The notes under the pieces: generated by a model
Seen by the model: the letters and a program-made list of their open reading frames with translations, nothing else
Told to the model about the DNA's origin: nothing
Database searches by the model: none
Assembly (NCBI GenBank): GCA_944325225.1
Contig: CALUZQ010000004.1
Span: 579-64,578, forward strand
DNA: 64,000 nucleotides
Direction of reading: 5' to 3'
Source of the DNA: an uncultured Elusimicrobiales bacterium
GTDB lineage: Bacteria > Elusimicrobiota > Elusimicrobia > Elusimicrobiales > Elusimicrobiaceae
Shown here: positions 1 through 64,000 of the stretch, in pieces
Numbering within the stretch: the first letter of the stretch is position 1
Layout: each line of letters begins with the position of its first letter
Program-made: the position numbers and the translations under genes

Positions 1-669
1 ATTAAATACAAAAAAACCATTCTTATCATTACGCTGGCTTTCTTCTTGGGCAGTATCGTGTATTTAGGGGCCGACGCATACCGCCGCGGTAACTTCAGCA
101 ATACCGTAGCCCAGGTCGGTTCGGCCGATATCACTTACCGCGAACTTTACCGCGTAACCGAAGAACGCGCCCGGGTGCTTCGCAACCAAGGGGTGGATGT
201 GGACGAAAATATGCTCAAATTCCTGCAACAGCAGTTTTTGGCCGCGTTAATCAGCGAAGAAGTGTTAAACCAAGCCGCCCGGCAGGCCGGGTTGGAAGTG
301 TCGGACTATGAAGTGGCGTATGATATTCAAACTTCGCCGATTTTCTCCCAAAACGGACAGTTTAACAAAACCGCTTATGAATATGCGTTAAAACGCGCGG
401 TGGGAATGACTCCGGCAGAGTTTGAAAAACAGCTGCGCAAAGGCAAATTGGCGGATCGTTTCCGCGGAGTGCTGTATTCTTACTATAAACTCACGCCGGA
501 AGAAATTAAATACGGTTATAAAATGCAGCACGGCAATTTGAAAAATTTTGACGAAAACAAAGCCGACTTCGCCGATCAGTTGCTGGATACTAAAATGGAA
601 ACCGCTCAACAAGGGTTCTTTGACCAGTTTAACAGTGAAGTGGAAATTAAAACTTTCTTACAGGATTAG
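1..669 (+). CDS. SurA N-terminal/PpiD-like periplasmic chaperone (5' partial)
   Basis: Frame is open from base 1 (IKYKKTILIITLAFFLG hydrophobic anchor). Helical SurA_N-like pattern LISEEVLNQAARQAGLEVSDYEV...F..GQFNKTAY. Confidence 0.7.
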   Translation: MKYKKTILIITLAFFLGSIVYLGADAYRRGNFSNTVAQVGSADITYRELYRVTEERARVLRNQGVDVDENMLKFLQQQFLAALISEEVLNQAARQAGLEVSDYEVAYDIQTSPIFSQNGQFNKTAYEYALKRAVGMTPAEFEKQLRKGKLADRFRGVLYSYYKLTPEEIKYGYKMQHGNLKNFDENKADFADQLLDTKMETAQQGFFDQFNSEVEIKTFLQD

Positions 670-672
670 TTT

Positions 673-1581
673 GTGAAAAACGAAGTATTAGTAGTAGGAT
701 CCGTCGCGTTTGATACGATTGAAAATGCCAACGGCAGCGTGCAGCGTGTGCTGGGCGGTGCCGCCAGCTATGCTTCTTTGTGTGCCAGTTATTTTGCCAA
801 GCCGTCGGTGGTGGCCGTGGTGGGAACGGATTTTTCCGACCGGGACCGCGCTCCGTTCGTCCGCCGCGGGGTTGATTTGGAAGGATTGCAAATCAAAGAA
901 GGAAAAACTTTTCATTGGGGGGGCTGTTATGATAAGGATTTCAATACGGCCGTTACCCGGTTTACCGAATTGAATGTTTTTCAGGATTTTAATCCGGTCT
1001 TAACCGAACGCCAAAAAAAAGCCAAAGCCGTTTTCCTGGCGAATATAGATCCGGAATTGCAGCTGGCTGTTTTGAATCAAGTGAAAAATCCAAAAATTGT
1101 AGCGTGCGATACGATGAATTATTGGATTTCGTCCAAAAAAGAAACCCTGCTGGAAGTTATCAAGCGGATTGATGTGCTGTTTTTAAACGAAAGTGAAGCC
1201 CGCCAACTGACGGGAGAATATAACCTGATTAAAGCGGGCCGGCTTTTATTGGAACAAGGGGTAAAATATGTAGTAATTAAGCTGGGTTCCAACGGGGCCA
1301 TGCTGGTAAGCCGTGTGGGAATTGCCCAACTGCCGCCTTATATTTTGGAACATGTGCACGATACTACCGGCGCCGGCGATACTTTCGGCGGCGGTTTTAC
1401 CGGGTATTTGGCCAGTTTGCGCAAGTGGGACCGGCTGACCGCCATTAAGCGCGCTATGATGATTGGCAATGTGATGGCTTCGTTTACGATAGAGTCTTTT
1501 AGTGTGGACCGGCTGGCCGGGCTGACGCAGACGGATATTGATAAACGCTTGAAAGAATATACTTCTATGCTGAAATTCTAA
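673..1581 (+). CDS. PfkB family carbohydrate/nucleoside kinase
   Basis: N-terminal VVGSVAFD, GGAASY and C-terminal PfkB signature DTTGAGDTFGGG. Confidence 0.9.
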   Translation: MKNEVLVVGSVAFDTIENANGSVQRVLGGAASYASLCASYFAKPSVVAVVGTDFSDRDRAPFVRRGVDLEGLQIKEGKTFHWGGCYDKDFNTAVTRFTELNVFQDFNPVLTERQKKAKAVFLANIDPELQLAVLNQVKNPKIVACDTMNYWISSKKETLLEVIKRIDVLFLNESEARQLTGEYNLIKAGRLLLEQGVKYVVIKLGSNGAMLVSRVGIAQLPPYILEHVHDTTGAGDTFGGGFTGYLASLRKWDRLTAIKRAMMIGNVMASFTIESFSVDRLAGLTQTDIDKRLKEYTSMLKF

Positions 1582-1688
1582 TAAAATTATTCTGCCGGGA
1601 CGCCAGTCCCTCGGGTAGTGCGGACCGAAAAGCCAGAAAGAATTTTATTTTAACTAAAAATTTGCTAGAATAAATAAGTAGTCGTTAT

Positions 1689-1772
1689 GCCGGGGTGCTG
1701 GAATTGGTATACAGGATGGTCTCAAAAACCATTGCCCTTTCGGGCTTAAGGGTTCAAGTCCCTTCCCCGGTA
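1689..1772 (+). tRNA. tRNA-Leu (CAA)
   Basis: Acceptor stem GCCGGGG/CCCCGGT, anticodon arm ATGGT-CTCAAAA-ACCAT, long variable arm, GGTTCAAGTCC T-arm; CCA not encoded. Confidence 0.95.
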
Positions 1773-1786
1773 AGATTTAAAACATT

Positions 1787-1816
1787 AAACCCTTTGACTG
1801 GTTTGTCAAAGGGTTT
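1787..1816 (+). terminator. Rho-independent terminator after tRNA-Leu
   Basis: AAACCCTTTGAC / GTCAAAGGGTTT inverted repeat followed by T-rich tract. Confidence 0.75.
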
Positions 1817-1909
1817 TGCTTTTTATAAAGGAGCGGAAAATTTTTAATTGGAAGTTGCTGTAAAATCGGAAAAAATATATAATTTTCTATCTTATAGTAA
1901 GGAGATAGT

Positions 1910-2704
1910 ATGAAAAGAATACTGGTTGCACTTGCGTTGTGCCTGCTGGCTTTACCCAGTTTTGCTCAGCTTTCGGCAACGGATCCCTTTTTTATGTTGC
2001 AAAAAGAAGCGATGTTGTTGGATAGCGAATTGTCCTATAACAACAATTATCAAGGCGGGGACGGGGCTAAACAGTGGCTGTTGAAAGAAACTTTCCGCTA
2101 CGGGCTGGACCCGCGCTGGGAAGTGTATGGTTCGCTGGGATTGGCTAACTTGAAAATGGACGGCGGCTACAGCGAAACGGCTTTGACGGACCCGGATTTC
2201 GGGGTGAAATATCGGGCTTCGGAGAATTTGGCCAACCGCGATTTATTGTTGGATTTAAGCGCTCATTTCAGCCCTTCGCTGTTTGATTCTCCGTGGGATA
2301 ACCATCCGGACGGGGTAGCCAAAGGTTCTACTGATTTCGGTGTACAAGCGATGGTCGGGCGCGAAGCCCGTTCTTACGAAGAATGGACTTGGGGCGGTTT
2401 CGCCGCGATTGATTTCATCGGCAGTACCGATCAAGGAAAGAGCGCCACGGATTTTTATTTAGGCGGAGTGGGTAAATACTATATGGACGATTTAAACTCC
2501 ATTGATGCCCAAGCCAGTCTGGGGTTCTTAGGCAAACGGTTTTCTGGGGGGGACAGCGATACCACCCTGCGCCTGGCCGGCGGTTACAGCCGGGTAATGG
2601 CTCCCGATTTGGATTTAAGCGGTTTATTGGGTTTTGCCACCCACAGTGCAGATGGTTCCAAAACCGAAATCTTCCTGGCGGCTCGCTTACGCTGGCGGAT
2701 TTAA
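1910..2704 (+). CDS. Putative outer-membrane beta-barrel protein
   Basis: Sec signal peptide (MKRILVALALCLLALPSFA) and alternating amphipathic Gly/aromatic-rich strands. Confidence 0.6.
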   Translation: MKRILVALALCLLALPSFAQLSATDPFFMLQKEAMLLDSELSYNNNYQGGDGAKQWLLKETFRYGLDPRWEVYGSLGLANLKMDGGYSETALTDPDFGVKYRASENLANRDLLLDLSAHFSPSLFDSPWDNHPDGVAKGSTDFGVQAMVGREARSYEEWTWGGFAAIDFIGSTDQGKSATDFYLGGVGKYYMDDLNSIDAQASLGFLGKRFSGGDSDTTLRLAGGYSRVMAPDLDLSGLLGFATHSADGSKTEIFLAARLRWRI

Positions 2705-2722
2705 TTGCAATAACGAACAACC

Positions 2723-2751
2723 AATATCCCCCGGATTTTCCGGGGGATATT
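2723..2751. terminator. Bidirectional terminator between convergent genes
   Basis: AATATCCCCCGG-ATTTT-CCGGGGGATATT. Confidence 0.75.
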
Positions 2752-2768
2752 TATTTTAGGGGTTTGTG

Positions 2769-3707
2769 TTATTTTTGTAATTTTTGCTGCAATAGATGCT
2801 GAAAAATTTGAGTATAGAAATCCGATTTTTGATATGGCGCTAAATGGGTGTCCGGCCGGAAAAAAGAAAGAATTTCCTGGTAGGATTTACCCTGCCGGGC
2901 CATTTTCATCATTGTTTCCTGGCAGATAACGCCTTTGGGCAGCGGCTGTGCGGCGCAAGTATTATATTGCACGCGGGCCAATTTATTATTTTTCAGCAGC
3001 ACTTCGTCGGCTGTTTCTTTTACGGCCTGGCGGACCAATGCGTTTGGAGGTTCCCGGTCGTTGGCGCGTTTGCGGCAGTTGTAGGCCTGGTCAACCGGGG
3101 TGGCGAACAGCTGGAAATAGGCCCAGTTTTGATTGCCTTTTTCCAAGGCCAATAGCCGCAGTTGGGTAATGTACAGGGCAAAAGTGCGCACCAATACGCT
3201 CTGGGCTTTAAGAGCGGCTAAGGTCTTTTCGCCGCCTAATTCACAATTGACAACTTGGGTTACATATTCGTCCAGCGTTACGCTTTCCACCACATTGACG
3301 CCGCTTTTGGCAAATAGCGTCAGCGGCCCGCTGTAAGTAATATCGCCACCGTAGGTGGGTTGGCGAAAAGTAACAAATTTCGGGAGAGGGGAATTCTCCT
3401 CAGCAGCCGGACGGACGGCTGTGGGTTTAATTTCTATGGCCGCGGAGAAAACACCTAGTTTTTGGGGTTGCTCATTGGCTGATTTGGATACGAAAAGAGC
3501 CACTCCCCCGGCCACCGTTTTTGCCGTCAGCCGATCTTGCACAGTAAGTGACGCGCGGGCCTTCCCTTCCGAAAATACGGTATAGGGCTGCCAAAAAGAG
3601 AAATGAACTTCGGGCGCGCGCCGCAGAATCAACACATTTAAGCCACTGCCGTAAAGCAACCCCGGCCCGAGCCCTAAAATCAGCAGACTGATAAGATACT
3701 TGCGCAT
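2769..3707 (-). CDS. SpoIID/LytB-domain protein (lytic transglycosylase-like)
   Basis: Signal peptide; YVTQVVNCE..ALKAQSVLVRTFA and MARQGKSYQEIL SpoIID-type motifs. Confidence 0.8.
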   Translation of the reverse strand: MRKYLISLLILGLGPGLLYGSGLNVLILRRAPEVHFSFWQPYTVFSEGKARASLTVQDRLTAKTVAGGVALFVSKSANEQPQKLGVFSAAIEIKPTAVRPAAEENSPLPKFVTFRQPTYGGDITYSGPLTLFAKSGVNVVESVTLDEYVTQVVNCELGGEKTLAALKAQSVLVRTFALYITQLRLLALEKGNQNWAYFQLFATPVDQAYNCRKRANDREPPNALVRQAVKETADEVLLKNNKLARVQYNTCAAQPLPKGVICQETMMKMARQGKSYQEILSFFRPDTHLAPYQKSDFYTQIFQHLLQQKLQK

Positions 3708-3944
3708 ATATATAGTATATATCCTATATAGGGGTAAGCCAAGGGTCTTTAGGCCCAGTTACACCTGGGTCCCGGAAAAGGCAGGAAACTCCGTGCGGCG
3801 TTGCCGCGGTCGGTTTGACAGCGGGTGACAGGCGGAACCGGGAAGAAAGACGGGGCGGCTTCGGACGGACTTTCGGATTTAACGCTGCAAAATAACTGTA
3901 TTGCATTATTTATGCCGGGGAAGCATCTTGTTACAATATTACAT

Positions 3945-4556
3945 ATGAAGCGTTTGCTGGTTGTTATCGGTTGGGTCATTTTTTCTTGTTGTCCTTCTTT
4001 TGGTCAAATTTACCGCGCTCAGGAATATCACACAGAAGAAAAATCCTTGGCAAATTTTCCCCGGTGGGAAGCGGCGCTGTCGGCGGCGGCTTCCACTTTA
4101 TCCATGCAGGACTTTAACGGGAAAACGGTTTCCTCGGGCGAGTGGAGTGCCGGAGCCCAGGTGCTGTATTCTGTGACCCGTTGGTTTTCTTTCGGGCCCG
4201 AAGGGAAAGTATTGTTTCCGGGGCAATCGTCCGGTGCTTTTAAATTTCATCAAGGATTTCGTTTGGGAGCGGCTGCTAAGTTTACCCTTACGCCGCGCAG
4301 CAGTACCCGTGTCTATATGTTGTTAGGGGCGGGGCAGGTGTCGCGGGAAATATTGTATGTGCAGAAATTTAAAAGGTCGTCGGACTCTCTTTACTTGTCG
4401 GCGGGAATGGGCCTGGAGACGGATCTAAACGATTGGTGGTTTATCGGGGCAGAAGTGCTGGCGGTTTATGAGAAAGATCCCCAAATATCCTCTTTCTTTT
4501 ATGCGTCGCATCATTGGTCGGCCGGCGTGCAGCTTCGCAGCGGCGTACGGTTTTAG
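3945..4556 (+). CDS. Outer-membrane beta-barrel protein (OmpA-like 8-stranded)
   Basis: Start reassigned to ATG 3945 (MKRLLVVIGW signal peptide); beta-strand pattern; C-terminal Phe (GVRF). Confidence 0.7.
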   Translation: MKRLLVVIGWVIFSCCPSFGQIYRAQEYHTEEKSLANFPRWEAALSAAASTLSMQDFNGKTVSSGEWSAGAQVLYSVTRWFSFGPEGKVLFPGQSSGAFKFHQGFRLGAAAKFTLTPRSSTRVYMLLGAGQVSREILYVQKFKRSSDSLYLSAGMGLETDLNDWWFIGAEVLAVYEKDPQISSFFYASHHWSAGVQLRSGVRF

Positions 4557-4578
4557 CGGATGCCGCTTGCGGCGGATA

Positions 4579-6459
4579 TCAGTGAAAGGTTCGCCCCGGT
4601 TTTTGAAAAGCGTTTCGCCGGTTGGACTTCTTTTTAACCTCTGTTTTGACCCCGTAAAAATTTAAAATTCCTTCGTACAAGGCCTGTACCAGCGGGGCTC
4701 TGCCTTCGGGGGTTTTGGCCATTTCTTCTTGTTCGGGCAAAATAAGGTAAGCGTTCTCCACCAGGATACTGGGCATTTGCGGAATACGCGGAATGAACAG
4801 CACATCGTTGGCAATCATTCCGTTGTCCGGCAGGGGTACATAACGGGTAAAAGCGTCATAAACGGACTGGGCTAGCTGAAAACTGTGCGGATAATTGTAA
4901 TAGACCGAATAGCCGCGCGCGCGGGTGAGCGGATTGATGGTTTCCGGCAGGGCGTTGTAATGCAAGCTGACGAAAATATGCGCTTTTTCTTTTAAAGCCA
5001 GCTGATAACGGTTTTGCAAGCTCATGCGGTTATTTCCTTGGCGGGTCATAATCACAGTGGCGCCGGCTTTTTCCAGTAAGGGTTTGAGTTCTTGCGCCAA
5101 AGCCAGGTTGGCTTCGTATTCCAGGTAGCCGGTCGGGCCGACGGCGCCGTCGTAGGGAACGGATCGTTTGGGGCTGTGCCCGGCGTCTAACAGAATGCGG
5201 GCGCCTTTAAGCGGTTCTTTTTCCGTAGAGTGCAGAGCCGGCCGGTGCATGAGATCAATGATTAAATCGTTGCCGTTAAAATCGTAGGCGTGGCCCCAAA
5301 GGGCGGTGTCTTTTTTAAAGTAAATTTTAAAAAACAGCGTATCGCGGGCCGGTTGGGACCAGACGATATTGTCTATCAGCGGGCTGGTGGTGTCAAAACT
5401 GTAATTTTCGTCAAATCCTTCCGTGTAGTACAGGGTCAGTTCCAGCCGGTCGTTAAATTCGTGTATGCTGATGGGCATGCTTCTTTGGCCGGAAAAGATA
5501 AGCCGTGTTTTATCGGCCGAGGCGGCAGTTTTAAGCTGCGCAATGCGGTTGGGCGCATAGCCCGAAAAAAAGGCCGTTTTTAATTTATTCTCCTCCAGCC
5601 AGGCAGATTCATTTTCATTGAGGAAAATGCGGTACTGTCCATTCATGCGGCCGTTGATAAGGACTTCCCCATAAGCCCGGTAAAACGGGTATAAGTTTTC
5701 GCGCGGGGTGGGAATTTTGCGGAGTTTTACCCCGGGGGAAAGCACTTCCGCGCGGGTGAAGGGATCGTCCGGATCCAGCACTTTTATTCGGGCCGGCGCG
5801 GTAATTTTGGCTTCACTTCCGCCGGGGCCTTTTTCCATTTTATAAGTTACTTTGGCATTTCTCGGTTTTTGGTGGACATCAATCAAGTACTTTGCCCGGT
5901 ACATGCCGGGGGCCGATACATCTTCTTTCATCGGCACATTTTTGGCGTCTTTCAATCCGGACAGCGTAAAAGATACTTCCGCACCGGGCGTACCCCGTAC
6001 ATACAGCCCCACTACATCGCCCGGCAGCAGCTCGGTGGGGGTTTGCGGGAAAACTTCTTCCGGGTCAAATTCGGCCCGGGCGGAAAAGTCTTTAATATCC
6101 GCGCCGGGTACGAAAATCCGTCGGACGGCTTGTGCCGTTTGCTGGGGGGATTGGGCCGTCAGTACGAAGGTGAATTCTCCGCTTTGTACGGGTAAAAAAG
6201 CCAGAAAAGTACCGTTGGAGTGAACCGGTACTTCTTCGCCGTTGATATCCAGCGAAACGGGAGCCGGCAGGTTGATTTTTCCAAATAGAAAAATGTTGGC
6301 CGCGCCGCGCGTTACCGTCATTTTTTCATAGGGAAACTGTACCGTAATGGGGCTGGAACCGCTTTGCGCCGGCAAATAGGGTGCGGTGGGGAGATTTTCC
6401 CCCGGGGCCGGCAAGCAAAATAAGAAGAGAAAAAGCAGCAAAAAAAGGGTTCTTTTCAT
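4579..6459 (-). CDS. N-acetylmuramoyl-L-alanine amidase (Amidase_3) with N-terminal beta domains
   Basis: Signal peptide MKRTLFLLLF; ILLDAGH..E, FVSLHYNA, SILVENAY zinc-amidase motifs. Confidence 0.9.
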   Translation of the reverse strand: MKRTLFLLLFLFLFCLPAPGENLPTAPYLPAQSGSSPITVQFPYEKMTVTRGAANIFLFGKINLPAPVSLDINGEEVPVHSNGTFLAFLPVQSGEFTFVLTAQSPQQTAQAVRRIFVPGADIKDFSARAEFDPEEVFPQTPTELLPGDVVGLYVRGTPGAEVSFTLSGLKDAKNVPMKEDVSAPGMYRAKYLIDVHQKPRNAKVTYKMEKGPGGSEAKITAPARIKVLDPDDPFTRAEVLSPGVKLRKIPTPRENLYPFYRAYGEVLINGRMNGQYRIFLNENESAWLEENKLKTAFFSGYAPNRIAQLKTAASADKTRLIFSGQRSMPISIHEFNDRLELTLYYTEGFDENYSFDTTSPLIDNIVWSQPARDTLFFKIYFKKDTALWGHAYDFNGNDLIIDLMHRPALHSTEKEPLKGARILLDAGHSPKRSVPYDGAVGPTGYLEYEANLALAQELKPLLEKAGATVIMTRQGNNRMSLQNRYQLALKEKAHIFVSLHYNALPETINPLTRARGYSVYYNYPHSFQLAQSVYDAFTRYVPLPDNGMIANDVLFIPRIPQMPSILVENAYLILPEQEEMAKTPEGRAPLVQALYEGILNFYGVKTEVKKKSNRRNAFQKPGRTFH

Positions 6460-6484
6460 TCTTATAAAATGATAACATAATTCT

Positions 6485-7237
6485 ATGGTAAATTGCGCAG
6501 ATGTCATTCGCTTTTTGGATACTTATCTGAACATAGCCCAAATCCCCGATGCCAGCCGCAACGGCCTGCAAGTGGAAGGGACGCCGCGCGTCGGTAAAAT
6601 TGTGTTTGGCGTTTCGGCTTCCTTGGAGTTATTCCGCAAAGCCAAAGTGGCCGGGGCTGATTTGGTGGTGGTGCATCACGGCTTGTTGTGGGGCCAGGAA
6701 CAGCCGTTGACGGGTATGTTCCGCGAGCGGGTGGCGTTTTTGCTGAAGAACGATTTAAATTTAGCCGGATATCATCTGCCGCTGGATATGCACCCGGTGG
6801 TGGGGCACAATGCCTGTTTGATGCGTGCCCTGCGGGCTCAGCGGCTCAAACCGTTTGGGGAATATCACGGCAATCTAATCGGTTTTTCCGGGGTAATAGC
6901 CCCGACCGATTTGTCCACGGTTACCGGCGTGCTGGAAGCATATTGCGGCGCCAAAGCGCAAGTGCTGGCTTATGGGCCCAAACGCATTGAAACGGTGGGG
7001 GTTGTGAGCGGCGGGGCATACAGTATGATTCCGCAGGCCATCAGCCAACAGTTGGATTTGTATGTTACCGGGGCTTTGGACGAGCCGGCGCAGGAATGGT
7101 GCCGGGAAGGCAAGTTAAATTGCCTGGCGCTGGGGCATTATAATTCCGAAAAACCCGGTGTGCTGGCGCTGATGGAGTTGGTATCCAAGCGTTTTGAAGT
7201 GCAAACCGAATTTATTGATGTGGCAAATCCGCTTTAA
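6485..7237 (+). CDS. Nif3-like dinuclear metal centre hexameric protein (YbgI family)
   Basis: NGLQVEG, VVHHG, YHLPLD.HP, GHYNSE motifs. Confidence 0.92.
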   Translation: MVNCADVIRFLDTYLNIAQIPDASRNGLQVEGTPRVGKIVFGVSASLELFRKAKVAGADLVVVHHGLLWGQEQPLTGMFRERVAFLLKNDLNLAGYHLPLDMHPVVGHNACLMRALRAQRLKPFGEYHGNLIGFSGVIAPTDLSTVTGVLEAYCGAKAQVLAYGPKRIETVGVVSGGAYSMIPQAISQQLDLYVTGALDEPAQEWCREGKLNCLALGHYNSEKPGVLALMELVSKRFEVQTEFIDVANPL

Positions 7238-7257
7238 TTCGGCGGACGGAGGCAAAC

Positions 7258-8487
7258 ATGGAAAAAGAATTATTTAAAAAAATAGATTCCTATAAGCAAA
7301 CGGTCATTGATTTGCAAACCCATATGATTGGCTGTCCGGCGGTTTCTCCGCACAATGGAGGCGAAGGCGAAAATGCCAAAGCCGCGTATTTGCTGTCTGT
7401 CTTAAAACAGATGAAGTTTGATGAAATTTCTGTCATTAATATCAAAGACGCCAAGGCCAAAGACGGCGTGCGCCCCAATATCGTAGCCAAGTATTACGGG
7501 CAGAATAAAAAGAAAACCCTTTGGGTTATGGCGCATATGGACATCGTGCCGCCCGGGGATTTATCCCTGTGGAAAACCGACCCTTTTAAAGCCGTCGTAA
7601 AAGGCGATAAAATTTATGGCCGCGGCTCCGAAGATAACCAACAGGGGCTGATATCGGGTTTGCTGGCGGTAAAAGCCATGATGGACGGCGGTATCCGGCC
7701 GCCGTGCAATTATGCGCTCCTGCTGAATGCCGATGAAGAAATCGGCAGCACCTACGGTATTGACGCCATTCTTAAAAAACACGCCAAAACTTTTGCCAAA
7801 GACGACGCTTTCCTGGTGCCGGACGGCGGCAACCCCGAAGGTACCATGGTGGAAATTGCCGAGAAAAATATGCTGTGGGTTAAGTTTACCGTTTCCGGCA
7901 AACAGACGCACGCTTCCACTCCCGGCTGTGGGGTAAATGCCCACCGGGCGGCGGCACATTTGGTGGTAAAATTGGGCGAATTGTATAAAAAATTTAATAA
8001 GAAAGATAAACTGTTCGCTCCGGAAAGCGGAAGCACTTTTGAGCCGACCAAACGCGAAGCCAATGTGCCGAATGTAAATACCATTCCAGGAACCGATGTG
8101 TTTTATTTGGATTGCCGCGTCCTGCCTTGTTACAAAAATGCGGCGGTGCTGGCGGAAATTGCCAAAATAGCTAAATCCGTTGAAAAACAGCTGAAAGTAA
8201 AAATTAAAATAGAAGCCGTTATCAATGAAAGCTCTAAACCGACGGATAAAAATGCCGAAGTTGTGAAACTGACTCAAGCTGCGGTCAAAGCCGTTTATAA
8301 AAATACACCCCGTGCGATGGGGGTGGGCGGCGGTACCGTAGGCGCCTACTTGCGTAATGCGGGTTATCCGGCGGTGGTTTATTCCAAATTGGACGAATTG
8401 GCCCACCAGCCCAACGAGTATTCCAGCATCAAAAATACCTTGGGCGATGCCAAAGTGTTTGCGCTGATTTCGCTGAATTTTAAGTAG
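7258..8487 (+). CDS. M20 family metallo-hydrolase (DapE/ArgE-like)
   Basis: MAHMDIVP, GRGSEDN, ADEEIGS, HAS, AHQPNE M20 metal-binding motifs. Confidence 0.88.
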   Translation: MEKELFKKIDSYKQTVIDLQTHMIGCPAVSPHNGGEGENAKAAYLLSVLKQMKFDEISVINIKDAKAKDGVRPNIVAKYYGQNKKKTLWVMAHMDIVPPGDLSLWKTDPFKAVVKGDKIYGRGSEDNQQGLISGLLAVKAMMDGGIRPPCNYALLLNADEEIGSTYGIDAILKKHAKTFAKDDAFLVPDGGNPEGTMVEIAEKNMLWVKFTVSGKQTHASTPGCGVNAHRAAAHLVVKLGELYKKFNKKDKLFAPESGSTFEPTKREANVPNVNTIPGTDVFYLDCRVLPCYKNAAVLAEIAKIAKSVEKQLKVKIKIEAVINESSKPTDKNAEVVKLTQAAVKAVYKNTPRAMGVGGGTVGAYLRNAGYPAVVYSKLDELAHQPNEYSSIKNTLGDAKVFALISLNFK

Positions 8488-8495
8488 AGGTGCGT

Positions 8496-8912
8496 ATGAA
8501 AAAAGGATTTACGGTAACGGAAATTCTAATTACGGTAGTGGTGTTTGCCTTGCTGTTGGGGTTTACCGTGCCGAAATTCATGATTTTAGTGCATAAAGCA
8601 CAGGAAGGAAGCACGAAACATAAACTGGTTAAAGTGCGAAGCGCCATCGCCGCCTATTACGGCGAACACCAGGGCACTTATCCAACGGACGACTTGTCCA
8701 GCTTGGTGCCGGCTTATATAGAGAAAATTCCGCAGGCCACCGTGCCGGGCTATCCGCCTTCGGCTCATGTGTCGGTGGGAAATTATGAAGAGTGTTTCAC
8801 TAAAACCGGCGGCTGGGCGTATGTGAATGATCCGGCGGATCCGCGCTACGGCGACTTTTTTGTAAATACCGACCAAGAAGACAGCTACGGAAAGCCCTGG
8901 AATACGCATTGA
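8496..8912 (+). CDS. Type IV pilin / GspG-like pseudopilin
   Basis: Class III signal KKGF-TVTE followed by hydrophobic helix; adjacent to prepilin peptidase. Confidence 0.85.
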   Translation: MKKGFTVTEILITVVVFALLLGFTVPKFMILVHKAQEGSTKHKLVKVRSAIAAYYGEHQGTYPTDDLSSLVPAYIEKIPQATVPGYPPSAHVSVGNYEECFTKTGGWAYVNDPADPRYGDFFVNTDQEDSYGKPWNTH

Positions 8913-8971
8913 TTGCTCCCCCGCTTTTTGGGCGGGGGATTTTTATGTTTTAGTTGACTGTAAGGAGTGTT

Positions 8972-9754
8972 ATGGACGCCTTTGTATTGTGTTTTGCCGC
9001 TGTGTTCGGCTTGTTGTTTGGAAGTTTTTTAAATGTATGTATTTACCGCATTCCGCGGGAAAAATCCATCGTATGGCCGCCCTCTTCCTGCCCGGGGTGC
9101 GGGGCGCGCATTAAATGGTACGACAATATCCCGCTGTTTAGTTATCTGTGGCTGCGCGGCAAATGCCGGAATTGCAAACAGCCCATTTCTATCCAGTATC
9201 CGGTGGTAGAATTGCTGACGGGGTTGCTGACGCTGTTATTCGTTTGGCGGTTGGGGATCAGCGTGTGGACTTTTGTTGTGTTGTCGGCGGTGTATGCGCT
9301 GATTATACTGTCGGTCATTGATTTAGAAATAATGATTATTCCAGACCGCTTTTCCCTGGGGCTTATTGTACTGGGGCTGGTGTTTGCGTGGGCGAATCCT
9401 AATTTTTCCGGAGTGTGGTGGCAGAAAGAAGCAACTTCGCTGATTGGCGCGGCGGTGGGGCTGTTCGGCGTGCTGGCTATTGCGCTTTTGGGAACCTGGA
9501 TGTTTAAGAAAGAAGCCATGGGCGGCGGCGATGTGAAACTGATGGGCGGTGTCGGCGCGTTGATTGGCTGGGAAGGGGTGATTACTACGATTGTATTGGC
9601 TTCCTTTTTCGGGTTGGTTTATGCCGTATTTCTGATGATTTTTAAGGGGAAAAAAGGCAGCGATGCAATTCCTTTCGGACCGTTTTTAAGTTTGGGCGCT
9701 CTGATTAACTTATTCTATTTAATCAAACCCGCTATGTTGGTCATAGAATTTTAG
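8972..9754 (+). CDS. pilD: Prepilin peptidase (A24) / N-methyltransferase
   Basis: GSFLNVCIYR, CPGC...CRNC zinc motifs, MGGGDVKL, IPFGPFL; RBS AAGGAG before ATG 8972. Confidence 0.95.
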   Translation: MDAFVLCFAAVFGLLFGSFLNVCIYRIPREKSIVWPPSSCPGCGARIKWYDNIPLFSYLWLRGKCRNCKQPISIQYPVVELLTGLLTLLFVWRLGISVWTFVVLSAVYALIILSVIDLEIMIIPDRFSLGLIVLGLVFAWANPNFSGVWWQKEATSLIGAAVGLFGVLAIALLGTWMFKKEAMGGGDVKLMGGVGALIGWEGVITTIVLASFFGLVYAVFLMIFKGKKGSDAIPFGPFLSLGALINLFYLIKPAMLVIEF

Positions 9755-9769
9755 GCGGAACCCTTCTAT

Positions 9770-9900
9770 AAAAAACCCCGGCCATAACCGGGGTTTTTTA
9801 GGGGCAGAAAAGGCATAAGTACAGGGCAGAAGCCCGTTCCCGTTTCGGCGGCAACGGGGAATTCCTGCAGATAAAAACCCCCGGTCCAGCCGGGGGTTTT
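9770..9900. terminator. Two terminator hairpins between convergent pilD and rdgB
   Basis: AAAAAACCCCGG/CCGGGGTTTTTT (9770-9799) and AAAACCCCCGG/CCGGGGGTTTT (9874-9900). Confidence 0.75.
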
Positions 9901-9905
9901 AGCAA

Positions 9906-10520
9906 TTATTTCCTGTTTTTAAGCAAAACCAAATGGTCGGCCAATTTTTTAAACGCTTTGGCGCGGTGGCTGATTTTATTTTTTTCTTTTTCAGTCATTT
10001 CAGCCAGTGTTTTTTGAGTATCCCCAACCAGGAAAATTGGATCGTATCCAAAGCCGTTTTCGCCGCGGTAGCCAAAACCGATATAGCCGTCCAGCGTGCC
10101 GTCAAAGGTTTGCACGCGTCCCTGCGGGGTAGCCAAACAGGCCACCGTGCGGAAACTGGCGGCCCGGTCCGGCAATAATTGGCCTTCCAGTGCGGCTAAG
10201 AGTTTGCGGTTGTTATCGTCTGCGTCGGCGTGTTCTCCCGCATAGCGGGCAGTGTGCACGCCCGGCGCTCCGTGCAGAAATTTTACTTCCAGCCCGGTAT
10301 CGTCCGACACGGCCGGCAGACCGCTTTCCCGGGCGGCGTAGATGGCCTTGATTTCGGCGTTGTCTTCCAGCGTGTTGCCGGTTTCCGGCGGCAGCGACAG
10401 CCCTTTAAAATCGGCCATGCTGACATACTCAATCGGCGTTCCGTTTTTTAGTTTCGCGGGCAAAATATGAACGAGCTCTTTAAATTTATGCGGATTGCCC
10501 GTGGCTATTAAAATCTTCAT
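9906..10520 (-). CDS. rdgB: Non-canonical purine NTP pyrophosphatase (RdgB/HAM1)
   Basis: ATGNPHK, SDDTGLEV, APGVHTARY, GFGYDPIF, KISHR motifs. Confidence 0.95.
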   Translation of the reverse strand: MKILIATGNPHKFKELVHILPAKLKNGTPIEYVSMADFKGLSLPPETGNTLEDNAEIKAIYAARESGLPAVSDDTGLEVKFLHGAPGVHTARYAGEHADADDNNRKLLAALEGQLLPDRAASFRTVACLATPQGRVQTFDGTLDGYIGFGYRGENGFGYDPIFLVGDTQKTLAEMTEKEKNKISHRAKAFKKLADHLVLLKNRK

Positions 10521-10533
10521 CGGTTGGTATTAA

Positions 10534-11928
10534 TTACCTCATCATTACAATTTCATCCGCTAGGTTCAGCGCCACCAGGTAGGCCTTGTACATATCTTCT
10601 TCGCTGAGCCATTCGGTAAAAGCGTGCGGATTGTTCTGCCCCGTAAATAAGGTATAAGCGCCGTTGCCCAGCTTGAGCATTAACATAGAGGCCGTAGTGC
10701 CGGCGCGTTCTTCTTTAAAATCAGGCGTAATGCCGGCATTTTGCAGGGCGTTGGTAACCACTTGGCGCGCCTGCGGGTGAATGCTTTCGGCCACATTGCC
10801 GTATTGCTTGTACACTTCACGTTCAATTTTTACGCCAAACTGATCGCTGATTTTGTTTGCGACGCTGTCGGCATAAACTTTCCAGGCATCAATGTTCTTC
10901 TGGCTGAAGTCGCGCAGGCGGAAATCCAGTTCGGCCACATTGGCTTTTCCTTCGCTCATATTCATATGGTGCAATTCCACATATCCCTGCTTGCCGGTGC
11001 TGTTGTTAGGCAGCCATTTTTCCTGTGCACAGGCCGCGCCCAGTTCGCAGGCGGGCTTCCAGGCGTTGCGGTAGCCGTTTTCGGCGGCCATGGACTGGTG
11101 CCCGTTGACGCCGTGTACTTTGTAAATCACTTTTTCGGCGTTGAAGTTGCCTACTACTACTTCGCCGTTTACACCGCCGTCAAAATCAAAAGCAATGTCC
11201 GGGTTATAGGGGGTTTCTTCAATAAAGTCAGCCGAGCGGCCTACATCTTCGTTGGGCGTAATAACAATTTGAATTTTGCCGTGTTTTTTGGACGGATTTT
11301 CCGCCAGGGTTTGAATGAAAGTAACCAATACGGACACCCCGGCTTTGTCGTCGGCAGAGAGCATGGTGGTCCCGTCCGAAGTAACGATGGTTTTGCCAAT
11401 CATATTTTTTAAATACGGGTCCGTTTCGGTGCTGAGGATATGCCCGTTTTTCAGTTGAATCGGTTTGCCGTCGTATTTTTCAATTTTTTGGGCTTTAATG
11501 CCTTTTCCTATAATATCCGGCGTGGTATCATAGTGGCAGCTGAATCCCAGGGTGGGGGTTTTCCAGGCCACATTGGACGGGATTTCTACATAGATGTAAT
11601 AGTTTTTGGTCAGTTCTGTTTTAAAACCGAACTTCTGGATTTCGGCATACAATTTTTTAGCGGTTTCAATCTGTTCGGGAGTAATGGCTACGGCGTCGTT
11701 GCTTTGGCTGTCGTAGGTAGTATAGGTCATAAACCGGTTCAGCATAGCGGCGCGGTATTTGGCGGCCAGCTTGGCATTTTGTTGGCCAATGTTTTTCCGG
11801 GCGGAAGATTTGATAAAGGTTCGTTCGTACGGAGTGGACGGAAAAGTGGCCGCAGCATATGCTTGGCTGGCAAAAGAGGCGCCAAACATAAATACGGATA
11901 ATACGGCAAACAGCTTTTTCATATTCAT
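10534..11928 (-). CDS. pepT: Peptidase T-like M20B tripeptide aminopeptidase with signal peptide
   Basis: YTTYDSQS, CHYDT, IVTSDGTTMLSADDKAG, TPNEDVG, HAFTEW; N-terminal Sec signal. Confidence 0.8.
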   Translation of the reverse strand: MNMKKLFAVLSVFMFGASFASQAYAAATFPSTPYERTFIKSSARKNIGQQNAKLAAKYRAAMLNRFMTYTTYDSQSNDAVAITPEQIETAKKLYAEIQKFGFKTELTKNYYIYVEIPSNVAWKTPTLGFSCHYDTTPDIIGKGIKAQKIEKYDGKPIQLKNGHILSTETDPYLKNMIGKTIVTSDGTTMLSADDKAGVSVLVTFIQTLAENPSKKHGKIQIVITPNEDVGRSADFIEETPYNPDIAFDFDGGVNGEVVVGNFNAEKVIYKVHGVNGHQSMAAENGYRNAWKPACELGAACAQEKWLPNNSTGKQGYVELHHMNMSEGKANVAELDFRLRDFSQKNIDAWKVYADSVANKISDQFGVKIEREVYKQYGNVAESIHPQARQVVTNALQNAGITPDFKEERAGTTASMLMLKLGNGAYTLFTGQNNPHAFTEWLSEEDMYKAYLVALNLADEIVMMR

Positions 11929-12094
11929 AAGGGCTCCTTGGTTTAATTAAATAACAATGATTTATTTTATTGTATTATTCTGCGGGCAAAATCCGCAAGG
12001 GCCAAAGGACCTAGGGGCAGGTTAGGCCTTGGCTGGCTGAAATATTTTGTGGGGAAATTAAAAACCCGCCTGTTTAGGGGCGGGTTTAGAAAAG

Positions 12095-13462
12095 TTATTG
12101 GGCATCGCTTGGCGCGGCGTTTTGCATATTCCACAAACTAATCAGCCGCAAAATCGTTCGCAGCGATGCTTCCATTACATCGGCGTCGGCATATTCACGC
12201 GGGCTGTGAATGTTGTATTGGCCGGCGAAGATATCTGGGGTTGGCAATCCCATAAACGACAGCGAGGACCCGTCCGTCCCGCCGCGGGCCGCCGTGAGTA
12301 CGGGGGTAATATCTTCGTTTTTCATCGCCAGCTGGGCCAGGGAAATCATTTTTTCCGGAATGGCGGCTTTCATATTTTTATATTGTTCGTGAAATGTCAG
12401 TTCAAAATTCTTTCCCTTGTAGTTCATGGTTTTAACCGTATTAAAAGCGCGGGTAACTTCGTTGACCAGTTCCTGCATTTCTTCTTCGGAGAAAGCCCGA
12501 ATAATTCCCGTTACTTCGGTTTTATCCCCTTCGGTGGAAATGGTATCCACCAGGATAAATCCGCGGCGGCCGGCGGTAGTTTCGGGGCGGCGGTGGCGGG
12601 GCAGCAGGGTGTGAAAATCCGACGCCATGAGCACATTGTCCGAGAAAGCGGAATTCATCGCTTCGCCCGGGTGTACGGCGCGCATTCCTTCAAACACAGC
12701 CCGGAACGATTTGGCGTTGAAAGTTTCGTTGGTCAGCTCTCCCAGGTCGCCGCCGTCTAAAGTATAGGCATAGTCGGCCCCAAAGGACGCCACATCAAAT
12801 TTTTCAATACCGGTGCCGATTTCTTCGTCCGGGGTAAAAGCAATTTTAATGGTGCCGTGGGACATTTCCGGGTGGTCGTAGAGGTATTGGGCCATCGTCA
12901 TAATAATAGCGATACCGGTTTTATCGTCCGCCCCCAAAAGCGTTCCGCCCGAAGCGGTGATAATGTCGTGCCCGCGGGCCCGGGAAAGATGGGGGGAATT
13001 TGCCGGATTAATGATTAATTGCTGGGCCGCATTGATGATAATATCGCCCCCTTGGTAATTTTTATGCACCTGGGGTTTTACTTCTTTGCCGGAAGCTTCC
13101 AAGGCGGTATCCATATGGGCTAAAAACGCTATAACGGGCGCATTTGAATCGGAATTAGCCGGAATTTCCGCCGTAACGATGCCGTTTTTATCCACTTTTA
13201 CATTTTCCGCCCCGTTCTTTTTTAATTCTTTAGCCAGGGCTTTGGCCAGTTTGGTCTGCCCGGGCGTGCTGGGGACTTTGTCCGTTTGATCACTGGACTG
13301 CGTGTCAAAAGTAACATAGTTGGTAAAGCGGTCCGTCAGTTGTTTTTTTGCTTCCGCTTTGTCGTAACGGGTAACAGACTTCCAGTCCATATCCTGCGCA
13401 CCCGCCGCAAGCGGCAGGCATACAGCGGCCGCCAAGGCGATGCTTGAAAACAGTTTATTCAT
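12095..13462 (-). CDS. pepT: Peptidase T (M20B) with signal peptide
   Basis: FDTQS, AHMDT, GTLLGADDKTG, FTPDEEIG, ARGGTDG, HSPREY; start reassigned to ATG 13462, which overlaps the valS stop. Confidence 0.88.
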   Translation of the reverse strand: MNKLFSSIALAAAVCLPLAAGAQDMDWKSVTRYDKAEAKKQLTDRFTNYVTFDTQSSDQTDKVPSTPGQTKLAKALAKELKKNGAENVKVDKNGIVTAEIPANSDSNAPVIAFLAHMDTALEASGKEVKPQVHKNYQGGDIIINAAQQLIINPANSPHLSRARGHDIITASGGTLLGADDKTGIAIIMTMAQYLYDHPEMSHGTIKIAFTPDEEIGTGIEKFDVASFGADYAYTLDGGDLGELTNETFNAKSFRAVFEGMRAVHPGEAMNSAFSDNVLMASDFHTLLPRHRRPETTAGRRGFILVDTISTEGDKTEVTGIIRAFSEEEMQELVNEVTRAFNTVKTMNYKGKNFELTFHEQYKNMKAAIPEKMISLAQLAMKNEDITPVLTAARGGTDGSSLSFMGLPTPDIFAGQYNIHSPREYADADVMEASLRTILRLISLWNMQNAAPSDAQ

Positions 13463-16178
13463 TGTCCAAATCCTCCAACGAAGCCGTTGCCTGTGCCAAC
13501 GCCACTTTGGCGGCGGCCAGTTCGTTTTTCGTTTTTTCAATTTGTTCTTTGGGCGCGTGTTTGATGAAATTTTCCTGCGCCAGCCGCGCTTCGCGCGCGG
13601 CAATGTTGGCTTGAGCGGCGGCCCGATCTTTTTCCAGCCGTTTCTTTTCTTTCTCAAAGTCAATCAGCCCCGTCAGCGGTACATAGACGGCGATATTTTC
13701 AAACACGGCGGTAGCCGTTTGTTTGGGTTTGGCCAGGTTGACGCCAATTTGCAGGCGGTCCGTTTTGGCCATCAGTTTGATATATCCTTCGTATGCTTTA
13801 ACCACAGCCAGTTCGGCTTCGTCCTGCGCGGAAAGTACGGCGGTAATCTTTAATCCGGGCGGCACATTGAACTGGGCGCGGATCGTGCGGATTTCGCGCG
13901 TGACGCCTTGGATAATTTCCATCTTCCGCACCGCTTCTTTATTGCACAGGGCGGTGTTAAATTCCGGGTACGGCTGTTCCAGTAAGAATTCGCCCTTTTC
14001 CGCCACATACGGCCGCAGCGACGAGGCGATTTCTTCGGTAATATACGGAATCAGCGGGTGGAGCGCTTTTAAAGTTTCGTACAGAATATTGACGCACAGC
14101 GCCATTACTTTTTCTTTTTCGTCGGTTTGGAAGCGCTGTTTGGCCAGTTCCACATACCAGTCGCAAAAGTCGCCCCACAGGAAGTGGTAAAGCGTGTTTG
14201 CCGTTAGGGCCAGGTTATATTTTTCAATGCCTTCGCGGGCGGTTTTAATGGCGTTGGTAAAACGGTCCAAAATCCATTTATCGGCCAGTTCGGTTACTTC
14301 GGCGGGCATAGCCAGCGGTCCTTGGATCCCTTCCATATTCATCAAGATAAAGCGCGAGGCATTATAGATTTTGTTGCAAAAGTTGCGGGCGCCGGTAATG
14401 CTTTCCTCGGAATAGGGGATATCTTTGCCGGGTACGGCCTGCATTAAAAGCGAGAAACGCACCGCGTCCGTGCCGTATTTGGCCGTCATATCCAGCGGGT
14501 CAATTACATTGCCTAACGATTTGGACATTTTTTTGCCCGTCCGGTCGCGTACAATTCCGTTTAAAAACACATCGGTAAACGGCAGTTTGCCCGTAAATTC
14601 CAGCCCCATCATCACCATACGGGCTACCCACAGGTACAAAATTTCGTACCCGGTAACCATGGTGCTGGTGGGATAGAAGTATTTGAAATCTTCGGTTTCT
14701 TCCGGCCAGCCGAAAACGGACATCGGCCACAGCGCCGAAGAAAACCAAGTATCCAGCACATCGGGATCCTGCACCAAGTCGTGCCCGCCGCAGACGGGGC
14801 ATTTTTCCGGCTTGTGGAAAGATACAATCGGCTGGGCGCCGGCTTCAAAAGATACTTTGGTTAATTGTTCGTGCCCTTGTTGGTCGGTGGCAAAAGTGAG
14901 GCCTTTTTCGCTGCAGTGGTGGCAATACCAAACCGGAATGCGGTGCCCCCACCAAATCTGGCGCGAAATACACCAATCCTGCAGGTTTTTAAGCCAGTTT
15001 ACAAACGGTGTTTTCCAGGATTCGGGGTGGAATTTTAAGGCGCCCGATTCGGCGGCTTCAATGGCGGGTTTGGCCAGTTCGTCCATTTTCACAAACCACT
15101 GCTCGCTTAAATACGGTTCAATGGCGTTGTGGCAGCGGTAACAGGTGGAAACGGCGTTGTTGTATTTTTCTTCTTTAACCAACAGGCCGGCGGCGTCTAA
15201 ATCTTTAACGGTTTCTTTGCGGCAGAGTTCGCGGTCCATGCCCAGGTATTTTTCGGGGCAGTTGATCATTTTGCCTTTGTCGGAAATAACCACGAGCGTT
15301 TCCAGGTTGTGGCGCTGGCCGACTTCATAGTCGGTCGGGTCGTGCGCGGGGGTGATTTTTAAAGCGCCGGTACCAAATTCCATTTCTACCGCCTCGTCGG
15401 CAATAACGGGAATGGCGCGGCCCGAAAGCGGAATAATTACTTTTTTGCCCAAGATGTTTTTATAGCGTTCGTCTTTGGGGTTGACGGCGATAGCGGCGTC
15501 GGCGTAAATAGTTTCGGGGCGGGTGGTGGCGATAACGATCCCGTCGGATCCGTCCTCCCCTTTGTAGCGCAGGTGCCACAGTTTGCCGGCGTGCTGCTCG
15601 TGTTCTACTTCAATGTCGGACAGCGCCGTAGAACAGCGCACGCACCAGTTAATCATGCGTTTGCCGCGGTAGATATATTTCTTTTCCCACAGCCGGCGGA
15701 AACATTCATAAACGGATTGGGCGCGTTTATCGTCCATGGTAAAGCGGATATTTTGCGGGTCCAGGTCCAAGCTCCAGCCCATTTTTTTGAATTGGTTGAA
15801 AATGGCGTTGCCGCATTCGTTGTACCAGTTCCAGACGGTTTTGACGAATTCTTCCCGTCCTAAATCGTGGCGGGATTTGTGTTCTTCTTTGGCCAATTTC
15901 TTTTCAATGACATTCTGCGTGGCGATACCGCCGTGATCGGTGCCCGGCACCCAGAACGCTTCCTGCCCAAACATGCGGTGGGAGCGGATTAAAGCGTCCT
16001 GCAGGGTATTGTTGAGCGCGTGGCCCATATGCAAAGCGCCCGTGATGTTGGGCGGCGGAATAACAATAACAAAGGGTTTTTTGGTTTTATCGGCTTTGGC
16101 GGCGAACAGTCTGGCTTTTTGCCATTTGTCCGCGAGTTTTTGTTCTACTTCCTGCGGTTCGTACGCTTTGGGTAACAT
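13455..16178 (-). CDS. valS: Valine--tRNA ligase
   Basis: PPPNITGALHMGH (HIGH), KMSKS, WCISRQIWWGHRIP, C-terminal coiled coil. Confidence 0.98.
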   Translation of the reverse strand: MLPKAYEPQEVEQKLADKWQKARLFAAKADKTKKPFVIVIPPPNITGALHMGHALNNTLQDALIRSHRMFGQEAFWVPGTDHGGIATQNVIEKKLAKEEHKSRHDLGREEFVKTVWNWYNECGNAIFNQFKKMGWSLDLDPQNIRFTMDDKRAQSVYECFRRLWEKKYIYRGKRMINWCVRCSTALSDIEVEHEQHAGKLWHLRYKGEDGSDGIVIATTRPETIYADAAIAVNPKDERYKNILGKKVIIPLSGRAIPVIADEAVEMEFGTGALKITPAHDPTDYEVGQRHNLETLVVISDKGKMINCPEKYLGMDRELCRKETVKDLDAAGLLVKEEKYNNAVSTCYRCHNAIEPYLSEQWFVKMDELAKPAIEAAESGALKFHPESWKTPFVNWLKNLQDWCISRQIWWGHRIPVWYCHHCSEKGLTFATDQQGHEQLTKVSFEAGAQPIVSFHKPEKCPVCGGHDLVQDPDVLDTWFSSALWPMSVFGWPEETEDFKYFYPTSTMVTGYEILYLWVARMVMMGLEFTGKLPFTDVFLNGIVRDRTGKKMSKSLGNVIDPLDMTAKYGTDAVRFSLLMQAVPGKDIPYSEESITGARNFCNKIYNASRFILMNMEGIQGPLAMPAEVTELADKWILDRFTNAIKTAREGIEKYNLALTANTLYHFLWGDFCDWYVELAKQRFQTDEKEKVMALCVNILYETLKALHPLIPYITEEIASSLRPYVAEKGEFLLEQPYPEFNTALCNKEAVRKMEIIQGVTREIRTIRAQFNVPPGLKITAVLSAQDEAELAVVKAYEGYIKLMAKTDRLQIGVNLAKPKQTATAVFENIAVYVPLTGLIDFEKEKKRLEKDRAAAQANIAAREARLAQENFIKHAPKEQIEKTKNELAAAKVALAQATASLEDLDNE

Positions 16179-16314
16179 GGGTAAGTCCTCTTTTGTTAGT
16201 TTCTTCGCGTAATGTAACTTTACGCGCTTATTTCTATTCTACCAATTTAAGAGGAGTAAAAACAGACGCCCCGGTTTTGGGTCCGGGGCGTCAATAAACC
16301 GGCGGAAGAGAGCG

Positions 16315-17400
16315 TCAAGCGCCCAGTTGGTCGGCTACTTTCAAAGCGGCAAATACGGCGTCCGGCGTAACGGCAAAGGGCATATTGTGTATGGTTTCGC
16401 CGGCGGCGCAGCTGGCGGCGGCCACTTGGCGCAGGGCGTCGTCCGACGCGTCTTTAAGCCCCAGCGCGGCCAAGTTTGTAGGAAGCCCGACTTGCTGGCA
16501 GAACGAAAGCACCTCGTCAAATTCGGCTTGCGGGGCGTTTTCCAGCGCCAACTGGGCCAGCAGGCCAAAGGCCACTTTCTCCCCGTGCATGGCGCCGTGC
16601 GTTTGCGGCAAGACGGTCAGCCCGTTGTGAATGGCGTGCGCCGCGGCCAGCCCGCCGCTTTCAAACCCTATTCCGCTCATATAAGTATTGGTTTCTACAA
16701 TATCGTCCAGCGCCGAAGAAACGGTTTTGGCTTCCGGCGCCAGTTTGGCGCGCAGCCCGTTTTTAAATAAACTGTCGCGGCAGGCGCGTGCAATCGCCAA
16801 GGCCGACAGGGAGGACCTCCCTCCCGCTGTAGTGGCTTTGCCCGAAGCAAAACAGGCCCGCGCTTCATAATAGGTGGCTAATGCATCGCCCATGCCGGCT
16901 GCCAACATTCGTACCGGAGATTGGGCGATGATGGCGGTGTCCACCAATACCACTTCGGGATTATTGCGTAAAATCAGATAACTTTCAAAAGCTCCTTCTT
17001 CCGTATAAATGACCGACAGCGCGCTGCAGGGGGCGTCCGTAGAAGCGATAGACGGCGCGATAAGAACCGGTACTTTGGCGTAAAAAGCGGCCGCTTTGGC
17101 GGTGTCCAACGCTTTGCCGCCGCCGATGCCGATCACGACTCCGCAGTTTTTTTCGTGAATTTCGTTGACGATTCGTTTGATTTCCGCCATACAACATTCC
17201 CTGGAAAAAGGGTGGGCATACAGCGGAAGGTTTTTATCTTTAAAATTTTTTTCTATCGCCGGCCAATAGTGTTTGAGTATATGCGGCCCGGCTACCGCAT
17301 AGGCCCCTTTGGGGCTAAGCGCTCCGGCATATTCCGCCAGCCGGTTCCAGGCGCCGGGACCTTGAATGTATTTCATCGGTGAAAAAATAATTCGTTCCAT
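16315..17400 (-). CDS. gldA: Glycerol dehydrogenase
   Basis: GGGKALDTAK, ASTDAPCSALSVIY, GMGDALAT, AAAHAIHNG, HGEKVAFG. Confidence 0.92.
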   Translation of the reverse strand: MERIIFSPMKYIQGPGAWNRLAEYAGALSPKGAYAVAGPHILKHYWPAIEKNFKDKNLPLYAHPFSRECCMAEIKRIVNEIHEKNCGVVIGIGGGKALDTAKAAAFYAKVPVLIAPSIASTDAPCSALSVIYTEEGAFESYLILRNNPEVVLVDTAIIAQSPVRMLAAGMGDALATYYEARACFASGKATTAGGRSSLSALAIARACRDSLFKNGLRAKLAPEAKTVSSALDDIVETNTYMSGIGFESGGLAAAHAIHNGLTVLPQTHGAMHGEKVAFGLLAQLALENAPQAEFDEVLSFCQQVGLPTNLAALGLKDASDDALRQVAAASCAAGETIHNMPFAVTPDAVFAALKVADQLGA

Positions 17401-17517
17401 AATACCCCCTTGTAGTTTCTTTTATTGTAACTGTTTATTGCGTGAAAACAAGCGAATAAAAAGGATTAGTCCTGTTTTTTTATGGGCAACCGGCGCGCAT
17501 TATGCCATAATATATAT

Positions 17518-17781
17518 ATGGAAGAAAAAGACATCGTCCAAACCGAAGAGGTAATAGAGCCCGAAATTTTAGACGAGCACGGCCGTCCCATTCACCCGGA
17601 ACCGTTCCGGGATTCCGCCCGCCCCAAAGGCGACACGGGCGGACTGTTAGGCGGCGTGTTCGTGCTGGCGTTTGGATTTATTGTTACCTTGTTCGTTGCC
17701 GTTTTTAGTATTTGTATTTTATTGCCGCTGATGTTACTGGGGCGGCTTCTTGGTATGCAGGTAAAAACTTTCCGGCGTTAG
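17518..17781 (+). CDS. Small hypothetical membrane protein
   Basis: Acidic N-terminus and long hydrophobic C-terminal segment. Confidence 0.6.
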   Translation: MEEKDIVQTEEVIEPEILDEHGRPIHPEPFRDSARPKGDTGGLLGGVFVLAFGFIVTLFVAVFSICILLPLMLLGRLLGMQVKTFRR

Positions 17782-17852
17782 TAAATCCTGTTAGAAAATT
17801 GCCATAAATTAGCAAGTGCGTCCGGCACCCGAGTCCGCAGAAAAAGGAATAT

Positions 17853-18926
17853 ATGCGTAAAATCAACATTATGGATTTATTTGCAGGCGTAGGCGGTTTA
17901 AGCTACGGGTTTTCGGTATTAAAGGAGTTTCATATCGTGGCCGCTAACGAGATAGAAAAAGATATCGCGGCGGCGTATTCCTTAAATCACCAATCCGTAA
18001 AAATGATTAACGCCGATATCAAGGATTTGACGCCGAAATCCCTGCAAAAAATAATCGGACATACGCCGATAGATTTTATCGTGGGCGGGCCGCCATGTCA
18101 GTCTTATTCCACCCTGGGAAAGCGAAGATTGGACGACCGGGCGAATCTTTTTATGCAATATAAGCGGGTTTTGTCTTTTATCCAGCCCCGGGGCTTTGTG
18201 TTTGAAAATGTGGTGGGGCTGCTGAGTATGGATAAAGGACGCCTTTTTAAAAGAATCCAAACGGAATTTGCACAATTAGGATATGTCCTTAAATATCAAG
18301 TATTAGATGCGGTGGATTATGGCGTCCCGCAACACCGGGAAAGAGTGTTTTTGGTCGGGTTTAAGGGGGAAAACCTGTTTGAATATCCCCAGCCCACCCA
18401 CGGGCCCGGGCGGTTGCCTTATGTAACGCTGGCTGATGCGCTGGGGGATTTGCCGGTTTTGAAAAGCGGGCAGACCCAGCTTCAGTATGGGGCAAAACCC
18501 AACAATGATTTTTTGCGTTTCGTTCGGAAAAACGATACGACCGTTTTAACGGAACATACCGCTCCCCACAACGGCGCGCATTTAATTAAAATTATGGAAG
18601 CCCTGAAAGACGGCCAAAGCAAAGACGATCTGCCGGACGCCTTGAAACCGAACAGCGGCTACGGCAATACTTACGCCAAATTGTGGTGGCGCAAACCGGC
18701 TACTACCATCACGCGCAATTTTGCGTGTCCGTCTTCTTCCCGGTGCATTCATCCGCGCGATTCCCGGGCGATGTCTATCCGGGAAGGGGCCCGGCTTCAA
18801 AGTTTCCCCGACGATTATCAGTTTTACGGTTCCAATGGTATGAAACGGCTGGAAATCGGCAACGCCGTTCCGCCTCTTTTATCGCTGGCTATTGCCAAAG
18901 AAGTACTCAAAGCCATAAAGCGCTAA
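17853..18926 (+). CDS. DNA (cytosine-5)-methyltransferase of an R-M system
   Basis: Ordered C5-MTase motifs: DLFAGVGG (I), GGPPCQ (IV), ENV (VI), RERV (VIII), RLQSFPD (IX), GNAVPP (X). Confidence 0.96.
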   Translation: MRKINIMDLFAGVGGLSYGFSVLKEFHIVAANEIEKDIAAAYSLNHQSVKMINADIKDLTPKSLQKIIGHTPIDFIVGGPPCQSYSTLGKRRLDDRANLFMQYKRVLSFIQPRGFVFENVVGLLSMDKGRLFKRIQTEFAQLGYVLKYQVLDAVDYGVPQHRERVFLVGFKGENLFEYPQPTHGPGRLPYVTLADALGDLPVLKSGQTQLQYGAKPNNDFLRFVRKNDTTVLTEHTAPHNGAHLIKIMEALKDGQSKDDLPDALKPNSGYGNTYAKLWWRKPATTITRNFACPSSSRCIHPRDSRAMSIREGARLQSFPDDYQFYGSNGMKRLEIGNAVPPLLSLAIAKEVLKAIKR

Positions 18927-18957
18927 AACGGGCTTTTGGCTGCTAACAGCGGGCGGA

Positions 18958-19722
18958 TTAATAAATAAGATCCTTAAATGCCGGGGGTGTTTGCTGTAAT
19001 TTGTAGCGGAATGCTTCGGGCGGAATGGAAAAAACAATTTGCCCTTCAAAGCGGCTGTTGGCTTTATAATTTAGGTTTCGGTCGTCAATTTCGGAAATGT
19101 CCACCACGGCCGCTTTTCCATTAAATAAATCAAAGTGAATGACATACGACCGGATTCCTTGCCGCTTAAAAACGCGTTTTCCTTCTTCTACTTTATGCTT
19201 TTTGATATCATTCGTTCCGGTGTAGCCGGATTGTACCTCAAATCTTATTTTAGAACTATCGGATAAGGAAACTTCAATGTCGGCCATGGGCGATTGGGAA
19301 AATGTTTCCAGATGGTCCAGATCGTCCATTCCAATTTGATGAATAGCAGATTGCCGGATATTGAGCATAACGGCTATGGCCTTGGTGAAATAAGCGGCGG
19401 CGCAGTAACCGCGCATCCAGTTATAATAGACATTTTCCGGCGTTCGGCCAAAATTGTTTAATCTGGGCAAAAAATCGTTCTTCCTGATTTTCTGGTAAGC
19501 AATGTCTATGGTTTGCAGAAAACTATTAAAATCCTCGGGTTGTATGGAGGGGTGGACGGTGTGGTGAATGCGGGTAAAGAGGTCTTTTAACCGCCGGTTC
19601 AGCATGTTTATTTTTGGCCAGTTGATGGAAACACAATCGGTCGCTTTAAAAAATTCTTTGACATCCGATTGGTTGGTAAATCCCAGCGCTTTACGAAAAT
19701 CTTTTTCATAGGTTTTTGTCAT
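18958..19722 (-). CDS. Putative type II restriction endonuclease (PD-(D/E)xK-like)
   Basis: ADIEV...FEVQSG acidic catalytic pattern; convergent with the MTase; co-oriented with the second nuclease gene (2-nt gap). Confidence 0.6.
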   Translation of the reverse strand: MTKTYEKDFRKALGFTNQSDVKEFFKATDCVSINWPKINMLNRRLKDLFTRIHHTVHPSIQPEDFNSFLQTIDIAYQKIRKNDFLPRLNNFGRTPENVYYNWMRGYCAAAYFTKAIAVMLNIRQSAIHQIGMDDLDHLETFSQSPMADIEVSLSDSSKIRFEVQSGYTGTNDIKKHKVEEGKRVFKRQGIRSYVIHFDLFNGKAAVVDISEIDDRNLNYKANSRFEGQIVFSIPPEAFRYKLQQTPPAFKDLIY

Positions 19723-19724
19723 TT

Positions 19725-20564
19725 TTACCTCAGCAGCTCCAACAGGCGGAAGTAATTGTGATGAAACTGCATGCTGCCGGGAATAATCTTACGGGGGCTG
19801 TGCCATTGAACAAACCCAAAAGGCAGCTGTATGGTGCTGCCGCCGTTCTTGGTGCCGTACTCGGCTGTAGGCGAAATGCGGGCGGACATATCCGGCAAAT
19901 AAATCAGTGTGTCAAAAGCGTTTTCGCCCACCATATTCTTATACCATACCAAGTGGGCCCAGTCTTGGGAATGCAGAGCAAGTCCTTTGGCAAAGCAAAA
20001 ATCAAACAGGTGGGCGATGTGGGTATTAAACCATTGGAGTAATTCGCCGTATAGTTGGGAGTTATATTCTCTTAAGGTATTCCCGACCAGCCGGTGCTTG
20101 CGGAGTTCCAACGCTTTGGTGACGGGATTGCCGAAGCGGTTAATAATTTCCAAAGTATCTTCGGCGGATCCAAAATAAAGGGACAGCGCCCGTTTAACGG
20201 ACGAATCAATGACTTGATGATACTGTGCTTCAAAACCCTGGATAAAACGGTCAATGCCAATAAGAAAAACCTGCCCGCCCGTGTCTTTTTTAATAGAAAC
20301 ATTCAGCCGGGTTCCGTCGGATAATTCCAGCCACATATCCGTCTTGGATTTAGTTTTTCCGCCCAGGACGGAGTCCACATCGGTTTCGCACAGCCCCCCA
20401 TATTCTATGCTTTGAATCGTGCAATGGGGCTTATGGGCGGCTTGAAGCAGCCGCTGTTGGACGGACGGATTTTGCTGGGTCCATTCGGCTAGGAGTGCTT
20501 CGTTGGCGTGGCCGGTTCGTTTGGCGTGCTGCCAACCTTCGGAACGGTTGCGTTGAGTCGGCAT
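19725..20564 (-). CDS. Putative type II restriction endonuclease, MspI/HinP1I-like
   Basis: GHANE, GGKTKSKTD, NVSIKK and terminal MQFH resemble my recollection of MspI/HinP1I motifs (not database-verified). Confidence 0.65.
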   Translation of the reverse strand: MPTQRNRSEGWQHAKRTGHANEALLAEWTQQNPSVQQRLLQAAHKPHCTIQSIEYGGLCETDVDSVLGGKTKSKTDMWLELSDGTRLNVSIKKDTGGQVFLIGIDRFIQGFEAQYHQVIDSSVKRALSLYFGSAEDTLEIINRFGNPVTKALELRKHRLVGNTLREYNSQLYGELLQWFNTHIAHLFDFCFAKGLALHSQDWAHLVWYKNMVGENAFDTLIYLPDMSARISPTAEYGTKNGGSTIQLPFGFVQWHSPRKIIPGSMQFHHNYFRLLELLR

Positions 20565-20751
20565 AAGATGCTCCCTTTCCAAGATGATGTCTGGTTTGAA
20601 AGATATTTTATAACTTTTCTAGAAGAAATGTATGGAACTTTTGGAGAAGGGGAGATAAGGAGAAATATTCCTTAAATTGCTTGTATTGTAAGAAGTTTTT
20701 CCATTCATTTCAGGCGTGTATCCAAGGGTTTCTATCAAATTAGATTGGAGA

Positions 20752-21509
20752 TTAAAGATATAGAATTTTGAATCCAAGCATTAATTCCCAGTCGTAGGAG
20801 TATTTGTTACCTGCTAAACGCCAGCCCCCGCGTACATACATAGAGGAGCCAACATTGACCATGGTTCCTAATTCAAATTCTCCAATCAGCTCGGCTTCTC
20901 CTGGGTTTTTGTAATCCACCGTGTAGCGAGGATCAAATTCAAACCACCAGCCGTCCGGGCCGATGATTCCAAAAATCATACGATAACGGCTTTCATTAAT
21001 ATCTTCCCGGCTGCTGCTTCCCGCAAAGGAAAAAAATATGGCGATATTCTGCCTCTATGAAGAAAGAAGGATGCAGCTTCCAGACGGTAAAAATCTCCGG
21101 TTCGGCAATCCATTTTCCGTCCCCCCAGTTGTTGGCTGGTAGCAGTTGGAGCGGTCAGTTCCATCGCCAGTCCGTACGAGAAAATTTTATTGGGCGTATA
21201 ATCTACATAACTGCTTGACAGCATTATGTCTCCCAGCCCTTTGGCGGAAGAAGTATCATTTCCTATGCGGGAAAGCGGAATTTCAGCACCAAATTTCCAA
21301 TGCCGGTTTAGTTTGAAAGAAGGTTTAATTTCAATGGTGGAAGAAATATCATTCGTGCGGTCATTTTTTGCTTTAAAACGCGGTTTAATTTCCAGCGAAG
21401 TGATATTTTCTGTAGGGAGAATACCCAGCACTTGCAAATTCTCCTGCAGTTGGGCTTGAATTGGCAATGCCCCGAAAAGGATACAAAGAATCAGCGTATA
21501 TTTAAACAT
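20752..21509 (-). pseudogene. Outer-membrane transporter-like beta-barrel gene broken by two +1 homopolymer frameshifts
   Basis: Signal peptide MFKYTLILCILFGALPIQA and GLGDI motif. Removing one base from the G6 tract (21121-21126) and one from the T7 tract (~21030-21036) joins the 206-aa and 75-aa ORFs into one 251-aa frame. Confidence 0.7.
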
Positions 21510-21540
21510 GGGAAAGCGCTCCACTTGAAAAATACCCGTA

Positions 21541-21564
21541 AAAAAGCCCCGGACGGGGGCTTTT
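21541..21564 (-). terminator. Displaced original tRNA-Ser terminator
   Basis: AAAAGCCCC..GGGGCTTTT hairpin immediately downstream (minus strand) of a CTCTCCGCCA tRNA 3'-end copy. Confidence 0.7.
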
Positions 21565-21689
21565 GAAATGGCGGAGAGCTGAATTTCCCTAGCCAAATGC
21601 TCTTTTAGTTGTTACTCTTTCTCCCTGCATAACAGGGAGAAACAGGGAATAAGGATATCGTATTTTCTCTAATTTTGTATATTATAAAT

Positions 21690-22238
21690 ATGAGATTAAA
21701 TAGAAATAACATTTTTTGCGGGTCTTCTTTTTCTCCAAGGACAAATTTACCACAAAAGTTCCAACAGACAAATCGAGAAGAAATTTTTGTTAATTCTTTT
21801 CTAAAAGCATATATTAAAACTATTCGTTCTTCTTCTATATTTATAAAAGAAACAGCAATACCTGGTCTAGGTATTGCTGATGTACTACACTGTGCGGGTG
21901 TAGAAAAGAACAAAAGAGTTATTACACGTATTCGTGGAATTATCGCTTTCGAGATGAAAATAGGAAAATGGAAACAGGCTCTTACACAATCTCATAAATA
22001 TTCTTATTTTGCAGATAAAGTAGTCGTGGTCCTTCCTGCTAACAAAACCCATGCAGCCTTACAGAATATACAATGGTTTAAAGATCTAAAAATATCTCTA
22101 TGGAGTTTTGATTCTAGTACTTCAAAGATAACTAAGATTTTTGATCTAAGAAGAAACACTGCATCCTCTATTAGGGAACGCAAACGAGTTGTTGAAAAAA
22201 TAAAACAAATTACAACTCCACCAACTCCTTCAAATTAA
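21690..22238 (+). CDS. PD-(D/E)xK nuclease-like protein
   Basis: E..IPGLGIADV...IAFEMKIGKWKQALTQ..KY..FAD catalytic pattern; start uncertain. Confidence 0.65.
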   Translation: MRLNRNNIFCGSSFSPRTNLPQKFQQTNREEIFVNSFLKAYIKTIRSSSIFIKETAIPGLGIADVLHCAGVEKNKRVITRIRGIIAFEMKIGKWKQALTQSHKYSYFADKVVVVLPANKTHAALQNIQWFKDLKISLWSFDSSTSKITKIFDLRRNTASSIRERKRVVEKIKQITTPPTPSN

Positions 22239-23409
22239 TAATTGCTTGTTTCATATTTTCCAATATAGAAAAATTTAAAGGGTCTTCTAATCGTTGGTTA
22301 TATTTTTTAATTAAAGCAATAGAGTTATCCAATCTAGCACTCATATTTGATATATTAGAGGAAATGTCGTTTGTTAAAAATTGGTTAGATAAATACTGTA
22401 ATGTTTCCCATGTTTGTAAAGATTCGTTGGCAGGATCTTCTAGTTCTGGAGATCCTTTACGATACAAAATATCTGTTTGGGAAAATCCATTCATAACTTC
22501 AATATCAGAAAAAAAACTTCTTAAAATATTCAGATCAGTAATTTTCAGTCTTAATTGAAGTTTAGAACTTAAATATCGGTGCACCCTCTTTCCCCCACCT
22601 TTTCGTACTGTTGGTTGGAATGTGCTTAAAGAAAAACGTTTTTGACTTGAAAATAAACCGGTCGCCCCGCCATATGCCCCTACCATAGCAAATAATGGAA
22701 TATAAATATCTGCGTAGCCAATAATCACATTAAATTCTGCATTTTGGAGCACATATATTAGATACAGCAAATTGGTAAGTTGCTTGGCAGAAAAAAATAC
22801 ATCTTCTCCGGTCTTACAATTAAAATTAACAACAATATAGATTCCATTAACCTTGGGTTCTTGATTTAAAATCTCAGAAATGAATTTTTTTATTTCTGGT
22901 AAAGAATCAAGCGCTTCTATAGAAACTGCCAGGGTCGCAAATAACTGTTGGTTTTCATATCTTTTCTGCTGCCAGATTTCCCCAGATATGGCTATAAAGT
23001 TTGCTGCCTTTCCAGCTGAGGTAGAATCAAAACTAGATTTTACAAAAATATTAGGAGCCAGCAGCGTAGTAAATCCTTTATCCAGTTCATAATCAATAAC
23101 TTCATTAATGCAAGCTTCAATATTTCGTTCTCGAGAGAATTCTTTTTCATCGTGCTTGCAAAAATAAGGATAATTTATCAGGTTTTTAAGTCTCCAATCT
23201 GGCTCAATGGGACACGTACTAACATAAACTTGTGGATCAAATAAAAAAATCTTATTAGTAGATAAAAAATGTCCTTTAACTTCATCCAGTACTTCATCTT
23301 TGATATCTCGGGGACTAAAAATAACTCCATCAATAAAATTCTTTTGCATAGCGGTAAGCGTCTTCTTTGCCGTAGCATCCCCATATCCATGTTGAGCAAA
23401 TATTTTCAT
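22210..23409 (-). CDS. Uncharacterised 399-aa protein (possible TIM-barrel fold)
   Basis: Start reassigned to ATG overlapping the kinase stop (ATGA); motifs FAQHGYG, GVIFSPRD, FDPQVY; no recognised family. Confidence 0.7.
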   Translation of the reverse strand: MKIFAQHGYGDATAKKTLTAMQKNFIDGVIFSPRDIKDEVLDEVKGHFLSTNKIFLFDPQVYVSTCPIEPDWRLKNLINYPYFCKHDEKEFSRERNIEACINEVIDYELDKGFTTLLAPNIFVKSSFDSTSAGKAANFIAISGEIWQQKRYENQQLFATLAVSIEALDSLPEIKKFISEILNQEPKVNGIYIVVNFNCKTGEDVFFSAKQLTNLLYLIYVLQNAEFNVIIGYADIYIPLFAMVGAYGGATGLFSSQKRFSLSTFQPTVRKGGGKRVHRYLSSKLQLRLKITDLNILRSFFSDIEVMNGFSQTDILYRKGSPELEDPANESLQTWETLQYLSNQFLTNDISSNISNMSARLDNSIALIKKYNQRLEDPLNFSILENMKQAIINLKELVEL

Positions 23410-24281
23410 AAGGATTTTAGCTCCTCTTTCAATTTTGTTATATTCCCTGAACGTAAATTTGAATCTTTTTTCAACAATCGAGCAAGAAAACAAGAAAACT
23501 TTTCGCTAATATCAGTTCTTAATGTACATAATAGCGGACATCTGTTAGGTCCCAGCAGTTCATTAATATTTTTAAAATAAGGCTCGCCAAGAGCATATGA
23601 GAAAACAGTATATGCAGCGCAGTATAAATCAGTTCGATAAGTAACAATTTGATGGTAATCAACTGCAAATAATTCTGGAGCAGCATAGGCATTAGTTCTT
23701 GGAGACATCATCCCTGTTGCAGTCAAAGAAGAAAGATTGGGATCTGTTGTTAATGCAATACTAAAATCGATTAACACAAAAGTTCGTGGTGAAATGTTTT
23801 TTATAACATTTCCAGGTTTAATATCACGATGTACCAAGTGAGACAATGAGGTTTCTTCAATTGCATTTAGCAAACAATTTAAAAGATTTTTTAATTCTTC
23901 TTCTGAAGGGACATAGCGTTCTTGCATTAAATCCTGTAAAGATTTTCCTGGCAGATACTCCTCTGAATAAATCAAAAATTCTACATCATTAATTTTTTTG
24001 ACATGAGGCTCTATTTGTCCTAACTTAACAATATAGGGAGAAGTCAGCTTAGTGAGAGAATCTATTTCTCTAAAAGCTCGCAATCTAATAGAATCGTCCT
24101 GTTGTAATAAGTTTAAGTGGCATACTTTTATTGCTTCCCAACGTCCATTCACTAGGGCCTTATACACAAATTTAGATCCGCCCCAAGAAATTTTCGACAG
24201 ATTACTAATAACGGGGAGAAGATTTGGTAATTGAGAAAATACAGTCTCAAACCACATATTTAAAAAATTACTATTTACCAT
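23406..24281 (-). CDS. Stand-alone Hanks-type Ser/Thr protein kinase
   Basis: WGGSKFVY Gly loop, EAIK, alphaC Glu (FREI), HRDIKPGN, DFS, YAAPE, TDLY; no TM or sensor domain. Confidence 0.92.
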   Translation of the reverse strand: MVNSNFLNMWFETVFSQLPNLLPVISNLSKISWGGSKFVYKALVNGRWEAIKVCHLNLLQQDDSIRLRAFREIDSLTKLTSPYIVKLGQIEPHVKKINDVEFLIYSEEYLPGKSLQDLMQERYVPSEEELKNLLNCLLNAIEETSLSHLVHRDIKPGNVIKNISPRTFVLIDFSIALTTDPNLSSLTATGMMSPRTNAYAAPELFAVDYHQIVTYRTDLYCAAYTVFSYALGEPYFKNINELLGPNRCPLLCTLRTDISEKFSCFLARLLKKDSNLRSGNITKLKEELKSL

Positions 24282-24355
24282 ATAAAAATTTTATAATTAT
24301 ATCAATATAATTAATTATACAATTATAGTCTCAGAGAAAAATATTTAATTGTATT

Positions 24356-25111
24356 ATGCAAATTAAATTCCTATTGAAGCGTTTGCGGGGAGTAAATATT
24401 CATACCCATCCGCCATATAAAGTGGTCACCAGCGGGCGGACATTGGAAAATTATCCTGCTGGATACAGAAAAGTATCGTCGGAATTAATCTTTTTGGCCC
24501 GGGCAATTGTTCTTAACCAAGATTTTGTCCAATTTGTAAGAAACTTCCGTCAAAAACATGGCTTACCACCTGAAGGATTTGAAGCAGGCCCCTGTCATTT
24601 CATACTTAGAGATAAAAAACACAAAAAACTCGCTAAATTAGCCCAACAAGTACAATGGGATTTAATTGCCAGTAAAGTACATGGAGATTATTCTGTCCAT
24701 CCGCTTCTAAAACCCCATTTTTTCTCTATTGTATGGTGTAATACCATTGAACACCATATAGAACCGATTTCTATCTACTACGCCACGTCTGAGGACCCTC
24801 AGCTAGAAATCCACATTACCCACGATGTCAAATTTTCAGAACTAATTGGATTTCTCCGCGCCAAGAAAGCAAATATTGAAGACAATTTAAAAGAATTATC
24901 CTCAAAATATTTCACAAGAACCAACCTGGAAAATATTCGTTTACTTAGTTTACAAACTAAACGGATGACAGAAACAGATTTATTTGAAAGAGCTCAAAAA
25001 GACAAAGTATTAAGGAAATTAATCCCAAATTTAACCACTGATGCCTTCCACAAAAGATGTGGCCGGGCTAGAAAACTCGTTAAAAATCTCTTCATAACCA
25101 AAAGGACATAG
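24356..25111 (+). CDS. Hypothetical island protein (possible C-terminal DNA-binding helix)
   Basis: 251-aa ORF divergent from the kinase; basic helical C-terminus. Confidence 0.55.
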   Translation: MQIKFLLKRLRGVNIHTHPPYKVVTSGRTLENYPAGYRKVSSELIFLARAIVLNQDFVQFVRNFRQKHGLPPEGFEAGPCHFILRDKKHKKLAKLAQQVQWDLIASKVHGDYSVHPLLKPHFFSIVWCNTIEHHIEPISIYYATSEDPQLEIHITHDVKFSELIGFLRAKKANIEDNLKELSSKYFTRTNLENIRLLSLQTKRMTETDLFERAQKDKVLRKLIPNLTTDAFHKRCGRARKLVKNLFITKRT

Positions 25112-25187
25112 TTTGCCTCTTTTCGTGTCCTCGTAAGGTACCTCTGTTATCGCTATACTGTGTTATATTCCAATAACGGAGGTAAAT

Positions 25188-26438
25188 ATGAAAATTGAAA
25201 ATATCCCTGTCGAAAGACTTAAAGCTTATTCTCGCAACACACGCATACATTCGCCCAAACAAATAGAACTATTAGCACGAAGTATTAAAGTCTTTGGGTT
25301 CAACAATCCCGTATTAATTGATAAAAACAATGTTATTTTGGCAGGACATGGCCGCGTCCTAGCAGCCCGGAAATTAAACTTAAAATCAGTTCCCACGGTA
25401 AAAATTGAACATCTCACCCCGCTTGAACTAAAAGCGTTTCGGATAGCGGACAACCGAATTGCCGAGCAAAGCAGCTGGGATAAGGCCTCCCTAAAACTGG
25501 AATTTCAAGAGTTAGCCTCATGCCAGGATGAAATGGATATCAATTTAACGGGTTTTTCCACCCCGGATATTGATTTGCTTTTCCTGTCCGAAATAAATAC
25601 TTCAAAAGAAGAAACTTTGGACATTCCCCTTGATATCCCAAAGCGCGTCAAACCGGGCGATTTATGGAGTTTAGGCAGGCACCGCCTTTTTTGCGGCAAT
25701 GCGCTGGAATCCAGTAGTTACCGAGAGCTCTTGGGCAATCAAAAGGCCGATATGGTATTTACTGATGCCCCCTTTAATGTAAAAACAGACGGACATATCT
25801 GCGGAAACGGAAAATATAAGCATAAAGACTTTGCCATGGCTCATGGAGAGATGACTCCGCAAGAATTTACCAATTTTCTCTCGCAAACATTCAAAAACTT
25901 GATTCAATTTTCAAAAGACGGATCGCTCCATTTTGTATGCATGGATTGGCGGCATATTTCCGAAATATCCACAGCAGGCAAGGCCTATACTGCTCTTAAA
26001 AACATCTGCGTATGGGATAAACAATGCGGCGGAATGGGCTCTCTGTATCGCTCCCAACATGAATTTTTCTTCCTGTTCAAAAATGGTAACGCCACCCACA
26101 TTAATCATATCGATTTGGGGAAATATGGACGGAACAGAACAAATGTATGGAGTTATCCCGGCGTGAGGGTTTCCAATCCCGTAAACCGAAACGACTTAAA
26201 ATTCCATCCAACCGTTAAACCCGTAGGAATGATCGCCGATGCCATTTTGGACGTTAGTAACATTGGAGACATCGTTCTTGATTGCTTTGCAGGGAGCGGA
26301 TCCACATTGCTCGCCTGTGAAAAGACGAATCGCAAGGGCTATATGATGGAAATCGAGCCGCACTACTGCGACGTTATTCTATATCGCTTTGAACAATTAA
26401 CAGGCCTAAAAGCCAAATTTGAGGAGGTACTCGCATGA
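25188..26438 (+). CDS. ParB N-terminal domain + beta-class N4/N6 DNA methyltransferase
   Basis: ParB motif FGFNNPVLID...AGHGR; FTDAPFNV (motif IV), HPTVKP, DCFAGSGST (motif I); RBS GGAGG. Confidence 0.9.
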   Translation: MKIENIPVERLKAYSRNTRIHSPKQIELLARSIKVFGFNNPVLIDKNNVILAGHGRVLAARKLNLKSVPTVKIEHLTPLELKAFRIADNRIAEQSSWDKASLKLEFQELASCQDEMDINLTGFSTPDIDLLFLSEINTSKEETLDIPLDIPKRVKPGDLWSLGRHRLFCGNALESSSYRELLGNQKADMVFTDAPFNVKTDGHICGNGKYKHKDFAMAHGEMTPQEFTNFLSQTFKNLIQFSKDGSLHFVCMDWRHISEISTAGKAYTALKNICVWDKQCGGMGSLYRSQHEFFFLFKNGNATHINHIDLGKYGRNRTNVWSYPGVRVSNPVNRNDLKFHPTVKPVGMIADAILDVSNIGDIVLDCFAGSGSTLLACEKTNRKGYMMEIEPHYCDVILYRFEQLTGLKAKFEEVLA

Positions 26439-26755
26439 CATTACGTATCAAATATAGACCTTATAAAGTGGGACCAGGACATCCGCCAAAAGAATTTCAG
26501 TTCAAACCCGGACAATCGGGTAATCCCAAGGGGCGGCCAGCAAACAGCCGAACGATGTATTCTCTTATGAAAGAAGAGTTCGGACGTATGGTAACAGTAA
26601 GCGACGGAAAACAAAAAAGCGAAATTGCAGCCAAACAAGCCCTGGCTCGTAAATGGCTGCATGACGCTTTGCGAGGCGACATCAAAGCTTCAGAAATCGT
26701 ACTGAAATTTTTAACACGGGAAATGGACTCAGATCACACCTCCTTGCCAATTTAA
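26435..26755 (+). CDS. DUF5681-type protein
   Basis: YKVGPGHPP...QFKPGQSGNPKGRP signature; ATGA overlap with the MTase. Confidence 0.8.
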   Translation: MTLRIKYRPYKVGPGHPPKEFQFKPGQSGNPKGRPANSRTMYSLMKEEFGRMVTVSDGKQKSEIAAKQALARKWLHDALRGDIKASEIVLKFLTREMDSDHTSLPI

Positions 26756-26780
26756 GGAATATGGGATCCTTAAACTCATT

Positions 26781-26985
26781 ATTCGGACAGAAATTTGTCG
26801 TTTCTGTCCGAATTTGTTTTAATAGAATTGTAGTATCAAATTTGTATGACTCGTTTTGGAGCCGTAAAGGCAACGATTTAGACGAATTTATCGTCTAAGT
26901 GGTGATCAAACCAAGATGAGGTCATGGTTTTGCTGTGCCCAACCGGGTACGGCGGCGATGACCCATTTCTGAGCGTTTGATCACC
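26781..26985. repeat. Cluster of three inverted repeats
   Basis: 13-bp perfect IR 26781-26813; 8-bp perfect IR 26878-26898; 85-nt multi-stem hairpin 26901-26985. Confidence 0.85.
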
Positions 26986-27031
26986 CTCAAAGTGCGGTCG
27001 TCGCTTTTTTATACCCTCTTTTTGATAAAAA

Positions 27032-27064
27032 CGACCAACCTTTGTCGCTGAATAGAGTTATAGT
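27032..27064 (+). promoter_or_regulatory. Putative WYL-regulator-dependent promoter
   Basis: CGAC-N8-GTCG dyad; TGTCGC-N10-TA-N3-T arrangement with -10 TATAGT (27059-27064). Confidence 0.55.
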
Positions 27065-27088
27065 ATAACTAGCTCAACAGGAGGGTTC

Positions 27089-28288
27089 ATGATTACAAAA
27101 GCGAAGTTAGACAATCTGGAACAAGATTCAAAATTTCAAAAACTGCATACTATTCAGAATCGCTTCAATATCTTCTCTACCTTAAACATTGAACATTTTG
27201 AAATCCGCCACTCAAACGTATTGGCCTGGCTGTTAAATCCAACAGAAACACATCAACTTCAAAATCAACCTTTATGCCTGTTTTTAGATATTCTGAGGGA
27301 AATGCATATTGATGTCGCTCCGACTTGCTCTGCTCTTGTAAAACGGGAAAAGAAGCTTTCCAAGACCAATCAAATTGACTTATTACTGTACCTAGACAGC
27401 GGGGAAATTATCGCTATTGAAAATAAAGTAAAGTCCGGAGAGGGACATAATCAGCTCAAACGATACAGAGAATCTCTGGAGAAACTATATCCTCATACAA
27501 AAATACATTATTTGTTTTTGACCCCGGCCGGAGACTCCCCCAAAACAGATGACGAAGATAAGTGGAAGTTTGGAAGTTATGATATTGTCACTAAAATGTT
27601 AACCAGTTTACTAGAGAAACAAGACTTATCGGTGGACAGCAGAGTATTTTTAGAACATTACTTAGAAACAGTTAAAAGAGAGGTCCTTATGGATAGAAAA
27701 GAAACAGAAGAATTATGCACGCAATTATACGCAAAATATCCAGAAGTATTTGATGCTGTTATGGAATATAAGCAAGACATTCAAACTCAAATTAAGTGTT
27801 TTTTAGAAACTGCTCTAAAAAATACTTGGAATCAAGAGTTTATATTAGACCGAGCATTCAAGAACAGTATCACATTCTATATTCGAGATTTTGAAAATTT
27901 TGCGTGCTTACAAATTGATGAAAATGTAGATTATGGGGGTTGGAAACAACCCAAAAACGCGCTTACTTTTGAGTTTAAAGTCCAAAATGGAAATTTAATA
28001 CTAAAATTAATGATTTTGGCCTCTAAAAAAATTGGATTTAAAGAATTCTTATTAACAAAAATTCAAAAGAATCCTCTATTTGAAAAAGGTAAACAAGGAA
28101 ATAAATGGGAACGCCTCGTAGAAAAAACTGTTTTGGAAAAAGAAAAATATGATAATGTGGTAAATATCCAGTATTTAACAGATTGTATTGAAAAATTTAT
28201 GGAAAACTTTCTCCAAGGTGCATATATACAAATAAAGGAAGATTTGTTACAAATCTGCCAAGACTATGAAAGAGAAAACGCTCAATAA
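27089..28288 (+). CDS. PD-(D/E)xK nuclease family protein (PDDEXK_4-like)
   Basis: EIRHSNVLAWLLNP, IDLL...IAIENKV...QLKRY, LFLTP. Confidence 0.85.
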   Translation: MITKAKLDNLEQDSKFQKLHTIQNRFNIFSTLNIEHFEIRHSNVLAWLLNPTETHQLQNQPLCLFLDILREMHIDVAPTCSALVKREKKLSKTNQIDLLLYLDSGEIIAIENKVKSGEGHNQLKRYRESLEKLYPHTKIHYLFLTPAGDSPKTDDEDKWKFGSYDIVTKMLTSLLEKQDLSVDSRVFLEHYLETVKREVLMDRKETEELCTQLYAKYPEVFDAVMEYKQDIQTQIKCFLETALKNTWNQEFILDRAFKNSITFYIRDFENFACLQIDENVDYGGWKQPKNALTFEFKVQNGNLILKLMILASKKIGFKEFLLTKIQKNPLFEKGKQGNKWERLVEKTVLEKEKYDNVVNIQYLTDCIEKFMENFLQGAYIQIKEDLLQICQDYERENAQ

Positions 28289-29186
28289 ATTAACCCGTAC
28301 CATTTACCTGCTTAACGTATTGGACAGCGGGAATATTGATATTCCCCGCGAAGCGGAAGAACTCGGCGTAACGGTGCGGACGATTCAACGGGATATTCTT
28401 AATTTGGAAGCGGCCGGAATCCCGCTCTATAAAGTTAAACCGGGAACTTATAGTTTTACGGAAGGCTTTTCCCTAAAAAAATTACAATTATCCAAGGAAG
28501 AACTTTCCGCGCTCGTGTTACTTTTAGAATTGGCCAGGCCGTTTGGCTCTAAATTTGAAAATTTAATCTCTAATTTAAACCAACGGCTTATATGTCCTCT
28601 AGAGGAATCCCCGTATTATTTCCAAATCGCCTCTTCGGCTTATGAGAAATCCGCCGTCACGCAGGCGCTGGAACAAGCAATCCATACCCATACGGCAGTA
28701 TATTTAACATTTGCGGCGGATCCCACTAAAAAATTAAATTATTATCTGCAGCCGCTCAAATTACTGCATTCTGGCGGATTTTGGTATGTGTTCGGTTTAA
28801 ACGACCGGAAACAAATTAAAACTTTGCGTTTGGACCGTATTTTGGAGATAAAAAACACGCAAGATGCTTTTACCCCCTCCAAAACAGCCTTAGACGCCTT
28901 AAAAGCAAGTACCAGCGTATTCTTTAACGAACGAGTAAAAAACCGCGTAATTTTGAAAATTGAGACAAATATTGCCTCTTATTTTGAAAAACGGAACTAT
29001 TTTCCAAGACAAAAAATCGTAACCAAACATTCGGACGGAAGCCTAACGCTTGAAACAACCATATCCCAAGACGAAGAAGTCTTGCTGCCCCTAATGCCTT
29101 GGTTGCCGCATATCCATATTGTAGAACCCATCTCTTTAAAGCATACACTGCACAACACGCTAAAGAAATATCTTCAGCAAGATTAG
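28266..29186 (+). CDS. HTH-WYL-WCX transcriptional regulator
   Basis: N-terminal wHTH ELGVTVRTIQRDI; WYL domain P..L....GFWY...R..RLDRI; C-terminal WCX-like region. Confidence 0.92.
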   Translation: MKEKTLNKLTRTIYLLNVLDSGNIDIPREAEELGVTVRTIQRDILNLEAAGIPLYKVKPGTYSFTEGFSLKKLQLSKEELSALVLLLELARPFGSKFENLISNLNQRLICPLEESPYYFQIASSAYEKSAVTQALEQAIHTHTAVYLTFAADPTKKLNYYLQPLKLLHSGGFWYVFGLNDRKQIKTLRLDRILEIKNTQDAFTPSKTALDALKASTSVFFNERVKNRVILKIETNIASYFEKRNYFPRQKIVTKHSDGSLTLETTISQDEEVLLPLMPWLPHIHIVEPISLKHTLHNTLKKYLQQD

Positions 29187-29233
29187 CTTGACTATCCCTC
29201 CCTACGTAAGCGGTAATATACGTGGGAGGGAAT

Positions 29234-29638
29234 ATGAAAACACCCCATACGCTGACAAATAAACAATTATGCAAAGCTTGGGCTATGTACGTCAAAAAAC
29301 CAATGCCCAAGCTGCGCAGATCTTTGCTGGTTAGATATATTGCCTGGTATAAACAAGCGTACGAAGACAAAATCAATATTAAACACTTCTTCCGGCAACT
29401 CACTCAAACACAAGAAAATATAAATCAATACAAACAAAAACAACCAAAGGAAAAGACTTTTTCCGAGGGAACCTGTTTCATACGCTCTTATAATGGAAGC
29501 CAATACAAAGTGGAAGTCATTCCAAACGGGTATTTGTATAGCGGACAAACCTACAAGAGCTTATCCGCCGTCGCACGCAAAATAACAGGCAAGCAATGGA
29601 ATGGAAAAGTCTTTTTCGGGGTAAAAAATGCAAGATAA
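29234..29638 (+). CDS. DUF2924 domain protein
   Basis: GT.FIRSYNG...V.V...GY.YSGQTYKSLSAVARKITGKQWNGKVFFG; overlaps recombinase start. Confidence 0.85.
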   Translation: MKTPHTLTNKQLCKAWAMYVKKPMPKLRRSLLVRYIAWYKQAYEDKINIKHFFRQLTQTQENINQYKQKQPKEKTFSEGTCFIRSYNGSQYKVEVIPNGYLYSGQTYKSLSAVARKITGKQWNGKVFFGVKNAR

Positions 29639-31259
29639 ACCTATTCGCTGCGCCATTTATACGCGGAAATCCTCAGAGGAGGGGCTGGAACAAGATTTTA
29701 ACAGCCTTCAAGCCCAGCGAGAAGCTTGTGAAGCTTATATTAAAAGCCAAAAATCAGAGCATTGGGTCCTGATTTCCACGCCCTACGATGATGGCGGATA
29801 TTCCGGAGGGACGCTGGAACGCCCCGCTCTTCAAAAACTCCTACAAGATGTCCGGTTGGGACAAGTTGATATTATCGTTGTCTATAAAATTGACCGATTG
29901 ACACGCAGTTTAATGGATTTCAGTAAAATCATAGAGGTATTAGACGCCAGCCAAGCATCTTTCGTATCCATTACCCAACACTTCAATACCACGACCAGTA
30001 TGGGCCGATTGACGCTTAATATGCTTCTGTCTTTTGCGCAATTTGAACGGGAAGTAACTGCCGAACGGATCCGGGATAAATACGCCGCCAGTAAAAAGAA
30101 AGGTATGTGGATGGGCGGTTATCCACCTTTTGGATATGAACGCAAAGATAAAAAGCTCTTTCCTCATCCGCAGCAGGCCGCCGTATTAATCTCGTTGTTC
30201 AAACAATACTATGCGTTAAAAAGCGTCGGAAAACTGTTAGATTGGGTACGCGCTAACAACATCCAAACCTCTTTAGGGAAACCCTTTACCAAAATTAATT
30301 TGCATCGTATTTTATCCAATCGGGTCTATATCGGAGAAGTGGGCCATAAAGGAATATGGTACCCGGGATTACATCAGGCATTAGTGGATAGGGAGTTATT
30401 TAACTCTGTTCAAGACATTATTACGGAACACCAAGTCAAACGCACCTATCACGACACCCACCCCAGTTTTTTAGCCGGAAAACTGTTTGATGATAAAGGT
30501 AATCGGATGAGCCCCAAAGCAAGCGGTTCCGGCAACAAGAAACGGCGATATTACACGAGCCAAGCTATGATTAAGCAAGAAAGGGAAAAACTGGGCGCTA
30601 TTACGCAAGTTCCGGCAGGAGAACTGGAAAATTTTGTTACCCAGCGCTTAAAAGAAATCTTAAATGCTCCCTCATTTTTAACCCCGCTTCTCTCGGATTA
30701 CCATATATCCCTACAACAAGATGTAATAGCAAAAATTCCTCAGCTTTCCATATCCACAGAAATAAGAAAATTACTTCTGGTAAGAGTTGATTTGACCCCT
30801 AATACGTTAAAACTGACCATATCCCCAGCCCAACTAAAAGAATTTTTGCTTTCTATGGCAGAAAATAGACCTTGCAAAACGCTTACATATGACAAAAATA
30901 CCCTGCAAACCTTTGAATACCCTTTCCAAATTAGAAGGGCCTGCAAAGGAAAAAAGATTATTTTAGGAACTGAAAATCCTATCCCTAATTATCCCAAAGA
31001 ACCATTAGTTAGAATTATTTGTCAAAGTTATACTTTGCGGGAAAAACTCTTCTCCGGCAGGGCTTCCTCTATTTTAGAGTTGGCAAAACAAGAGGGTTGC
31101 ACAGACAGTTATATGTCCCGGCTTTTAGAAATATCCTTCTTACCCGCTAAAACCATTTTGGATATCCTATCCGGTACTTCAAAAGAGGTTTTAAGCGTTA
31201 AAGATTTACTTAAGTTAAAAAACGACCGAAGGCTGTCGCAACGCTTATCTAAACTATAG
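29628..31259 (+). CDS. Large serine recombinase (integrase)
   Basis: CAIYTRKS (catalytic Ser), DDGGYSGG...RPAL, VYKIDRLTRS, FAQFERE, recombinase domain YIGEV. Confidence 0.93.
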   Translation: MQDKPIRCAIYTRKSSEEGLEQDFNSLQAQREACEAYIKSQKSEHWVLISTPYDDGGYSGGTLERPALQKLLQDVRLGQVDIIVVYKIDRLTRSLMDFSKIIEVLDASQASFVSITQHFNTTTSMGRLTLNMLLSFAQFEREVTAERIRDKYAASKKKGMWMGGYPPFGYERKDKKLFPHPQQAAVLISLFKQYYALKSVGKLLDWVRANNIQTSLGKPFTKINLHRILSNRVYIGEVGHKGIWYPGLHQALVDRELFNSVQDIITEHQVKRTYHDTHPSFLAGKLFDDKGNRMSPKASGSGNKKRRYYTSQAMIKQEREKLGAITQVPAGELENFVTQRLKEILNAPSFLTPLLSDYHISLQQDVIAKIPQLSISTEIRKLLLVRVDLTPNTLKLTISPAQLKEFLLSMAENRPCKTLTYDKNTLQTFEYPFQIRRACKGKKIILGTENPIPNYPKEPLVRIICQSYTLREKLFSGRASSILELAKQEGCTDSYMSRLLEISFLPAKTILDILSGTSKEVLSVKDLLKLKNDRRLSQRLSKL

Positions 31260-31272
31260 AAAAGGAGAAAAT

Positions 31273-32028
31273 ATGACTATATACAACCATTTTGTCCCCA
31301 CAGGGATTAAATCATTAGATGCTGAAATCGGCGGTTTAGAAATAGGAAAACTCACTTTCGTAACCGCCACACCACGCCAAGGGAAAACGGCCTTTATCGC
31401 AAATGTAATAGCAAATACGGCAGTTTCCCAACACATTCCAACAGCGTTTTTCTCCATAGAAATAGGGAAAAACAGTTTATTTGAACGACTAGCAGAAAAA
31501 TTCTGCAATATTAAAATTGCACAGTTAAAAGAGGGATATTTCTCCAAGGAACAATACCAGAAGATCATTCAACCAACATTAGAGAAATTACAAAAATCCG
31601 CCTTGTATATTGATGATACTCCTGCCATTGACATAGAAGAAATTTGCCGAAAAACCCGCCGGCTGCATAAAGAATTGACTCAAACAGATATAAATCTTAA
31701 ATTACTAGCCATAGATTATTTTCAGTTAATTAAAGGGGCCCAAAAAGACACAAATCATATATTGGGCAAATTGCGCGAACTGGCCCAAGAATTACAAATT
31801 GCCGTATTAATATCGGTACAATGCAAACAACAATTTACAGGGAGTCCCTCTAATTTATTAGATTTACTTCCTGCTTCAATGCAAATATTTTCTAATGAGT
31901 TATTGATCTTTATCCAGAAAACTCAACGAGAAAACGAATTACATATCGTGTTCCATAGTAAATGTTCTATACGCACACAACTAAATGTACACTTCAACCA
32001 AGAATGCGGAATAATTACCGACAAATAG
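31273..32028 (+). CDS. Truncated DnaB-like helicase C-terminal (RecA-fold) domain
   Basis: TGIKSLD..IGGL, Walker A ATPRQGKT, FFSIE, LYIDDTP, IDYFQLI; lacks DnaB N-terminal domain. Confidence 0.8.
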   Translation: MTIYNHFVPTGIKSLDAEIGGLEIGKLTFVTATPRQGKTAFIANVIANTAVSQHIPTAFFSIEIGKNSLFERLAEKFCNIKIAQLKEGYFSKEQYQKIIQPTLEKLQKSALYIDDTPAIDIEEICRKTRRLHKELTQTDINLKLLAIDYFQLIKGAQKDTNHILGKLRELAQELQIAVLISVQCKQQFTGSPSNLLDLLPASMQIFSNELLIFIQKTQRENELHIVFHSKCSIRTQLNVHFNQECGIITDK

Positions 32029-32037
32029 GATATTATT

Positions 32038-32853
32038 ATGTGTGATTCTATCCAAAATATCATCCAAGAATACAATCAAAAACTACAAAACACATGGCAC
32101 CCTGTTGAACACAAACAAGGAGGAATCCCTTGCCCCAGCCAGAAATTAAAAGAGTTTTTTGTGGAGTTTGTTCCCGGGGAGTGTTATATCTTTATAGGAA
32201 GCCGCCACTATATGGCGCTTGAACACTTTCGGACGTGGCTTTTATGGCATTTTATACATCAGTCCATAAGCATTGGAATACGAAGCACCCATATAACCCC
32301 TCAAAAAGATTTTCAGTGGTTATTGTCTTTAGAAAGCGGATATTCCTTTCAAAGTCTTTCTTCTCTGGAAAAAGCTGATATTACACAACAGGAAAATATC
32401 CATAAAGCCATACAAACATTATCTACAAGCAGATTAGAGTGGTGTAGTGCCAAAACGCCTATTTATAACAATATGCATGACATTTATTTCTTTTCTCTGT
32501 CATTACAAGAATGGAAGGAAGAGCATTGTTTTATCTTGCCAAAATTGGCTAAACGCTTACAAAAACCGATTTTTGTATTTGTATATATGGATAAACAAAG
32601 AAATAATGCTTTAGGTAATCCATATTACCTAAATATAGATGATTTATACGATGAAAACAACTACCGTTTTTCTTCAGAATATGGGGATTATATTGGATTC
32701 GTATATCCAAGCTGGCCTATGTGGAAGCACTCTTGGTTGGAAGACAATACTTCTGACATCACTCTTAACATCCAAGATTTAAGGAAAATCCGTCAAAGAC
32801 TTTGTGTGTTTCAAATAGATAATATGCAAAGGTTGGTAGATTACAATATATAG
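32038..32853 (+). CDS. Highly degenerate DnaB-like protein (Walker A lost)
   Basis: GGIPCP..KL...FVPGECYIFIGSR aligns by eye with DnaB GIPTG..LD...PGELIIIAARP; GKT absent. Confidence 0.5.
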   Translation: MCDSIQNIIQEYNQKLQNTWHPVEHKQGGIPCPSQKLKEFFVEFVPGECYIFIGSRHYMALEHFRTWLLWHFIHQSISIGIRSTHITPQKDFQWLLSLESGYSFQSLSSLEKADITQQENIHKAIQTLSTSRLEWCSAKTPIYNNMHDIYFFSLSLQEWKEEHCFILPKLAKRLQKPIFVFVYMDKQRNNALGNPYYLNIDDLYDENNYRFSSEYGDYIGFVYPSWPMWKHSWLEDNTSDITLNIQDLRKIRQRLCVFQIDNMQRLVDYNI

Positions 32854-32870
32854 AGAACAAATTTTATAAG

Positions 32871-33325
32871 TATGGTTCTGACGGCCTAACAGATTATGTA
32901 CTCACAAATAATATCGCCCAAATATCAGACGATACCCAAAAGACTTTATTTACCGCAGATGCGATTACCTGCGCTAAAAACAAATTTCTCCAACAATGGC
33001 TAAATGGCTGATGCTGATTGCGCAAGCGCAAACACTTGCACATCTACCCCCCACTGATAAGGCATTTAAATTGTTGGGACAAGGTTGGGTGGCGGAGGAA
33101 ACGCTGGCAATCGCCGTTTATTGCGCTCTCAAATACAGCAACGATTTTGAAAAAGGCGTTTTAACCGCCGTTAATCACTCCGGCGACAGCGATTCTACCG
33201 GCAGCGTAACCGGACAAATTCTGGGAGCGTATTTGGGTTTTGAAGCAATTCCTCAAAAATATATTGAACCACTGGAGTTAAAAGAAATAATTTTAAAAAC
33301 GACTGATAATCTAACAAGAAAGTAA
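32871..33325 (+). pseudogene. ADP-ribosylglycohydrolase remnant
   Basis: Startless fragment QISDDTQKTLFTADAI, then in another frame [11 protein letters not shown]...[21 protein letters not shown]; the middle of the gene is missing. Confidence 0.8.
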
Positions 33326-33366
33326 AAATAACCCTCTCTATTTCGTTTGATATAGAATGCGCTAGT

Positions 33367-33930
33367 TTATAGTTTATTTTCTTCCTTTAGCTTACTAACA
33401 TGTTTTTGCAAGCAACCCTCTATTTGAAGATAGCGTAAAACAGCTGATTTACTCAAATCATAACTAATATTGGAAGCGTATTCCTTTAACTGGTTAATAG
33501 CGGCTAGATAATGCTCATTCACCACCAATTCGAGCAGGATTTGAAGTTCTCTTTGCAACTGCAGTTGAACATCCTTTACGGCTTGCAGGGCATTATATTT
33601 CGCTCCTGTTCTAGATACTTTTACTACCGGACTCCACAACATATAATTTTTTTAAAAATGAGGAAAATGTTTATCAATATAGTCTTTATCTTTTTTAAAC
33701 TTTTGAATAAATTTATTTGCTGTATTGGGCTGACTAGTTTTTGTGTTTACATATTGTAAACCTTGAACATGCGCTGCCACTTCACAAACATATATAGTAT
33801 TTTCAGCCATTTTCAGACCGATAACGTCTATTTCAGTTTGATGAGGGCCCTTCACGTTATATTCCACAAAATTGCATCCTTTAATATAACGTAACCATTC
33901 TCCAGTTATTTCTTCTGCTACATTATGCAT
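33367..33930 (-). pseudogene. PD-(D/E)xK nuclease-like gene with internal nonsense codon
   Basis: 92-aa and 91-aa ORFs are in the same frame, separated by a single TAA (33652-33654); AEE...TEIDVIG...CEV pattern. Confidence 0.7.
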
Positions 33931-33951
33931 AATTAATTTTTCCTAATCAGT

Positions 33952-34935
33952 TTAGCAATAGTCATCTATTCCATCAGATCCTTGCCAGACTAAGCCTCTA
34001 TCAAGAGTCACTGTTTTTTCAGCTCCATTTCTTTCAAAAAAAGAACCTAATGATATATGAACAAACCCCTTATCAAATATAATTTTTGATGCTGACCACG
34101 GTTTCATATTTGTCTCATTGAAACAAATAATCCAAATAGTATTATTATCCTTTGATATAATAAAATCTTCTAAAATAGACTCATAATGTTTATTTTTACA
34201 GAAAACCTTACCCTTTTGGAGATTTTGAGCATAACCTAATAATGGATTCTCCCTTTCCACATTCATAGGACAAAGAGGAAATTCCGAAGGGATGTGCCAA
34301 TCCTTTTGAAAAGCTCCTGGCGTTAAAGAAACTATTCGAGAGTCTATTACTTGAGGTTGTTGCTCCTTTAGGTCTTTAAAAATCCAATCCCCCATAGTTC
34401 CTTTTGGAGTAGTATGTTCTTTAACTCGCCAACGTTCCATATTGTGCAAGCAATTAGCGGCCTCTTCCCTCGTTACTGTTCGCATCCAATTGAAATTAGA
34501 GTCTTCTTTACTTAGAGGCAATAACTTTGGATTTTCTAAAAACGCCTCTATGCTACCACAAAGATATTCTATTTTTTTACATGTATAAGGATTTTTAAGT
34601 ACATTTTCCAACCGGCTCAACCATCGAAGGTTCTCGGGGCGATTATTGCGCCGATTTGTATCTATATGATCAACTACATCTTCCTTATTGCGAGGAACTC
34701 CATGAAAGGCAGTAGCAACAATTCTGTGAACTCGAACAGAAACTATTTCCATATAACCTGTTAAGGCATTTGGCCTTCCAAAAGTCCATTGATTATCTAG
34801 AGGGCGCACACGTTTTCCTGGTCGGGCATGACGCATTACAGCGCCATTATCCCGCACCGAATAATGCTCGCCTTCATATATACATTCTGCTTCTTCACAA
34901 AAATCATCTACACTTACGCGGCTCATAATGCTCAT
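33952..34935 (-). CDS. HNH endonuclease with uncharacterised C-terminal domain
   Basis: VHRIVATAF...VVDHIDTNRRNNRPENLRW HNH signature. Confidence 0.85.
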   Translation of the reverse strand: MSIMSRVSVDDFCEEAECIYEGEHYSVRDNGAVMRHARPGKRVRPLDNQWTFGRPNALTGYMEIVSVRVHRIVATAFHGVPRNKEDVVDHIDTNRRNNRPENLRWLSRLENVLKNPYTCKKIEYLCGSIEAFLENPKLLPLSKEDSNFNWMRTVTREEAANCLHNMERWRVKEHTTPKGTMGDWIFKDLKEQQPQVIDSRIVSLTPGAFQKDWHIPSEFPLCPMNVERENPLLGYAQNLQKGKVFCKNKHYESILEDFIISKDNNTIWIICFNETNMKPWSASKIIFDKGFVHISLGSFFERNGAEKTVTLDRGLVWQGSDGIDDYC

Positions 34936-35062
34936 TGTATATCAAATATATAATACAAGCAACAAATTTCCACTTCTTTTTTGGCAAACAGAGCATCATA
35001 AGCGCTTTTTACCATTGTACCGCCTCTAAACCGTCATTTAGAGCAGACTTTAGTGGAATAAC

Positions 35063-35104
35063 GCAAAATACCCCGACGAAAGAATTTTCCGTCGGGGTAT
35101 TTGC
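35063..35104 (-). terminator. Island-supplied hairpin downstream of tRNA-Ser
   Basis: AAATACCCCGACG / CGTCGGGGTATTT inverted repeat ~20 nt past the tRNA 3' end. Confidence 0.65.
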
Positions 35105-35126
35105 TCTAAAGGTTATAAAAAAGATA

Positions 35127-35213
35127 CGGAGAGGGAGAGATTCGAACTCTCGATACGGTTTCCCGTATGCAGTCTTTCCAGGACTGTGCCTTAAACCGCT
35201 CGGCCACCTCTCC
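35127..35213 (-). tRNA. tRNA-Ser (GGA)
   Basis: GGAGAGG/CCTCTCC acceptor stem, CAGTC-CTGGAAA-GACTG anticodon arm, long variable arm, GTTCGAATC; no encoded CCA. Confidence 0.96.
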
Positions 35214-35320
35214 AAAAGGTTGTGCGGACTAAGTACCTATTTATTATAGCAAATTAATTTTTAGCTTGTATATTTTCCGACGATAAAATAAAAACGCTCC
35301 GGAGCGGAGCGTTTTTATTT

Positions 35321-36670
35321 TTAAAACATATTGGCCAGCATTAAAATCAGCAGTCCTAAAAATACACAGCAGAGCAAAAATTTAGAAAGCCCCAAATGAT
35401 TTTTTAACCAATTGTTAAATGTGGCGGATTCTTTCCCGCACAGCGTCAGTACAAATATCAATACTAACGGCAGTACAAACATAAGGTTGTACATAATTAA
35501 GTATTCGGCCGCTTTCCAGGATTGGCTGCCGGCTTCTTTTAAGATGACCACGCAGGTAGGCAAATAGACCTGCCCCGTGCAGACCGCTTCCACGCCCGAC
35601 ACCACAAAACCCACCGCAAACGCCGCTAACAACAGCCGCCACATGGAGCTGTGTTTGTCCTTTAAGAAGAAACGCATCACTTTATGGATATATTCTTTGT
35701 AACTTTTCGGCAGCTGCAAAAGCATTTTTTCGGATTTTTTGGTGCGCTGGTAGATGATGAAATCATAAGCGCTTAATGCCAGGAAGATTACACATAATCC
35801 AATCGTGCCCCATTGTACGGCCCAGGTAACATAACGGAACCCTTTCATGGCATACAGCGCATGAAAGGCGCCCAGCCCCATTAAAAGATACGCCAAAAAG
35901 ACGGACGCGCAATAGGCCGTCCCCACAATAATAATTTCTTTTTTGGTATATTTATAAGCCGCCAAAAACGATACGAAAAATACAATTACAGCAAAGGCGC
36001 ATGGGTTGATTCCGTCGGCCAGCCCGGCGCCGATAATGGCCCAAAGCGTAATTTGGCTGAAAAGCGTTTCATGCGCTTGCAGCTGGGAGTCCTTTGCGTT
36101 GGTAGGAGAAGCCAGCGGCTGGGGATCAAGCGGCTGTTGGGCTTGGACCGGCTGCACTTCGGCCGCCGCCGGCGCGGTGGGCGAATTCGGAGCGGGAGAA
36201 TCCGGCTGATCCGCTGCCGCATCGGAAGCGCCGTCCGCCGCGGACGGTTTGGTTTCGGTTTGTTTTTCGGCGGATTTCAAATTGGGAATAGCCGTTTTTT
36301 CTTTGGCGTTAAAAGCTTTTTGGACGGCCTGGTCCGATTCGGTGGCAATTTGGGCCGGGTACCCCTGCAAGACGGTTTTGCCAACGACCAGCATGGGGAT
36401 TCCGGCGGAATCCACTCCGTAAGTTTGCAAGGTTTGGTAGAACAGCACATTGTTGGCTTCTTCGGTTAAATCGCATTCAATCAGTTCAACTTTGCCGGCG
36501 TATTTTTGTCTAAACTGTTCGGGAAATCCGTCTTGCTTTAAGTGGCGGCAGTGCGGGCAGTACGGCGAGGTAAACAGTACGGCTTGTACGGGCTCAGCCC
36601 CGACGGCCGGCCCCAGACCCAGCAGGGAAACGGCAACCAACAGCGTTTGGATAAAGCGTTTAATCGACAT
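35321..36670 (-). CDS. Thioredoxin/glutaredoxin (CPHC) - CcdA/DsbD-like membrane domain fusion
   Basis: Signal peptide, FTSPYCPHC, low-complexity linker, DGINPCAF and EAVCTGQVY transmembrane Cys pair. Confidence 0.8.
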   Translation of the reverse strand: MSIKRFIQTLLVAVSLLGLGPAVGAEPVQAVLFTSPYCPHCRHLKQDGFPEQFRQKYAGKVELIECDLTEEANNVLFYQTLQTYGVDSAGIPMLVVGKTVLQGYPAQIATESDQAVQKAFNAKEKTAIPNLKSAEKQTETKPSAADGASDAAADQPDSPAPNSPTAPAAAEVQPVQAQQPLDPQPLASPTNAKDSQLQAHETLFSQITLWAIIGAGLADGINPCAFAVIVFFVSFLAAYKYTKKEIIIVGTAYCASVFLAYLLMGLGAFHALYAMKGFRYVTWAVQWGTIGLCVIFLALSAYDFIIYQRTKKSEKMLLQLPKSYKEYIHKVMRFFLKDKHSSMWRLLLAAFAVGFVVSGVEAVCTGQVYLPTCVVILKEAGSQSWKAAEYLIMYNLMFVLPLVLIFVLTLCGKESATFNNWLKNHLGLSKFLLCCVFLGLLILMLANMF

Positions 36671-36681
36671 GAAACAAACTC

Positions 36682-37176
36682 CTAACATTGATTTTGGCAG
36701 GACAGCAAATCCTGCGTATTTTGCTGAATATCTTTCTCCCACAGGTTCCAAGGATCCTGCGGATTAAAATCAGCCGGTGCCGGCGTATTGCGGCAGGTTT
36801 TACGGGTTACCCGGGTTACCGGGTGTTCATCGCAGACGGTTACTGTTTTGGTGCAGGAACAGTCCTTCCCGTTGCATTCCAGTTGGGTGGAGATTAAAAA
36901 CCGCCCGTCTGCTTTTTTACATTGGGCATTTTGAAGCGGGAAAATCACTTCGGCCGACTGCGCCGGACAATGTAAATACCCGCTCCAGCGCATACCTATC
37001 CAGCTTCCAGCCGCAAGCAGCAGGGCCGCACACGCGCCCCAGGCCAGGGGTCTAATCCAGGCGCGGGGGGCGGCTGGCCGTTGCTGCAGCCGCGCCCATA
37101 CGCGGCGCTGGGCGTGGCCGCCCGGGTCAAAATCCAAGTGGGAAACTTTTTCCACAAAATCTTTGTTTTCGTTCAT
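36682..37176 (-). CDS. Putative anti-sigma factor (single TM, Cys-rich exported domain)
   Basis: Overlaps the ECF sigma stop; one TM helix; 9 Cys C-terminal to it. Confidence 0.6.
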   Translation of the reverse strand: MNENKDFVEKVSHLDFDPGGHAQRRVWARLQQRPAAPRAWIRPLAWGACAALLLAAGSWIGMRWSGYLHCPAQSAEVIFPLQNAQCKKADGRFLISTQLECNGKDCSCTKTVTVCDEHPVTRVTRKTCRNTPAPADFNPQDPWNLWEKDIQQNTQDLLSCQNQC

Positions 37177-37673
37177 AAAGGCCCCATCAAACGGCGCATT
37201 TTGTGCAAGGCACGGTATAAAACCGTACCGACATTGCTTTCGCTTAATTTTGTTACGGCTGCAATCTGACGGTTGTTCAGCCCCGAATAAAATTTAAGCG
37301 CTACCAAGTCCCGCTCTTTTGCGGACAATTTTCCCACGGCTCTTAACACGCGTTCTCGCAGATTTTTTTCCTCGGTTTGTTCGGCCGGGGTTTTATCTGT
37401 ACCGGGGAACAACTCGTCCGGGGTATCGGTCAGCGAAAAAATATGCGTTACCCAAAACAGCCGCCAGTACATATTGGTTTCATTCCGGGCGATGGTAAAA
37501 AGCCATTGGGAGAATGTACCTTTGGCCGGGTCATACGAAGCCAGGTTTTCGTAACATTTCTGCCAGGTATTGGCGGATATATCCTCGGCCGCGGCCGCAT
37601 TGCGCACCCGGGCCAGGATATAGGCGTAAACCGGTTTGAAATACTGATTATACTGGGCTTCAAATGACACCAT
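37173..37673 (-). CDS. ECF sigma-70 factor
   Basis: AEDI...TW, FSQWLFTIARN (region 2), ERDLVALKFYSGLNNRQIA...ESNVGTVLYRA (region 4). Confidence 0.92.
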   Translation of the reverse strand: MVSFEAQYNQYFKPVYAYILARVRNAAAAEDISANTWQKCYENLASYDPAKGTFSQWLFTIARNETNMYWRLFWVTHIFSLTDTPDELFPGTDKTPAEQTEEKNLRERVLRAVGKLSAKERDLVALKFYSGLNNRQIAAVTKLSESNVGTVLYRALHKMRRLMGPL

Positions 37674-37769
37674 GCTACTTATACTATGCGGCTGCGGAAA
37701 AAGTATCACACTTTTATTATTGTAGCTTTTATGGAAAGATCTTGCTTCTCCGCTTGCGGCCGAGGTGCT

Positions 37770-38390
37770 TTAAGACAGGGAATTCAGCCACGCAATAATT
37801 TTATTTTCTACCGCGTTGTCATATTGCGGCCCCAGGTTGTTGAAGGATTCCCCTTTTAATAAGCGGGCGTTTTGGGCGCGGGCGGCGAAATCTTCAAAAA
37901 AGGTGCCGTAATTGCTTCCCTGCGTGGAGAAGGGAACTACTTTTTTGTTTTTAAAATCCATTTCCCGCAAAAACTGCAGCACGGGCGTAGCGGCGGTGTA
38001 CCACCAAATGGGGGAACCCACAAACAGGGTATCGTAGGCGGAAATATCCGGCAGGGGTTTTTGGAGCGCAGGATAGTTGCCGGTGGAAAGCTGGCGTTTG
38101 AGGGTGAGGTAAACCCACGGAGTAAAAGACAGGGGTTTTTCCAGCTCAATGCGGTATAGATCCGCCTGGGTATATTTTTGAATGCGCTGGGCGATATCCT
38201 GGGTATGGCCGGACCACGAATAATAAATAATTAATGTTTTGCCCAGATTGGCCGTATAGCGGATAGGCGCTGCTTGAAACGGGGCCATTTCTTTTTTGTT
38301 GCGCTGGGCTACGCGCAGCAAATGGATACCGCCGACGGCGCCTCCCAATAACCCGGCGGCTAAAAGAACAAGCAGAATCATTTTAAGCAT
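37770..38390 (-). CDS. Flavodoxin (Flavodoxin_4) with N-terminal anchor
   Basis: YYSWSGHT, VGSPIWW, PFSTQGS. Confidence 0.85.
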   Translation of the reverse strand: MLKMILLVLLAAGLLGGAVGGIHLLRVAQRNKKEMAPFQAAPIRYTANLGKTLIIYYSWSGHTQDIAQRIQKYTQADLYRIELEKPLSFTPWVYLTLKRQLSTGNYPALQKPLPDISAYDTLFVGSPIWWYTAATPVLQFLREMDFKNKKVVPFSTQGSNYGTFFEDFAARAQNARLLKGESFNNLGPQYDNAVENKIIAWLNSLS

Positions 38391-39060
38391 GTGTGTTTTC
38401 TCCCGAAACGGCTTTCGGGGCAGAAAGCCAGTTTATAAACAAATGTGCGCCCGCGGCCGCCAGAAAAAGAATGGCCAGATGGCCCGCCAGAAACGAGAAC
38501 AGCGCCCGCCCTCTTGGAATATGTACAAACGAGGTAATCCCCAGGTGCGAAAATACTTTCCAATAGAAAAGGGCGTAAATCCCGTAAAATGCGGCCGCCC
38601 AGGCGGCGATTCGGCCGGGCCATACCGTCCAGGCCGGAGCCAGCCGCTGTATCAGCGGCATGAAGAGTCCGCCGTGTAATCCTAAGTGTATGGCGGACAA
38701 TAAAAAACCCCAATAGGCAAAGAACGGGTGCCAGCGTCTGGCTGCCCACGAACCTTCCAATTGTAAAAAGCTGAACACTTTTCTGGAAAGGAGAATGCTG
38801 CTTAGGGCCAGCCCAATCATAACAAGCAACAACAACAAATTGACCAGCGTCAGTACGGTGCGCCGGGCATTGTAATTCCCGCGCAGCAATCCCTTATACC
38901 AACCGGCATTGAGTAGGTTGTGCAGGATAAAACAAACTAGCAGCGCCGCACCCAGCAGTTCATGCGGTAGGTTACCCGTAAACGGGTAGGCCAACGATAA
39001 AAGAAAGAGGACGGTCATTGTAAAATCCAGCCCTAATTTGAGGGAAATTTTCAGCTTCAT
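38383..39060 (-). CDS. DUF4405 membrane protein
   Basis: HELLG...HN.LN..WY, H...AYWGF....IHLGLH heme-type His pattern. Confidence 0.8.
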   Translation of the reverse strand: MKLKISLKLGLDFTMTVLFLLSLAYPFTGNLPHELLGAALLVCFILHNLLNAGWYKGLLRGNYNARRTVLTLVNLLLLLVMIGLALSSILLSRKVFSFLQLEGSWAARRWHPFFAYWGFLLSAIHLGLHGGLFMPLIQRLAPAWTVWPGRIAAWAAAFYGIYALFYWKVFSHLGITSFVHIPRGRALFSFLAGHLAILFLAAAGAHLFINWLSAPKAVSGENTHA

Positions 39061-39078
39061 ACCGTCCTCCTTTTATTA

Positions 39079-39681
39079 TTATAGCGTTTCTGCGGCCGCT
39101 TTTTCCAACCAGTTTTGCAAATCGGCCGGCTTCGCGCCGGAACTTCGGCCGGGGAAAGTTGCCGCCGGCAGGAAGGACGCCGCGGGGAGCTGTTGGTGCA
39201 TGTCGCTTTCACAATGCTGCATACCGCCTCCCCCGTGGGTAAAAAATGGGACAAGGCGTTTGCCGGAAAAATCGTACTGCGCCAAAAAAGTTTTTACCGC
39301 CGGGGCATAAGTGCCCCACCAGTTGGGGGATCCGACGAAAATTAAATCGTACTGTTCCCAGCCGGATACTTTCTTTTTCAATTCGGGCCTAAAACCCGCA
39401 TTAATTTCTTTTTTGGCTTGGGCGGTTAATTGGTTATAAGCAGAAGGATAAGTTTGTACCGTTTCCAGAGCGAATAAATCTGCGCCGGTAATTTGGGCAA
39501 TTTGCCGGGCTACGGCCTGGGTATTGCCGGAATGGGAGTAATAGGCCACTAAGATTTTTTGGCCGGGGAAAGGGTTTTGGGGTATAACGGCGGCGCTTCC
39601 GGCTTCGCCGGTATCGGTATTGCAGGCGGCGGCCGTTAAAAAAAGCAGGCCGGAACAAAGGTATCGGGTAATTTTTTGCAT
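39079..39681 (-). CDS. Flavodoxin (Flavodoxin_4), lipoprotein
   Basis: Lipobox TAAA-C; YYSHSGNT, VGSPNWW, PFFTHGGGG. Confidence 0.87.
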   Translation of the reverse strand: MQKITRYLCSGLLFLTAAACNTDTGEAGSAAVIPQNPFPGQKILVAYYSHSGNTQAVARQIAQITGADLFALETVQTYPSAYNQLTAQAKKEINAGFRPELKKKVSGWEQYDLIFVGSPNWWGTYAPAVKTFLAQYDFSGKRLVPFFTHGGGGMQHCESDMHQQLPAASFLPAATFPGRSSGAKPADLQNWLEKAAAETL

Positions 39682-39691
39682 ACAGTTTCTC

Positions 39692-40192
39692 CTATTTATA
39701 TTCTGAATCGGCTACGGGGTCCAGCCAATCGGTCTTTCCGTTTTGGCCGGCGTTCGTTTCTAAAGAGAGGTGCACAAACCAGCTGTTTGGTGCGGCTCCG
39801 TGCCAGTGAATAACACCCGGGGCGATGCGGACAATTTCTCCTTTTTGCAGTACGCGGATTTCTTTCCCTTTTTCTTGGTAGCGCCCTTCTCCATTTAAAA
39901 CCAGCAGGATTTGTCCGCCGCCGTGCTTGTGCCAATGGGTGCGGGCACCGGGCTCAAAAGTTACATTTCCAATGGGGGCATTGAAAATATGCTCTTTTTC
40001 GCTAAGCATAGTCAGGTAAGTTTGACCGGTAAAAAATTTACTGTAGGGGTTAGGTTCTCCTTGCGGAAATATCGTATCTATGGGTGCTTTTTGCATAAGA
40101 GGGTGCTCCTTTTGAGGTGTTTTGGGGGACATCGCCGCCGTAAATAAGAAGGCGGCTGCCACACAGCAAAGAATCGTTTTATAGTGTGTCAT
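39692..40192 (-). CDS. Cupin domain protein
   Basis: NVTFEPGARTHWHKH...GQIL, HWHGA. Confidence 0.88.
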   Translation of the reverse strand: MTHYKTILCCVAAAFLFTAAMSPKTPQKEHPLMQKAPIDTIFPQGEPNPYSKFFTGQTYLTMLSEKEHIFNAPIGNVTFEPGARTHWHKHGGGQILLVLNGEGRYQEKGKEIRVLQKGEIVRIAPGVIHWHGAAPNSWFVHLSLETNAGQNGKTDWLDPVADSEYK

Positions 40193-40195
40193 AAA

Positions 40196-40936
40196 TTATC
40201 CTTTTGCATTTGTCTGTCGGCTTTGAAGAACGGCCTGCAGGGTGTTCAATCCTTGTTGGGCGATTTTACGGTCGTTAGTTTTTTGGATAACGCCCATAAT
40301 GCCTGCCAACTGTTCCGGGGTTACGCCCACATTCAAAGCCATCGCAATATGGGCTTGCAGTTGGGGGGTTACATCGCCCAATGCCGCCAGCGCCGCCACG
40401 GTGGCCATTTCGCGCTCCGAAAAAGGGAGCACCCCGCGGGCGAAAATATCAGCAAACAAATGTTCTTTTAAAAAAGTATCCGTTGCCTGGATAAATACCG
40501 GCGGATGACTGGGAAGCGGCGCGGCAAGCAATACTTCCAAGTTTTTTTTGCCCAGTTCATATTTATCGGTGCCAGCGGGAATCGGCCGGGGCTGCGGCCC
40601 GGTAATATCCGGCCGTCCTTCGGCTTGTCGTTTGGCCAGCACGCTTTCCAACACCCCGGCGGCATTTAAGCAGCGCGGAAAGCCGGTATAAGCGTATAAC
40701 TGCAGGATGATCTCTTTCAATTCGTTTACGCTGAGTTCGTTCTCCAGGGCTTGGTTAAAGGATTTCTCCAGTTTATCTAAACGGCCCACCGCCGCCAGTG
40801 CGGCAGTTTGGGCGATGGACTGCTGGCGGGCGGTCAGATTTTTCCGGGCTTGTTTCCAGTCATAGGCCTGCAAAGCGGCGGTGCCCAGAAAACCGGCCGC
40901 CAGCAAACTGGTAATGCGTTTTTGTGTAAAAGTCAT
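40196..40936 (-). CDS. Carboxymuconolactone decarboxylase (CMD) family protein
   Basis: Two CMD repeats (EIILQLYAYTGFPRCLNA; EHLFADIFAR...REMATVAAL); RBS AGGAGG before ATG 40936. Confidence 0.87.
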   Translation of the reverse strand: MTFTQKRITSLLAAGFLGTAALQAYDWKQARKNLTARQQSIAQTAALAAVGRLDKLEKSFNQALENELSVNELKEIILQLYAYTGFPRCLNAAGVLESVLAKRQAEGRPDITGPQPRPIPAGTDKYELGKKNLEVLLAAPLPSHPPVFIQATDTFLKEHLFADIFARGVLPFSEREMATVAALAALGDVTPQLQAHIAMALNVGVTPEQLAGIMGVIQKTNDRKIAQQGLNTLQAVLQSRQTNAKG

Positions 40937-40952
40937 AAACCCTCCTGTTTTT

Positions 40953-40983
40953 AGTATAAACCTTGGAGTTGACTCCAAGTCAA
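40953..40983 (-). promoter_or_regulatory. MerR-type promoter/operator
   Basis: TTGACT-19bp-TATACT with dyad CTTGGAGT-TG-ACTCCAAG (40962-40979). Confidence 0.85.
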
Positions 40984-41101
40984 GCCCCTTTTTAAAAAAC
41001 AGTATGAGGGGTGCAAGCCGGGTAAATAGATCCCCCGGCTGGGCCGGGGGCTGAGGCAGAACGGTGCGCAAACGGCGGGACCGTTTCAATGAGAAGAGAT
41101 A

Positions 41102-41638
41102 TTAGCAGTTTTTTCCGGCCCGGTAGGCCGCTTCAAAGGCGGGGGTGTCTTTAATTTCCCCTTTTTGCCAGGCGCCCGTTCCGTAGATGACGGCTTTTTC
41201 GCGGGCTCCTTCCAAGCAGTCTTCGGTAAATCCGCGCAGGGCTTCTACGGTGCGGGCGAGATTCTTTTTTTGCGTATCTGCGGCGGCCAGGAGGAAGTAA
41301 AAATCCTTATTGCTTATTTCCGTATAACGGGGGACGGTACGGTCTATAAAAGTTTTCAGCTGTCCGTCCATGGAATAGAAATAAACAGGGGTGGCCAGCA
41401 CAATAACATCGGCTTGCACCATTTTCTCCAGCAGGAGGGCCATATCGTCTGGCTGTACGCAGCGGTGGGTGGCGTTGCAAACGCCGCAGCCCGTGCAGTA
41501 ATGGATTTTCTGTTCGGACAGACGAATTTTCTCCACCCGGTGTCCGGCCTCTTGGGCGCCTTTTAAAAACTGGTCGCAAAGCAGATCGGAATTGCCGCCC
41601 CGGCGGGGGCTGGAAGAAATAATCAGTACATTTTTCAT
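41102..41638 (-). CDS. NADPH-dependent FMN reductase / iron-sulfur flavoprotein family
   Basis: SSSPRRGGNS, CTGCGVC....C, ATPVYFY. Confidence 0.88.
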   Translation of the reverse strand: MKNVLIISSSPRRGGNSDLLCDQFLKGAQEAGHRVEKIRLSEQKIHYCTGCGVCNATHRCVQPDDMALLLEKMVQADVIVLATPVYFYSMDGQLKTFIDRTVPRYTEISNKDFYFLLAAADTQKKNLARTVEALRGFTEDCLEGAREKAVIYGTGAWQKGEIKDTPAFEAAYRAGKNC

Positions 41639-41738
41639 ATTTGGTTTACCTCATTTTAACAGTTTCTTTTCACTGCTTGGAAGCCAAAGCATTAATTTCT
41701 TGAATTTGGTTTACCTCATTTTAACAGTTTCTTTTCAC
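41639..41738. repeat. Exact 35-bp direct repeat pair separated by 30 bp
   Basis: ATTTGGTTTACCTCATTTTAACAGTTTCTTTTCAC at 41639-41673 and 41704-41738. Confidence 0.9.
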
Positions 41739-42093
41739 AGGCCACTATTCTTTCTTCATACACCGAAATTTTATAATTCAGCCGTTTTAGGGTTTGCTGC
41801 ATTTTGTGAATGCGTGCTTTTAACCGGTCCCGTTCGGTTATTAATAAATCCTTGCGTTTCTGCAGGGTACGGTTGCCTTTGGCGTAAAGAGCAATATATT
41901 GCGTAAGCATTTCAATAGACAGCCCGGCTTCCCGCATACATTTAATAAATTCCACCCAGCCGCAGTCCGTTTCCGTATAATCGCGGATTCCGTTTTCCTT
42001 GCGGTTGACCGGCGGAATGAGCCCGGCTTTTTCATAATAACGCAGGGTATCGGCGCTGATGCCGTATTTTTGGCTGACTTCGGATATGGTCAT
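41716..42093 (-). CDS. MerR family transcriptional regulator (AdhR-like)
   Basis: MTISEVS...ISADTLRYYEKAGLIP...NGIRDY, coiled-coil C-terminus. Confidence 0.93.
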   Translation of the reverse strand: MTISEVSQKYGISADTLRYYEKAGLIPPVNRKENGIRDYTETDCGWVEFIKCMREAGLSIEMLTQYIALYAKGNRTLQKRKDLLITERDRLKARIHKMQQTLKRLNYKISVYEERIVACEKKLLK

Positions 42094-42120
42094 ATCGGTT
42101 CCTCCCGGCTGATTTCTTAT

Positions 42121-42151
42121 ATTGTAATACTTGGAGTTGGCTCCAAGTCAA
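42121..42151 (-). promoter_or_regulatory. MerR-type autoregulatory promoter/operator
   Basis: TTGACT-19bp-TACAAT with dyad CTTGGAG-TTGG-CTCCAAG (42130-42147), same dyad as at 40962. Confidence 0.85.
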
Positions 42152-42206
42152 GCCGTTTAAAAAAGGAACTTGATTGGCAAGTTCCTTTTGGGCGAGAGTC
42201 ATGCGG

Positions 42207-43436
42207 TTAAATTTCGTTTTGAAGGCAGGCCGCAGGTTCTTTTGGGTGCAGAGCGATGAGCCCGCATATACAGGAGCCCACTGCACAGCAAATAAATGTA
42301 ATGCCGGTGGAAATTAAGATATTCCCCAACCCCACCAACGGAGAAACAATACTGCCAAATAAAAACCCGGCTGCGCCCAATAAAGCCGAACCCGTCCCGG
42401 CTTGCTCGCGGGCATTTTCCATCGCCAGGGTAGTTCCGGCCGTAAAAGTAAGCCCCAGCGTGAAAAGCAGCAACAGCAACAATCCTTCAAATATCCATAC
42501 AGACGCCTGGGCCGCCAAGGCCATACATACCAGCACGCTGAGCAATAACATGCCCCCGCAGCTGATGAAAATACATGTTTCCTGCCGCTTAAATTTAACC
42601 GAAATGCCGGCCCCCGTTACAATAGCCAGCGAATTTAAGCCAAAAAATAAACTAAATGCAAAAGGACTGAACCCGTAATGCTGCTGCAGAATAAACGGAG
42701 AGGACGCAATATAACCAAACAGAATGGCTTGGGCAAAAGCCATTTGCAATACGCAGAAGGTATATTTACGCTTTTTTATTACTTCTTTAAACAAGCCCAA
42801 GGTATGTATTATTTTTTCTTTGGAGCGCTTTGTGTGGGAGAGGGATTCGTTAAAATGTACACAGGCCGCACTTAAAAACAGACCCAGTGTAAAAAGAATC
42901 CAGAAGATTCCCTGCCAGCTCGTTATTTTTAATACACTCCCGCCCAGTACCGGGGCCGCCACCGGCGCGATACCGTTGATGGCGCCAATAATAGCCAGGG
43001 CTTTGGCTAAGTTGTTTCCTTTGAATTTATCGGTAGCAATAGAACGCGAAATAACAATTCCGCCGGCGCCGGCAATCCCTTGAATAAACCGCAGGGCAAT
43101 AAATACTTTTATATTGGGAGCAAAAATACAGGCCAGCGTGGACAGCAAAAACAGTCCCATAGAAATAAGAAGCGGCAGCCGCCGGCCGAATTTATCACTG
43201 AGCGGCCCGAACAAAATCTGGCCCGCCGCTAAGCCCAGCATGGAGAAAGTCAGCCCCAGCTGTACTTCAGACGCGCTGGCGTGAAAAAAGTCCGTCATCG
43301 CCGGCAAACTGGGTAAATACATATCGGTTACGAACGGGCCGAAAGCCGTCAGCATACCCAGGAATACAAATAAAAAAAAGGCCGAATTGTGCCTTTTTGC
43401 GGAGAATCCCTGCCAGGTTTTTTGGTGTTGTTTCAT
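42207..43436 (-). CDS. Bcr/CflA family MFS multidrug efflux transporter
   Basis: TDMYLPSLP, GPLSDKFGRR, 12 TM pattern. Confidence 0.92.
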   Translation of the reverse strand: MKQHQKTWQGFSAKRHNSAFFLFVFLGMLTAFGPFVTDMYLPSLPAMTDFFHASASEVQLGLTFSMLGLAAGQILFGPLSDKFGRRLPLLISMGLFLLSTLACIFAPNIKVFIALRFIQGIAGAGGIVISRSIATDKFKGNNLAKALAIIGAINGIAPVAAPVLGGSVLKITSWQGIFWILFTLGLFLSAACVHFNESLSHTKRSKEKIIHTLGLFKEVIKKRKYTFCVLQMAFAQAILFGYIASSPFILQQHYGFSPFAFSLFFGLNSLAIVTGAGISVKFKRQETCIFISCGGMLLLSVLVCMALAAQASVWIFEGLLLLLLFTLGLTFTAGTTLAMENAREQAGTGSALLGAAGFLFGSIVSPLVGLGNILISTGITFICCAVGSCICGLIALHPKEPAACLQNEI

Positions 43437-43539
43437 TTTAAATATTGTATCTTTTTCCCTGGTAAAGTTTCAAATGACGGGCCGTAAAAAGCCGGGTTCC
43501 CGGTTGCCTGGTTTCCCCGGAAACAGGTACAATATATAA

Positions 43540-44496
43540 ATGAGTCATATATTCCGTTTTTGTTTGCTTTTGCCGGTTGTGCTGGGGGGATTTCCCCAGG
43601 TGTGTGCGGCCCAGAAAACGCCGGCAGCGGCGGTGCGTTCGCTGGTAAAAAATCCGGCTGGATTTACGGCCGGCTTAGACCGCCAAACCCGTTTTTTAGG
43701 CGTTTTGCCTCCCGCCGCATGGACCGGTGCAGCCCCTATACGGAATGCTCTAAAGTCGGATTTAAAAGTGCCGGCCGGGCTGCTTGAACAATGGATAAAG
43801 CCGCAGCTTTCCGCCGGCGGGAAAATGGCCGTATTCCCCGGCAGACAAACCGTGGACGCCGTAATTTTTGATTTGGACGGTACTTTGCTGGATTCTTTAA
43901 ACGCATGGGATAAGGCGGCCGTTTATTACCTGCGCGGGCTGGGTATAGAGCCCCCGCCGGAATTTGATCAGATTGTGGCGCATCTTCCGTTAATGGAAGG
44001 AGCGTTGCTGGCAAAAAGGCAATTTAATTTGCCGCTAACGCCGGAAGAAATTTTGGAAGCCACCCTCGCCCCTGTGCGCAAACGCTATTTGACCGATATC
44101 CCCGCCAAGCCCGGCGTACCGGCTATGATTCGTTTTTTGCACGCACAGGGCATCAAACTGTGCATTGCCACCGCATCGGACGGAGCCATGGCCGAAGCCG
44201 CTTTAAAACGGCTGGGGCTGTGGGAATACTTTGATTTTTTGATTACCTGTGATGAAGTAGGGGTTGGAAAAAATCAGCCCGCCGTCTATGAAGCGGCCTT
44301 GGCCCGGCTGGGCACTCAAAAAGCCCGTACTTTGGTGGTGGAGGACGCCCTGCACGCCCTGCAGACGGCCAAGCGGGCCGGGTTTCGGACGGCCGCCATC
44401 GCCGATGAATACTATGAACCAAAAAGCCAAGTGCTTTTAATGCGCGAAGCCGATTATTATATTCCTGCTTTTGACCGCTGCCGTTTTGAACGGTAG
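43540..44496 (+). CDS. HAD family phosphatase with N-terminal extension
   Basis: FDLDGTLLDS, IATAS, GKNQP, VVEDALH motifs I-IV. Confidence 0.85.
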   Translation: MSHIFRFCLLLPVVLGGFPQVCAAQKTPAAAVRSLVKNPAGFTAGLDRQTRFLGVLPPAAWTGAAPIRNALKSDLKVPAGLLEQWIKPQLSAGGKMAVFPGRQTVDAVIFDLDGTLLDSLNAWDKAAVYYLRGLGIEPPPEFDQIVAHLPLMEGALLAKRQFNLPLTPEEILEATLAPVRKRYLTDIPAKPGVPAMIRFLHAQGIKLCIATASDGAMAEAALKRLGLWEYFDFLITCDEVGVGKNQPAVYEAALARLGTQKARTLVVEDALHALQTAKRAGFRTAAIADEYYEPKSQVLLMREADYYIPAFDRCRFER

Positions 44497-44562
44497 TTTT
44501 TTCGTGCGGCGGCGTTGCCGCCGGTTTATGCAAAAGGAATAGATATTTTCTGGGGGGAAATT

Positions 44563-45507
44563 GTGAAAACTGCCGCTAAAAGTTGGGTAGTTACGGGAGG
44601 AGCCGGATTTATCGGCTCGCATATTGTAAAAGCGCTGGTTGCCGCGAAACAGCGGGTAACCGTGGTGGATAATTTCTCGTCCGGTTTTGCCGAAAATTTA
44701 ATCGGTGTGGAAAAATCCATTCGGCTGGTGCAGGCGGATATTTGCCGTCTGCCGGAACTGCTGGACGCATTTTCCGGCGCGGATTTTGTGTTGCATCATG
44801 CGGCATTGGTTTCAGTGCCGCGCTCCCTGGAAGAACCCGAAGCCACCTGGCAGATTAATGTGCAGGGCACAGCAAATGTGTTGGAAGCGGCCCGCCGGTG
44901 CCGTGTAAAGCGGGTGGTGTTTGCGTCCTCGTGCAGTGTGTATGGTTCCTGCTTGAAACCGTGCCGGGAAAACAGCCCTTTGCGTTCCGGTTCGCCGTAT
45001 GCCCTTTCCAAGCAATTGGGGGAGGAACTCTGCCGGTTCTATACCCAAGTGTATGGCTTGGAAACGGTCATTCTTCGTTATTTTAATGTGTATGGCGAAG
45101 GGCAAAATCCGCATGCGCCGTATTCGGCGGTTATTGCCAAATTTGTAGAGGCGGCCCGCCGCGGCGAAACCCTGCAGCTGGATTGGGACGGCCGCCAAAG
45201 CCGGGATTTTATTGCCGTGCAGGATATCGCCCGCGCCAATCTGCTGGCCGCCCGCAAAGCCAAATCCGGCGAAGTTTATAATGTAGCCAGCGGGCAAACC
45301 CATTCGCTGCTGGCGCTGATCCGATTAATAGAACAAGCCGCCGGGCACCGCATTCCCCGCGTATTGCGGCCGAAGCGGTTGGGCGATGTGCGTAAATCGG
45401 CGGCGGATATTTCCAAAATTATGCGGCTGGGGTTTCGCCCGAAAATCACGCTTAAAACCGGTATCCTGCGGCTGTGGGAACAAGCAAATTTACTTCCTAA
45501 AAAATGA
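44563..45507 (+). CDS. NAD-dependent epimerase/dehydratase (extended SDR)
   Basis: TGGAGFIGSH, ASSCSVYG, YALSK, RYFNVYG. Confidence 0.92.
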   Translation: MKTAAKSWVVTGGAGFIGSHIVKALVAAKQRVTVVDNFSSGFAENLIGVEKSIRLVQADICRLPELLDAFSGADFVLHHAALVSVPRSLEEPEATWQINVQGTANVLEAARRCRVKRVVFASSCSVYGSCLKPCRENSPLRSGSPYALSKQLGEELCRFYTQVYGLETVILRYFNVYGEGQNPHAPYSAVIAKFVEAARRGETLQLDWDGRQSRDFIAVQDIARANLLAARKAKSGEVYNVASGQTHSLLALIRLIEQAAGHRIPRVLRPKRLGDVRKSAADISKIMRLGFRPKITLKTGILRLWEQANLLPKK

Positions 45508-45575
45508 CCGTTTCCCAACGCGCTCCAATATGGTATAGTAAAGGGGAAGAAGTACCATATTCAGGAGGGGAAATT

Positions 45576-46790
45576 ATGTGGGAAAAAGATATTAATATCC
45601 ATGAAGTACGCGAAATTCGCAGCCGGACGCTGGTATATTTCGGCGTGGGGGCGATTGCGAAAATTTCGGATATCTGCAAAGATTTAAAAGCCCGGGGCAT
45701 TACCAAGCTGATTGTAATGACCGGCCGCGGTGCGTATAAGAAAACCGGCGCGTGGGATTATGTGACCAAAGCGTTTGAGGAGAATGGGATTACCTATGTC
45801 CACTACGACAAAGTAACCCCCAACCCGAATACGCACCATGTGAATGAAGCGGCTAAAATGGCGGCCGATTTCGGCGCCCAGGCGATGTTGGCCATCGGCG
45901 GCGGCTCGGCCATTGACGCCGGCAAAAGCGTGGCTATTTTGATGAAGAACCCCGGCAAAACCGCCGAAGAACTTTACGAATTTAAATTCGCGCCCACCGA
46001 AGCGGCCCCGATTATTGCCATCAACCTTACGCACGGTACCGGCTCCGAAGCCAACCGCTTTGCGGTGGTCAGCATTGAAGAAAAGAATTTTAAACCCGCC
46101 ATTGCTTACGACTGCATCTATCCGCTCTATTCCATTGACGACCCGGCCTTAATGGCTGGCTTGGCCGAAAACCAGACCCGCTATGTGTCTATTGACGCCG
46201 TCAACCATGTGGTAGAAGCTTCTACGACCAAAGCCACTTCGCCCTATGCGATTGATTTGGCTGTTTCGGTGGTAAAACTGGTGGCGGAATATCTGCCGGT
46301 GGCGCTGAAAGATCCGTCCAACCTGGAAGCGCGCTATTTCCTGGCGTATGCGGCCTTGATTGCCGGTATCAGCTTTGATAACGGGCTTTTGCACTATACG
46401 CACGCGTTGGAACATCCGCTTTCCGGTGTGAACCCGAACTTGACGCACGGGCTGGGGCTGGCGATGTTGCTGCCGGCGGTGGTCAAGAATATCTATGCGG
46501 CTAAACCCGCAACGCTGGCCGATGTATTGGCCCCGATCGTGCCCGGTTTGACCGGTTGCTCCTGCGAAGCCGAACAAGTGGCCCAGGGCGTGGAAAAATG
46601 GCTCTTCTCCGTGGGGGCTACGCATAAATTGGAAGACGAAGGATTCAAAGCCGCCGATGTGGACAAATTGGTGGATTTGGCTTTCAATACGCCTTCTTTG
46701 GGCGGCTTGTTGGGTATCGCCCCGACGGAAGCTACCCCGGAATCGGTCCGCGCGATTTATACCGAATCGCTTAAACCGTACAACAAATAG
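45576..46790 (+). CDS. Iron-containing alcohol dehydrogenase
   Basis: GGGSAIDAGK, THGTGSE, DAVNH, HALEH, HGLG; RBS AGGAGG before ATG 45576. Confidence 0.92.
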   Translation: MWEKDINIHEVREIRSRTLVYFGVGAIAKISDICKDLKARGITKLIVMTGRGAYKKTGAWDYVTKAFEENGITYVHYDKVTPNPNTHHVNEAAKMAADFGAQAMLAIGGGSAIDAGKSVAILMKNPGKTAEELYEFKFAPTEAAPIIAINLTHGTGSEANRFAVVSIEEKNFKPAIAYDCIYPLYSIDDPALMAGLAENQTRYVSIDAVNHVVEASTTKATSPYAIDLAVSVVKLVAEYLPVALKDPSNLEARYFLAYAALIAGISFDNGLLHYTHALEHPLSGVNPNLTHGLGLAMLLPAVVKNIYAAKPATLADVLAPIVPGLTGCSCEAEQVAQGVEKWLFSVGATHKLEDEGFKAADVDKLVDLAFNTPSLGGLLGIAPTEATPESVRAIYTESLKPYNK

Positions 46791-46806
46791 CTATTGGTGT
46801 TACTGT

Positions 46807-46835
46807 AAAAACCCCGGCCTAAGGCCGGGGTTTTT
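46807..46835. terminator. Bidirectional terminator
   Basis: AAAAACCCCGGCC-TAA-GGCCGGGGTTTTT. Confidence 0.8.
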
Positions 46836-46852
46836 TATGATAAGTATATATT

Positions 46853-48166
46853 TTAATGTCGGGGGCGGTTGCCGCGGACATATTCAAAAAATTGTTTTAC
46901 GCGGCTGTCGCACAGCACATCTTTTACCGAAATATCTTTCTTTAAATGCACGCCGCTTAGCGTGCGGCAGCGGCTAAGCGCTACATAAGTTTGCCCGGGA
47001 GCAAAGGCCCCCCGGCCGATATCCAGGTAAATGCTGTCAAAGGTCAACCCTTGGGATTTGTGTATCGTAATGGCCCAGGCCAGCTTCAGCGGGTACTGCT
47101 TGAAAAAACCCTTTACTTTCGGTTGCAGTTTTTGAAGCAGTGGATTAAATTCATACCGTACATCTTCCCAAACATGCGGCTCCACTTGATACACCGCGCC
47201 TTTTAATTCTACCTGAATAAAATCTTTGCCTAAATCATAAACCGTTCCAATGTCGCCGTTGACCCAGTTGTCGTCGTTGACCAACATCATAATTTTGGCG
47301 CCTTTTTTAAGCCGCAGCGTCGGATCGGCCGGCGGGGTTTTGGTTTGAAAGGAATCATCGGCGGTGGCGGTGTAAGTAAATTCCCGCCCCGGCAGCTGGG
47401 AAAGATAGTGCGCATTACGCCAGCCGGCGTCGCGGTTGGTGGGGGCGAGAATAATGCTGTTTTCAAATTTTTCCGGCAATTCAAAAGTTTTGCGGGTATT
47501 AAGCAGGGCGTCCAATTCGGGCTGGGTAACCGTCCCTTCGCGAATGAGATTTAACAAATGGGTAAAGTCCCGGTCCTCTTGCTGGCGGAAGATGCGGCGC
47601 AGTTCAAATATCTCGGTCGGCAGACGGCGCAGGACATGGGCTTCAAAAAAGTACGGGCTGGAATAGTTGGAACGGAAATAATCAAACAGCCCGCCGGAGG
47701 GTTGTTCTTCCACCGGAGGCAGTTGGAACAGATCGCCGAAGAGTACCATTTTTTTGCCGCCAAACGGTTCTTGGCTATGGGTGGAAATTTGCAGGATATA
47801 ATCTATGGCGTCCAGCAAGTCCGCCCGCAGCATAGAGGCCTCATCTATGATGATGGTATCCACGGCGTCCACCGTTTTGCGCGGGAGCCGTTTTAAGTTG
47901 CTTTTATCCAGCAGGTTCCCGGGTTTGAGCCGAAAGAAAGAATGAACCGTTTGTCCCCGCACATGGATAGCGGCCAGGCCGGTGGTAGCTAGTACGACTG
48001 TATTTTGAGCGGTATGTTGGGCAAAATAACGCAGCAGAGTGGTTTTGCCTGTGCCGGCGCGTCCCGTGATAAAAATCAAGGGTTTTATCGGAGATTTGGC
48101 TTCTAACAAAGCCAGGGCGTCTTTAAATTCGTCGGTTAGGAGAATGTCGGGTTTTCCTGCGGGCAT
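46853..48166 (-). CDS. PIF1/RecD-like SF1B helicase
   Basis: TGRAGTGKTT, IIDEASM, FGDLFQLPPV, AWAITIHKSQGLT, YVALSR. Confidence 0.92.
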   Translation of the reverse strand: MPAGKPDILLTDEFKDALALLEAKSPIKPLIFITGRAGTGKTTLLRYFAQHTAQNTVVLATTGLAAIHVRGQTVHSFFRLKPGNLLDKSNLKRLPRKTVDAVDTIIIDEASMLRADLLDAIDYILQISTHSQEPFGGKKMVLFGDLFQLPPVEEQPSGGLFDYFRSNYSSPYFFEAHVLRRLPTEIFELRRIFRQQEDRDFTHLLNLIREGTVTQPELDALLNTRKTFELPEKFENSIILAPTNRDAGWRNAHYLSQLPGREFTYTATADDSFQTKTPPADPTLRLKKGAKIMMLVNDDNWVNGDIGTVYDLGKDFIQVELKGAVYQVEPHVWEDVRYEFNPLLQKLQPKVKGFFKQYPLKLAWAITIHKSQGLTFDSIYLDIGRGAFAPGQTYVALSRCRTLSGVHLKKDISVKDVLCDSRVKQFFEYVRGNRPRH

Positions 48167-48474
48167 ACCCTTATTATAGCAATTCGGGCTTGGAGGCACA
48201 AAAGCCGGGGAGGAAATAAGCGATTTTCGTGTGAAACGGTGCTGTGGCTGTTGATAATTAGCTGGTATAGAAGGCCGCGGCGGATCGGGAGCGTTTTGAT
48301 AGGGCGCGGTATGGCGGAAACCGTGTGGCTCAACCGAGTCGTGTTAACGGGTCTGGAATGGGGCGGGGCGGCTCGCTTTTGCAGAAATATCCCTAACTCG
48401 TTGTTCCCTTTTTGCGTAAGCACCGTAATTAGCAAAACCCTGTTCAAGGCAGAATCCCCCGGCCTGGAAGGCCC

Positions 48475-48503
48475 TTGACTCGGTTTTTTTTTTTTGATAC
48501 AGT
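48475..48503 (+). promoter_or_regulatory. sigma70-type promoter with T12 tract in the spacer
   Basis: TTGACT (48475-48480) - CGG T12 GA (17 nt) - TACAGT (48498-48503). Confidence 0.6.
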
Positions 48504-48603
48504 GGGGATTGAACCGAGGATAATCCCCGTCGTGTGGCCGTTTTAAAACTGCTTCTAAAAAGGGATTAACCCGGTTATTGGCTGTGATAATAAGGAGCAG
48601 GGT

Positions 48604-49602
48604 ATGAAACAAATTTTAACGGTATTTTTTTGTTTGTTAGCAAGTATAACCGGCTACGCAGAAAACAAAATTAAAATGCTAACTTACTTTCCGGTGCCGT
48701 ATGTAGCGTATAGCAAGGTAAATGTAACCAAGCAGTTAGATGTGGGATTAACAAGTGCCTGTAGTATGAACTTGGGCTGTACGGAGAGCGGGAATGCGGG
48801 ATTAAGACCATTAAATGTAACGAACGGGGTGGTTCAGAAAGGGCGGTTGGATTTAAATACAGCCACAGCGGTAAGAGGGAGTACTGCAAGTATAGGGAGC
48901 GGTAGCGGAAGCGGGAGTATGAATTTCAGCAGTAATTTACGGGTGAATAGGCTCAATGACGGGGTAAGTGTAGAGGCGAACAATATCACGGTAGATACTT
49001 TAAAATTATTTCCGAACCGGATTACGACGGATTTTCCGAGTTGTGCGAGTACGGGAGCGCCTGGGACGCCGAACATTTCGTGGCAGAAGTTAAAATTAAA
49101 AGACAAAGAAGAAGTGTATTTGATGTGCGGAAATGCCAAAGACGCGGCACCGGAAGTGGATTGCACAGATGCTTCCTATAAACAGTCGCATAAATCGGAA
49201 TGCTGCCCCAAAGCAAGTACTTCTGATACGGCATGCTATATACCCTGTAATTGCAGCCCACAAGTTTCGGCGACAAGTCCCCAAACAGTACGACAAGAAC
49301 AAGCGGTTTGCAAAAAAGTATCGGGTACTTGTAAATGGACGCATCGTCAAAGTTATAAAACACAACCGGAATGTTATAATTATGTTCTAAGTCAAGTCTC
49401 TCTGCCACAAGGTGGTTCTGTATCCTGTACTTTTGTTAACAACCCCTTAAACACCAGCATGTATCCCCCTGCAGCGACTGGTTGTATGGAGAGTGGAGGT
49501 AGTTGTTATGTGAAATCTCTGTTTACTCCTCCTTCTTATTCTGTAGAGAAAAGTACTTTTATGGTTTCTTTGTCATGTCAGCGTTGTAAAAACGGTTGGT
49601 AA
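48604..49602 (+). CDS. Secreted Cys-rich surface/adhesin-like protein
   Basis: Signal peptide, TYFPVPY motif, beta-rich Ser/Gly middle, many Cys in the C-terminal half; RBS AAGGAG. Confidence 0.6.
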   Translation: MKQILTVFFCLLASITGYAENKIKMLTYFPVPYVAYSKVNVTKQLDVGLTSACSMNLGCTESGNAGLRPLNVTNGVVQKGRLDLNTATAVRGSTASIGSGSGSGSMNFSSNLRVNRLNDGVSVEANNITVDTLKLFPNRITTDFPSCASTGAPGTPNISWQKLKLKDKEEVYLMCGNAKDAAPEVDCTDASYKQSHKSECCPKASTSDTACYIPCNCSPQVSATSPQTVRQEQAVCKKVSGTCKWTHRQSYKTQPECYNYVLSQVSLPQGGSVSCTFVNNPLNTSMYPPAATGCMESGGSCYVKSLFTPPSYSVEKSTFMVSLSCQRCKNGW

Positions 49603-49665
49603 CTAAATCCATAAATGAAATATGCCCCGGCCGCAAAAGCCGGGGCATTTGTGTTCATCAGAAAA

Positions 49666-50082
49666 TTAATTGATTTCTTTGATTTCCACATCAAAGGTTA
49701 ATTCTTTGCCGGCCAGCGGGTGGTTGAAATCCAGCACGACTTCCTTATCGGTAATTTCTTTTACGACCGCCCGGAATGTATGCCCTTCGTTGCTGGCGCC
49801 TACCATATCGCCTACTTTTAAGCTTTCCGCCCCGCCAATGGCTTCTTTCGGTACGCGGCGAATTGCTTCCGGCAATACTTTGCCGTATCCTTTTTCCGGC
49901 GCTACTTTCACGGTTTTTTTGTCGCCTACTTTCATGCCCGTCAGTTCTTCTTCCAAACCGGGGATAATATGTCCCGCCCCGTGTACATATTCCAGCGGGC
50001 CGCGTCCTGCGGAGGTATCGGCGGTTTTTCCGTCCACCGTAAGGGTATAGTCAAATTTGACTTTGGAACCTTCTTTAATCAT
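49666..50082 (-). CDS. slyD: FKBP-type peptidyl-prolyl isomerase
   Basis: PLEYVHGAGHIIPGLEE, APEKGYG, DFNHPLAGK; lacks His-rich tail. Confidence 0.9.
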   Translation of the reverse strand: MIKEGSKVKFDYTLTVDGKTADTSAGRGPLEYVHGAGHIIPGLEEELTGMKVGDKKTVKVAPEKGYGKVLPEAIRRVPKEAIGGAESLKVGDMVGASNEGHTFRAVVKEITDKEVVLDFNHPLAGKELTFDVEIKEIN

Positions 50083-50238
50083 TGTTTTCTCCTTTTGCCG
50101 CAGGGGTCCTGGGCGAGTGTATGCTACATTGTAGCGTTTTTAGTTATAGATTGTCTAAAGAATCTGTTTCGGCGTCTTAAATCCGCCCGGGAAAATAAAA
50201 ACGCGCCCGAAGGCGCGTTTTTAAAATATCCAGCCGGA

Positions 50239-51342
50239 TTATTCGTTGCCAAAAATGGTATTCAGCTGGCGGTTCACCCGGTAGAAGGTGGCGCATTTGG
50301 GCATATCTTTCAGCCGCTTGGCGCCAATGTAAGTCATACAGCTGCGAATGCCGCCCAAAATGGCCAGCAGGGTATGTTCAATCGGGCCGCGGAACGGAAT
50401 TTCCACCACTTTGCCTTCGCTGGCCCGGTATTTTTTCATGCCGCCGTAGTGTTTGTCCTGGGCGTATTCGGAGCTCATACCGTAGAATTTTTTGTATTGT
50501 TTTTCTTCAATGCGCATGGCGCAGGTTTTATCGTCAATCATTTGTACTTCGCCGGTCTGGAACGATTTGGTGCACATTTCACCGCCGCTTTCCGCATGCC
50601 CGGCCAAAAGTCCGCCCAGCATGACAAAGTCCGCCCCGGCGCATAAACTTTTGCATACATCGCCGGGTACGGTGCAGCCGCCGTCGGCGCAAATCATACC
50701 GCCTACGCCGTGTGCCGCATCGGCGCATTCTATAACGGTGGAAAACTGCGGGCGCCCCACACCGGTCAGTTTGCGGGTGGTGCATACAGAGCCCGGCCCA
50801 ATGCCTACTTTAACAATGTCGGCCCCGTTTAAAATCAAATCTTCGCACATATCTCCCGTAACCACATTGCCCGCCATAATTAATGCGTCCGGCCATTCCT
50901 GGCGAACTTTGCGGATATAGTTAATTAAATAGGGGGAATACCCGTTGGCTACATCTACGCAAATGTTGGAAACTAAATTTTCCGCCATTACTTGTTTGAG
51001 TTTTTCAAAATCGGCATCGGATACGCCGGAACTGACGAAAATTAAATCGTTATTCCCAAATTCTTTGGCGTTTTCTTTCAGAAATCCAATTAATTCCTGC
51101 GCGGTGTAATGTTTGTGCAAAGCGCTCATCAGCCGCAATTTTTGCATTTCCCGGGCAATTTCAAAAGTACCGGTGGTGGCCATATTGGCCGCCACGATAC
51201 CCGTCCCGTTAATGGTGCGGGAGCACCATTTGAAAGTGTATTCGCGTTCTACAATTACTTCCGAGCGGGAAGCTAAGGTGGAACGCTTGGGGCGCAGCAA
51301 TACATCGCAGTAATCTAATTGGATATCATCGTAAATTCTCAT
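50239..51342 (-). CDS. guaC: GMP reductase
   Basis: LRPKRSTLASRSEV, DVANGY, KVGIGPGSVCTTR, FYGMSS, YRASEGK. Confidence 0.93.
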   Translation of the reverse strand: MRIYDDIQLDYCDVLLRPKRSTLASRSEVIVEREYTFKWCSRTINGTGIVAANMATTGTFEIAREMQKLRLMSALHKHYTAQELIGFLKENAKEFGNNDLIFVSSGVSDADFEKLKQVMAENLVSNICVDVANGYSPYLINYIRKVRQEWPDALIMAGNVVTGDMCEDLILNGADIVKVGIGPGSVCTTRKLTGVGRPQFSTVIECADAAHGVGGMICADGGCTVPGDVCKSLCAGADFVMLGGLLAGHAESGGEMCTKSFQTGEVQMIDDKTCAMRIEEKQYKKFYGMSSEYAQDKHYGGMKKYRASEGKVVEIPFRGPIEHTLLAILGGIRSCMTYIGAKRLKDMPKCATFYRVNRQLNTIFGNE

Positions 51343-51496
51343 TAATTTCTCCCGGGACTGAGGCAAACCCCGCAGCCCCTTTTTATATCATACAAAATTT
51401 GGCTTTTTCCAGCCGGCGCGCTCTTTGCAGGCGGAATGTTTTTTAGCTATAATGAAAAGGTAATTTGTTGCCAAAATATCTGATTACGGAGCCGTT

Positions 51497-51976
51497 ATGA
51501 AAAAAGGTTTTACGCTGATAGAATTATTAGCCGTTGTGTTAATTATGGGTATTTTAACTGCTATTGCGCTGCCGCAGTATCGGCGCAGTGTGGAACGCAC
51601 GCGGGTGGCGGAAGCGCTGCAGCTGATGCCTTCCATTTACGATGCGCGCGAGCGGCTGATGACCGAACGAAACTGGCGGTGGGGGAGTGGATCGTCCCCG
51701 GCGGTTTCTTTTGCTAAGCTGGATATTGATATGAAAGGGAAATCAACTTCCTCTACGGTATGGAAAACGGATAATTTTTCGTATAATTTAAAGGATTCTT
51801 GCGCCGGGACCAGCTGCACGACGGGTGAGCCGTGGGTGTCGGCCGAAATTTTGAAAGGCACTTACAAAGGAACGGAAATTTTTTACAAGGGGGGCAAATT
51901 CCTTTGTTGTCCAGGGAAAGCGGGGTCGGACGCGTGCTCGCGTTTGAATTTGGATCAGGCCTCCTGCGGCAGTTAA
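51497..51976 (+). CDS. Type IV pilin (PilE-like)
   Basis: MKKGFTLIELL...ALPQY class III signal. Confidence 0.9.
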   Translation: MKKGFTLIELLAVVLIMGILTAIALPQYRRSVERTRVAEALQLMPSIYDARERLMTERNWRWGSGSSPAVSFAKLDIDMKGKSTSSTVWKTDNFSYNLKDSCAGTSCTTGEPWVSAEILKGTYKGTEIFYKGGKFLCCPGKAGSDACSRLNLDQASCGS

Positions 51977-52016
51977 CTGTTACTGCCGCGTTTAGCCAAA
52001 CAATGAGGATATAACT

Positions 52017-52520
52017 ATGAAAAAAGGTTTTACGCTGATTGAATTATTAACCGTGGTGTTAATTATTGCGATTTTGTCGGGGGTGGCTCTGCCGCAGTAC
52101 CGCAAAGTGGTGGAAAAAGCCCGCGTTTCGGAGGCGCAGTCCATGTTGCGCACAATTTATGATTCAAGCGAACGCATGGCGGGCGAATTTGGGTATCGTT
52201 CGTATGCGGATTTGATTAACAAAAAAGGAGAAACCAACTATTCTTTTGCCCGTATGGATATGTTTGATGCGGATAATCTGCCCACCGGCTGCACGCTGAC
52301 CCGGGCTAATTTGTTAACCTGCGAGGAGTTTTCTTACCGGGGCTATGTAACTGGTGGAAGCGTGCCGTATGTGGCGGCTAAAAAATTGAAGAATCCCTAT
52401 CAAAACACATTGATTTTGTTTGATCGGAATGAACAGCAGCTTTATTGCCAGGAAGCTTCCGCCGGGGCGGACGCTTGTGATATTTTCGGGTTAGATGCCC
52501 GCAGCGGAGTAAGTTTTTAA
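52017..52520 (+). CDS. Type IV pilin (PilE-like)
   Basis: MKKGFTLIELL...ALPQY class III signal. Confidence 0.9.
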   Translation: MKKGFTLIELLTVVLIIAILSGVALPQYRKVVEKARVSEAQSMLRTIYDSSERMAGEFGYRSYADLINKKGETNYSFARMDMFDADNLPTGCTLTRANLLTCEEFSYRGYVTGGSVPYVAAKKLKNPYQNTLILFDRNEQQLYCQEASAGADACDIFGLDARSGVSF

Positions 52521-52533
52521 GGAAGGTGTTTCT

Positions 52534-53064
52534 ATGAAAAAAGGTTTTACGCTGGTGGAAATTTTGGTAGCGGTAATGATTGTAACGCTGTTAGTTACGA
52601 TGGCGGTGCCGATGTATGATAAAACGGTGGAAAAATCCCGCATGGCGGAAGCCCGTACCTTGATGAAGAAAATTTTGGAATCCAAACTACGCACACTGGA
52701 TATGATGGATAAAGAAAATTATGCCAGCGGTTTGTTTGGGTTTGAAAATTTAGATGTGTCCATTCCCTGTGTGAATGCTTCCACGGGGGCGCGTCTTTCG
52801 CGCTGTACGGGGGAGACGCTCTATACGAAAGATTTTAAATATACGCTTCTTCCCAGCGGGAGCGTGTCGGGTTCGGAAGCTAAAATTGTCAATGCTGTGT
52901 GCGCCGTGCGCCGCAAAGGCGACAATGCCGGGGTTAATTTCTTGTATTTAGGCGAATTGGAAACCAATTCGGATCGGGAGAGCTTTTTGTGCAACAACGG
53001 TTCCTCCGGCGGTTCTTGCGATTTGTATGGGTTGGATTCCACTGCCTCCGGCTGGTGCAGTTAA
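52534..53064 (+). CDS. Type IV pilin (PilE-like)
   Basis: MKKGFTLVEIL...AVPMY class III signal. Confidence 0.9.
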   Translation: MKKGFTLVEILVAVMIVTLLVTMAVPMYDKTVEKSRMAEARTLMKKILESKLRTLDMMDKENYASGLFGFENLDVSIPCVNASTGARLSRCTGETLYTKDFKYTLLPSGSVSGSEAKIVNAVCAVRRKGDNAGVNFLYLGELETNSDRESFLCNNGSSGGSCDLYGLDSTASGWCS

Positions 53065-53137
53065 GCAAAATCTGAATGATAATGGCCGGGATACTTTTTA
53101 GTATCCCGGTTTTTTACACTTTTAGTATAGTATATTT

Positions 53138-53911
53138 ATGGCACAATCTTTATTAACCGCTTTTACACTTAGTTTTTTAGCCGGTGCGGCTACCGCGGTG
53201 GGCGGGGCGCTGGCTTTTATTATTAAAAAGGAAAATCTGTCCGTCCTTTCTTTAGGGCTCGGGTTTTCCGCCGGGGTAATGATTTATGTCTCATTTATGG
53301 AAATCTTGCCCCAGGCCACCCAATCGCTGGCGGCACTGTATGGCCCACATCCGGGGGCTTGGGCCGCTACGGGATTATTCTTTTTGGGCATTGTGCTTGC
53401 CTGGCTGATTGACACCTTGCTCCCTTCCCACCATGTGGACGAACATACCTTGGATCAATCGGCCAAACTAAAACACCTGGGGCTGTTTACGGCCTTGGCG
53501 CTGGCGATACATAACTTCCCGGAGGGATTGGCTACTTTTATGGCGTCTATGCAGGAGCCGGCGTTGGGGGTTTCTATCGCGGTGGCGGTGGCTATTCACA
53601 ATATCCCCGAAGGGGTCGCCGTGGCTTTGCCCGTCTATCACGCTACCGGAAACCGCCGGCAGGCGTTCTGGTATAGCGCCGGATCCGGCTTGGCCGAACC
53701 GGTGGGCGCGTTGTTGGGTTTCTTTTTGCTGCGCTCTTTTTTGCACGAAGCGGCTTTTGGCGTTTTGTTTGCGCTGATTGCCGGAATTATGGTGTATATC
53801 GCTTTGGACGAATTGCTTCCCACCGCCCATGAATACGGGGACGGACACCAAGTAATTTGGGGCGTAGTAGGCGGTATGATGATTATGGCGATTTCTTTGT
53901 TGTTGTTTTAA
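53138..53911 (+). CDS. zupT: ZIP family zinc transporter
   Basis: GFSAGVMIYVSF.EI, HNFPEG, HNIPEG, SGLAEPVGA, DELLP. Confidence 0.93.
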   Translation: MAQSLLTAFTLSFLAGAATAVGGALAFIIKKENLSVLSLGLGFSAGVMIYVSFMEILPQATQSLAALYGPHPGAWAATGLFFLGIVLAWLIDTLLPSHHVDEHTLDQSAKLKHLGLFTALALAIHNFPEGLATFMASMQEPALGVSIAVAVAIHNIPEGVAVALPVYHATGNRRQAFWYSAGSGLAEPVGALLGFFLLRSFLHEAAFGVLFALIAGIMVYIALDELLPTAHEYGDGHQVIWGVVGGMMIMAISLLLF

Positions 53912-53994
53912 GGGCGGGTTATTTAGAATCGTTTGAGATAATAAACCCCCGGACTCGTTGCAAGGCCCGGGGGTTGCAGCTAGCATGCTGGAAA

Positions 53995-54753
53995 TCAGAA
54001 AATAAGCGGCGCCAGCATAAACGAGAGAATCATTCCCAGTGAATAACTCGTTACATTGGTGGCGATGCTTAGCATAAAAGCGTCTTTAAGTGAAATTTTC
54101 CGCGGGTTCATCAGGCGCACCAGCAGGGTTTCCGCCAACAGGCAAAATACCCATAAGAAAGCCGTTTCGTTCACATATTTTACCAACAGCAGCCAGGAAA
54201 TGGCCGTGGTAATTAAATTCGCTACGGCGACACTGTAGAGAACAGTAAAACTTTTCCCGCGGTAGGATAAATACGCCATCGCCGCCATTAATTCCAATAC
54301 CAAAATAATAAGCAGCGAAATCCACGCGTCCTTCCGCGCCCAGGAACGGTTATCCGTTTTGGTGTCTGCCAGCGTTACCGTCAGTCCGTTGTCCTGCACA
54401 TACACCGTAAAGTGTGCGCGTAGGGTTCCCGGTGCGGCAAAGATATTGCTCTGTTTTTGGGTTCCGTCGGCAAAAGTAATGATTAACTTCTGGAAATGGG
54501 CATAGTCGTAAGCAATGGAGAAACAAGCGTCTTTTTTACAGTACAATCGCTGCAAACCGTATATGCCCAGCGGTTTGCTTTCTATACACTGGTTGTCCTG
54601 GCATTGGAGCTGTTCGCTAAGCTGGGGATTGATGGCGGGTTGTTCCGCGGTTTGATAAACAAACGAAAACTCCATTTCCGGTTTTGGCGATACATTTCCC
54701 CACAGCGGAAAAAGCGGACACAAAAAGAGAATCAGCAAGAAAAGTTTTTTCAT
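53995..54753 (-). CDS. Hypothetical membrane protein with exported N-terminal domain
   Basis: Signal peptide and four C-terminal hydrophobic helices. Confidence 0.6.
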   Translation of the reverse strand: MKKLFLLILFLCPLFPLWGNVSPKPEMEFSFVYQTAEQPAINPQLSEQLQCQDNQCIESKPLGIYGLQRLYCKKDACFSIAYDYAHFQKLIITFADGTQKQSNIFAAPGTLRAHFTVYVQDNGLTVTLADTKTDNRSWARKDAWISLLIILVLELMAAMAYLSYRGKSFTVLYSVAVANLITTAISWLLLVKYVNETAFLWVFCLLAETLLVRLMNPRKISLKDAFMLSIATNVTSYSLGMILSFMLAPLIF

Positions 54754-54813
54754 TTTTTATCTCGGCATTCTTTATTTTGTATTATAACATTAATGACGAA
54801 AAGGGGGAACAAA

Positions 54814-56019
54814 ATGTTTTTTACAAAAGTGCAAAACGAAAAATACGCCGAAGTAATGATCTGGGCCCTGGAAACGGCGCGCCGGAACGGAAAATTTAAA
54901 CGCTATGATACGATTTTGTTGCGCAGTGATCTATCGGCCTTGCCGCTGGCGCGAGCCATTTATGGCAAATTGCTTCTGCGCCGGTTCCAGGTTATTCTGC
55001 GGCTGAACGCGCCGGAGGACTTTTCAAAGGAATTTTATCAACGGGCGGACAATAAACAACTGTCTTTTATTGCCGCCGGCGAAAAAGAATTTCAGGGGGG
55101 AATCAACGGGCTGATTTCCCTGCGCGCACCGGAAGATTTGACGCATTTAAAGCAAGTGGACCCGGCCCGTATTGCCCAAAGCGCCGTGGCCCATAAACCG
55201 CTGCGTGAAATTTTAGATTTGCGGGAGCAAAAAGGGCTTTTCTCCTGGACTTTGTGTAATTATCCTACCGAGGAACTGGCCAAACGGGCCGGACTTTCTT
55301 TAAAGGAGTATGCCAATCAAGTGGCGCGTGCGTGTTTTTTAAACGAAAAAGATCCCGTCAAAAAATGGAAAGAAGTGACGAAGCAAATTACGGAGATCGG
55401 CCAATGGCTTTCCGCTTTGCCTATTCAAACGCTGCGGGTAGAGTCGGCGCATATGGATTTTGAAGTGCTCTTAGGGGAAAAACGCAAATTCATTGCCGGC
55501 GGCGGATGTAATGTGCCGTCGTTTGAAATTTTTACTTCGCCCGACTGGCGCGGCACGCGCGGCGTTTATTTTGCCGATTTATCTTCCTACCGAAGCGGCA
55601 ATTATGTAAAAGGGGTACGGCTGGAGTTTGAAAAAGGACGGGCCGTGAAGGCCGATGCCGAACAAGGGGCGGAATTTGTGCGCAAAATGTTGGCGATGGA
55701 TAGAGGAGCGGCGCAAATCGGCGAGTTTTCGCTGACGGACCGGAGATTCTCCAAAATCACCAAATTTATGGCCGATATCCTGTACGATGAAAATTTTGGC
55801 GGCAAATACGGCAACTGCCATGTGGCCGTAGGCGCCAGTTACGCGGATACTTTTTCCGGTCCGCAAAGCAAACTGGATAAGAAATTAAAGGAGAAACTCG
55901 GCTTTAACGATTCTTCCTTGCATTGGGACTTGATTAATACCGAGGATAAAACCGTTACCGCCCGCTTAAAAGACGGTACCCAGCAAGTGATTTATGAAAG
56001 AGGGCAGTTTTTATATTGA
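54814..56019 (+). CDS. M29 aminopeptidase (thermophilic metalloprotease family)
   Basis: NVPSFEIFTSP, GEFSL, LYDENFGG...HVAVG, SSLHWD; start reassigned to ATG 54814. Confidence 0.9.
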   Translation: MFFTKVQNEKYAEVMIWALETARRNGKFKRYDTILLRSDLSALPLARAIYGKLLLRRFQVILRLNAPEDFSKEFYQRADNKQLSFIAAGEKEFQGGINGLISLRAPEDLTHLKQVDPARIAQSAVAHKPLREILDLREQKGLFSWTLCNYPTEELAKRAGLSLKEYANQVARACFLNEKDPVKKWKEVTKQITEIGQWLSALPIQTLRVESAHMDFEVLLGEKRKFIAGGGCNVPSFEIFTSPDWRGTRGVYFADLSSYRSGNYVKGVRLEFEKGRAVKADAEQGAEFVRKMLAMDRGAAQIGEFSLTDRRFSKITKFMADILYDENFGGKYGNCHVAVGASYADTFSGPQSKLDKKLKEKLGFNDSSLHWDLINTEDKTVTARLKDGTQQVIYERGQFLY

Positions 56020-56176
56020 AGCTTGGTTCCTTCGTCAAAAACGGAACCGGTTTGTTTTCCGGTTCCGTTTTTCATGTGATTTTGGGCCCCAGCCAAATGG
56101 TTGATAGCCGAGCCGCCGGCTGCGTTTAAACATAAAAAAACCGGGCGGTAAAGCCCGGTTTGAGGTTCCACTAAAC

Positions 56177-56800
56177 TTAAATCTCTTTATGGAGTACTTT
56201 TAGCGCGGCTTTCTCTTTGGCTACCGGCAGGCATTCCTGCACCCGGTAATTTTTACCGTTTACCAGCTGCGACAAAGAAGCAAGGTCCGCATCGGTAAGG
56301 ACTTCTTTGTCGTAAGTGGTGCGAAATTCATATCCCAAACTGGAATTTCGGATCAAATCCATAGATTCCCTGAGCACAGACGGATTAAATTCCACTCCCG
56401 TGATGAGTGCATATTTCTCCAGCGGTGCTTTTAAATCCATGGCGATAAAATCCACCAGTTTTTGTTCAATTAACTGCTTGAGCATTTCCGGGCGGGTGCC
56501 GTTCGTATCTAATTTAACGGCATAGCCCAGGGCTTTTATTTTGGCTAAAAACTGGGGCAAATCATCATGCAGGGTGGGTTCCCCTCCGGAAACAACCACT
56601 CCCTCTAAGGTGCCTTGCCGGCGTTTTAAGAAAGCGTCTATTTCTTCTTCGGCAACGGGTTCCATGAACATATGCGGATACACTAACTCCGGGTTATGGC
56701 AGTAGCGGCAGCGAAAGTTACACCCTTGCGTGAATACTACCGCCGCCGGACGGCCCGGAAAGTCAATCAATGTAAATTTGATCAGTCCGCCTATCTTCAT
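56177..56800 (-). CDS. nrdG: Anaerobic RNR activating radical-SAM enzyme
   Basis: GCNFRCRYCHN CxxxCxxC, SGGEPT, KLDTNG. Confidence 0.93.
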   Translation of the reverse strand: MKIGGLIKFTLIDFPGRPAAVVFTQGCNFRCRYCHNPELVYPHMFMEPVAEEEIDAFLKRRQGTLEGVVVSGGEPTLHDDLPQFLAKIKALGYAVKLDTNGTRPEMLKQLIEQKLVDFIAMDLKAPLEKYALITGVEFNPSVLRESMDLIRNSSLGYEFRTTYDKEVLTDADLASLSQLVNGKNYRVQECLPVAKEKAALKVLHKEI

Positions 56801-56821
56801 AAGAACCCGTTGCTAACAGAT

Positions 56822-57034
56822 TTATTTGTCGCTTGCGCAGTCGCAGCCGCAGCCGACATGCATGGTTTTTCTCATGGCAAATTCTTCTTTTTTGCCTTTA
56901 TTCCAGTTCTGTACCGGGCGCAGATAGCCCACTACTCTGGAGTAAACTTCGCATTTGGAACCGTGAACATCGTTCATTTCTTTTTTCAGTTCCGAAATTT
57001 TATTTTCTACGATTTGTTTTTCCTGTGCAGTCAT
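56822..57034 (-). CDS. Stand-alone NrdD glycyl-radical domain protein
   Basis: EVYSRVVGYLRPVQNWNKGKKEEF (glycyl-radical loop); own RBS AGGAG; N-terminal coiled-coil-like helix. Confidence 0.88.
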   Translation of the reverse strand: MTAQEKQIVENKISELKKEMNDVHGSKCEVYSRVVGYLRPVQNWNKGKKEEFAMRKTMHVGCGCDCASDK

Positions 57035-57131
57035 GGTATGTCTCCTAGATAATTACCGTGTAAAAACGGGGCGGGGGCCCGTGAAAACCCTTCGCTTTAT
57101 TATGGCACTTTGCCATGCCCGTTTCAACTGT

Positions 57132-64000: not shown

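What the first reader, a model, noticed from the sequence alone, without database searches (positions are those of the whole stretch)
21541..35213. Serine-recombinase island inserted into the last 7 bp of tRNA-Ser, displacing CCA and swapping the terminator
Seen: on the minus strand tRNA-Ser ends CTCTCCG with no CCA. 13.5 kb away the sequence reads CTCTCCG-CCA followed by a terminator hairpin (21541-21564). The element supplies a new hairpin next to the tRNA (35063-35104). The only recombinase is a large serine recombinase, with DUF2924, ParB-MTase and DUF5681 genes; no capsid, conjugation or tyrosine-integrase genes are present. Known: tRNA 3'-end integration usually involves tyrosine integrases with longer att repeats. 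Inference: an LSR targeting a conserved tRNA-Ser site via a short core, in a satellite or mobilisable element. This is a potentially useful integrase/att pair.
Basis: partly seen in the sequence, partly recalled or inferred. Interest (0 to 1): 0.62.

Follow-up and report, generated by a model that had tools for sequence, protein, structure and literature searches.

The report
Serine-integrase defence island in tRNA-Ser
A 13.5-kb mobile island carrying anti-phage genes was inserted into the last bases of a serine tRNA gene of a chicken-gut Elusimicrobia bacterium by a large serine recombinase, and that enzyme's whole family targets tRNA gene ends, a habit normally credited only to tyrosine integrases.

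Summary

**The site.** CGGAGAG lies at 21572-21578 and 35127-35133 and brackets a low-GC block (33-44% against about 50%). The right copy is the last 7 nt of an intact tRNA-Ser(GGA). The left copy is followed by the displaced CCA and the original terminator hairpin.

**The recombinase.** The only recombinase is a 543-aa large serine recombinase (LSR) translationally coupled to a DUF2924 gene. Across 160 homologous loci from many phyla:
- 52 have a tRNA 3' end facing the LSR within 1 kb, a 35-fold enrichment.
- 153 have DUF2924 directly upstream.

**The crossover.** Junction comparisons show that only 3-8 bp are shared between sites. They place the crossover in CGG, most likely at GG (tRNA positions 71-72).

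**Consequence for the tRNA.** Losing the encoded CCA is harmless. Another tRNA gene in the window lacks CCA natively, and so do relatives' copies of this tRNA.

**Cargo.** The island carries a PD-T4-6-like kinase and a PDC-S26 nuclease with a WYL regulator. Relatives carry a phage large terminase; this element has lost it.

**Not found.** No circular junction was found.

**Verdict.** This is a new variant of a known kind. The closest named relative is phage AcaML1, which sits at ssrA.

The parts
21542..21564 (-). Original intrinsic-terminator hairpin of tRNA-Ser, now 13.5 kb from the gene (B arm of attL)
   Evidence: -15 kcal/mol, with a U6 tail. A homologous hairpin sits directly beside the tRNA in the empty-site contigs.
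21569..21571 (-). Displaced CCA (TGG on the + strand)
   Evidence: The empty-site contigs read ...AAATGG|CGGAGAG|GGAGAG.
21572..21578 (.). attL copy of the shared 7-mer CGGAGAG. The crossover is inferred within CGG.
   Evidence: L001 has CGGAGTG here but CGGAGAG at the tRNA. L054 shares only (A)CGG.
21579..21622 (.). P' arm (left end of the element)
   Evidence: The same sequence is joined to four different host flanks (window, L001/L170, L002/L171, L172).
21623..21647 (+). Conserved arm motif CCCTG-N5-CAGGG-N5-CAGGG, 44 nt inside the 7-mer
   Evidence: Unique in the window, with 0 expected by chance. The same motif lies at a comparable distance in attL or attP of members from distant phyla.
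21690..22238 (+). 182-aa ORF, no family hit (variable cargo slot 1)
   Evidence: Called gene in L161. No Pfam, PHROGs or PADLOC hit. Absent from L001 and L002.
22210..23409 (-). 399-aa unknown protein, overlaps the kinase gene by 4 nt
   Evidence: no family hit.
23406..24281 (-). Ser/Thr protein kinase, PD-T4-6-like defence gene
   Evidence: Pfam Pkinase 4.2e-23. PADLOC PD-T4-6 8.7e-27 over almost the full profile (17-271 of 292).
24356..25111 (+). 251-aa unknown protein, conserved in L001 and L002
25188..26438 (+). ParB_N-domain plus N6/N4 DNA methyltransferase
   Evidence: Pfam. PHROG 498 1.4e-113. Found in 78 of 160 family loci.
26435..26755 (+). DUF5681 protein. In relatives it sits directly before TerL.
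   Evidence: Pfam 5.6e-21. Found in 72 of 160 loci. Gene order shown.
27089..28288 (+). PD-(D/E)XK nuclease, PDC-S26 candidate defence gene (variable slot 2, where relatives have TerL)
   Evidence: PDDEXK_4 5.4e-26. PDC-S26 7.7e-73, full length.
28266..29186 (+). HTH-WYL-WCX transcription regulator
29234..29638 (+). DUF2924 protein, overlaps the LSR start by 11 nt
   Evidence: Pfam 9.4e-31. Directly upstream of the LSR in 153 of 160 loci. AF2 pLDDT 86, with no PDB fold match.
29628..31259 (+). Large serine recombinase, 543 aa
   Evidence: Resolvase 1.5e-38 and Recombinase 1.6e-12. R13 and S15 are invariant. Foldseek hits Bxb1, PhiC31 and LI integrases at E 2e-17 to 4e-12.
31273..32028 (+). DnaB_C/RecA-like ATPase, 251 aa
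32038..32853 (+). 271-aa unknown protein
   Evidence: no hit.
32996..33325 (+). C-terminal fragment of an ADP-ribosylglycohydrolase (profile positions 206-286 of 287)
33367..33930 (-). Two small unknown genes (91 and 92 aa)
   Evidence: Also present in L001-L004 and L009.
33952..34935 (-). HNH_3 endonuclease
   Evidence: Pfam 3.4e-15. PHROG HNH.
35063..35104 (.). Strong hairpin supplied by the element, 22 nt downstream of the tRNA end. It is the new terminator for the tRNA and probably also for the rightward element genes.
   Evidence: -27.3 kcal/mol (z = -7.25) on the tRNA strand and -24.1 on the + strand. An equivalent hairpin is conserved in the 50%-identity sister elements.
35105..35126 (.). 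P arm (right end of the element), ...GGTTATAAAAAAGATA
   Evidence: Identical in L001 and L002.
35127..35133 (.). attR copy of CGGAGAG, equal to tRNA positions 73-67
35127..35214 (-). tRNA-Ser(GGA), intact through the discriminator base, with no encoded CCA

Best explanation
Window 21579-35126 is a 13.5-kb integrative element. Its own large serine recombinase (29628-31259) inserted it into the chromosomal attB formed by the 3' end of the tRNA-Ser(GGA) gene. The recombinase is made together with the overlapping DUF2924 gene.

**Recombination.** attP (...GGTTATAAAAAAGATA-CGGAGAG-CTGAATTTCCC...) and attB (...GAAATGG-CGGAGAG-GGAGAGATTCGAAC...) share 7 bp here. The enzyme needs only a 2-nt staggered cut. 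I place that cut at the GG of CGG, which is tRNA positions 72-71 just inside the discriminator base.

**Effect on the tRNA.**
- The element's copy of the last bases rebuilds the tRNA through position 73.
- The encoded CCA and the native terminator are moved 13.5 kb away.
- The element supplies a U-rich trailer and a strong hairpin in their place.
- The tRNA is then presumably matured by 3' processing and the CCA-adding enzyme, as for other CCA-less tRNA genes of this organism.

**Gene content.**
- A conserved backbone: ParB-methylase, DUF5681, DUF2924 and the LSR.
- Two variable slots filled with anti-phage cargo: a PD-T4-6-like kinase operon, and a PDC-S26 nuclease with a WYL regulator.

**Shown:** the boundaries, the empty site, the gene content, the family-wide link to tRNA ends, and spread to several hosts.

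**Inferred:** that the LSR is the catalyst, the exact crossover dinucleotide, present-day activity, and the route of cell-to-cell transfer. Relatives have a phage large terminase and look like capsid-less satellites. This copy has lost the terminase.
For: **Boundaries.**
- Sequence and GC step.
- Empty-site contigs in X4 and X11.
- In X11 the depths of the two alternative left neighbours (6.7 + 12.7) add up to about the depth of the right flank (20.3).

**Sole recombinase.** Searches find no other.

**Family evidence.**
- 52 of 160 LSR-homologue loci have a minus-strand tRNA within 1 kb of the LSR stop, mostly 240-560 bp.
- Only 2 have a tRNA on the other strand in that interval, and 20 tRNAs lie anywhere else in 1.79 Mb.
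- 43 of the 76 genome loci with enough downstream sequence show the tRNA.

**Retargeting between tRNAs.**
- LSRs 97-98% identical to each other sit at different serine isoacceptors.
- LSRs 83-88% identical to each other sit at tRNA-Asp or tRNA-Ser.

**Crossover mapping.**
- L001 has CGGAGTG at attL but CGGAGAG at attR.
- L054 shares only (A)CGG.
- Intact attP sites in IMG/VR contigs read AGACT-N7-GG-N7-AGTCT, centred on the same GG. The dyad score there is 77 against about 55 expected.

**Mobility.**
- The same left end is joined to four unrelated flanks.
- The identical LSR is on 11 contigs from several samples.

**LSR identity.** Pfam, invariant R13 and S15, and fold matches to Bxb1, PhiC31 and LI integrases.

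**CCA is dispensable.**
- tRNA-Leu(CAA) in the same window has no encoded CCA.
- In L001/L170 and L172 the flank displaced from the same tRNA end carries no CCA.

**Published precedent.**
- AcaML1 has attB 'srrA', read here as ssrA, with 10-bp repeats (PMC3826726).
- Its homologous LSR gene reads towards a CCACCA end.
Against: - No circular attP junction or excision product of this element was found in Logan contigs of X1-X4, in JGI metagenome contigs or in IMG/VR. Activity today is therefore unproven.
- Neither this attP nor this attB shows clear dyad symmetry on its own.
- The recombinase lacks the four zinc-binding cysteines of canonical LSRs and has no obvious long coiled coil. Mechanistic details borrowed from Bxb1 or PhiC31 may not transfer.
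- The tandem arrangement in L002 is not expected from strict attP x attB chemistry.
- The LSR lies 3.9 kb from the tRNA here, not the usual 0.25-0.55 kb.
Confidence: 0.88

Rival explanations
1. The 7-mer match is a coincidence. The island's true ends lie elsewhere, or the low-GC block is not a discrete insertion.
For: CGGAGAG occurs 5 times on the + strand of the window. No longer terminal repeat exists.
Against: Two empty-site contigs join the flanks exactly at the 7-mer. A contig breaks exactly at ...CTCTCCG. The same left end abuts four different flanks at the same base. The GC step coincides with the 7-mers.
Confidence: 0.02
2. A different enzyme made the insertion: a tyrosine integrase since lost or acting in trans, or one of the unknown ORFs. 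On this view the LSR is only a passenger or a resolvase.
For: tRNA 3'-end integration is the hallmark of tyrosine integrases (PMC4383910). Several island ORFs have no family assignment.
Against: No Phage_integrase hit anywhere in the island. The repeat is 7 bp or shorter rather than the tDNA fragment expected of tyrosine-integrase islands (their typical length of tens of bp is from my own knowledge). The LSR-tRNA adjacency recurs in 52 of 160 loci across phyla, with the LSR and DUF2924 as the only constant genes. Intact attP sites lie immediately after the LSR gene in excised-form contigs.
Confidence: 0.03
3. The element is a decayed, now immobile remnant. The LSR inserted it, but loss of the terminase and accumulation of cargo have stranded it, so it behaves as a fixed defence island.
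For: TerL is present in relatives but absent here, with no remnant in the window. There is an ADP-ribosylglycohydrolase fragment. No circular junction was found. The island is occupied in every contig that carries this exact LSR.
Against: The LSR and DUF2924 are intact, with all family-invariant residues. Near-identical copies (98-99% LSR), also without TerL, occur in at least three other host backgrounds. Empty and occupied alleles coexist in the same samples.
Confidence: 0.3

Closest known systems
Acidithiobacillus caldus temperate phage AcaML1 integration module (Gp4-Gp3-Gp2; JX507079)
   Same: - Its LSR is the closest among named phages: 43% identity over the N-terminal two thirds.
- A small gene sits directly upstream of the recombinase.
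- The recombinase gene reads towards the end of the element, which abuts a tRNA-like 3' end. The record starts CCACCA.
- The published attB is 'srrA', read here as ssrA, with only 10-bp repeats (PMC3826726).
   Different: - AcaML1 is a complete 59-kb phage. This element is 13.5 kb with no virion genes.
- The AcaML1 recombinase is annotated as two ORFs, a large and a small subunit.
- Its target is tmRNA, not a tRNA.
- The paper does not point out that the integrase is a serine recombinase.
Canonical large serine integrases (Bxb1, PhiC31, Listeria A118/LI, TP901-1)
   Same: - Resolvase and Recombinase domains, and a catalytic Ser in the YxRxS motif.
- Overall fold.
- Short att sites with little attP/attB identity.
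- An inferred 2-bp crossover.
   Different: - Canonical enzymes target protein-coding or intergenic sites, not tRNA genes.
- This clade has no Cys in the zinc-ribbon-like hairpin and no obvious long coiled coil. It has an extra C-terminal helical domain.
- It has an obligate DUF2924 neighbour.
- It has a conserved motif about 45 bp out in the P' arm.
tRNA-integrating genomic islands of the Islander type (tyrosine integrases)
   Same: The insertion is at the 3' end of a tRNA gene, the element rebuilds the tRNA, and the displaced fragment marks the far end. The cargo is adaptive or defensive.
   Different: There is no tyrosine integrase. The duplicated tDNA fragment is 7 bp (functionally 5 bp or fewer) rather than the longer tDNA fragment of such islands. 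[quoted passage not shown]
Phage satellites and PICI-like elements; tycheposons
   Same: They are small (8-14 kb) tRNA-associated elements with a site-specific integrase, packaging-type genes but no capsid genes, and swappable defence cargo. Relatives carry TerL. 27 of 937 tycheposon-type elements carry an LSR.
   Different: This copy has no TerL. No helper phage, induction or packaging has been shown. PICIs and most tycheposons use tyrosine integrases.

Membership tests
Large serine recombinases (serine integrases) | N-terminal resolvase-type catalytic domain with the nucleophilic serine | tested here: met
   PF00239 1.5e-38 over residues 9-161. R13 and S15 in YTRKSS are invariant in 61 homologues.
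Large serine recombinases (serine integrases) | Recombinase domain (PF07508) after the long alpha-E helix | tested here: met
   PF07508 1.6e-12 over residues 181-267. The AF2 model has helix 125-157 followed by an alpha/beta domain at 170-268.
Large serine recombinases (serine integrases) | Zinc-ribbon domain with four Cys and an embedded coiled coil | tested here: not met
   - No Zn_ribbon_recom hit.
- There are no cysteines in residues 270-330, and none in that part of the family consensus.
- A beta-hairpin at 293-311 occupies the place of the zinc ribbon.
- Only short helices follow it, at 330-383.
- The whole model still aligns to Bxb1 and PhiC31 over 445-559 columns.
Large serine recombinases (serine integrases) | Overall fold like solved LSR-DNA complexes | tested here: met
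   Foldseek against the PDB: 9iu2 Bxb1 2.4e-17, 9rah PhiC31 1.7e-13, 4kis LI integrase 4.3e-12.
Large serine recombinases (serine integrases) | Short att sites exchanged at a central dinucleotide, with little other attP/attB identity | tested here: inconclusive
   Shared identity is 7 bp here, 5 bp in L001, 3-4 bp in L054 and 8 bp in the proteobacterial attP sites. The GG centre is inferred from mismatch segregation and from dyad symmetry of ten attP sites. It was not measured.
Large serine recombinases (serine integrases) | Catalyses attP x attB recombination | not testable with these tools
   Needs a plasmid or in-vitro assay.
DUF2924-associated, tRNA/tmRNA-end-targeting LSR clade (AcaML1 type) | DUF2924 gene immediately upstream of the LSR, same strand | tested here: met
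   Genes 29234-29638 and 29628-31259 overlap by 11 nt. The same arrangement is found in 153 of 160 loci.
DUF2924-associated, tRNA/tmRNA-end-targeting LSR clade (AcaML1 type) | The element ends at the 3' end of a tRNA gene that faces the LSR | tested here: met
   tRNA-Ser(GGA) lies on the opposite strand, 3.9 kb downstream, with cargo between. The gap is 240-560 bp in most relatives.
DUF2924-associated, tRNA/tmRNA-end-targeting LSR clade (AcaML1 type) | CCCTG...CAGGG...CAGGG motif in the P' arm | tested here: met
   Found at 21623-21647, with 0 expected by chance. Shared with members from other phyla.
Islander-type tRNA islands (tyrosine integrase) | Tyrosine-recombinase integrase gene on the island | tested here: not met
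   No PF00589-type hit in any island ORF.
Islander-type tRNA islands (tyrosine integrase) | A displaced tDNA fragment of tens of bp at the far end | tested here: not met
   Only 7 bp are repeated.
Phage satellites / capsid-less terminase islands | Own packaging genes (small and large terminase) without virion genes | tested here: not met
   - Relatives have TerL between DUF5681 and DUF2924: Terminase_6C 1.6e-12 and 2.2e-13.
- The window has no TerL and no remnant; tblastn E > 0.8.
- ParB-MTase, DUF5681 and HNH remain.
- There are no capsid or portal hits.
Phage satellites / capsid-less terminase islands | Helper-phage-dependent induction and packaging | not testable with these tools
   The host is uncultured and no helper phage has been identified.
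PD-T4-6 and PDC-S26 defence genes (cargo) | Full-length match to the PADLOC models | tested here: met
   PD-T4-6 8.7e-27 (profile positions 17-271 of 292). PDC-S26 7.7e-73 (positions 7-395 of 400). Defence activity was not tested.

The most novel reading that the evidence does not exclude
The DUF2924-LSR clade may be a mechanistically distinct class of serine integrase that reads the conserved end of tRNA genes.

**How it would recognise the target.**
- It would read the discriminator base, acceptor positions 71-72 and the T-arm TCGAAC.
- It would do so with a zinc-less DNA-binding hairpin and an extra C-terminal helical domain.

**The attP as a mimic of the target.**
- attP carries the last 3-8 nt of the tRNA.
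- In the proteobacterial members it also carries a GCGAAC box 15 nt from the GG centre. The tRNA has TCGAAC at 12 nt.
- A few base changes in attP would then retarget the enzyme between tRNAs. LSRs 97-98% identical to each other are indeed found at different isoacceptors.

**Role of DUF2924.** It would bind the conserved CCCTG/CAGGG arm motif and control direction or synapsis, taking the role of the missing coiled coil.

If this is right, nearly every bacterium already carries a native landing pad for an enzyme of this family.
Probability: 0.3. Interest if true: 0.75.

Novelty: new variant of a known kind. Interest (0 to 1): 0.6.

Why it matters
**It contradicts a working rule.** Serine integrases are the preferred tools for inserting large DNA, because they use short sites, need no host factors and act in one direction. 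Their natural sites, however, are idiosyncratic. The rule of thumb, stated in the Islander paper, is that only tyrosine integrases use tRNA genes. This locus, together with 52 related loci in Elusimicrobia, Alpha- and other Proteobacteria, Acidobacteriota, Melainabacteria-type gut bacteria and others, shows a serine-integrase lineage that does use tRNA ends.

**Practical use.**
- It offers integrase/att pairs whose attB already exists in most bacteria, including uncultured gut species.
- It offers a natural series for learning how target choice is re-programmed: Ser, Asp, Gln, Met and tmRNA.

**Ecological view.** This one tRNA-Ser end is a contested hotspot in chicken-gut Elusimicrobia. At least two different insertions and empty alleles were seen across the sampled runs, and the elements shuttle anti-phage genes.

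Tried and rejected
I could not check the rest of the genome for a second tRNA-Ser(GGA), a CCA-adding enzyme or further copies of the element.
Empty sites were read instead from the loose ends of contigs laid on window stretches.

**Look-ups that gave nothing useful.**
- An exact-protein look-up of the right-flank ORF as first delimited (476 aa) found nothing. The 449-aa and 177-aa gene calls found only occupied or truncated contigs.
- Runs X5 and X6 were uninformative or occupied.
- Pattern scans for the element's left end found three more attL junctions but no attP in JGI metagenomes, and nothing in IMG/VR.
- None of the 175 loci fetched by then holds this species' empty site.

**Analyses that did not help.**
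- The single-sequence dyad analysis of this attP and attB showed no symmetry above chance.
- The simple terminator scanner missed both hairpins. Folding confirmed them.
- The DUF2924 model is confident, but it has no significant PDB neighbour; the best E is 0.24.

**Literature.**
- Searches found no paper describing tRNA targeting by serine integrases.
- Mageeney et al. 2020 and the AcaML1 genome announcement are not held in the library.

**Rejected readings.** A chance 7-mer; a tyrosine integrase lost or acting in trans; and the loss of CCA as a functional lesion.

Full report
**What is in the sequence**

ARAGORN finds tRNA-Ser(GGA) on the minus strand at 35126-35214. Read on the tRNA strand, the gene ends ...GAATCTCTCC-CTCTCCG, which is the T-arm, the acceptor 3' strand and discriminator G73. 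TATCTTTTTT follows, not CCA.

The reverse complement of the last seven bases, CGGAGAG, lies at 35127-35133 and again at 21572-21578. At the left copy the + strand reads GCCCCGGACGGGGGC-TTTTGAAA-TGG-CGGAGAG-CTGAATTT. On the tRNA strand that is CTCTCCG-CCA followed by a hairpin and a U6 tail.

Folding confirms both hairpins:
- The displaced hairpin at 21542-21564 folds at -15 kcal/mol.
- The element-supplied hairpin at 35063-35104 folds at -27.3 kcal/mol (z = -7.25) and is followed by AUUUUG.
- A consensus terminator scanner missed both.

Between the two 7-mers GC content falls to 33-44%, against about 50% outside. No longer terminal repeat exists. The 7-mer alone would not be significant, since it occurs five times on the + strand of the window.

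**Are the boundaries real?**

Yes. The window's flanks occur in chicken-gut metagenome runs.
- In run X4, a 206-nt contig reads window 21556-21578 and continues GGAGAGATTCGAACTCT. It sits in a strain that differs over a 130-nt stretch upstream.
- In run X11, a 1435-nt contig reads AAAAAGCCCCTTGAGGGGGCTTTTAAATGG directly joined to CGGAGAG and the tRNA. That flank is a variant of the window's left-flank hairpin.
- In X11 the depth of that contig (6.7) plus the depth of a second alternative neighbour (12.7) equals the depth of the right flank (20.3).
- An independent assembly contig, L169, ends exactly at ...CTCTCCG.

**Other occupants of the same tRNA end**

Different sequences sit at the same tRNA end in other samples:
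- A sister element family whose P arm reads GGGGATTTATGCTAATAATTCAAAACTAAAA.
- A further neighbour, ...GTAGCAAAAAA, seen in three runs. It may be another element or a flank without CCA.
- Variants related to the present element.

The site is therefore a hotspot.

**Gene content**

Pfam, PHROGs and PADLOC give the following order:
- an unassigned 182-aa ORF;
- on the minus strand, a Ser/Thr kinase (PD-T4-6 model, 8.7e-27) overlapping a 399-aa unknown gene;
- a 251-aa unknown gene;
- a ParB_N-methyltransferase;
- DUF5681;
- a PD-(D/E)XK nuclease (PDC-S26, 7.7e-73);
- an HTH-WYL-WCX regulator;
- DUF2924;
- the 543-aa large serine recombinase;
- a DnaB_C-type ATPase;
- a 271-aa unknown gene;
- the C-terminal third of an ADP-ribosylglycohydrolase;
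- two small unknown genes;
- an HNH_3 endonuclease.

No tyrosine recombinase, capsid, portal, tail or conjugation gene was detected.

**The recombinase and its family**

*Fold and sequence.*
- The protein has the Resolvase and Recombinase domains.
- R13 and S15 lie in YTRKSS and are invariant in 61 homologues.
- The AF2 model (pLDDT 80) matches Bxb1, PhiC31 and Listeria integrase complexes at E 2e-17 to 4e-12.
- It lacks the four zinc-binding cysteines. The family consensus reads SLLxGxLFDxxGNRMTP...RYRYYVSQ.
- It shows no long coiled coil, and it has an extra helical domain at 458-542.

*Association with tRNA genes.*
- I fetched 80 genome loci and 80 IMG/VR loci with homologues of 39-99% identity.
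- 52 of the 160 have a tRNA gene on the opposite strand within 1 kb of the LSR stop, mostly 240-560 bp away.
- Only 2 have a tRNA on the same strand in that interval. Only 20 tRNAs lie anywhere else in the remaining 1.79 Mb. That is 0.39 against 0.011 per kb.
- The targets are four serine isoacceptors (27 loci), Gln (14), Met (5), Asp (4), Ile (1) and Thr (1).

*Constant and frequent partners.*
- DUF2924 is directly upstream in 153 of 160 loci.
- ParB-methylase is present in 78 and DUF5681 in 72.
- In relatives the 1.6-2.5 kb between DUF5681 and DUF2924 holds a large terminase (Terminase_6C/6N).
- In the window that slot holds the PDC-S26 nuclease and the WYL regulator, and no TerL remnant exists.

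**Where the crossover is**

*Same element, other hosts.*
- L001 is another Elusimicrobia species with a 99% identical LSR, at the same tRNA.
- Its left junction is ...TTCAAA-CGGAGTG-CTGAATTT and its right junction is ...AAAGATA-CGGAGAG-GGAGAG.
- The T/A difference at position 6 segregates with the right-hand arms, so exchange took place within CGGAG.

*Sister family (LSRs about 50% identical to the window's).*
- These elements sit at tRNA-Asp (CGGAGTCGACG / CGGAGCCGACG) and at tRNA-Ser (CGGAGAGGGAG or CGGAAGGGGAG), with almost identical P arms.
- L054 shares only (A)CGG between its two junctions.

*Intact attP sites.*
- Ten sites were examined: nine in which attP follows the LSR gene directly (eight IMG/VR contigs and L034), plus the left junction of L056.
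- In four of them (L094, L115, L126, L134) the attP reads AGACT-N7-GG-N7-AGTCT.
- The summed dyad score is 77 at that GG, against about 55 expected by chance. Offset +6 (74) and a GC-rich palindrome at +20 (78) score about as high.

I therefore place the 2-nt stagger at the GG, which is tRNA positions 72-71. This is inferred, not measured. This element's own attP and attB show no symmetry above chance.

*A T-arm-like box.* In those attP sites a GCGAAC box lies 15 nt from the GG. The tRNA T-arm TCGAAC lies 12 nt from it.

*A conserved arm motif.*
- CCCTG-N4-5-CAGGG-N5-7-CAGGG lies about 36-46 nt inside the P' arm.
- It is conserved from Elusimicrobia to Alphaproteobacteria and IMG/VR contigs.
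- It is unique in this window.

**Mobility**

- The same left end (CTGAATTTCCCTAGCC...) is joined to four unrelated host flanks: the window, L001/L170, L002/L171 and L172.
- In L002 the right end is joined through CGGAGTG to the left end of a second, related element, forming a tandem.
- The identical LSR is on 11 contigs from several samples.
- LSRs 97-98% identical to each other sit at different serine isoacceptors. LSRs 83-88% identical to each other sit at Asp or Ser.
- I found no circular junction of this element.

**Consequences for the tRNA**

- The tRNA is intact through position 73.
- tRNA-Leu(CAA) at 1688-1773 of the same window has no encoded CCA.
- In L001/L170 and L172 the flank displaced from the same tRNA end carries no CCA.
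- The organism must therefore add CCA post-transcriptionally. This follows from established tRNA biology; I could not search the genome for the enzyme.
- 'Displacing CCA' is real but probably neutral. The supplied hairpin replaces the terminator.

**Comparison with what is known**

- My literature searches found no description of tRNA targeting by serine integrases.
- The closest named relative is phage AcaML1.
  - Its attB is listed as 'srrA', read here as ssrA, with 10-bp repeats (PMC3826726).
  - Its record begins CCACCA next to the recombinase gene.
  - It is therefore a published but unremarked member of the family.
- Tycheposon-type elements include 27 of 937 with an LSR.
- Earlier notes of this scan describe the same DUF2924-LSR module at tRNA ends in many genomes. 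I treated them as leads. The TerL claim and the T-arm-box claim were re-tested here.

**Verdict**

The refinements are a shorter functional core, targets beyond tRNA-Ser, harmless loss of CCA, and loss of the terminase from this copy.
- It is a new variant of a known kind: a serine-integrase island whose integrase lineage targets tRNA gene ends.
- Confidence in LSR-mediated insertion at this site is 0.88.
- Present-day activity, the role of DUF2924 and the transfer route remain open.

**Limits**

Noticed in passing
window 21623-21647; also L006, L016, L034, L054, L056, L090, L092, L094, L099, L115, L126, L134, L147: A CCCTG-N4-5-CAGGG-N5-7-CAGGG-AAT motif (an inverted repeat plus a direct repeat) lies about 36-46 nt inside the P' arm. 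It is conserved across phyla, far beyond a normal LSR half-site. It may be the binding site of DUF2924 or of the LSR's extra C-terminal domain.
   Followed up: partly
L002 15490-15600: A tandem array. The right end of the element is joined through CGGAGTG to the left end of a second, related element instead of to the tRNA. This is unexpected for strict attP x attB chemistry. It suggests that attR can serve as a pseudo-attB.
   Followed up: partly
window 35127 (runs X1, X3, X8, X11, X20): The same tRNA-Ser(GGA) end carries at least two other sequences in other chicken or bird gut samples. Their P arms read ...AATTCAAAACTAAAAA and ...GTAGCAAAAAA. Run X1 also holds a junction ...GGGTTATAAAGTAACA-CGGAGAG-CTGAATTT. 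That could be an attP or a tandem junction of a variant element.
   Followed up: partly
window 1688-1773: tRNA-Leu(CAA) has no encoded CCA: the gene ends ...CCCCGGTA and is followed by AGATTT. Encoded CCA is therefore not universal in this genome.
   Followed up: yes
window 32996-33325: A 109-aa ORF matches only the last third of ADP-ribosylglycohydrolase (profile positions 206-286 of 287). It is conserved in L001 and L002, so it is either an old gene fragment or a small stand-alone domain.
   Followed up: no
window 26756-27088: A 334-nt gap with no ORF lies between DUF5681 and the PDC-S26 nuclease, at the place where relatives begin their terminase gene. Homology to L001 ends at about 27062.
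   Followed up: no
IMG/VR loci L081-L160: Many IMG/VR 'viral' contigs of only 4-10 kb consist of ParB-methylase, DUF5681, TerL, DUF2924 and the LSR, and in at least eight an intact attP follows. They may be excised forms of small capsid-less elements. I did not test whether they are circular.
   Followed up: no
L002 (CAKSUD010000012.1) and L015 (CAVKWQ010000047.1): Two contigs carry elements of this family but are labelled Clostridia and Muribaculaceae. L015 carries the same tRNA-Ser(GGA) 3'-end sequence as the window. They are probably mis-binned.
   Followed up: no

What the first reader, a model, noticed from the sequence alone, without database searches (positions are those of the whole stretch)
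21690..24281. Kinase + unknown 399-aa protein + PD-(D/E)xK nuclease: candidate phosphorylation-controlled anti-phage module
Seen: a sensor-less Hanks kinase (HRDIKPGN, DFS, APE intact) is translationally coupled by an ATGA overlap (23406-23409) to a 399-aa protein I cannot assign to a named family (FAQHGYG, GVIFSPRD, FDPQVY, ATGLFSSQKRFS). That gene's 3' end overlaps a convergent restriction-like nuclease gene (IAD..FEMK..WKQALTQ) by 29 nt. The block is strongly AT-rich and sits at the very end of a tRNA-integrated island. Known: stand-alone kinases such as staphylococcal Stk2 cause abortive infection, and island ends are defence hotspots. Inference: a three-part system in which the kinase and the possibly TIM-barrel (TGT/beta-protein-like) partner gate a nuclease effector. 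I do not recognise it as a named system.
Basis: partly seen in the sequence, partly recalled or inferred. Interest (0 to 1): 0.82.

Follow-up and report, generated by a model that had tools for sequence, protein, structure and literature searches.

The report
Kinase, TIM-barrel, nuclease defence-like cassette
Three tightly packed genes (a protein kinase, a protein of a previously unclassified barrel-shaped family, and a small DNA-cutting enzyme) travel together as one unit in many unrelated bacteria and some archaea, often lodged inside restriction-modification operons, so they are most likely an undescribed anti-virus defence system.

Summary
A 291-aa Hanks kinase (23406-24281, -) overlaps by ATGA a 399-aa protein (22210-23409, -). 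That gene's 3' end overlaps by 29 nt a convergent 182-aa PD-(D/E)xK gene (21690-22238, +).

The triad is not a chance neighbourhood. All three genes are adjacent and intact in 57 of 63 non-redundant loci from more than 12 bacterial phyla and a haloarchaeal plasmid. Their pairwise identity matrices correlate at r = 0.83-0.93. The linkage survives a gene-order change (nuclease-kinase-barrel, co-directional) in Bacillus and Natribaculum plasmids.

The 399-aa protein models confidently (pLDDT 92.5) as a TIM barrel plus helical bundle. It matches no Pfam, NCBIfam, PADLOC, PHROG or PDB sequence profile. tRNA-guanine transglycosylase is only a marginal best fold match.

The nuclease keeps invariant D, ExK and QxxxY. 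A sister clade has a winged helix inserted in the nuclease core.

In ten loci the cassette sits inside a type I R-M operon. Elsewhere it abuts type III R-M, BREX, Bil, GmrSD and other defence genes.

No named system or paper matches it. Defence function and kinase gating remain inference.

The parts
23406..24281 (-). Stand-alone Hanks-type Ser/Thr protein kinase, 291 aa, with no sensor domain
   Evidence: Pfam Pkinase 4.2e-23, 82.5 bits. PADLOC PD-T4-6 models up to 8.7e-27. The family keeps K52, E72, HRDIKPxN, D172 and APE; the window copy has DFS where 50 relatives have D[L/F]G.
22210..23409 (-). 399-aa protein of an unclassified family: (beta/alpha)8 TIM barrel (about residues 1-300) plus C-terminal helical bundle (about 320-399)
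   Evidence: AF2 pLDDT 92.5, pTM 0.93. Foldseek: TGT 3unt E 3.7e-6 with TMq 0.47, otherwise generic TIM barrels. No Pfam, PADLOC, NCBIfam, PHROG or PDB sequence hit. 1412 clusters at 50% identity in the metagenome library. Conserved residues sit at the C-terminal ends of the strands.
21690..22238 (+). 182-aa RecB-like PD-(D/E)xK nuclease, convergent to the other two genes
   Evidence: Invariant G61, D64, E88, K90, W94, Q100, Y104 in 45 homologues. AF2 pLDDT 85.5 with an alpha-beta-beta-beta-alpha-beta core. Foldseek top hits are AF2093, XisH, YaeQ, SfsA, Cas4 and Can2. A sister clade carries a winged HTH inserted between GIAD and ExK.
23406..23409 (-). ATGA stop/start overlap coupling the kinase and TIM-barrel genes
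   Evidence: Read directly. The kinase ORF ends within a few bases of the barrel start (mostly a 4-nt overlap) in nearly all loci.
22210..22238 (.). 29-nt convergent 3'-3' overlap of the TIM-barrel and nuclease genes
   Evidence: The same kind of overlap occurs in 61 of 62 loci, range 4-86 nt, median 23.
21540..21568 (-). Intrinsic-terminator-like hairpin (GCCCC/GGGGC stem, U-run) on the minus strand beyond the nuclease gene. It is a possible end of read-through transcripts from the kinase/barrel operon.
   Evidence: Sequence. Fold -17.2 kcal/mol, z = -2.8. Function is inferred and not tested.

Best explanation
The three genes form one self-contained, horizontally mobile cassette that most likely acts as an anti-phage or anti-mobile-element defence system.

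Proposed mechanism:
- The kinase and the TIM-barrel protein are made together from one transcript and probably work as a pair. They would either sense infection or carry out an enzymatic step at the barrel's conserved C-terminal-face pocket.
- The small RecB-type PD-(D/E)xK protein is the DNA-directed effector.
- In the working model, infection switches on the kinase/barrel pair. Phosphorylation of the nuclease, of the barrel protein, or of other targets then licenses DNA cleavage, stopping the invader or the infected cell.
- The nuclease is expressed from its own convergent promoter. Its mRNA overlaps the 3' end of the partner transcript, which could keep its level low in uninfected cells.

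Shown: the genes, their conserved catalytic motifs, their co-inheritance, their predicted folds, and their genomic company.

Inferred: the defence role, the direction of signalling, the nuclease substrate, and any antisense control.
For: Triad conservation:
- Intact and adjacent in 53 of 58 first-round loci.
- Also present in the most distant relatives at 25% identity.
- Also present in the clade with a winged-helix insertion in the nuclease.
- Gene order changes to nuclease-kinase-barrel in Bacillus mycoides and Natribaculum breve plasmids while linkage is kept.
- Pairwise-identity matrices of the three proteins correlate at r = 0.93, 0.83 and 0.87, Mantel p <= 0.001.
- No fourth conserved gene: no Pfam family occurs more than twice among the 141 non-R-M flanking genes scanned.

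Catalytic residues are conserved in all three proteins.

Context:
- Nested in type I R-M operons as hsdM-hsdS-[triad]-hsdR in 8 loci. There are two further variants: L038, whose contig ends before hsdR, and L048, where the triad lies between hsdM and hsdS.
- Type III mod/res is adjacent in L002, L051 and L064.
- GmrSD in L065, Bil in L002.
- BrxL, PglZ, PD-Lambda-1, IetA, PsyrA, PDC-S02, PDC-S15 and type IIG R-M occur among nearest neighbours.
- Integrases or recombinases are adjacent in L001, L066 and L067.
- In the window the triad lies in a low-GC block with PDC-S26, a WYL regulator and methyltransferases.
- The kinase is closest to the PD-T4-6 defence kinase models.
Against: - No experiment exists, and nothing here shows phage protection or toxicity.
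- In several loci the cassette lies between housekeeping genes with no recognisable defence neighbour.
- The window kinase has a unique Gly-to-Ser change in the DFG motif, so this particular copy may be impaired.
- Loci that keep the barrel and nuclease without the kinase (L046, L047), or the kinase and barrel without the nuclease (L055), show that partial sets are tolerated. This fits loss of function but does not reveal who controls whom.
- The nuclease fold match is weak (best E about 2e-3).
- DefenseFinder's current models could not be queried.
Confidence: 0.6

Rival explanations
1. A restriction-modification-like system with unusual chemistry. The TIM-barrel enzyme, TGT-like and perhaps needing the kinase as an ATP-using partner, marks the host's own DNA. 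The PD-(D/E)xK protein cuts unmarked DNA. The convergent gene layout would then mirror many R-M gene pairs.
For: - The best solved-structure match is tRNA-guanine transglycosylase, and Cap10 and viral TGT/DpdA-like proteins appear among the hits.
- All eight strand ends of the barrel carry conserved residues, as in an enzyme.
- The convergent overlap is conserved.
- A winged helix is inserted in the nuclease in a sister clade, suggesting sequence-directed DNA binding.
- Loss of the nuclease alone is tolerated (L055).
Against: - No Pfam TGT hit in any of 54 members.
- No invariant Cys or His cluster for the TGT zinc site.
- TM-score is only 0.47 and E-values are similar to those of unrelated barrels.
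- No 7-deazaguanine synthesis genes are conserved nearby.
- Hanks kinases are known as protein kinases.
- The cassette is often placed inside a complete R-M operon, which suits an accessory layer better than a second R-M.
Confidence: 0.15
2. The kinase itself is the effector, as proposed for Stk2 and PD-T4-6. On infection it phosphorylates many host or phage proteins and aborts the infection. The TIM-barrel protein would be its sensor or inhibitor. The PD-(D/E)xK/winged-helix protein would mainly sense DNA or regulate transcription of the cassette.
For: - The kinase scores best against PD-T4-6 models.
- Kinase and barrel are translationally coupled.
- The nuclease-family protein carries a MarR/ArsR-like winged helix in many members, and sources annotate these as transcription regulators.
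- The kinase-plus-barrel pair persists without the nuclease in Acanthopleuribacter pedis.
Against: - D, ExK and QxxxY of the small protein are invariant across 45 homologues, including those with the winged helix. That argues for catalysis, not only binding.
- Barrel-plus-nuclease pairs survive without the kinase.
Confidence: 0.15
3. Not immunity. The cassette is an addiction or maintenance module of mobile elements, or a DNA-repair or regulatory module that merely rides on islands and plasmids.
For: - It is found on plasmids and next to integrases and recombinases.
- Several chromosomal sites have no defence neighbours.
Against: - Repeated nesting between hsdS and hsdR in several phyla, and adjacency to BREX, Bil, GmrSD and other systems.
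- Patchy distribution across phyla, with the three proteins diverging in step rather than being exchanged separately.
- Addiction and defence roles are not mutually exclusive.
Confidence: 0.1

Closest known systems
PD-T4-6 (E. coli single-gene Ser/Thr kinase defence system) and staphylococcal Stk2
   Same: A stand-alone Hanks-type kinase without a sensor domain, in a defence context. PADLOC PD-T4-6 profiles are the best match to the window kinase (8.7e-27, 92.5 bits).
   Different: Those are described as single-gene systems (my knowledge). Here the kinase is always coupled to a 400-aa TIM-barrel protein and a PD-(D/E)xK nuclease, and neither has a PADLOC model. The score is only kinase-domain-level similarity.
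PrrC/RloC-type genes embedded in type I R-M operons
   Same: The position is the same: inserted between hsdS and hsdR and apparently co-transcribed with hsdMS in 8-10 loci. For PrrC this location goes with a second-line defence that fires when restriction is blocked (established knowledge).
   Different: There is no sequence or domain relation. PrrC is a single ABC-ATPase/anticodon nuclease. Most copies of this triad, including the window's, are not inside an R-M operon.
TGT-superfamily TIM barrels used in defence (DpdA of the Dpd system; Cap10 of type IV CBASS)
   Same: TIM-barrel fold. TGT is the top PDB fold hit and Cap10 (9ntn_A) is in the list.
   Different: No sequence-profile match. TM-score is 0.41-0.47. 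No zinc-site cysteines are conserved. No QueC/QueD/QueE-type partners are present. The partner here is a protein kinase instead of DpdB or a CD-NTase.
Kinase-containing multi-gene systems: BREX type 2/Pgl (PglW), MADS (Mad6), TerY-P
   Same: A Hanks kinase sits inside a multi-gene defence operon. There are weak kinase-domain hits to MAD6 and PglW models.
   Different: The partner sets are different. None of their other components match the barrel or the nuclease. The scores are far below NCBIfam cut-offs (70 against 460; 29 against 990).
RecB/Cas4/XisH-type small PD-(D/E)xK nucleases
   Same: The E...GhAD...ExK...QxxxY motif set and an alpha-beta-beta-beta-alpha-beta core.
   Different: No Pfam family match. 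No Fe-S cysteines. There is a unique insertion point for a winged helix between the D and ExK strands in the sister clade.

Membership tests
Hanks-type (eukaryotic-like) Ser/Thr protein kinase | Pfam Pkinase match above the gathering score | tested here: met
   82.5 bits against a cut-off of 31.7, covering profile positions 5-253 of 263.
Hanks-type (eukaryotic-like) Ser/Thr protein kinase | Catalytic residues: VAIK Lys, alphaC Glu, HRD Asp, catalytic-loop Asn, DFG Asp, APE | tested here: met
   K52, E72, HRDIKPGN, D172 and APE are present and conserved in 51 family members. The DFG Gly is Ser only in the window copy.
PD-T4-6 defence system | Match to PADLOC PD-T4-6 kinase profiles | tested here: inconclusive
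   Best E 8.7e-27, 92.5 bits. PADLOC's own system thresholds were not available, and the score is typical of shared kinase domains.
PD-T4-6 defence system | Single-gene system (kinase alone is sufficient) | tested here: not met
   The kinase is coupled to the barrel and nuclease in 57 of 63 loci and co-evolves with them.
tRNA-guanine transglycosylase (TGT/DpdA/Cap10) superfamily | Sequence-profile match (Pfam TGT family) | tested here: not met
   No Pfam hit at E <= 1 in any of 54 members. No PDB sequence hit with the family profile.
tRNA-guanine transglycosylase (TGT/DpdA/Cap10) superfamily | Specific structural similarity beyond the generic TIM barrel | tested here: inconclusive
   3unt ranks first (E 3.7e-6, TMq 0.47) and Cap10 9ntn_A ranks 27th. 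Dehydroquinase, pyruvate kinase and epimerase barrels score within one to two orders of magnitude.
tRNA-guanine transglycosylase (TGT/DpdA/Cap10) superfamily | Conserved zinc-binding Cys/His cluster | tested here: not met
   No Cys is among the invariant or >=90% conserved columns of A1 or A2.
PD-(D/E)xK (restriction-endonuclease-like) nuclease, RecB-like branch | Motifs D ... (D/E)xK on adjacent strands, plus QxxxY on the following helix | tested here: met
   D64, E88-x-K90 and Q100-xxx-Y104 are invariant in 45 sequences. They map to strands 61-69 and 83-89 and helix 94-106 of the model.
PD-(D/E)xK (restriction-endonuclease-like) nuclease, RecB-like branch | Fold match to solved PD-(D/E)xK structures | tested here: inconclusive
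   The top hits are all PD-(D/E)xK-type proteins (AF2093, XisH, YaeQ, SfsA, Cas4, Can2), but the best E is about 2e-3 and TMq 0.45-0.48.
PD-(D/E)xK (restriction-endonuclease-like) nuclease, RecB-like branch | Nuclease activity | not testable with these tools
   Needs a biochemical assay.
Type I R-M-embedded accessory defence genes (PrrC-like placement) | Located between hsdS and hsdR of a type I R-M operon | tested here: not met
   Not met for the window copy: no hsd genes flank it. Met for relatives L023, L025, L026, L027, L029, L030, L039 and L043, and in part for L038 and L048.
Anti-phage defence system (generic) | Enrichment next to known defence genes | tested here: met
   At least 14 loci sit inside or beside R-M operons or a type IV restriction gene. 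Others neighbour BREX, Bil, PD-Lambda-1, Iet, PsyrTA and PDC candidates. No formal background rate was computed.
Anti-phage defence system (generic) | Protection against phage on expression | not testable with these tools
   Needs cloning and plaque assays.

The most novel reading that the evidence does not exclude
The TIM-barrel protein is a new enzyme class acting on a phosphorylated ligand made by its partner kinase. Conserved glycines after strands 7 and 8 sit where many barrels bind phosphate. Alternatively it performs a TGT/Cap10-like base-exchange or conjugation reaction on DNA or protein. Either way the cassette would use chemistry not yet seen in immunity to switch on a nuclease. When nested in type I R-M operons, it may also act as a guard that fires when restriction is inhibited.
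Probability: 0.15. Interest if true: 0.85.

Novelty: new variant of a known kind. Interest (0 to 1): 0.68.

Why it matters
If confirmed, this would add a widespread defence system. The barrel family alone has 1412 clusters at 50% identity, spanning bacteria and archaea. It was missed because it is almost absent from model organisms and none of its specific parts has a database model.

It would assign a function to a large orphan TIM-barrel family. It would also give a second, multi-component context for eukaryotic-like kinases in immunity. The repeated insertion between hsdS and hsdR offers a direct test of layered 'guard' defence beyond PrrC.

Cultured sources exist for experiments: Bacillus mycoides SIN2.2 plasmid NZ_CP128131.1 and Natribaculum breve plasmid CP095393.1.

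Tried and rejected
- Island boundary. I looked for a direct repeat of the tRNA-Ser 3' end to define the island's left edge. Neither repeat finding nor a 25-mer search with 3 mismatches found one.
- Barrel family assignment. Profile searches of the barrel family against Pfam (54 members, E <= 1) and against PDB sequences gave only coiled-coil noise in the C-terminal bundle. Sequence-level membership of TGT or 'beta protein' families is therefore rejected.
- Nuclease family assignment. The profile search against PDB sequences found nothing. Pfam hits were only to the inserted winged helix of some members.
- Phage origin. BFVD fold search gave generic barrels. There was no phage GenBank record with a homologue. 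There was one IMG/VR contig only. There was no PHROG for the barrel or nuclease. A phage-gene origin is not supported.
- CapK/CapS kinase-repressor pair (PMC13373217). It was considered and rejected because CapK is an anti-sigma-factor-type kinase, not a Hanks kinase.
- DefensePredictor systems (PMC13092281) and the modularity-network preprint. Neither contains this triad.
- Fourth gene. None found.
- First attempts that failed for technical limits. The genome scan with the 54-sequence alignment was not conserved enough. The 150-protein neighbour set was too long.
Full report
OBSERVATION

The gene layout is as described. The kinase ORF lies at 23406-24281 on the minus strand (291 aa). The 399-aa ORF runs from ATG 23409 to 22210 on the same strand. 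A convergent ORF ends at 22238 on the plus strand. The stop of the kinase and the start of the 399-aa gene share ATGA, read directly (…CTT ATG AAA ATA…).

The convergent ORF is best started at ATG 21690, giving 182 aa, the length of its 93%-identical homologue P0101. It overlaps the 399-aa gene by 29 nt (22210-22238).

GC is 0.32-0.35 over the block against about 0.45-0.55 outside. The low-GC stretch continues to a tRNA-Ser at 35126-35214 and contains DUF2924 plus a large serine recombinase. No repeat of the tRNA end marks the left edge.

The window is 100% identical over the 399-aa gene to a contig of an uncultured Elusimicrobiales MAG (L006).

THE THREE PROTEINS

Kinase.
- Pfam Pkinase at 82.5 bits against a cut-off of 31.7.
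- The best PADLOC matches are the PD-T4-6 kinase profiles (8.7e-27). There are weaker ones to Mad6 and MkoA, and far sub-threshold NCBIfam hits to MAD6 and PglW.
- In an alignment of 51 cassette kinases the Lys, alphaC Glu, HRDIKPxN, the DFG Asp and APE are conserved.
- The window copy alone reads DFS where the others read D[L/F]G. This copy may therefore be less active.

399-aa protein.
- No hit in Pfam, PADLOC, NCBIfam or PHROGs.
- It belongs to a large family of about 390-405-aa single-domain proteins. The word-indexed search found 100. A full HMMER scan of 1.84 billion representatives found 1412 at E <= 1e-3 and 403 at E <= 1e-30. All sources call them hypothetical.
- AlphaFold2 with a 54-sequence alignment gives pLDDT 92.5 and pTM 0.93. 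The model is eight beta/alpha units followed by a helical bundle from about residue 320.
- Foldseek against the PDB puts a tRNA-guanine transglycosylase first (3unt, E 3.7e-6, TMq 0.47). Dehydroquinase, pyruvate kinase, sugar-phosphate epimerases and others follow closely, and the CBASS TGT-like Cap10 is at rank 27. The viral library gives the same picture.
- The family profile finds no PDB sequence and no Pfam family, even at E <= 1.
- Conserved residues cluster right after the strands: Q6-H7-G8, G28/S32-P-R-D35, D58-P-Q-x-Y62, P119-N120, G189/Y191, G231/D234, T250-G251-W252. This is the usual place of a TIM-barrel active or ligand site.
- The glycines after strands 7 and 8 lie where many barrels bind a phosphate. 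That point is my inference from general TIM-barrel knowledge.
- No cysteine is conserved, so a TGT-type zinc site is absent.

Small protein.
- Across 45 homologues G61, D64, E88, K90, W94, Q100 and Y104 are invariant. These form the GhAD, ExK and QxxxY motifs of RecB-type PD-(D/E)xK nucleases.
- The AF2 model (pLDDT 85.5) has the expected helix, three strands, helix, strand core, with a disordered 15-20-residue N-terminal tail.
- The best PDB fold matches are all restriction-endonuclease-like proteins (AF2093, XisH, YaeQ, SfsA, Cas4, Can2), but with weak statistics (E about 2e-3).
- A sister clade of 230-290-aa proteins has a MarR/ArsR-like winged helix inserted between the GIAD strand and the ExK strand. 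Some sources annotate these as transcription regulators.

IS THE TRIAD REAL?

Yes.
- In 58 loci fetched through the barrel protein, 53 have the kinase immediately upstream and the nuclease gene convergent and overlapping. The kinase usually overlaps the barrel gene by 4 nt.
- The winged-helix clade sits in the same arrangement (L063, L064).
- So do the most distant relatives, at about 25% identity (L065, L066).
- Counting non-redundant loci outside the window, 57 of 63 carry all three genes intact.
- The six exceptions look like decay or partial sets:
  - L046 and L047 lack the kinase.
  - L055, Acanthopleuribacter pedis, lacks the nuclease.
  - L056 and L057 are fragments.
  - L069 has a split barrel gene.
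- The convergent 3' overlap occurs in 61 of 62 loci (4-86 nt, median 23).
- In plasmids of Bacillus mycoides SIN2.2 and of the haloarchaeon Natribaculum breve the order is nuclease, kinase, barrel, all co-directional and overlapping. B. bombysepticus has the same order with a split barrel gene. Linkage that survives rearrangement is strong evidence of a shared function.
- The pairwise identity matrices of the three proteins over 51 loci correlate at r = 0.93 (barrel-kinase), 0.83 (barrel-nuclease) and 0.87 (kinase-nuclease), Mantel p <= 0.001.
- No fourth gene recurs.

GENOMIC COMPANY

Hosts span Elusimicrobia, Ignavibacteria, Verrucomicrobia, Planctomycetes, Desulfobacterota, Nitrospirota, Acidobacteria, Cloacimonetes, Lentisphaerae, Bacteroidota, Bacillota and others, plus archaea. 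Flanks are unrelated from site to site, as expected for a mobile cassette.

Type I R-M nesting is the clearest pattern.
- In L023, L025, L026, L027, L029, L030, L039 and L043 the cassette lies between hsdM-hsdS and hsdR of a type I R-M operon. In several of these the kinase starts within a few bases of the hsdS stop.
- L038 shows the same upstream half before its contig ends.
- L048 has the cassette between hsdM and hsdS.

Other defence or mobility neighbours:
- Type III mod/res genes abut it in L002, L051 and L064.
- GmrSD plus a methylase in L065.
- A Bil system in L002.
- Fic/DOC genes next to the nuclease in four loci.
- The remaining nearest neighbours include BrxL, PglZ, PD-Lambda-1, IetA, PsyrA, PDC-S02, PDC-S15, a type I REase and a type IIG enzyme.
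- Integrases or recombinases are adjacent in L001, L066 and L067.
- In the window the neighbours are a ParB-methyltransferase, a PDC-S26 PDDEXK_4 protein with a WYL regulator, and, across a broken outer-membrane-protein gene, a Dcm-type R-M.

Some sites have only housekeeping neighbours. I did not compute a formal background rate.

HOW IT MOST LIKELY WORKS

Shown:
- Three co-inherited genes.
- An intact kinase active site in the family.
- An enzyme-like conserved pocket on a new TIM barrel.
- An invariant nuclease active site.
- Tight translational coupling of kinase and barrel.
- A separately transcribed, convergently overlapping nuclease gene.
- Defence-type genomic company.

Inferred:
- The kinase and barrel form a sensing or regulatory (or enzymatic) pair.
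- The nuclease is the effector acting on DNA, with the winged helix in the sister clade pointing to DNA.
- Phosphorylation links the two.
- The conserved overlap, together with a minus-strand terminator-like hairpin only beyond the nuclease gene (21540-21568), suggests the kinase/barrel transcript may run antisense through the nuclease gene and damp its expression. This is untested.

I put about 0.6 on 'defence cassette with nuclease effector controlled by the kinase/barrel pair', and far less on any particular order of events.

Rivals:
- An R-M-like system in which the barrel modifies DNA (0.15).
- A kinase-effector abortive system with the small protein as DNA sensor or regulator (0.15).
- A non-immune maintenance or repair module (0.1).

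COMPARISON WITH WHAT IS KNOWN

It works most like kinase-containing abortive or multi-gene defence systems (PD-T4-6, Stk2, Pgl/BREX type 2, MADS). In its R-M-nested form it resembles PrrC-type second-line defences.

It is not a member of any of them.
- The single-gene criterion of PD-T4-6 fails.
- The partner proteins of MADS and BREX do not match.
- TGT-family membership fails at the sequence and zinc-site level.

No model for the barrel or nuclease exists in Pfam (2025), NCBIfam (June 2026), PADLOC 2.0 or PHROGs. Five full-text searches and three papers read in part turned up no description. Current DefenseFinder models could not be checked.

VERDICT

This is a robust, widespread and so far unnamed three-gene candidate defence cassette. 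It is built from a known kind of part (kinase, PD-(D/E)xK nuclease) plus an orphan TIM-barrel family. I rate it a new variant of a known kind, interest 0.68. The mechanism and the defence phenotype await experiment.

Noticed in passing
window 17853-20582: A C-5 cytosine DNA methyltransferase (17853-18926, +; Pfam DNA_methylase 8e-71) is followed by two convergent ORFs of 254 and 285 aa (18958-19722 and 19725-20582, -). Neither has a Pfam or PHROG hit. They are probably the restriction partner(s) of a type II R-M system. The block lies just outside the low-GC region.
   Followed up: partly
window 20752-21596: Two adjacent minus-strand ORFs in different frames (20976-21596 and 20752-20979) read like the N- and C-terminal parts of one secreted or outer-membrane protein. 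This looks like a frameshifted or broken gene at the edge of the low-GC block.
   Followed up: no
window 27089-29186: A PDDEXK_4 protein matches the PADLOC candidate system PDC-S26 (7.7e-73). It overlaps a WYL/WCX/HTH regulator gene. This is a second defence-type module in the same low-GC block.
   Followed up: partly
window 25188-26755: A ParB-N-domain/N6_N4 DNA methyltransferase fusion (PADLOC MTase_II 4.2e-83) overlaps a DUF5681 gene that matches phage family phrog_26239. The 251-aa ORF at 24356-25111, divergent from the kinase, has no match anywhere.
   Followed up: partly
window 29222-31259; L001 9718-11714: A DUF2924 protein plus a large serine recombinase sit inside the window's low-GC block. 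The same gene pair lies immediately next to the triad in the 58%-identical locus L001, which hints that this recombinase moves the cassette.
   Followed up: partly
window 32996-33325: A 109-aa ORF matches only the last third of ADP-ribosylglycohydrolase (profile positions 206-286 of 287). It is probably a gene remnant.
   Followed up: no
window 31273-32853 and 33952-34935: The island also holds a DnaB_C/KaiC-like ATPase (31273-32028), followed by an unmatched 271-aa ORF, and an HNH_3 endonuclease-domain protein (33952-34935, -) next to the tRNA-Ser.
   Followed up: no
window 21853-21879 and 21540-21568 (minus strand): There are two terminator-like hairpins on the strand of the kinase/barrel operon. 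One lies inside the nuclease gene, formed by the codons for the conserved PGLGIAD motif. The other is a stronger GCCCC/GGGGC hairpin with a U-run just beyond the nuclease gene. Either would place the end of the kinase/barrel transcript antisense to the nuclease mRNA.
   Followed up: partly
window 23764-23772 (kinase residues D172-F-S174): The window kinase has Ser in place of the DFG glycine. All 50 other cassette kinases aligned have Gly at this position. It could be a natural variant, an inactivating change or an assembly error.
   Followed up: partly
L067 4494-7182; L068 3411-6182; L069 3470-6185: A co-directional gene order (nuclease with winged helix, then kinase, then barrel) occurs on plasmids of cultured Bacillus mycoides, Natribaculum breve (an archaeon) and B. 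bombysepticus. In B. bombysepticus the barrel gene is split in two.
   Followed up: yes
L026 9889-10260; L029 6934-7785; L038 5920-6617; L040 2947-3705: A Fic/DOC-domain gene lies right after the nuclease gene in four loci. Three of them are inside type I R-M operons. It may be a separate embedded module or an occasional fourth partner.
   Followed up: partly
L047 6440-7762: In one Verrucomicrobiae MAG both copies of the cassette lack the kinase. In L047 a replication-initiator-like ORF lies upstream instead. The ORF was judged from its sequence only and not scanned against any library.
   Followed up: no
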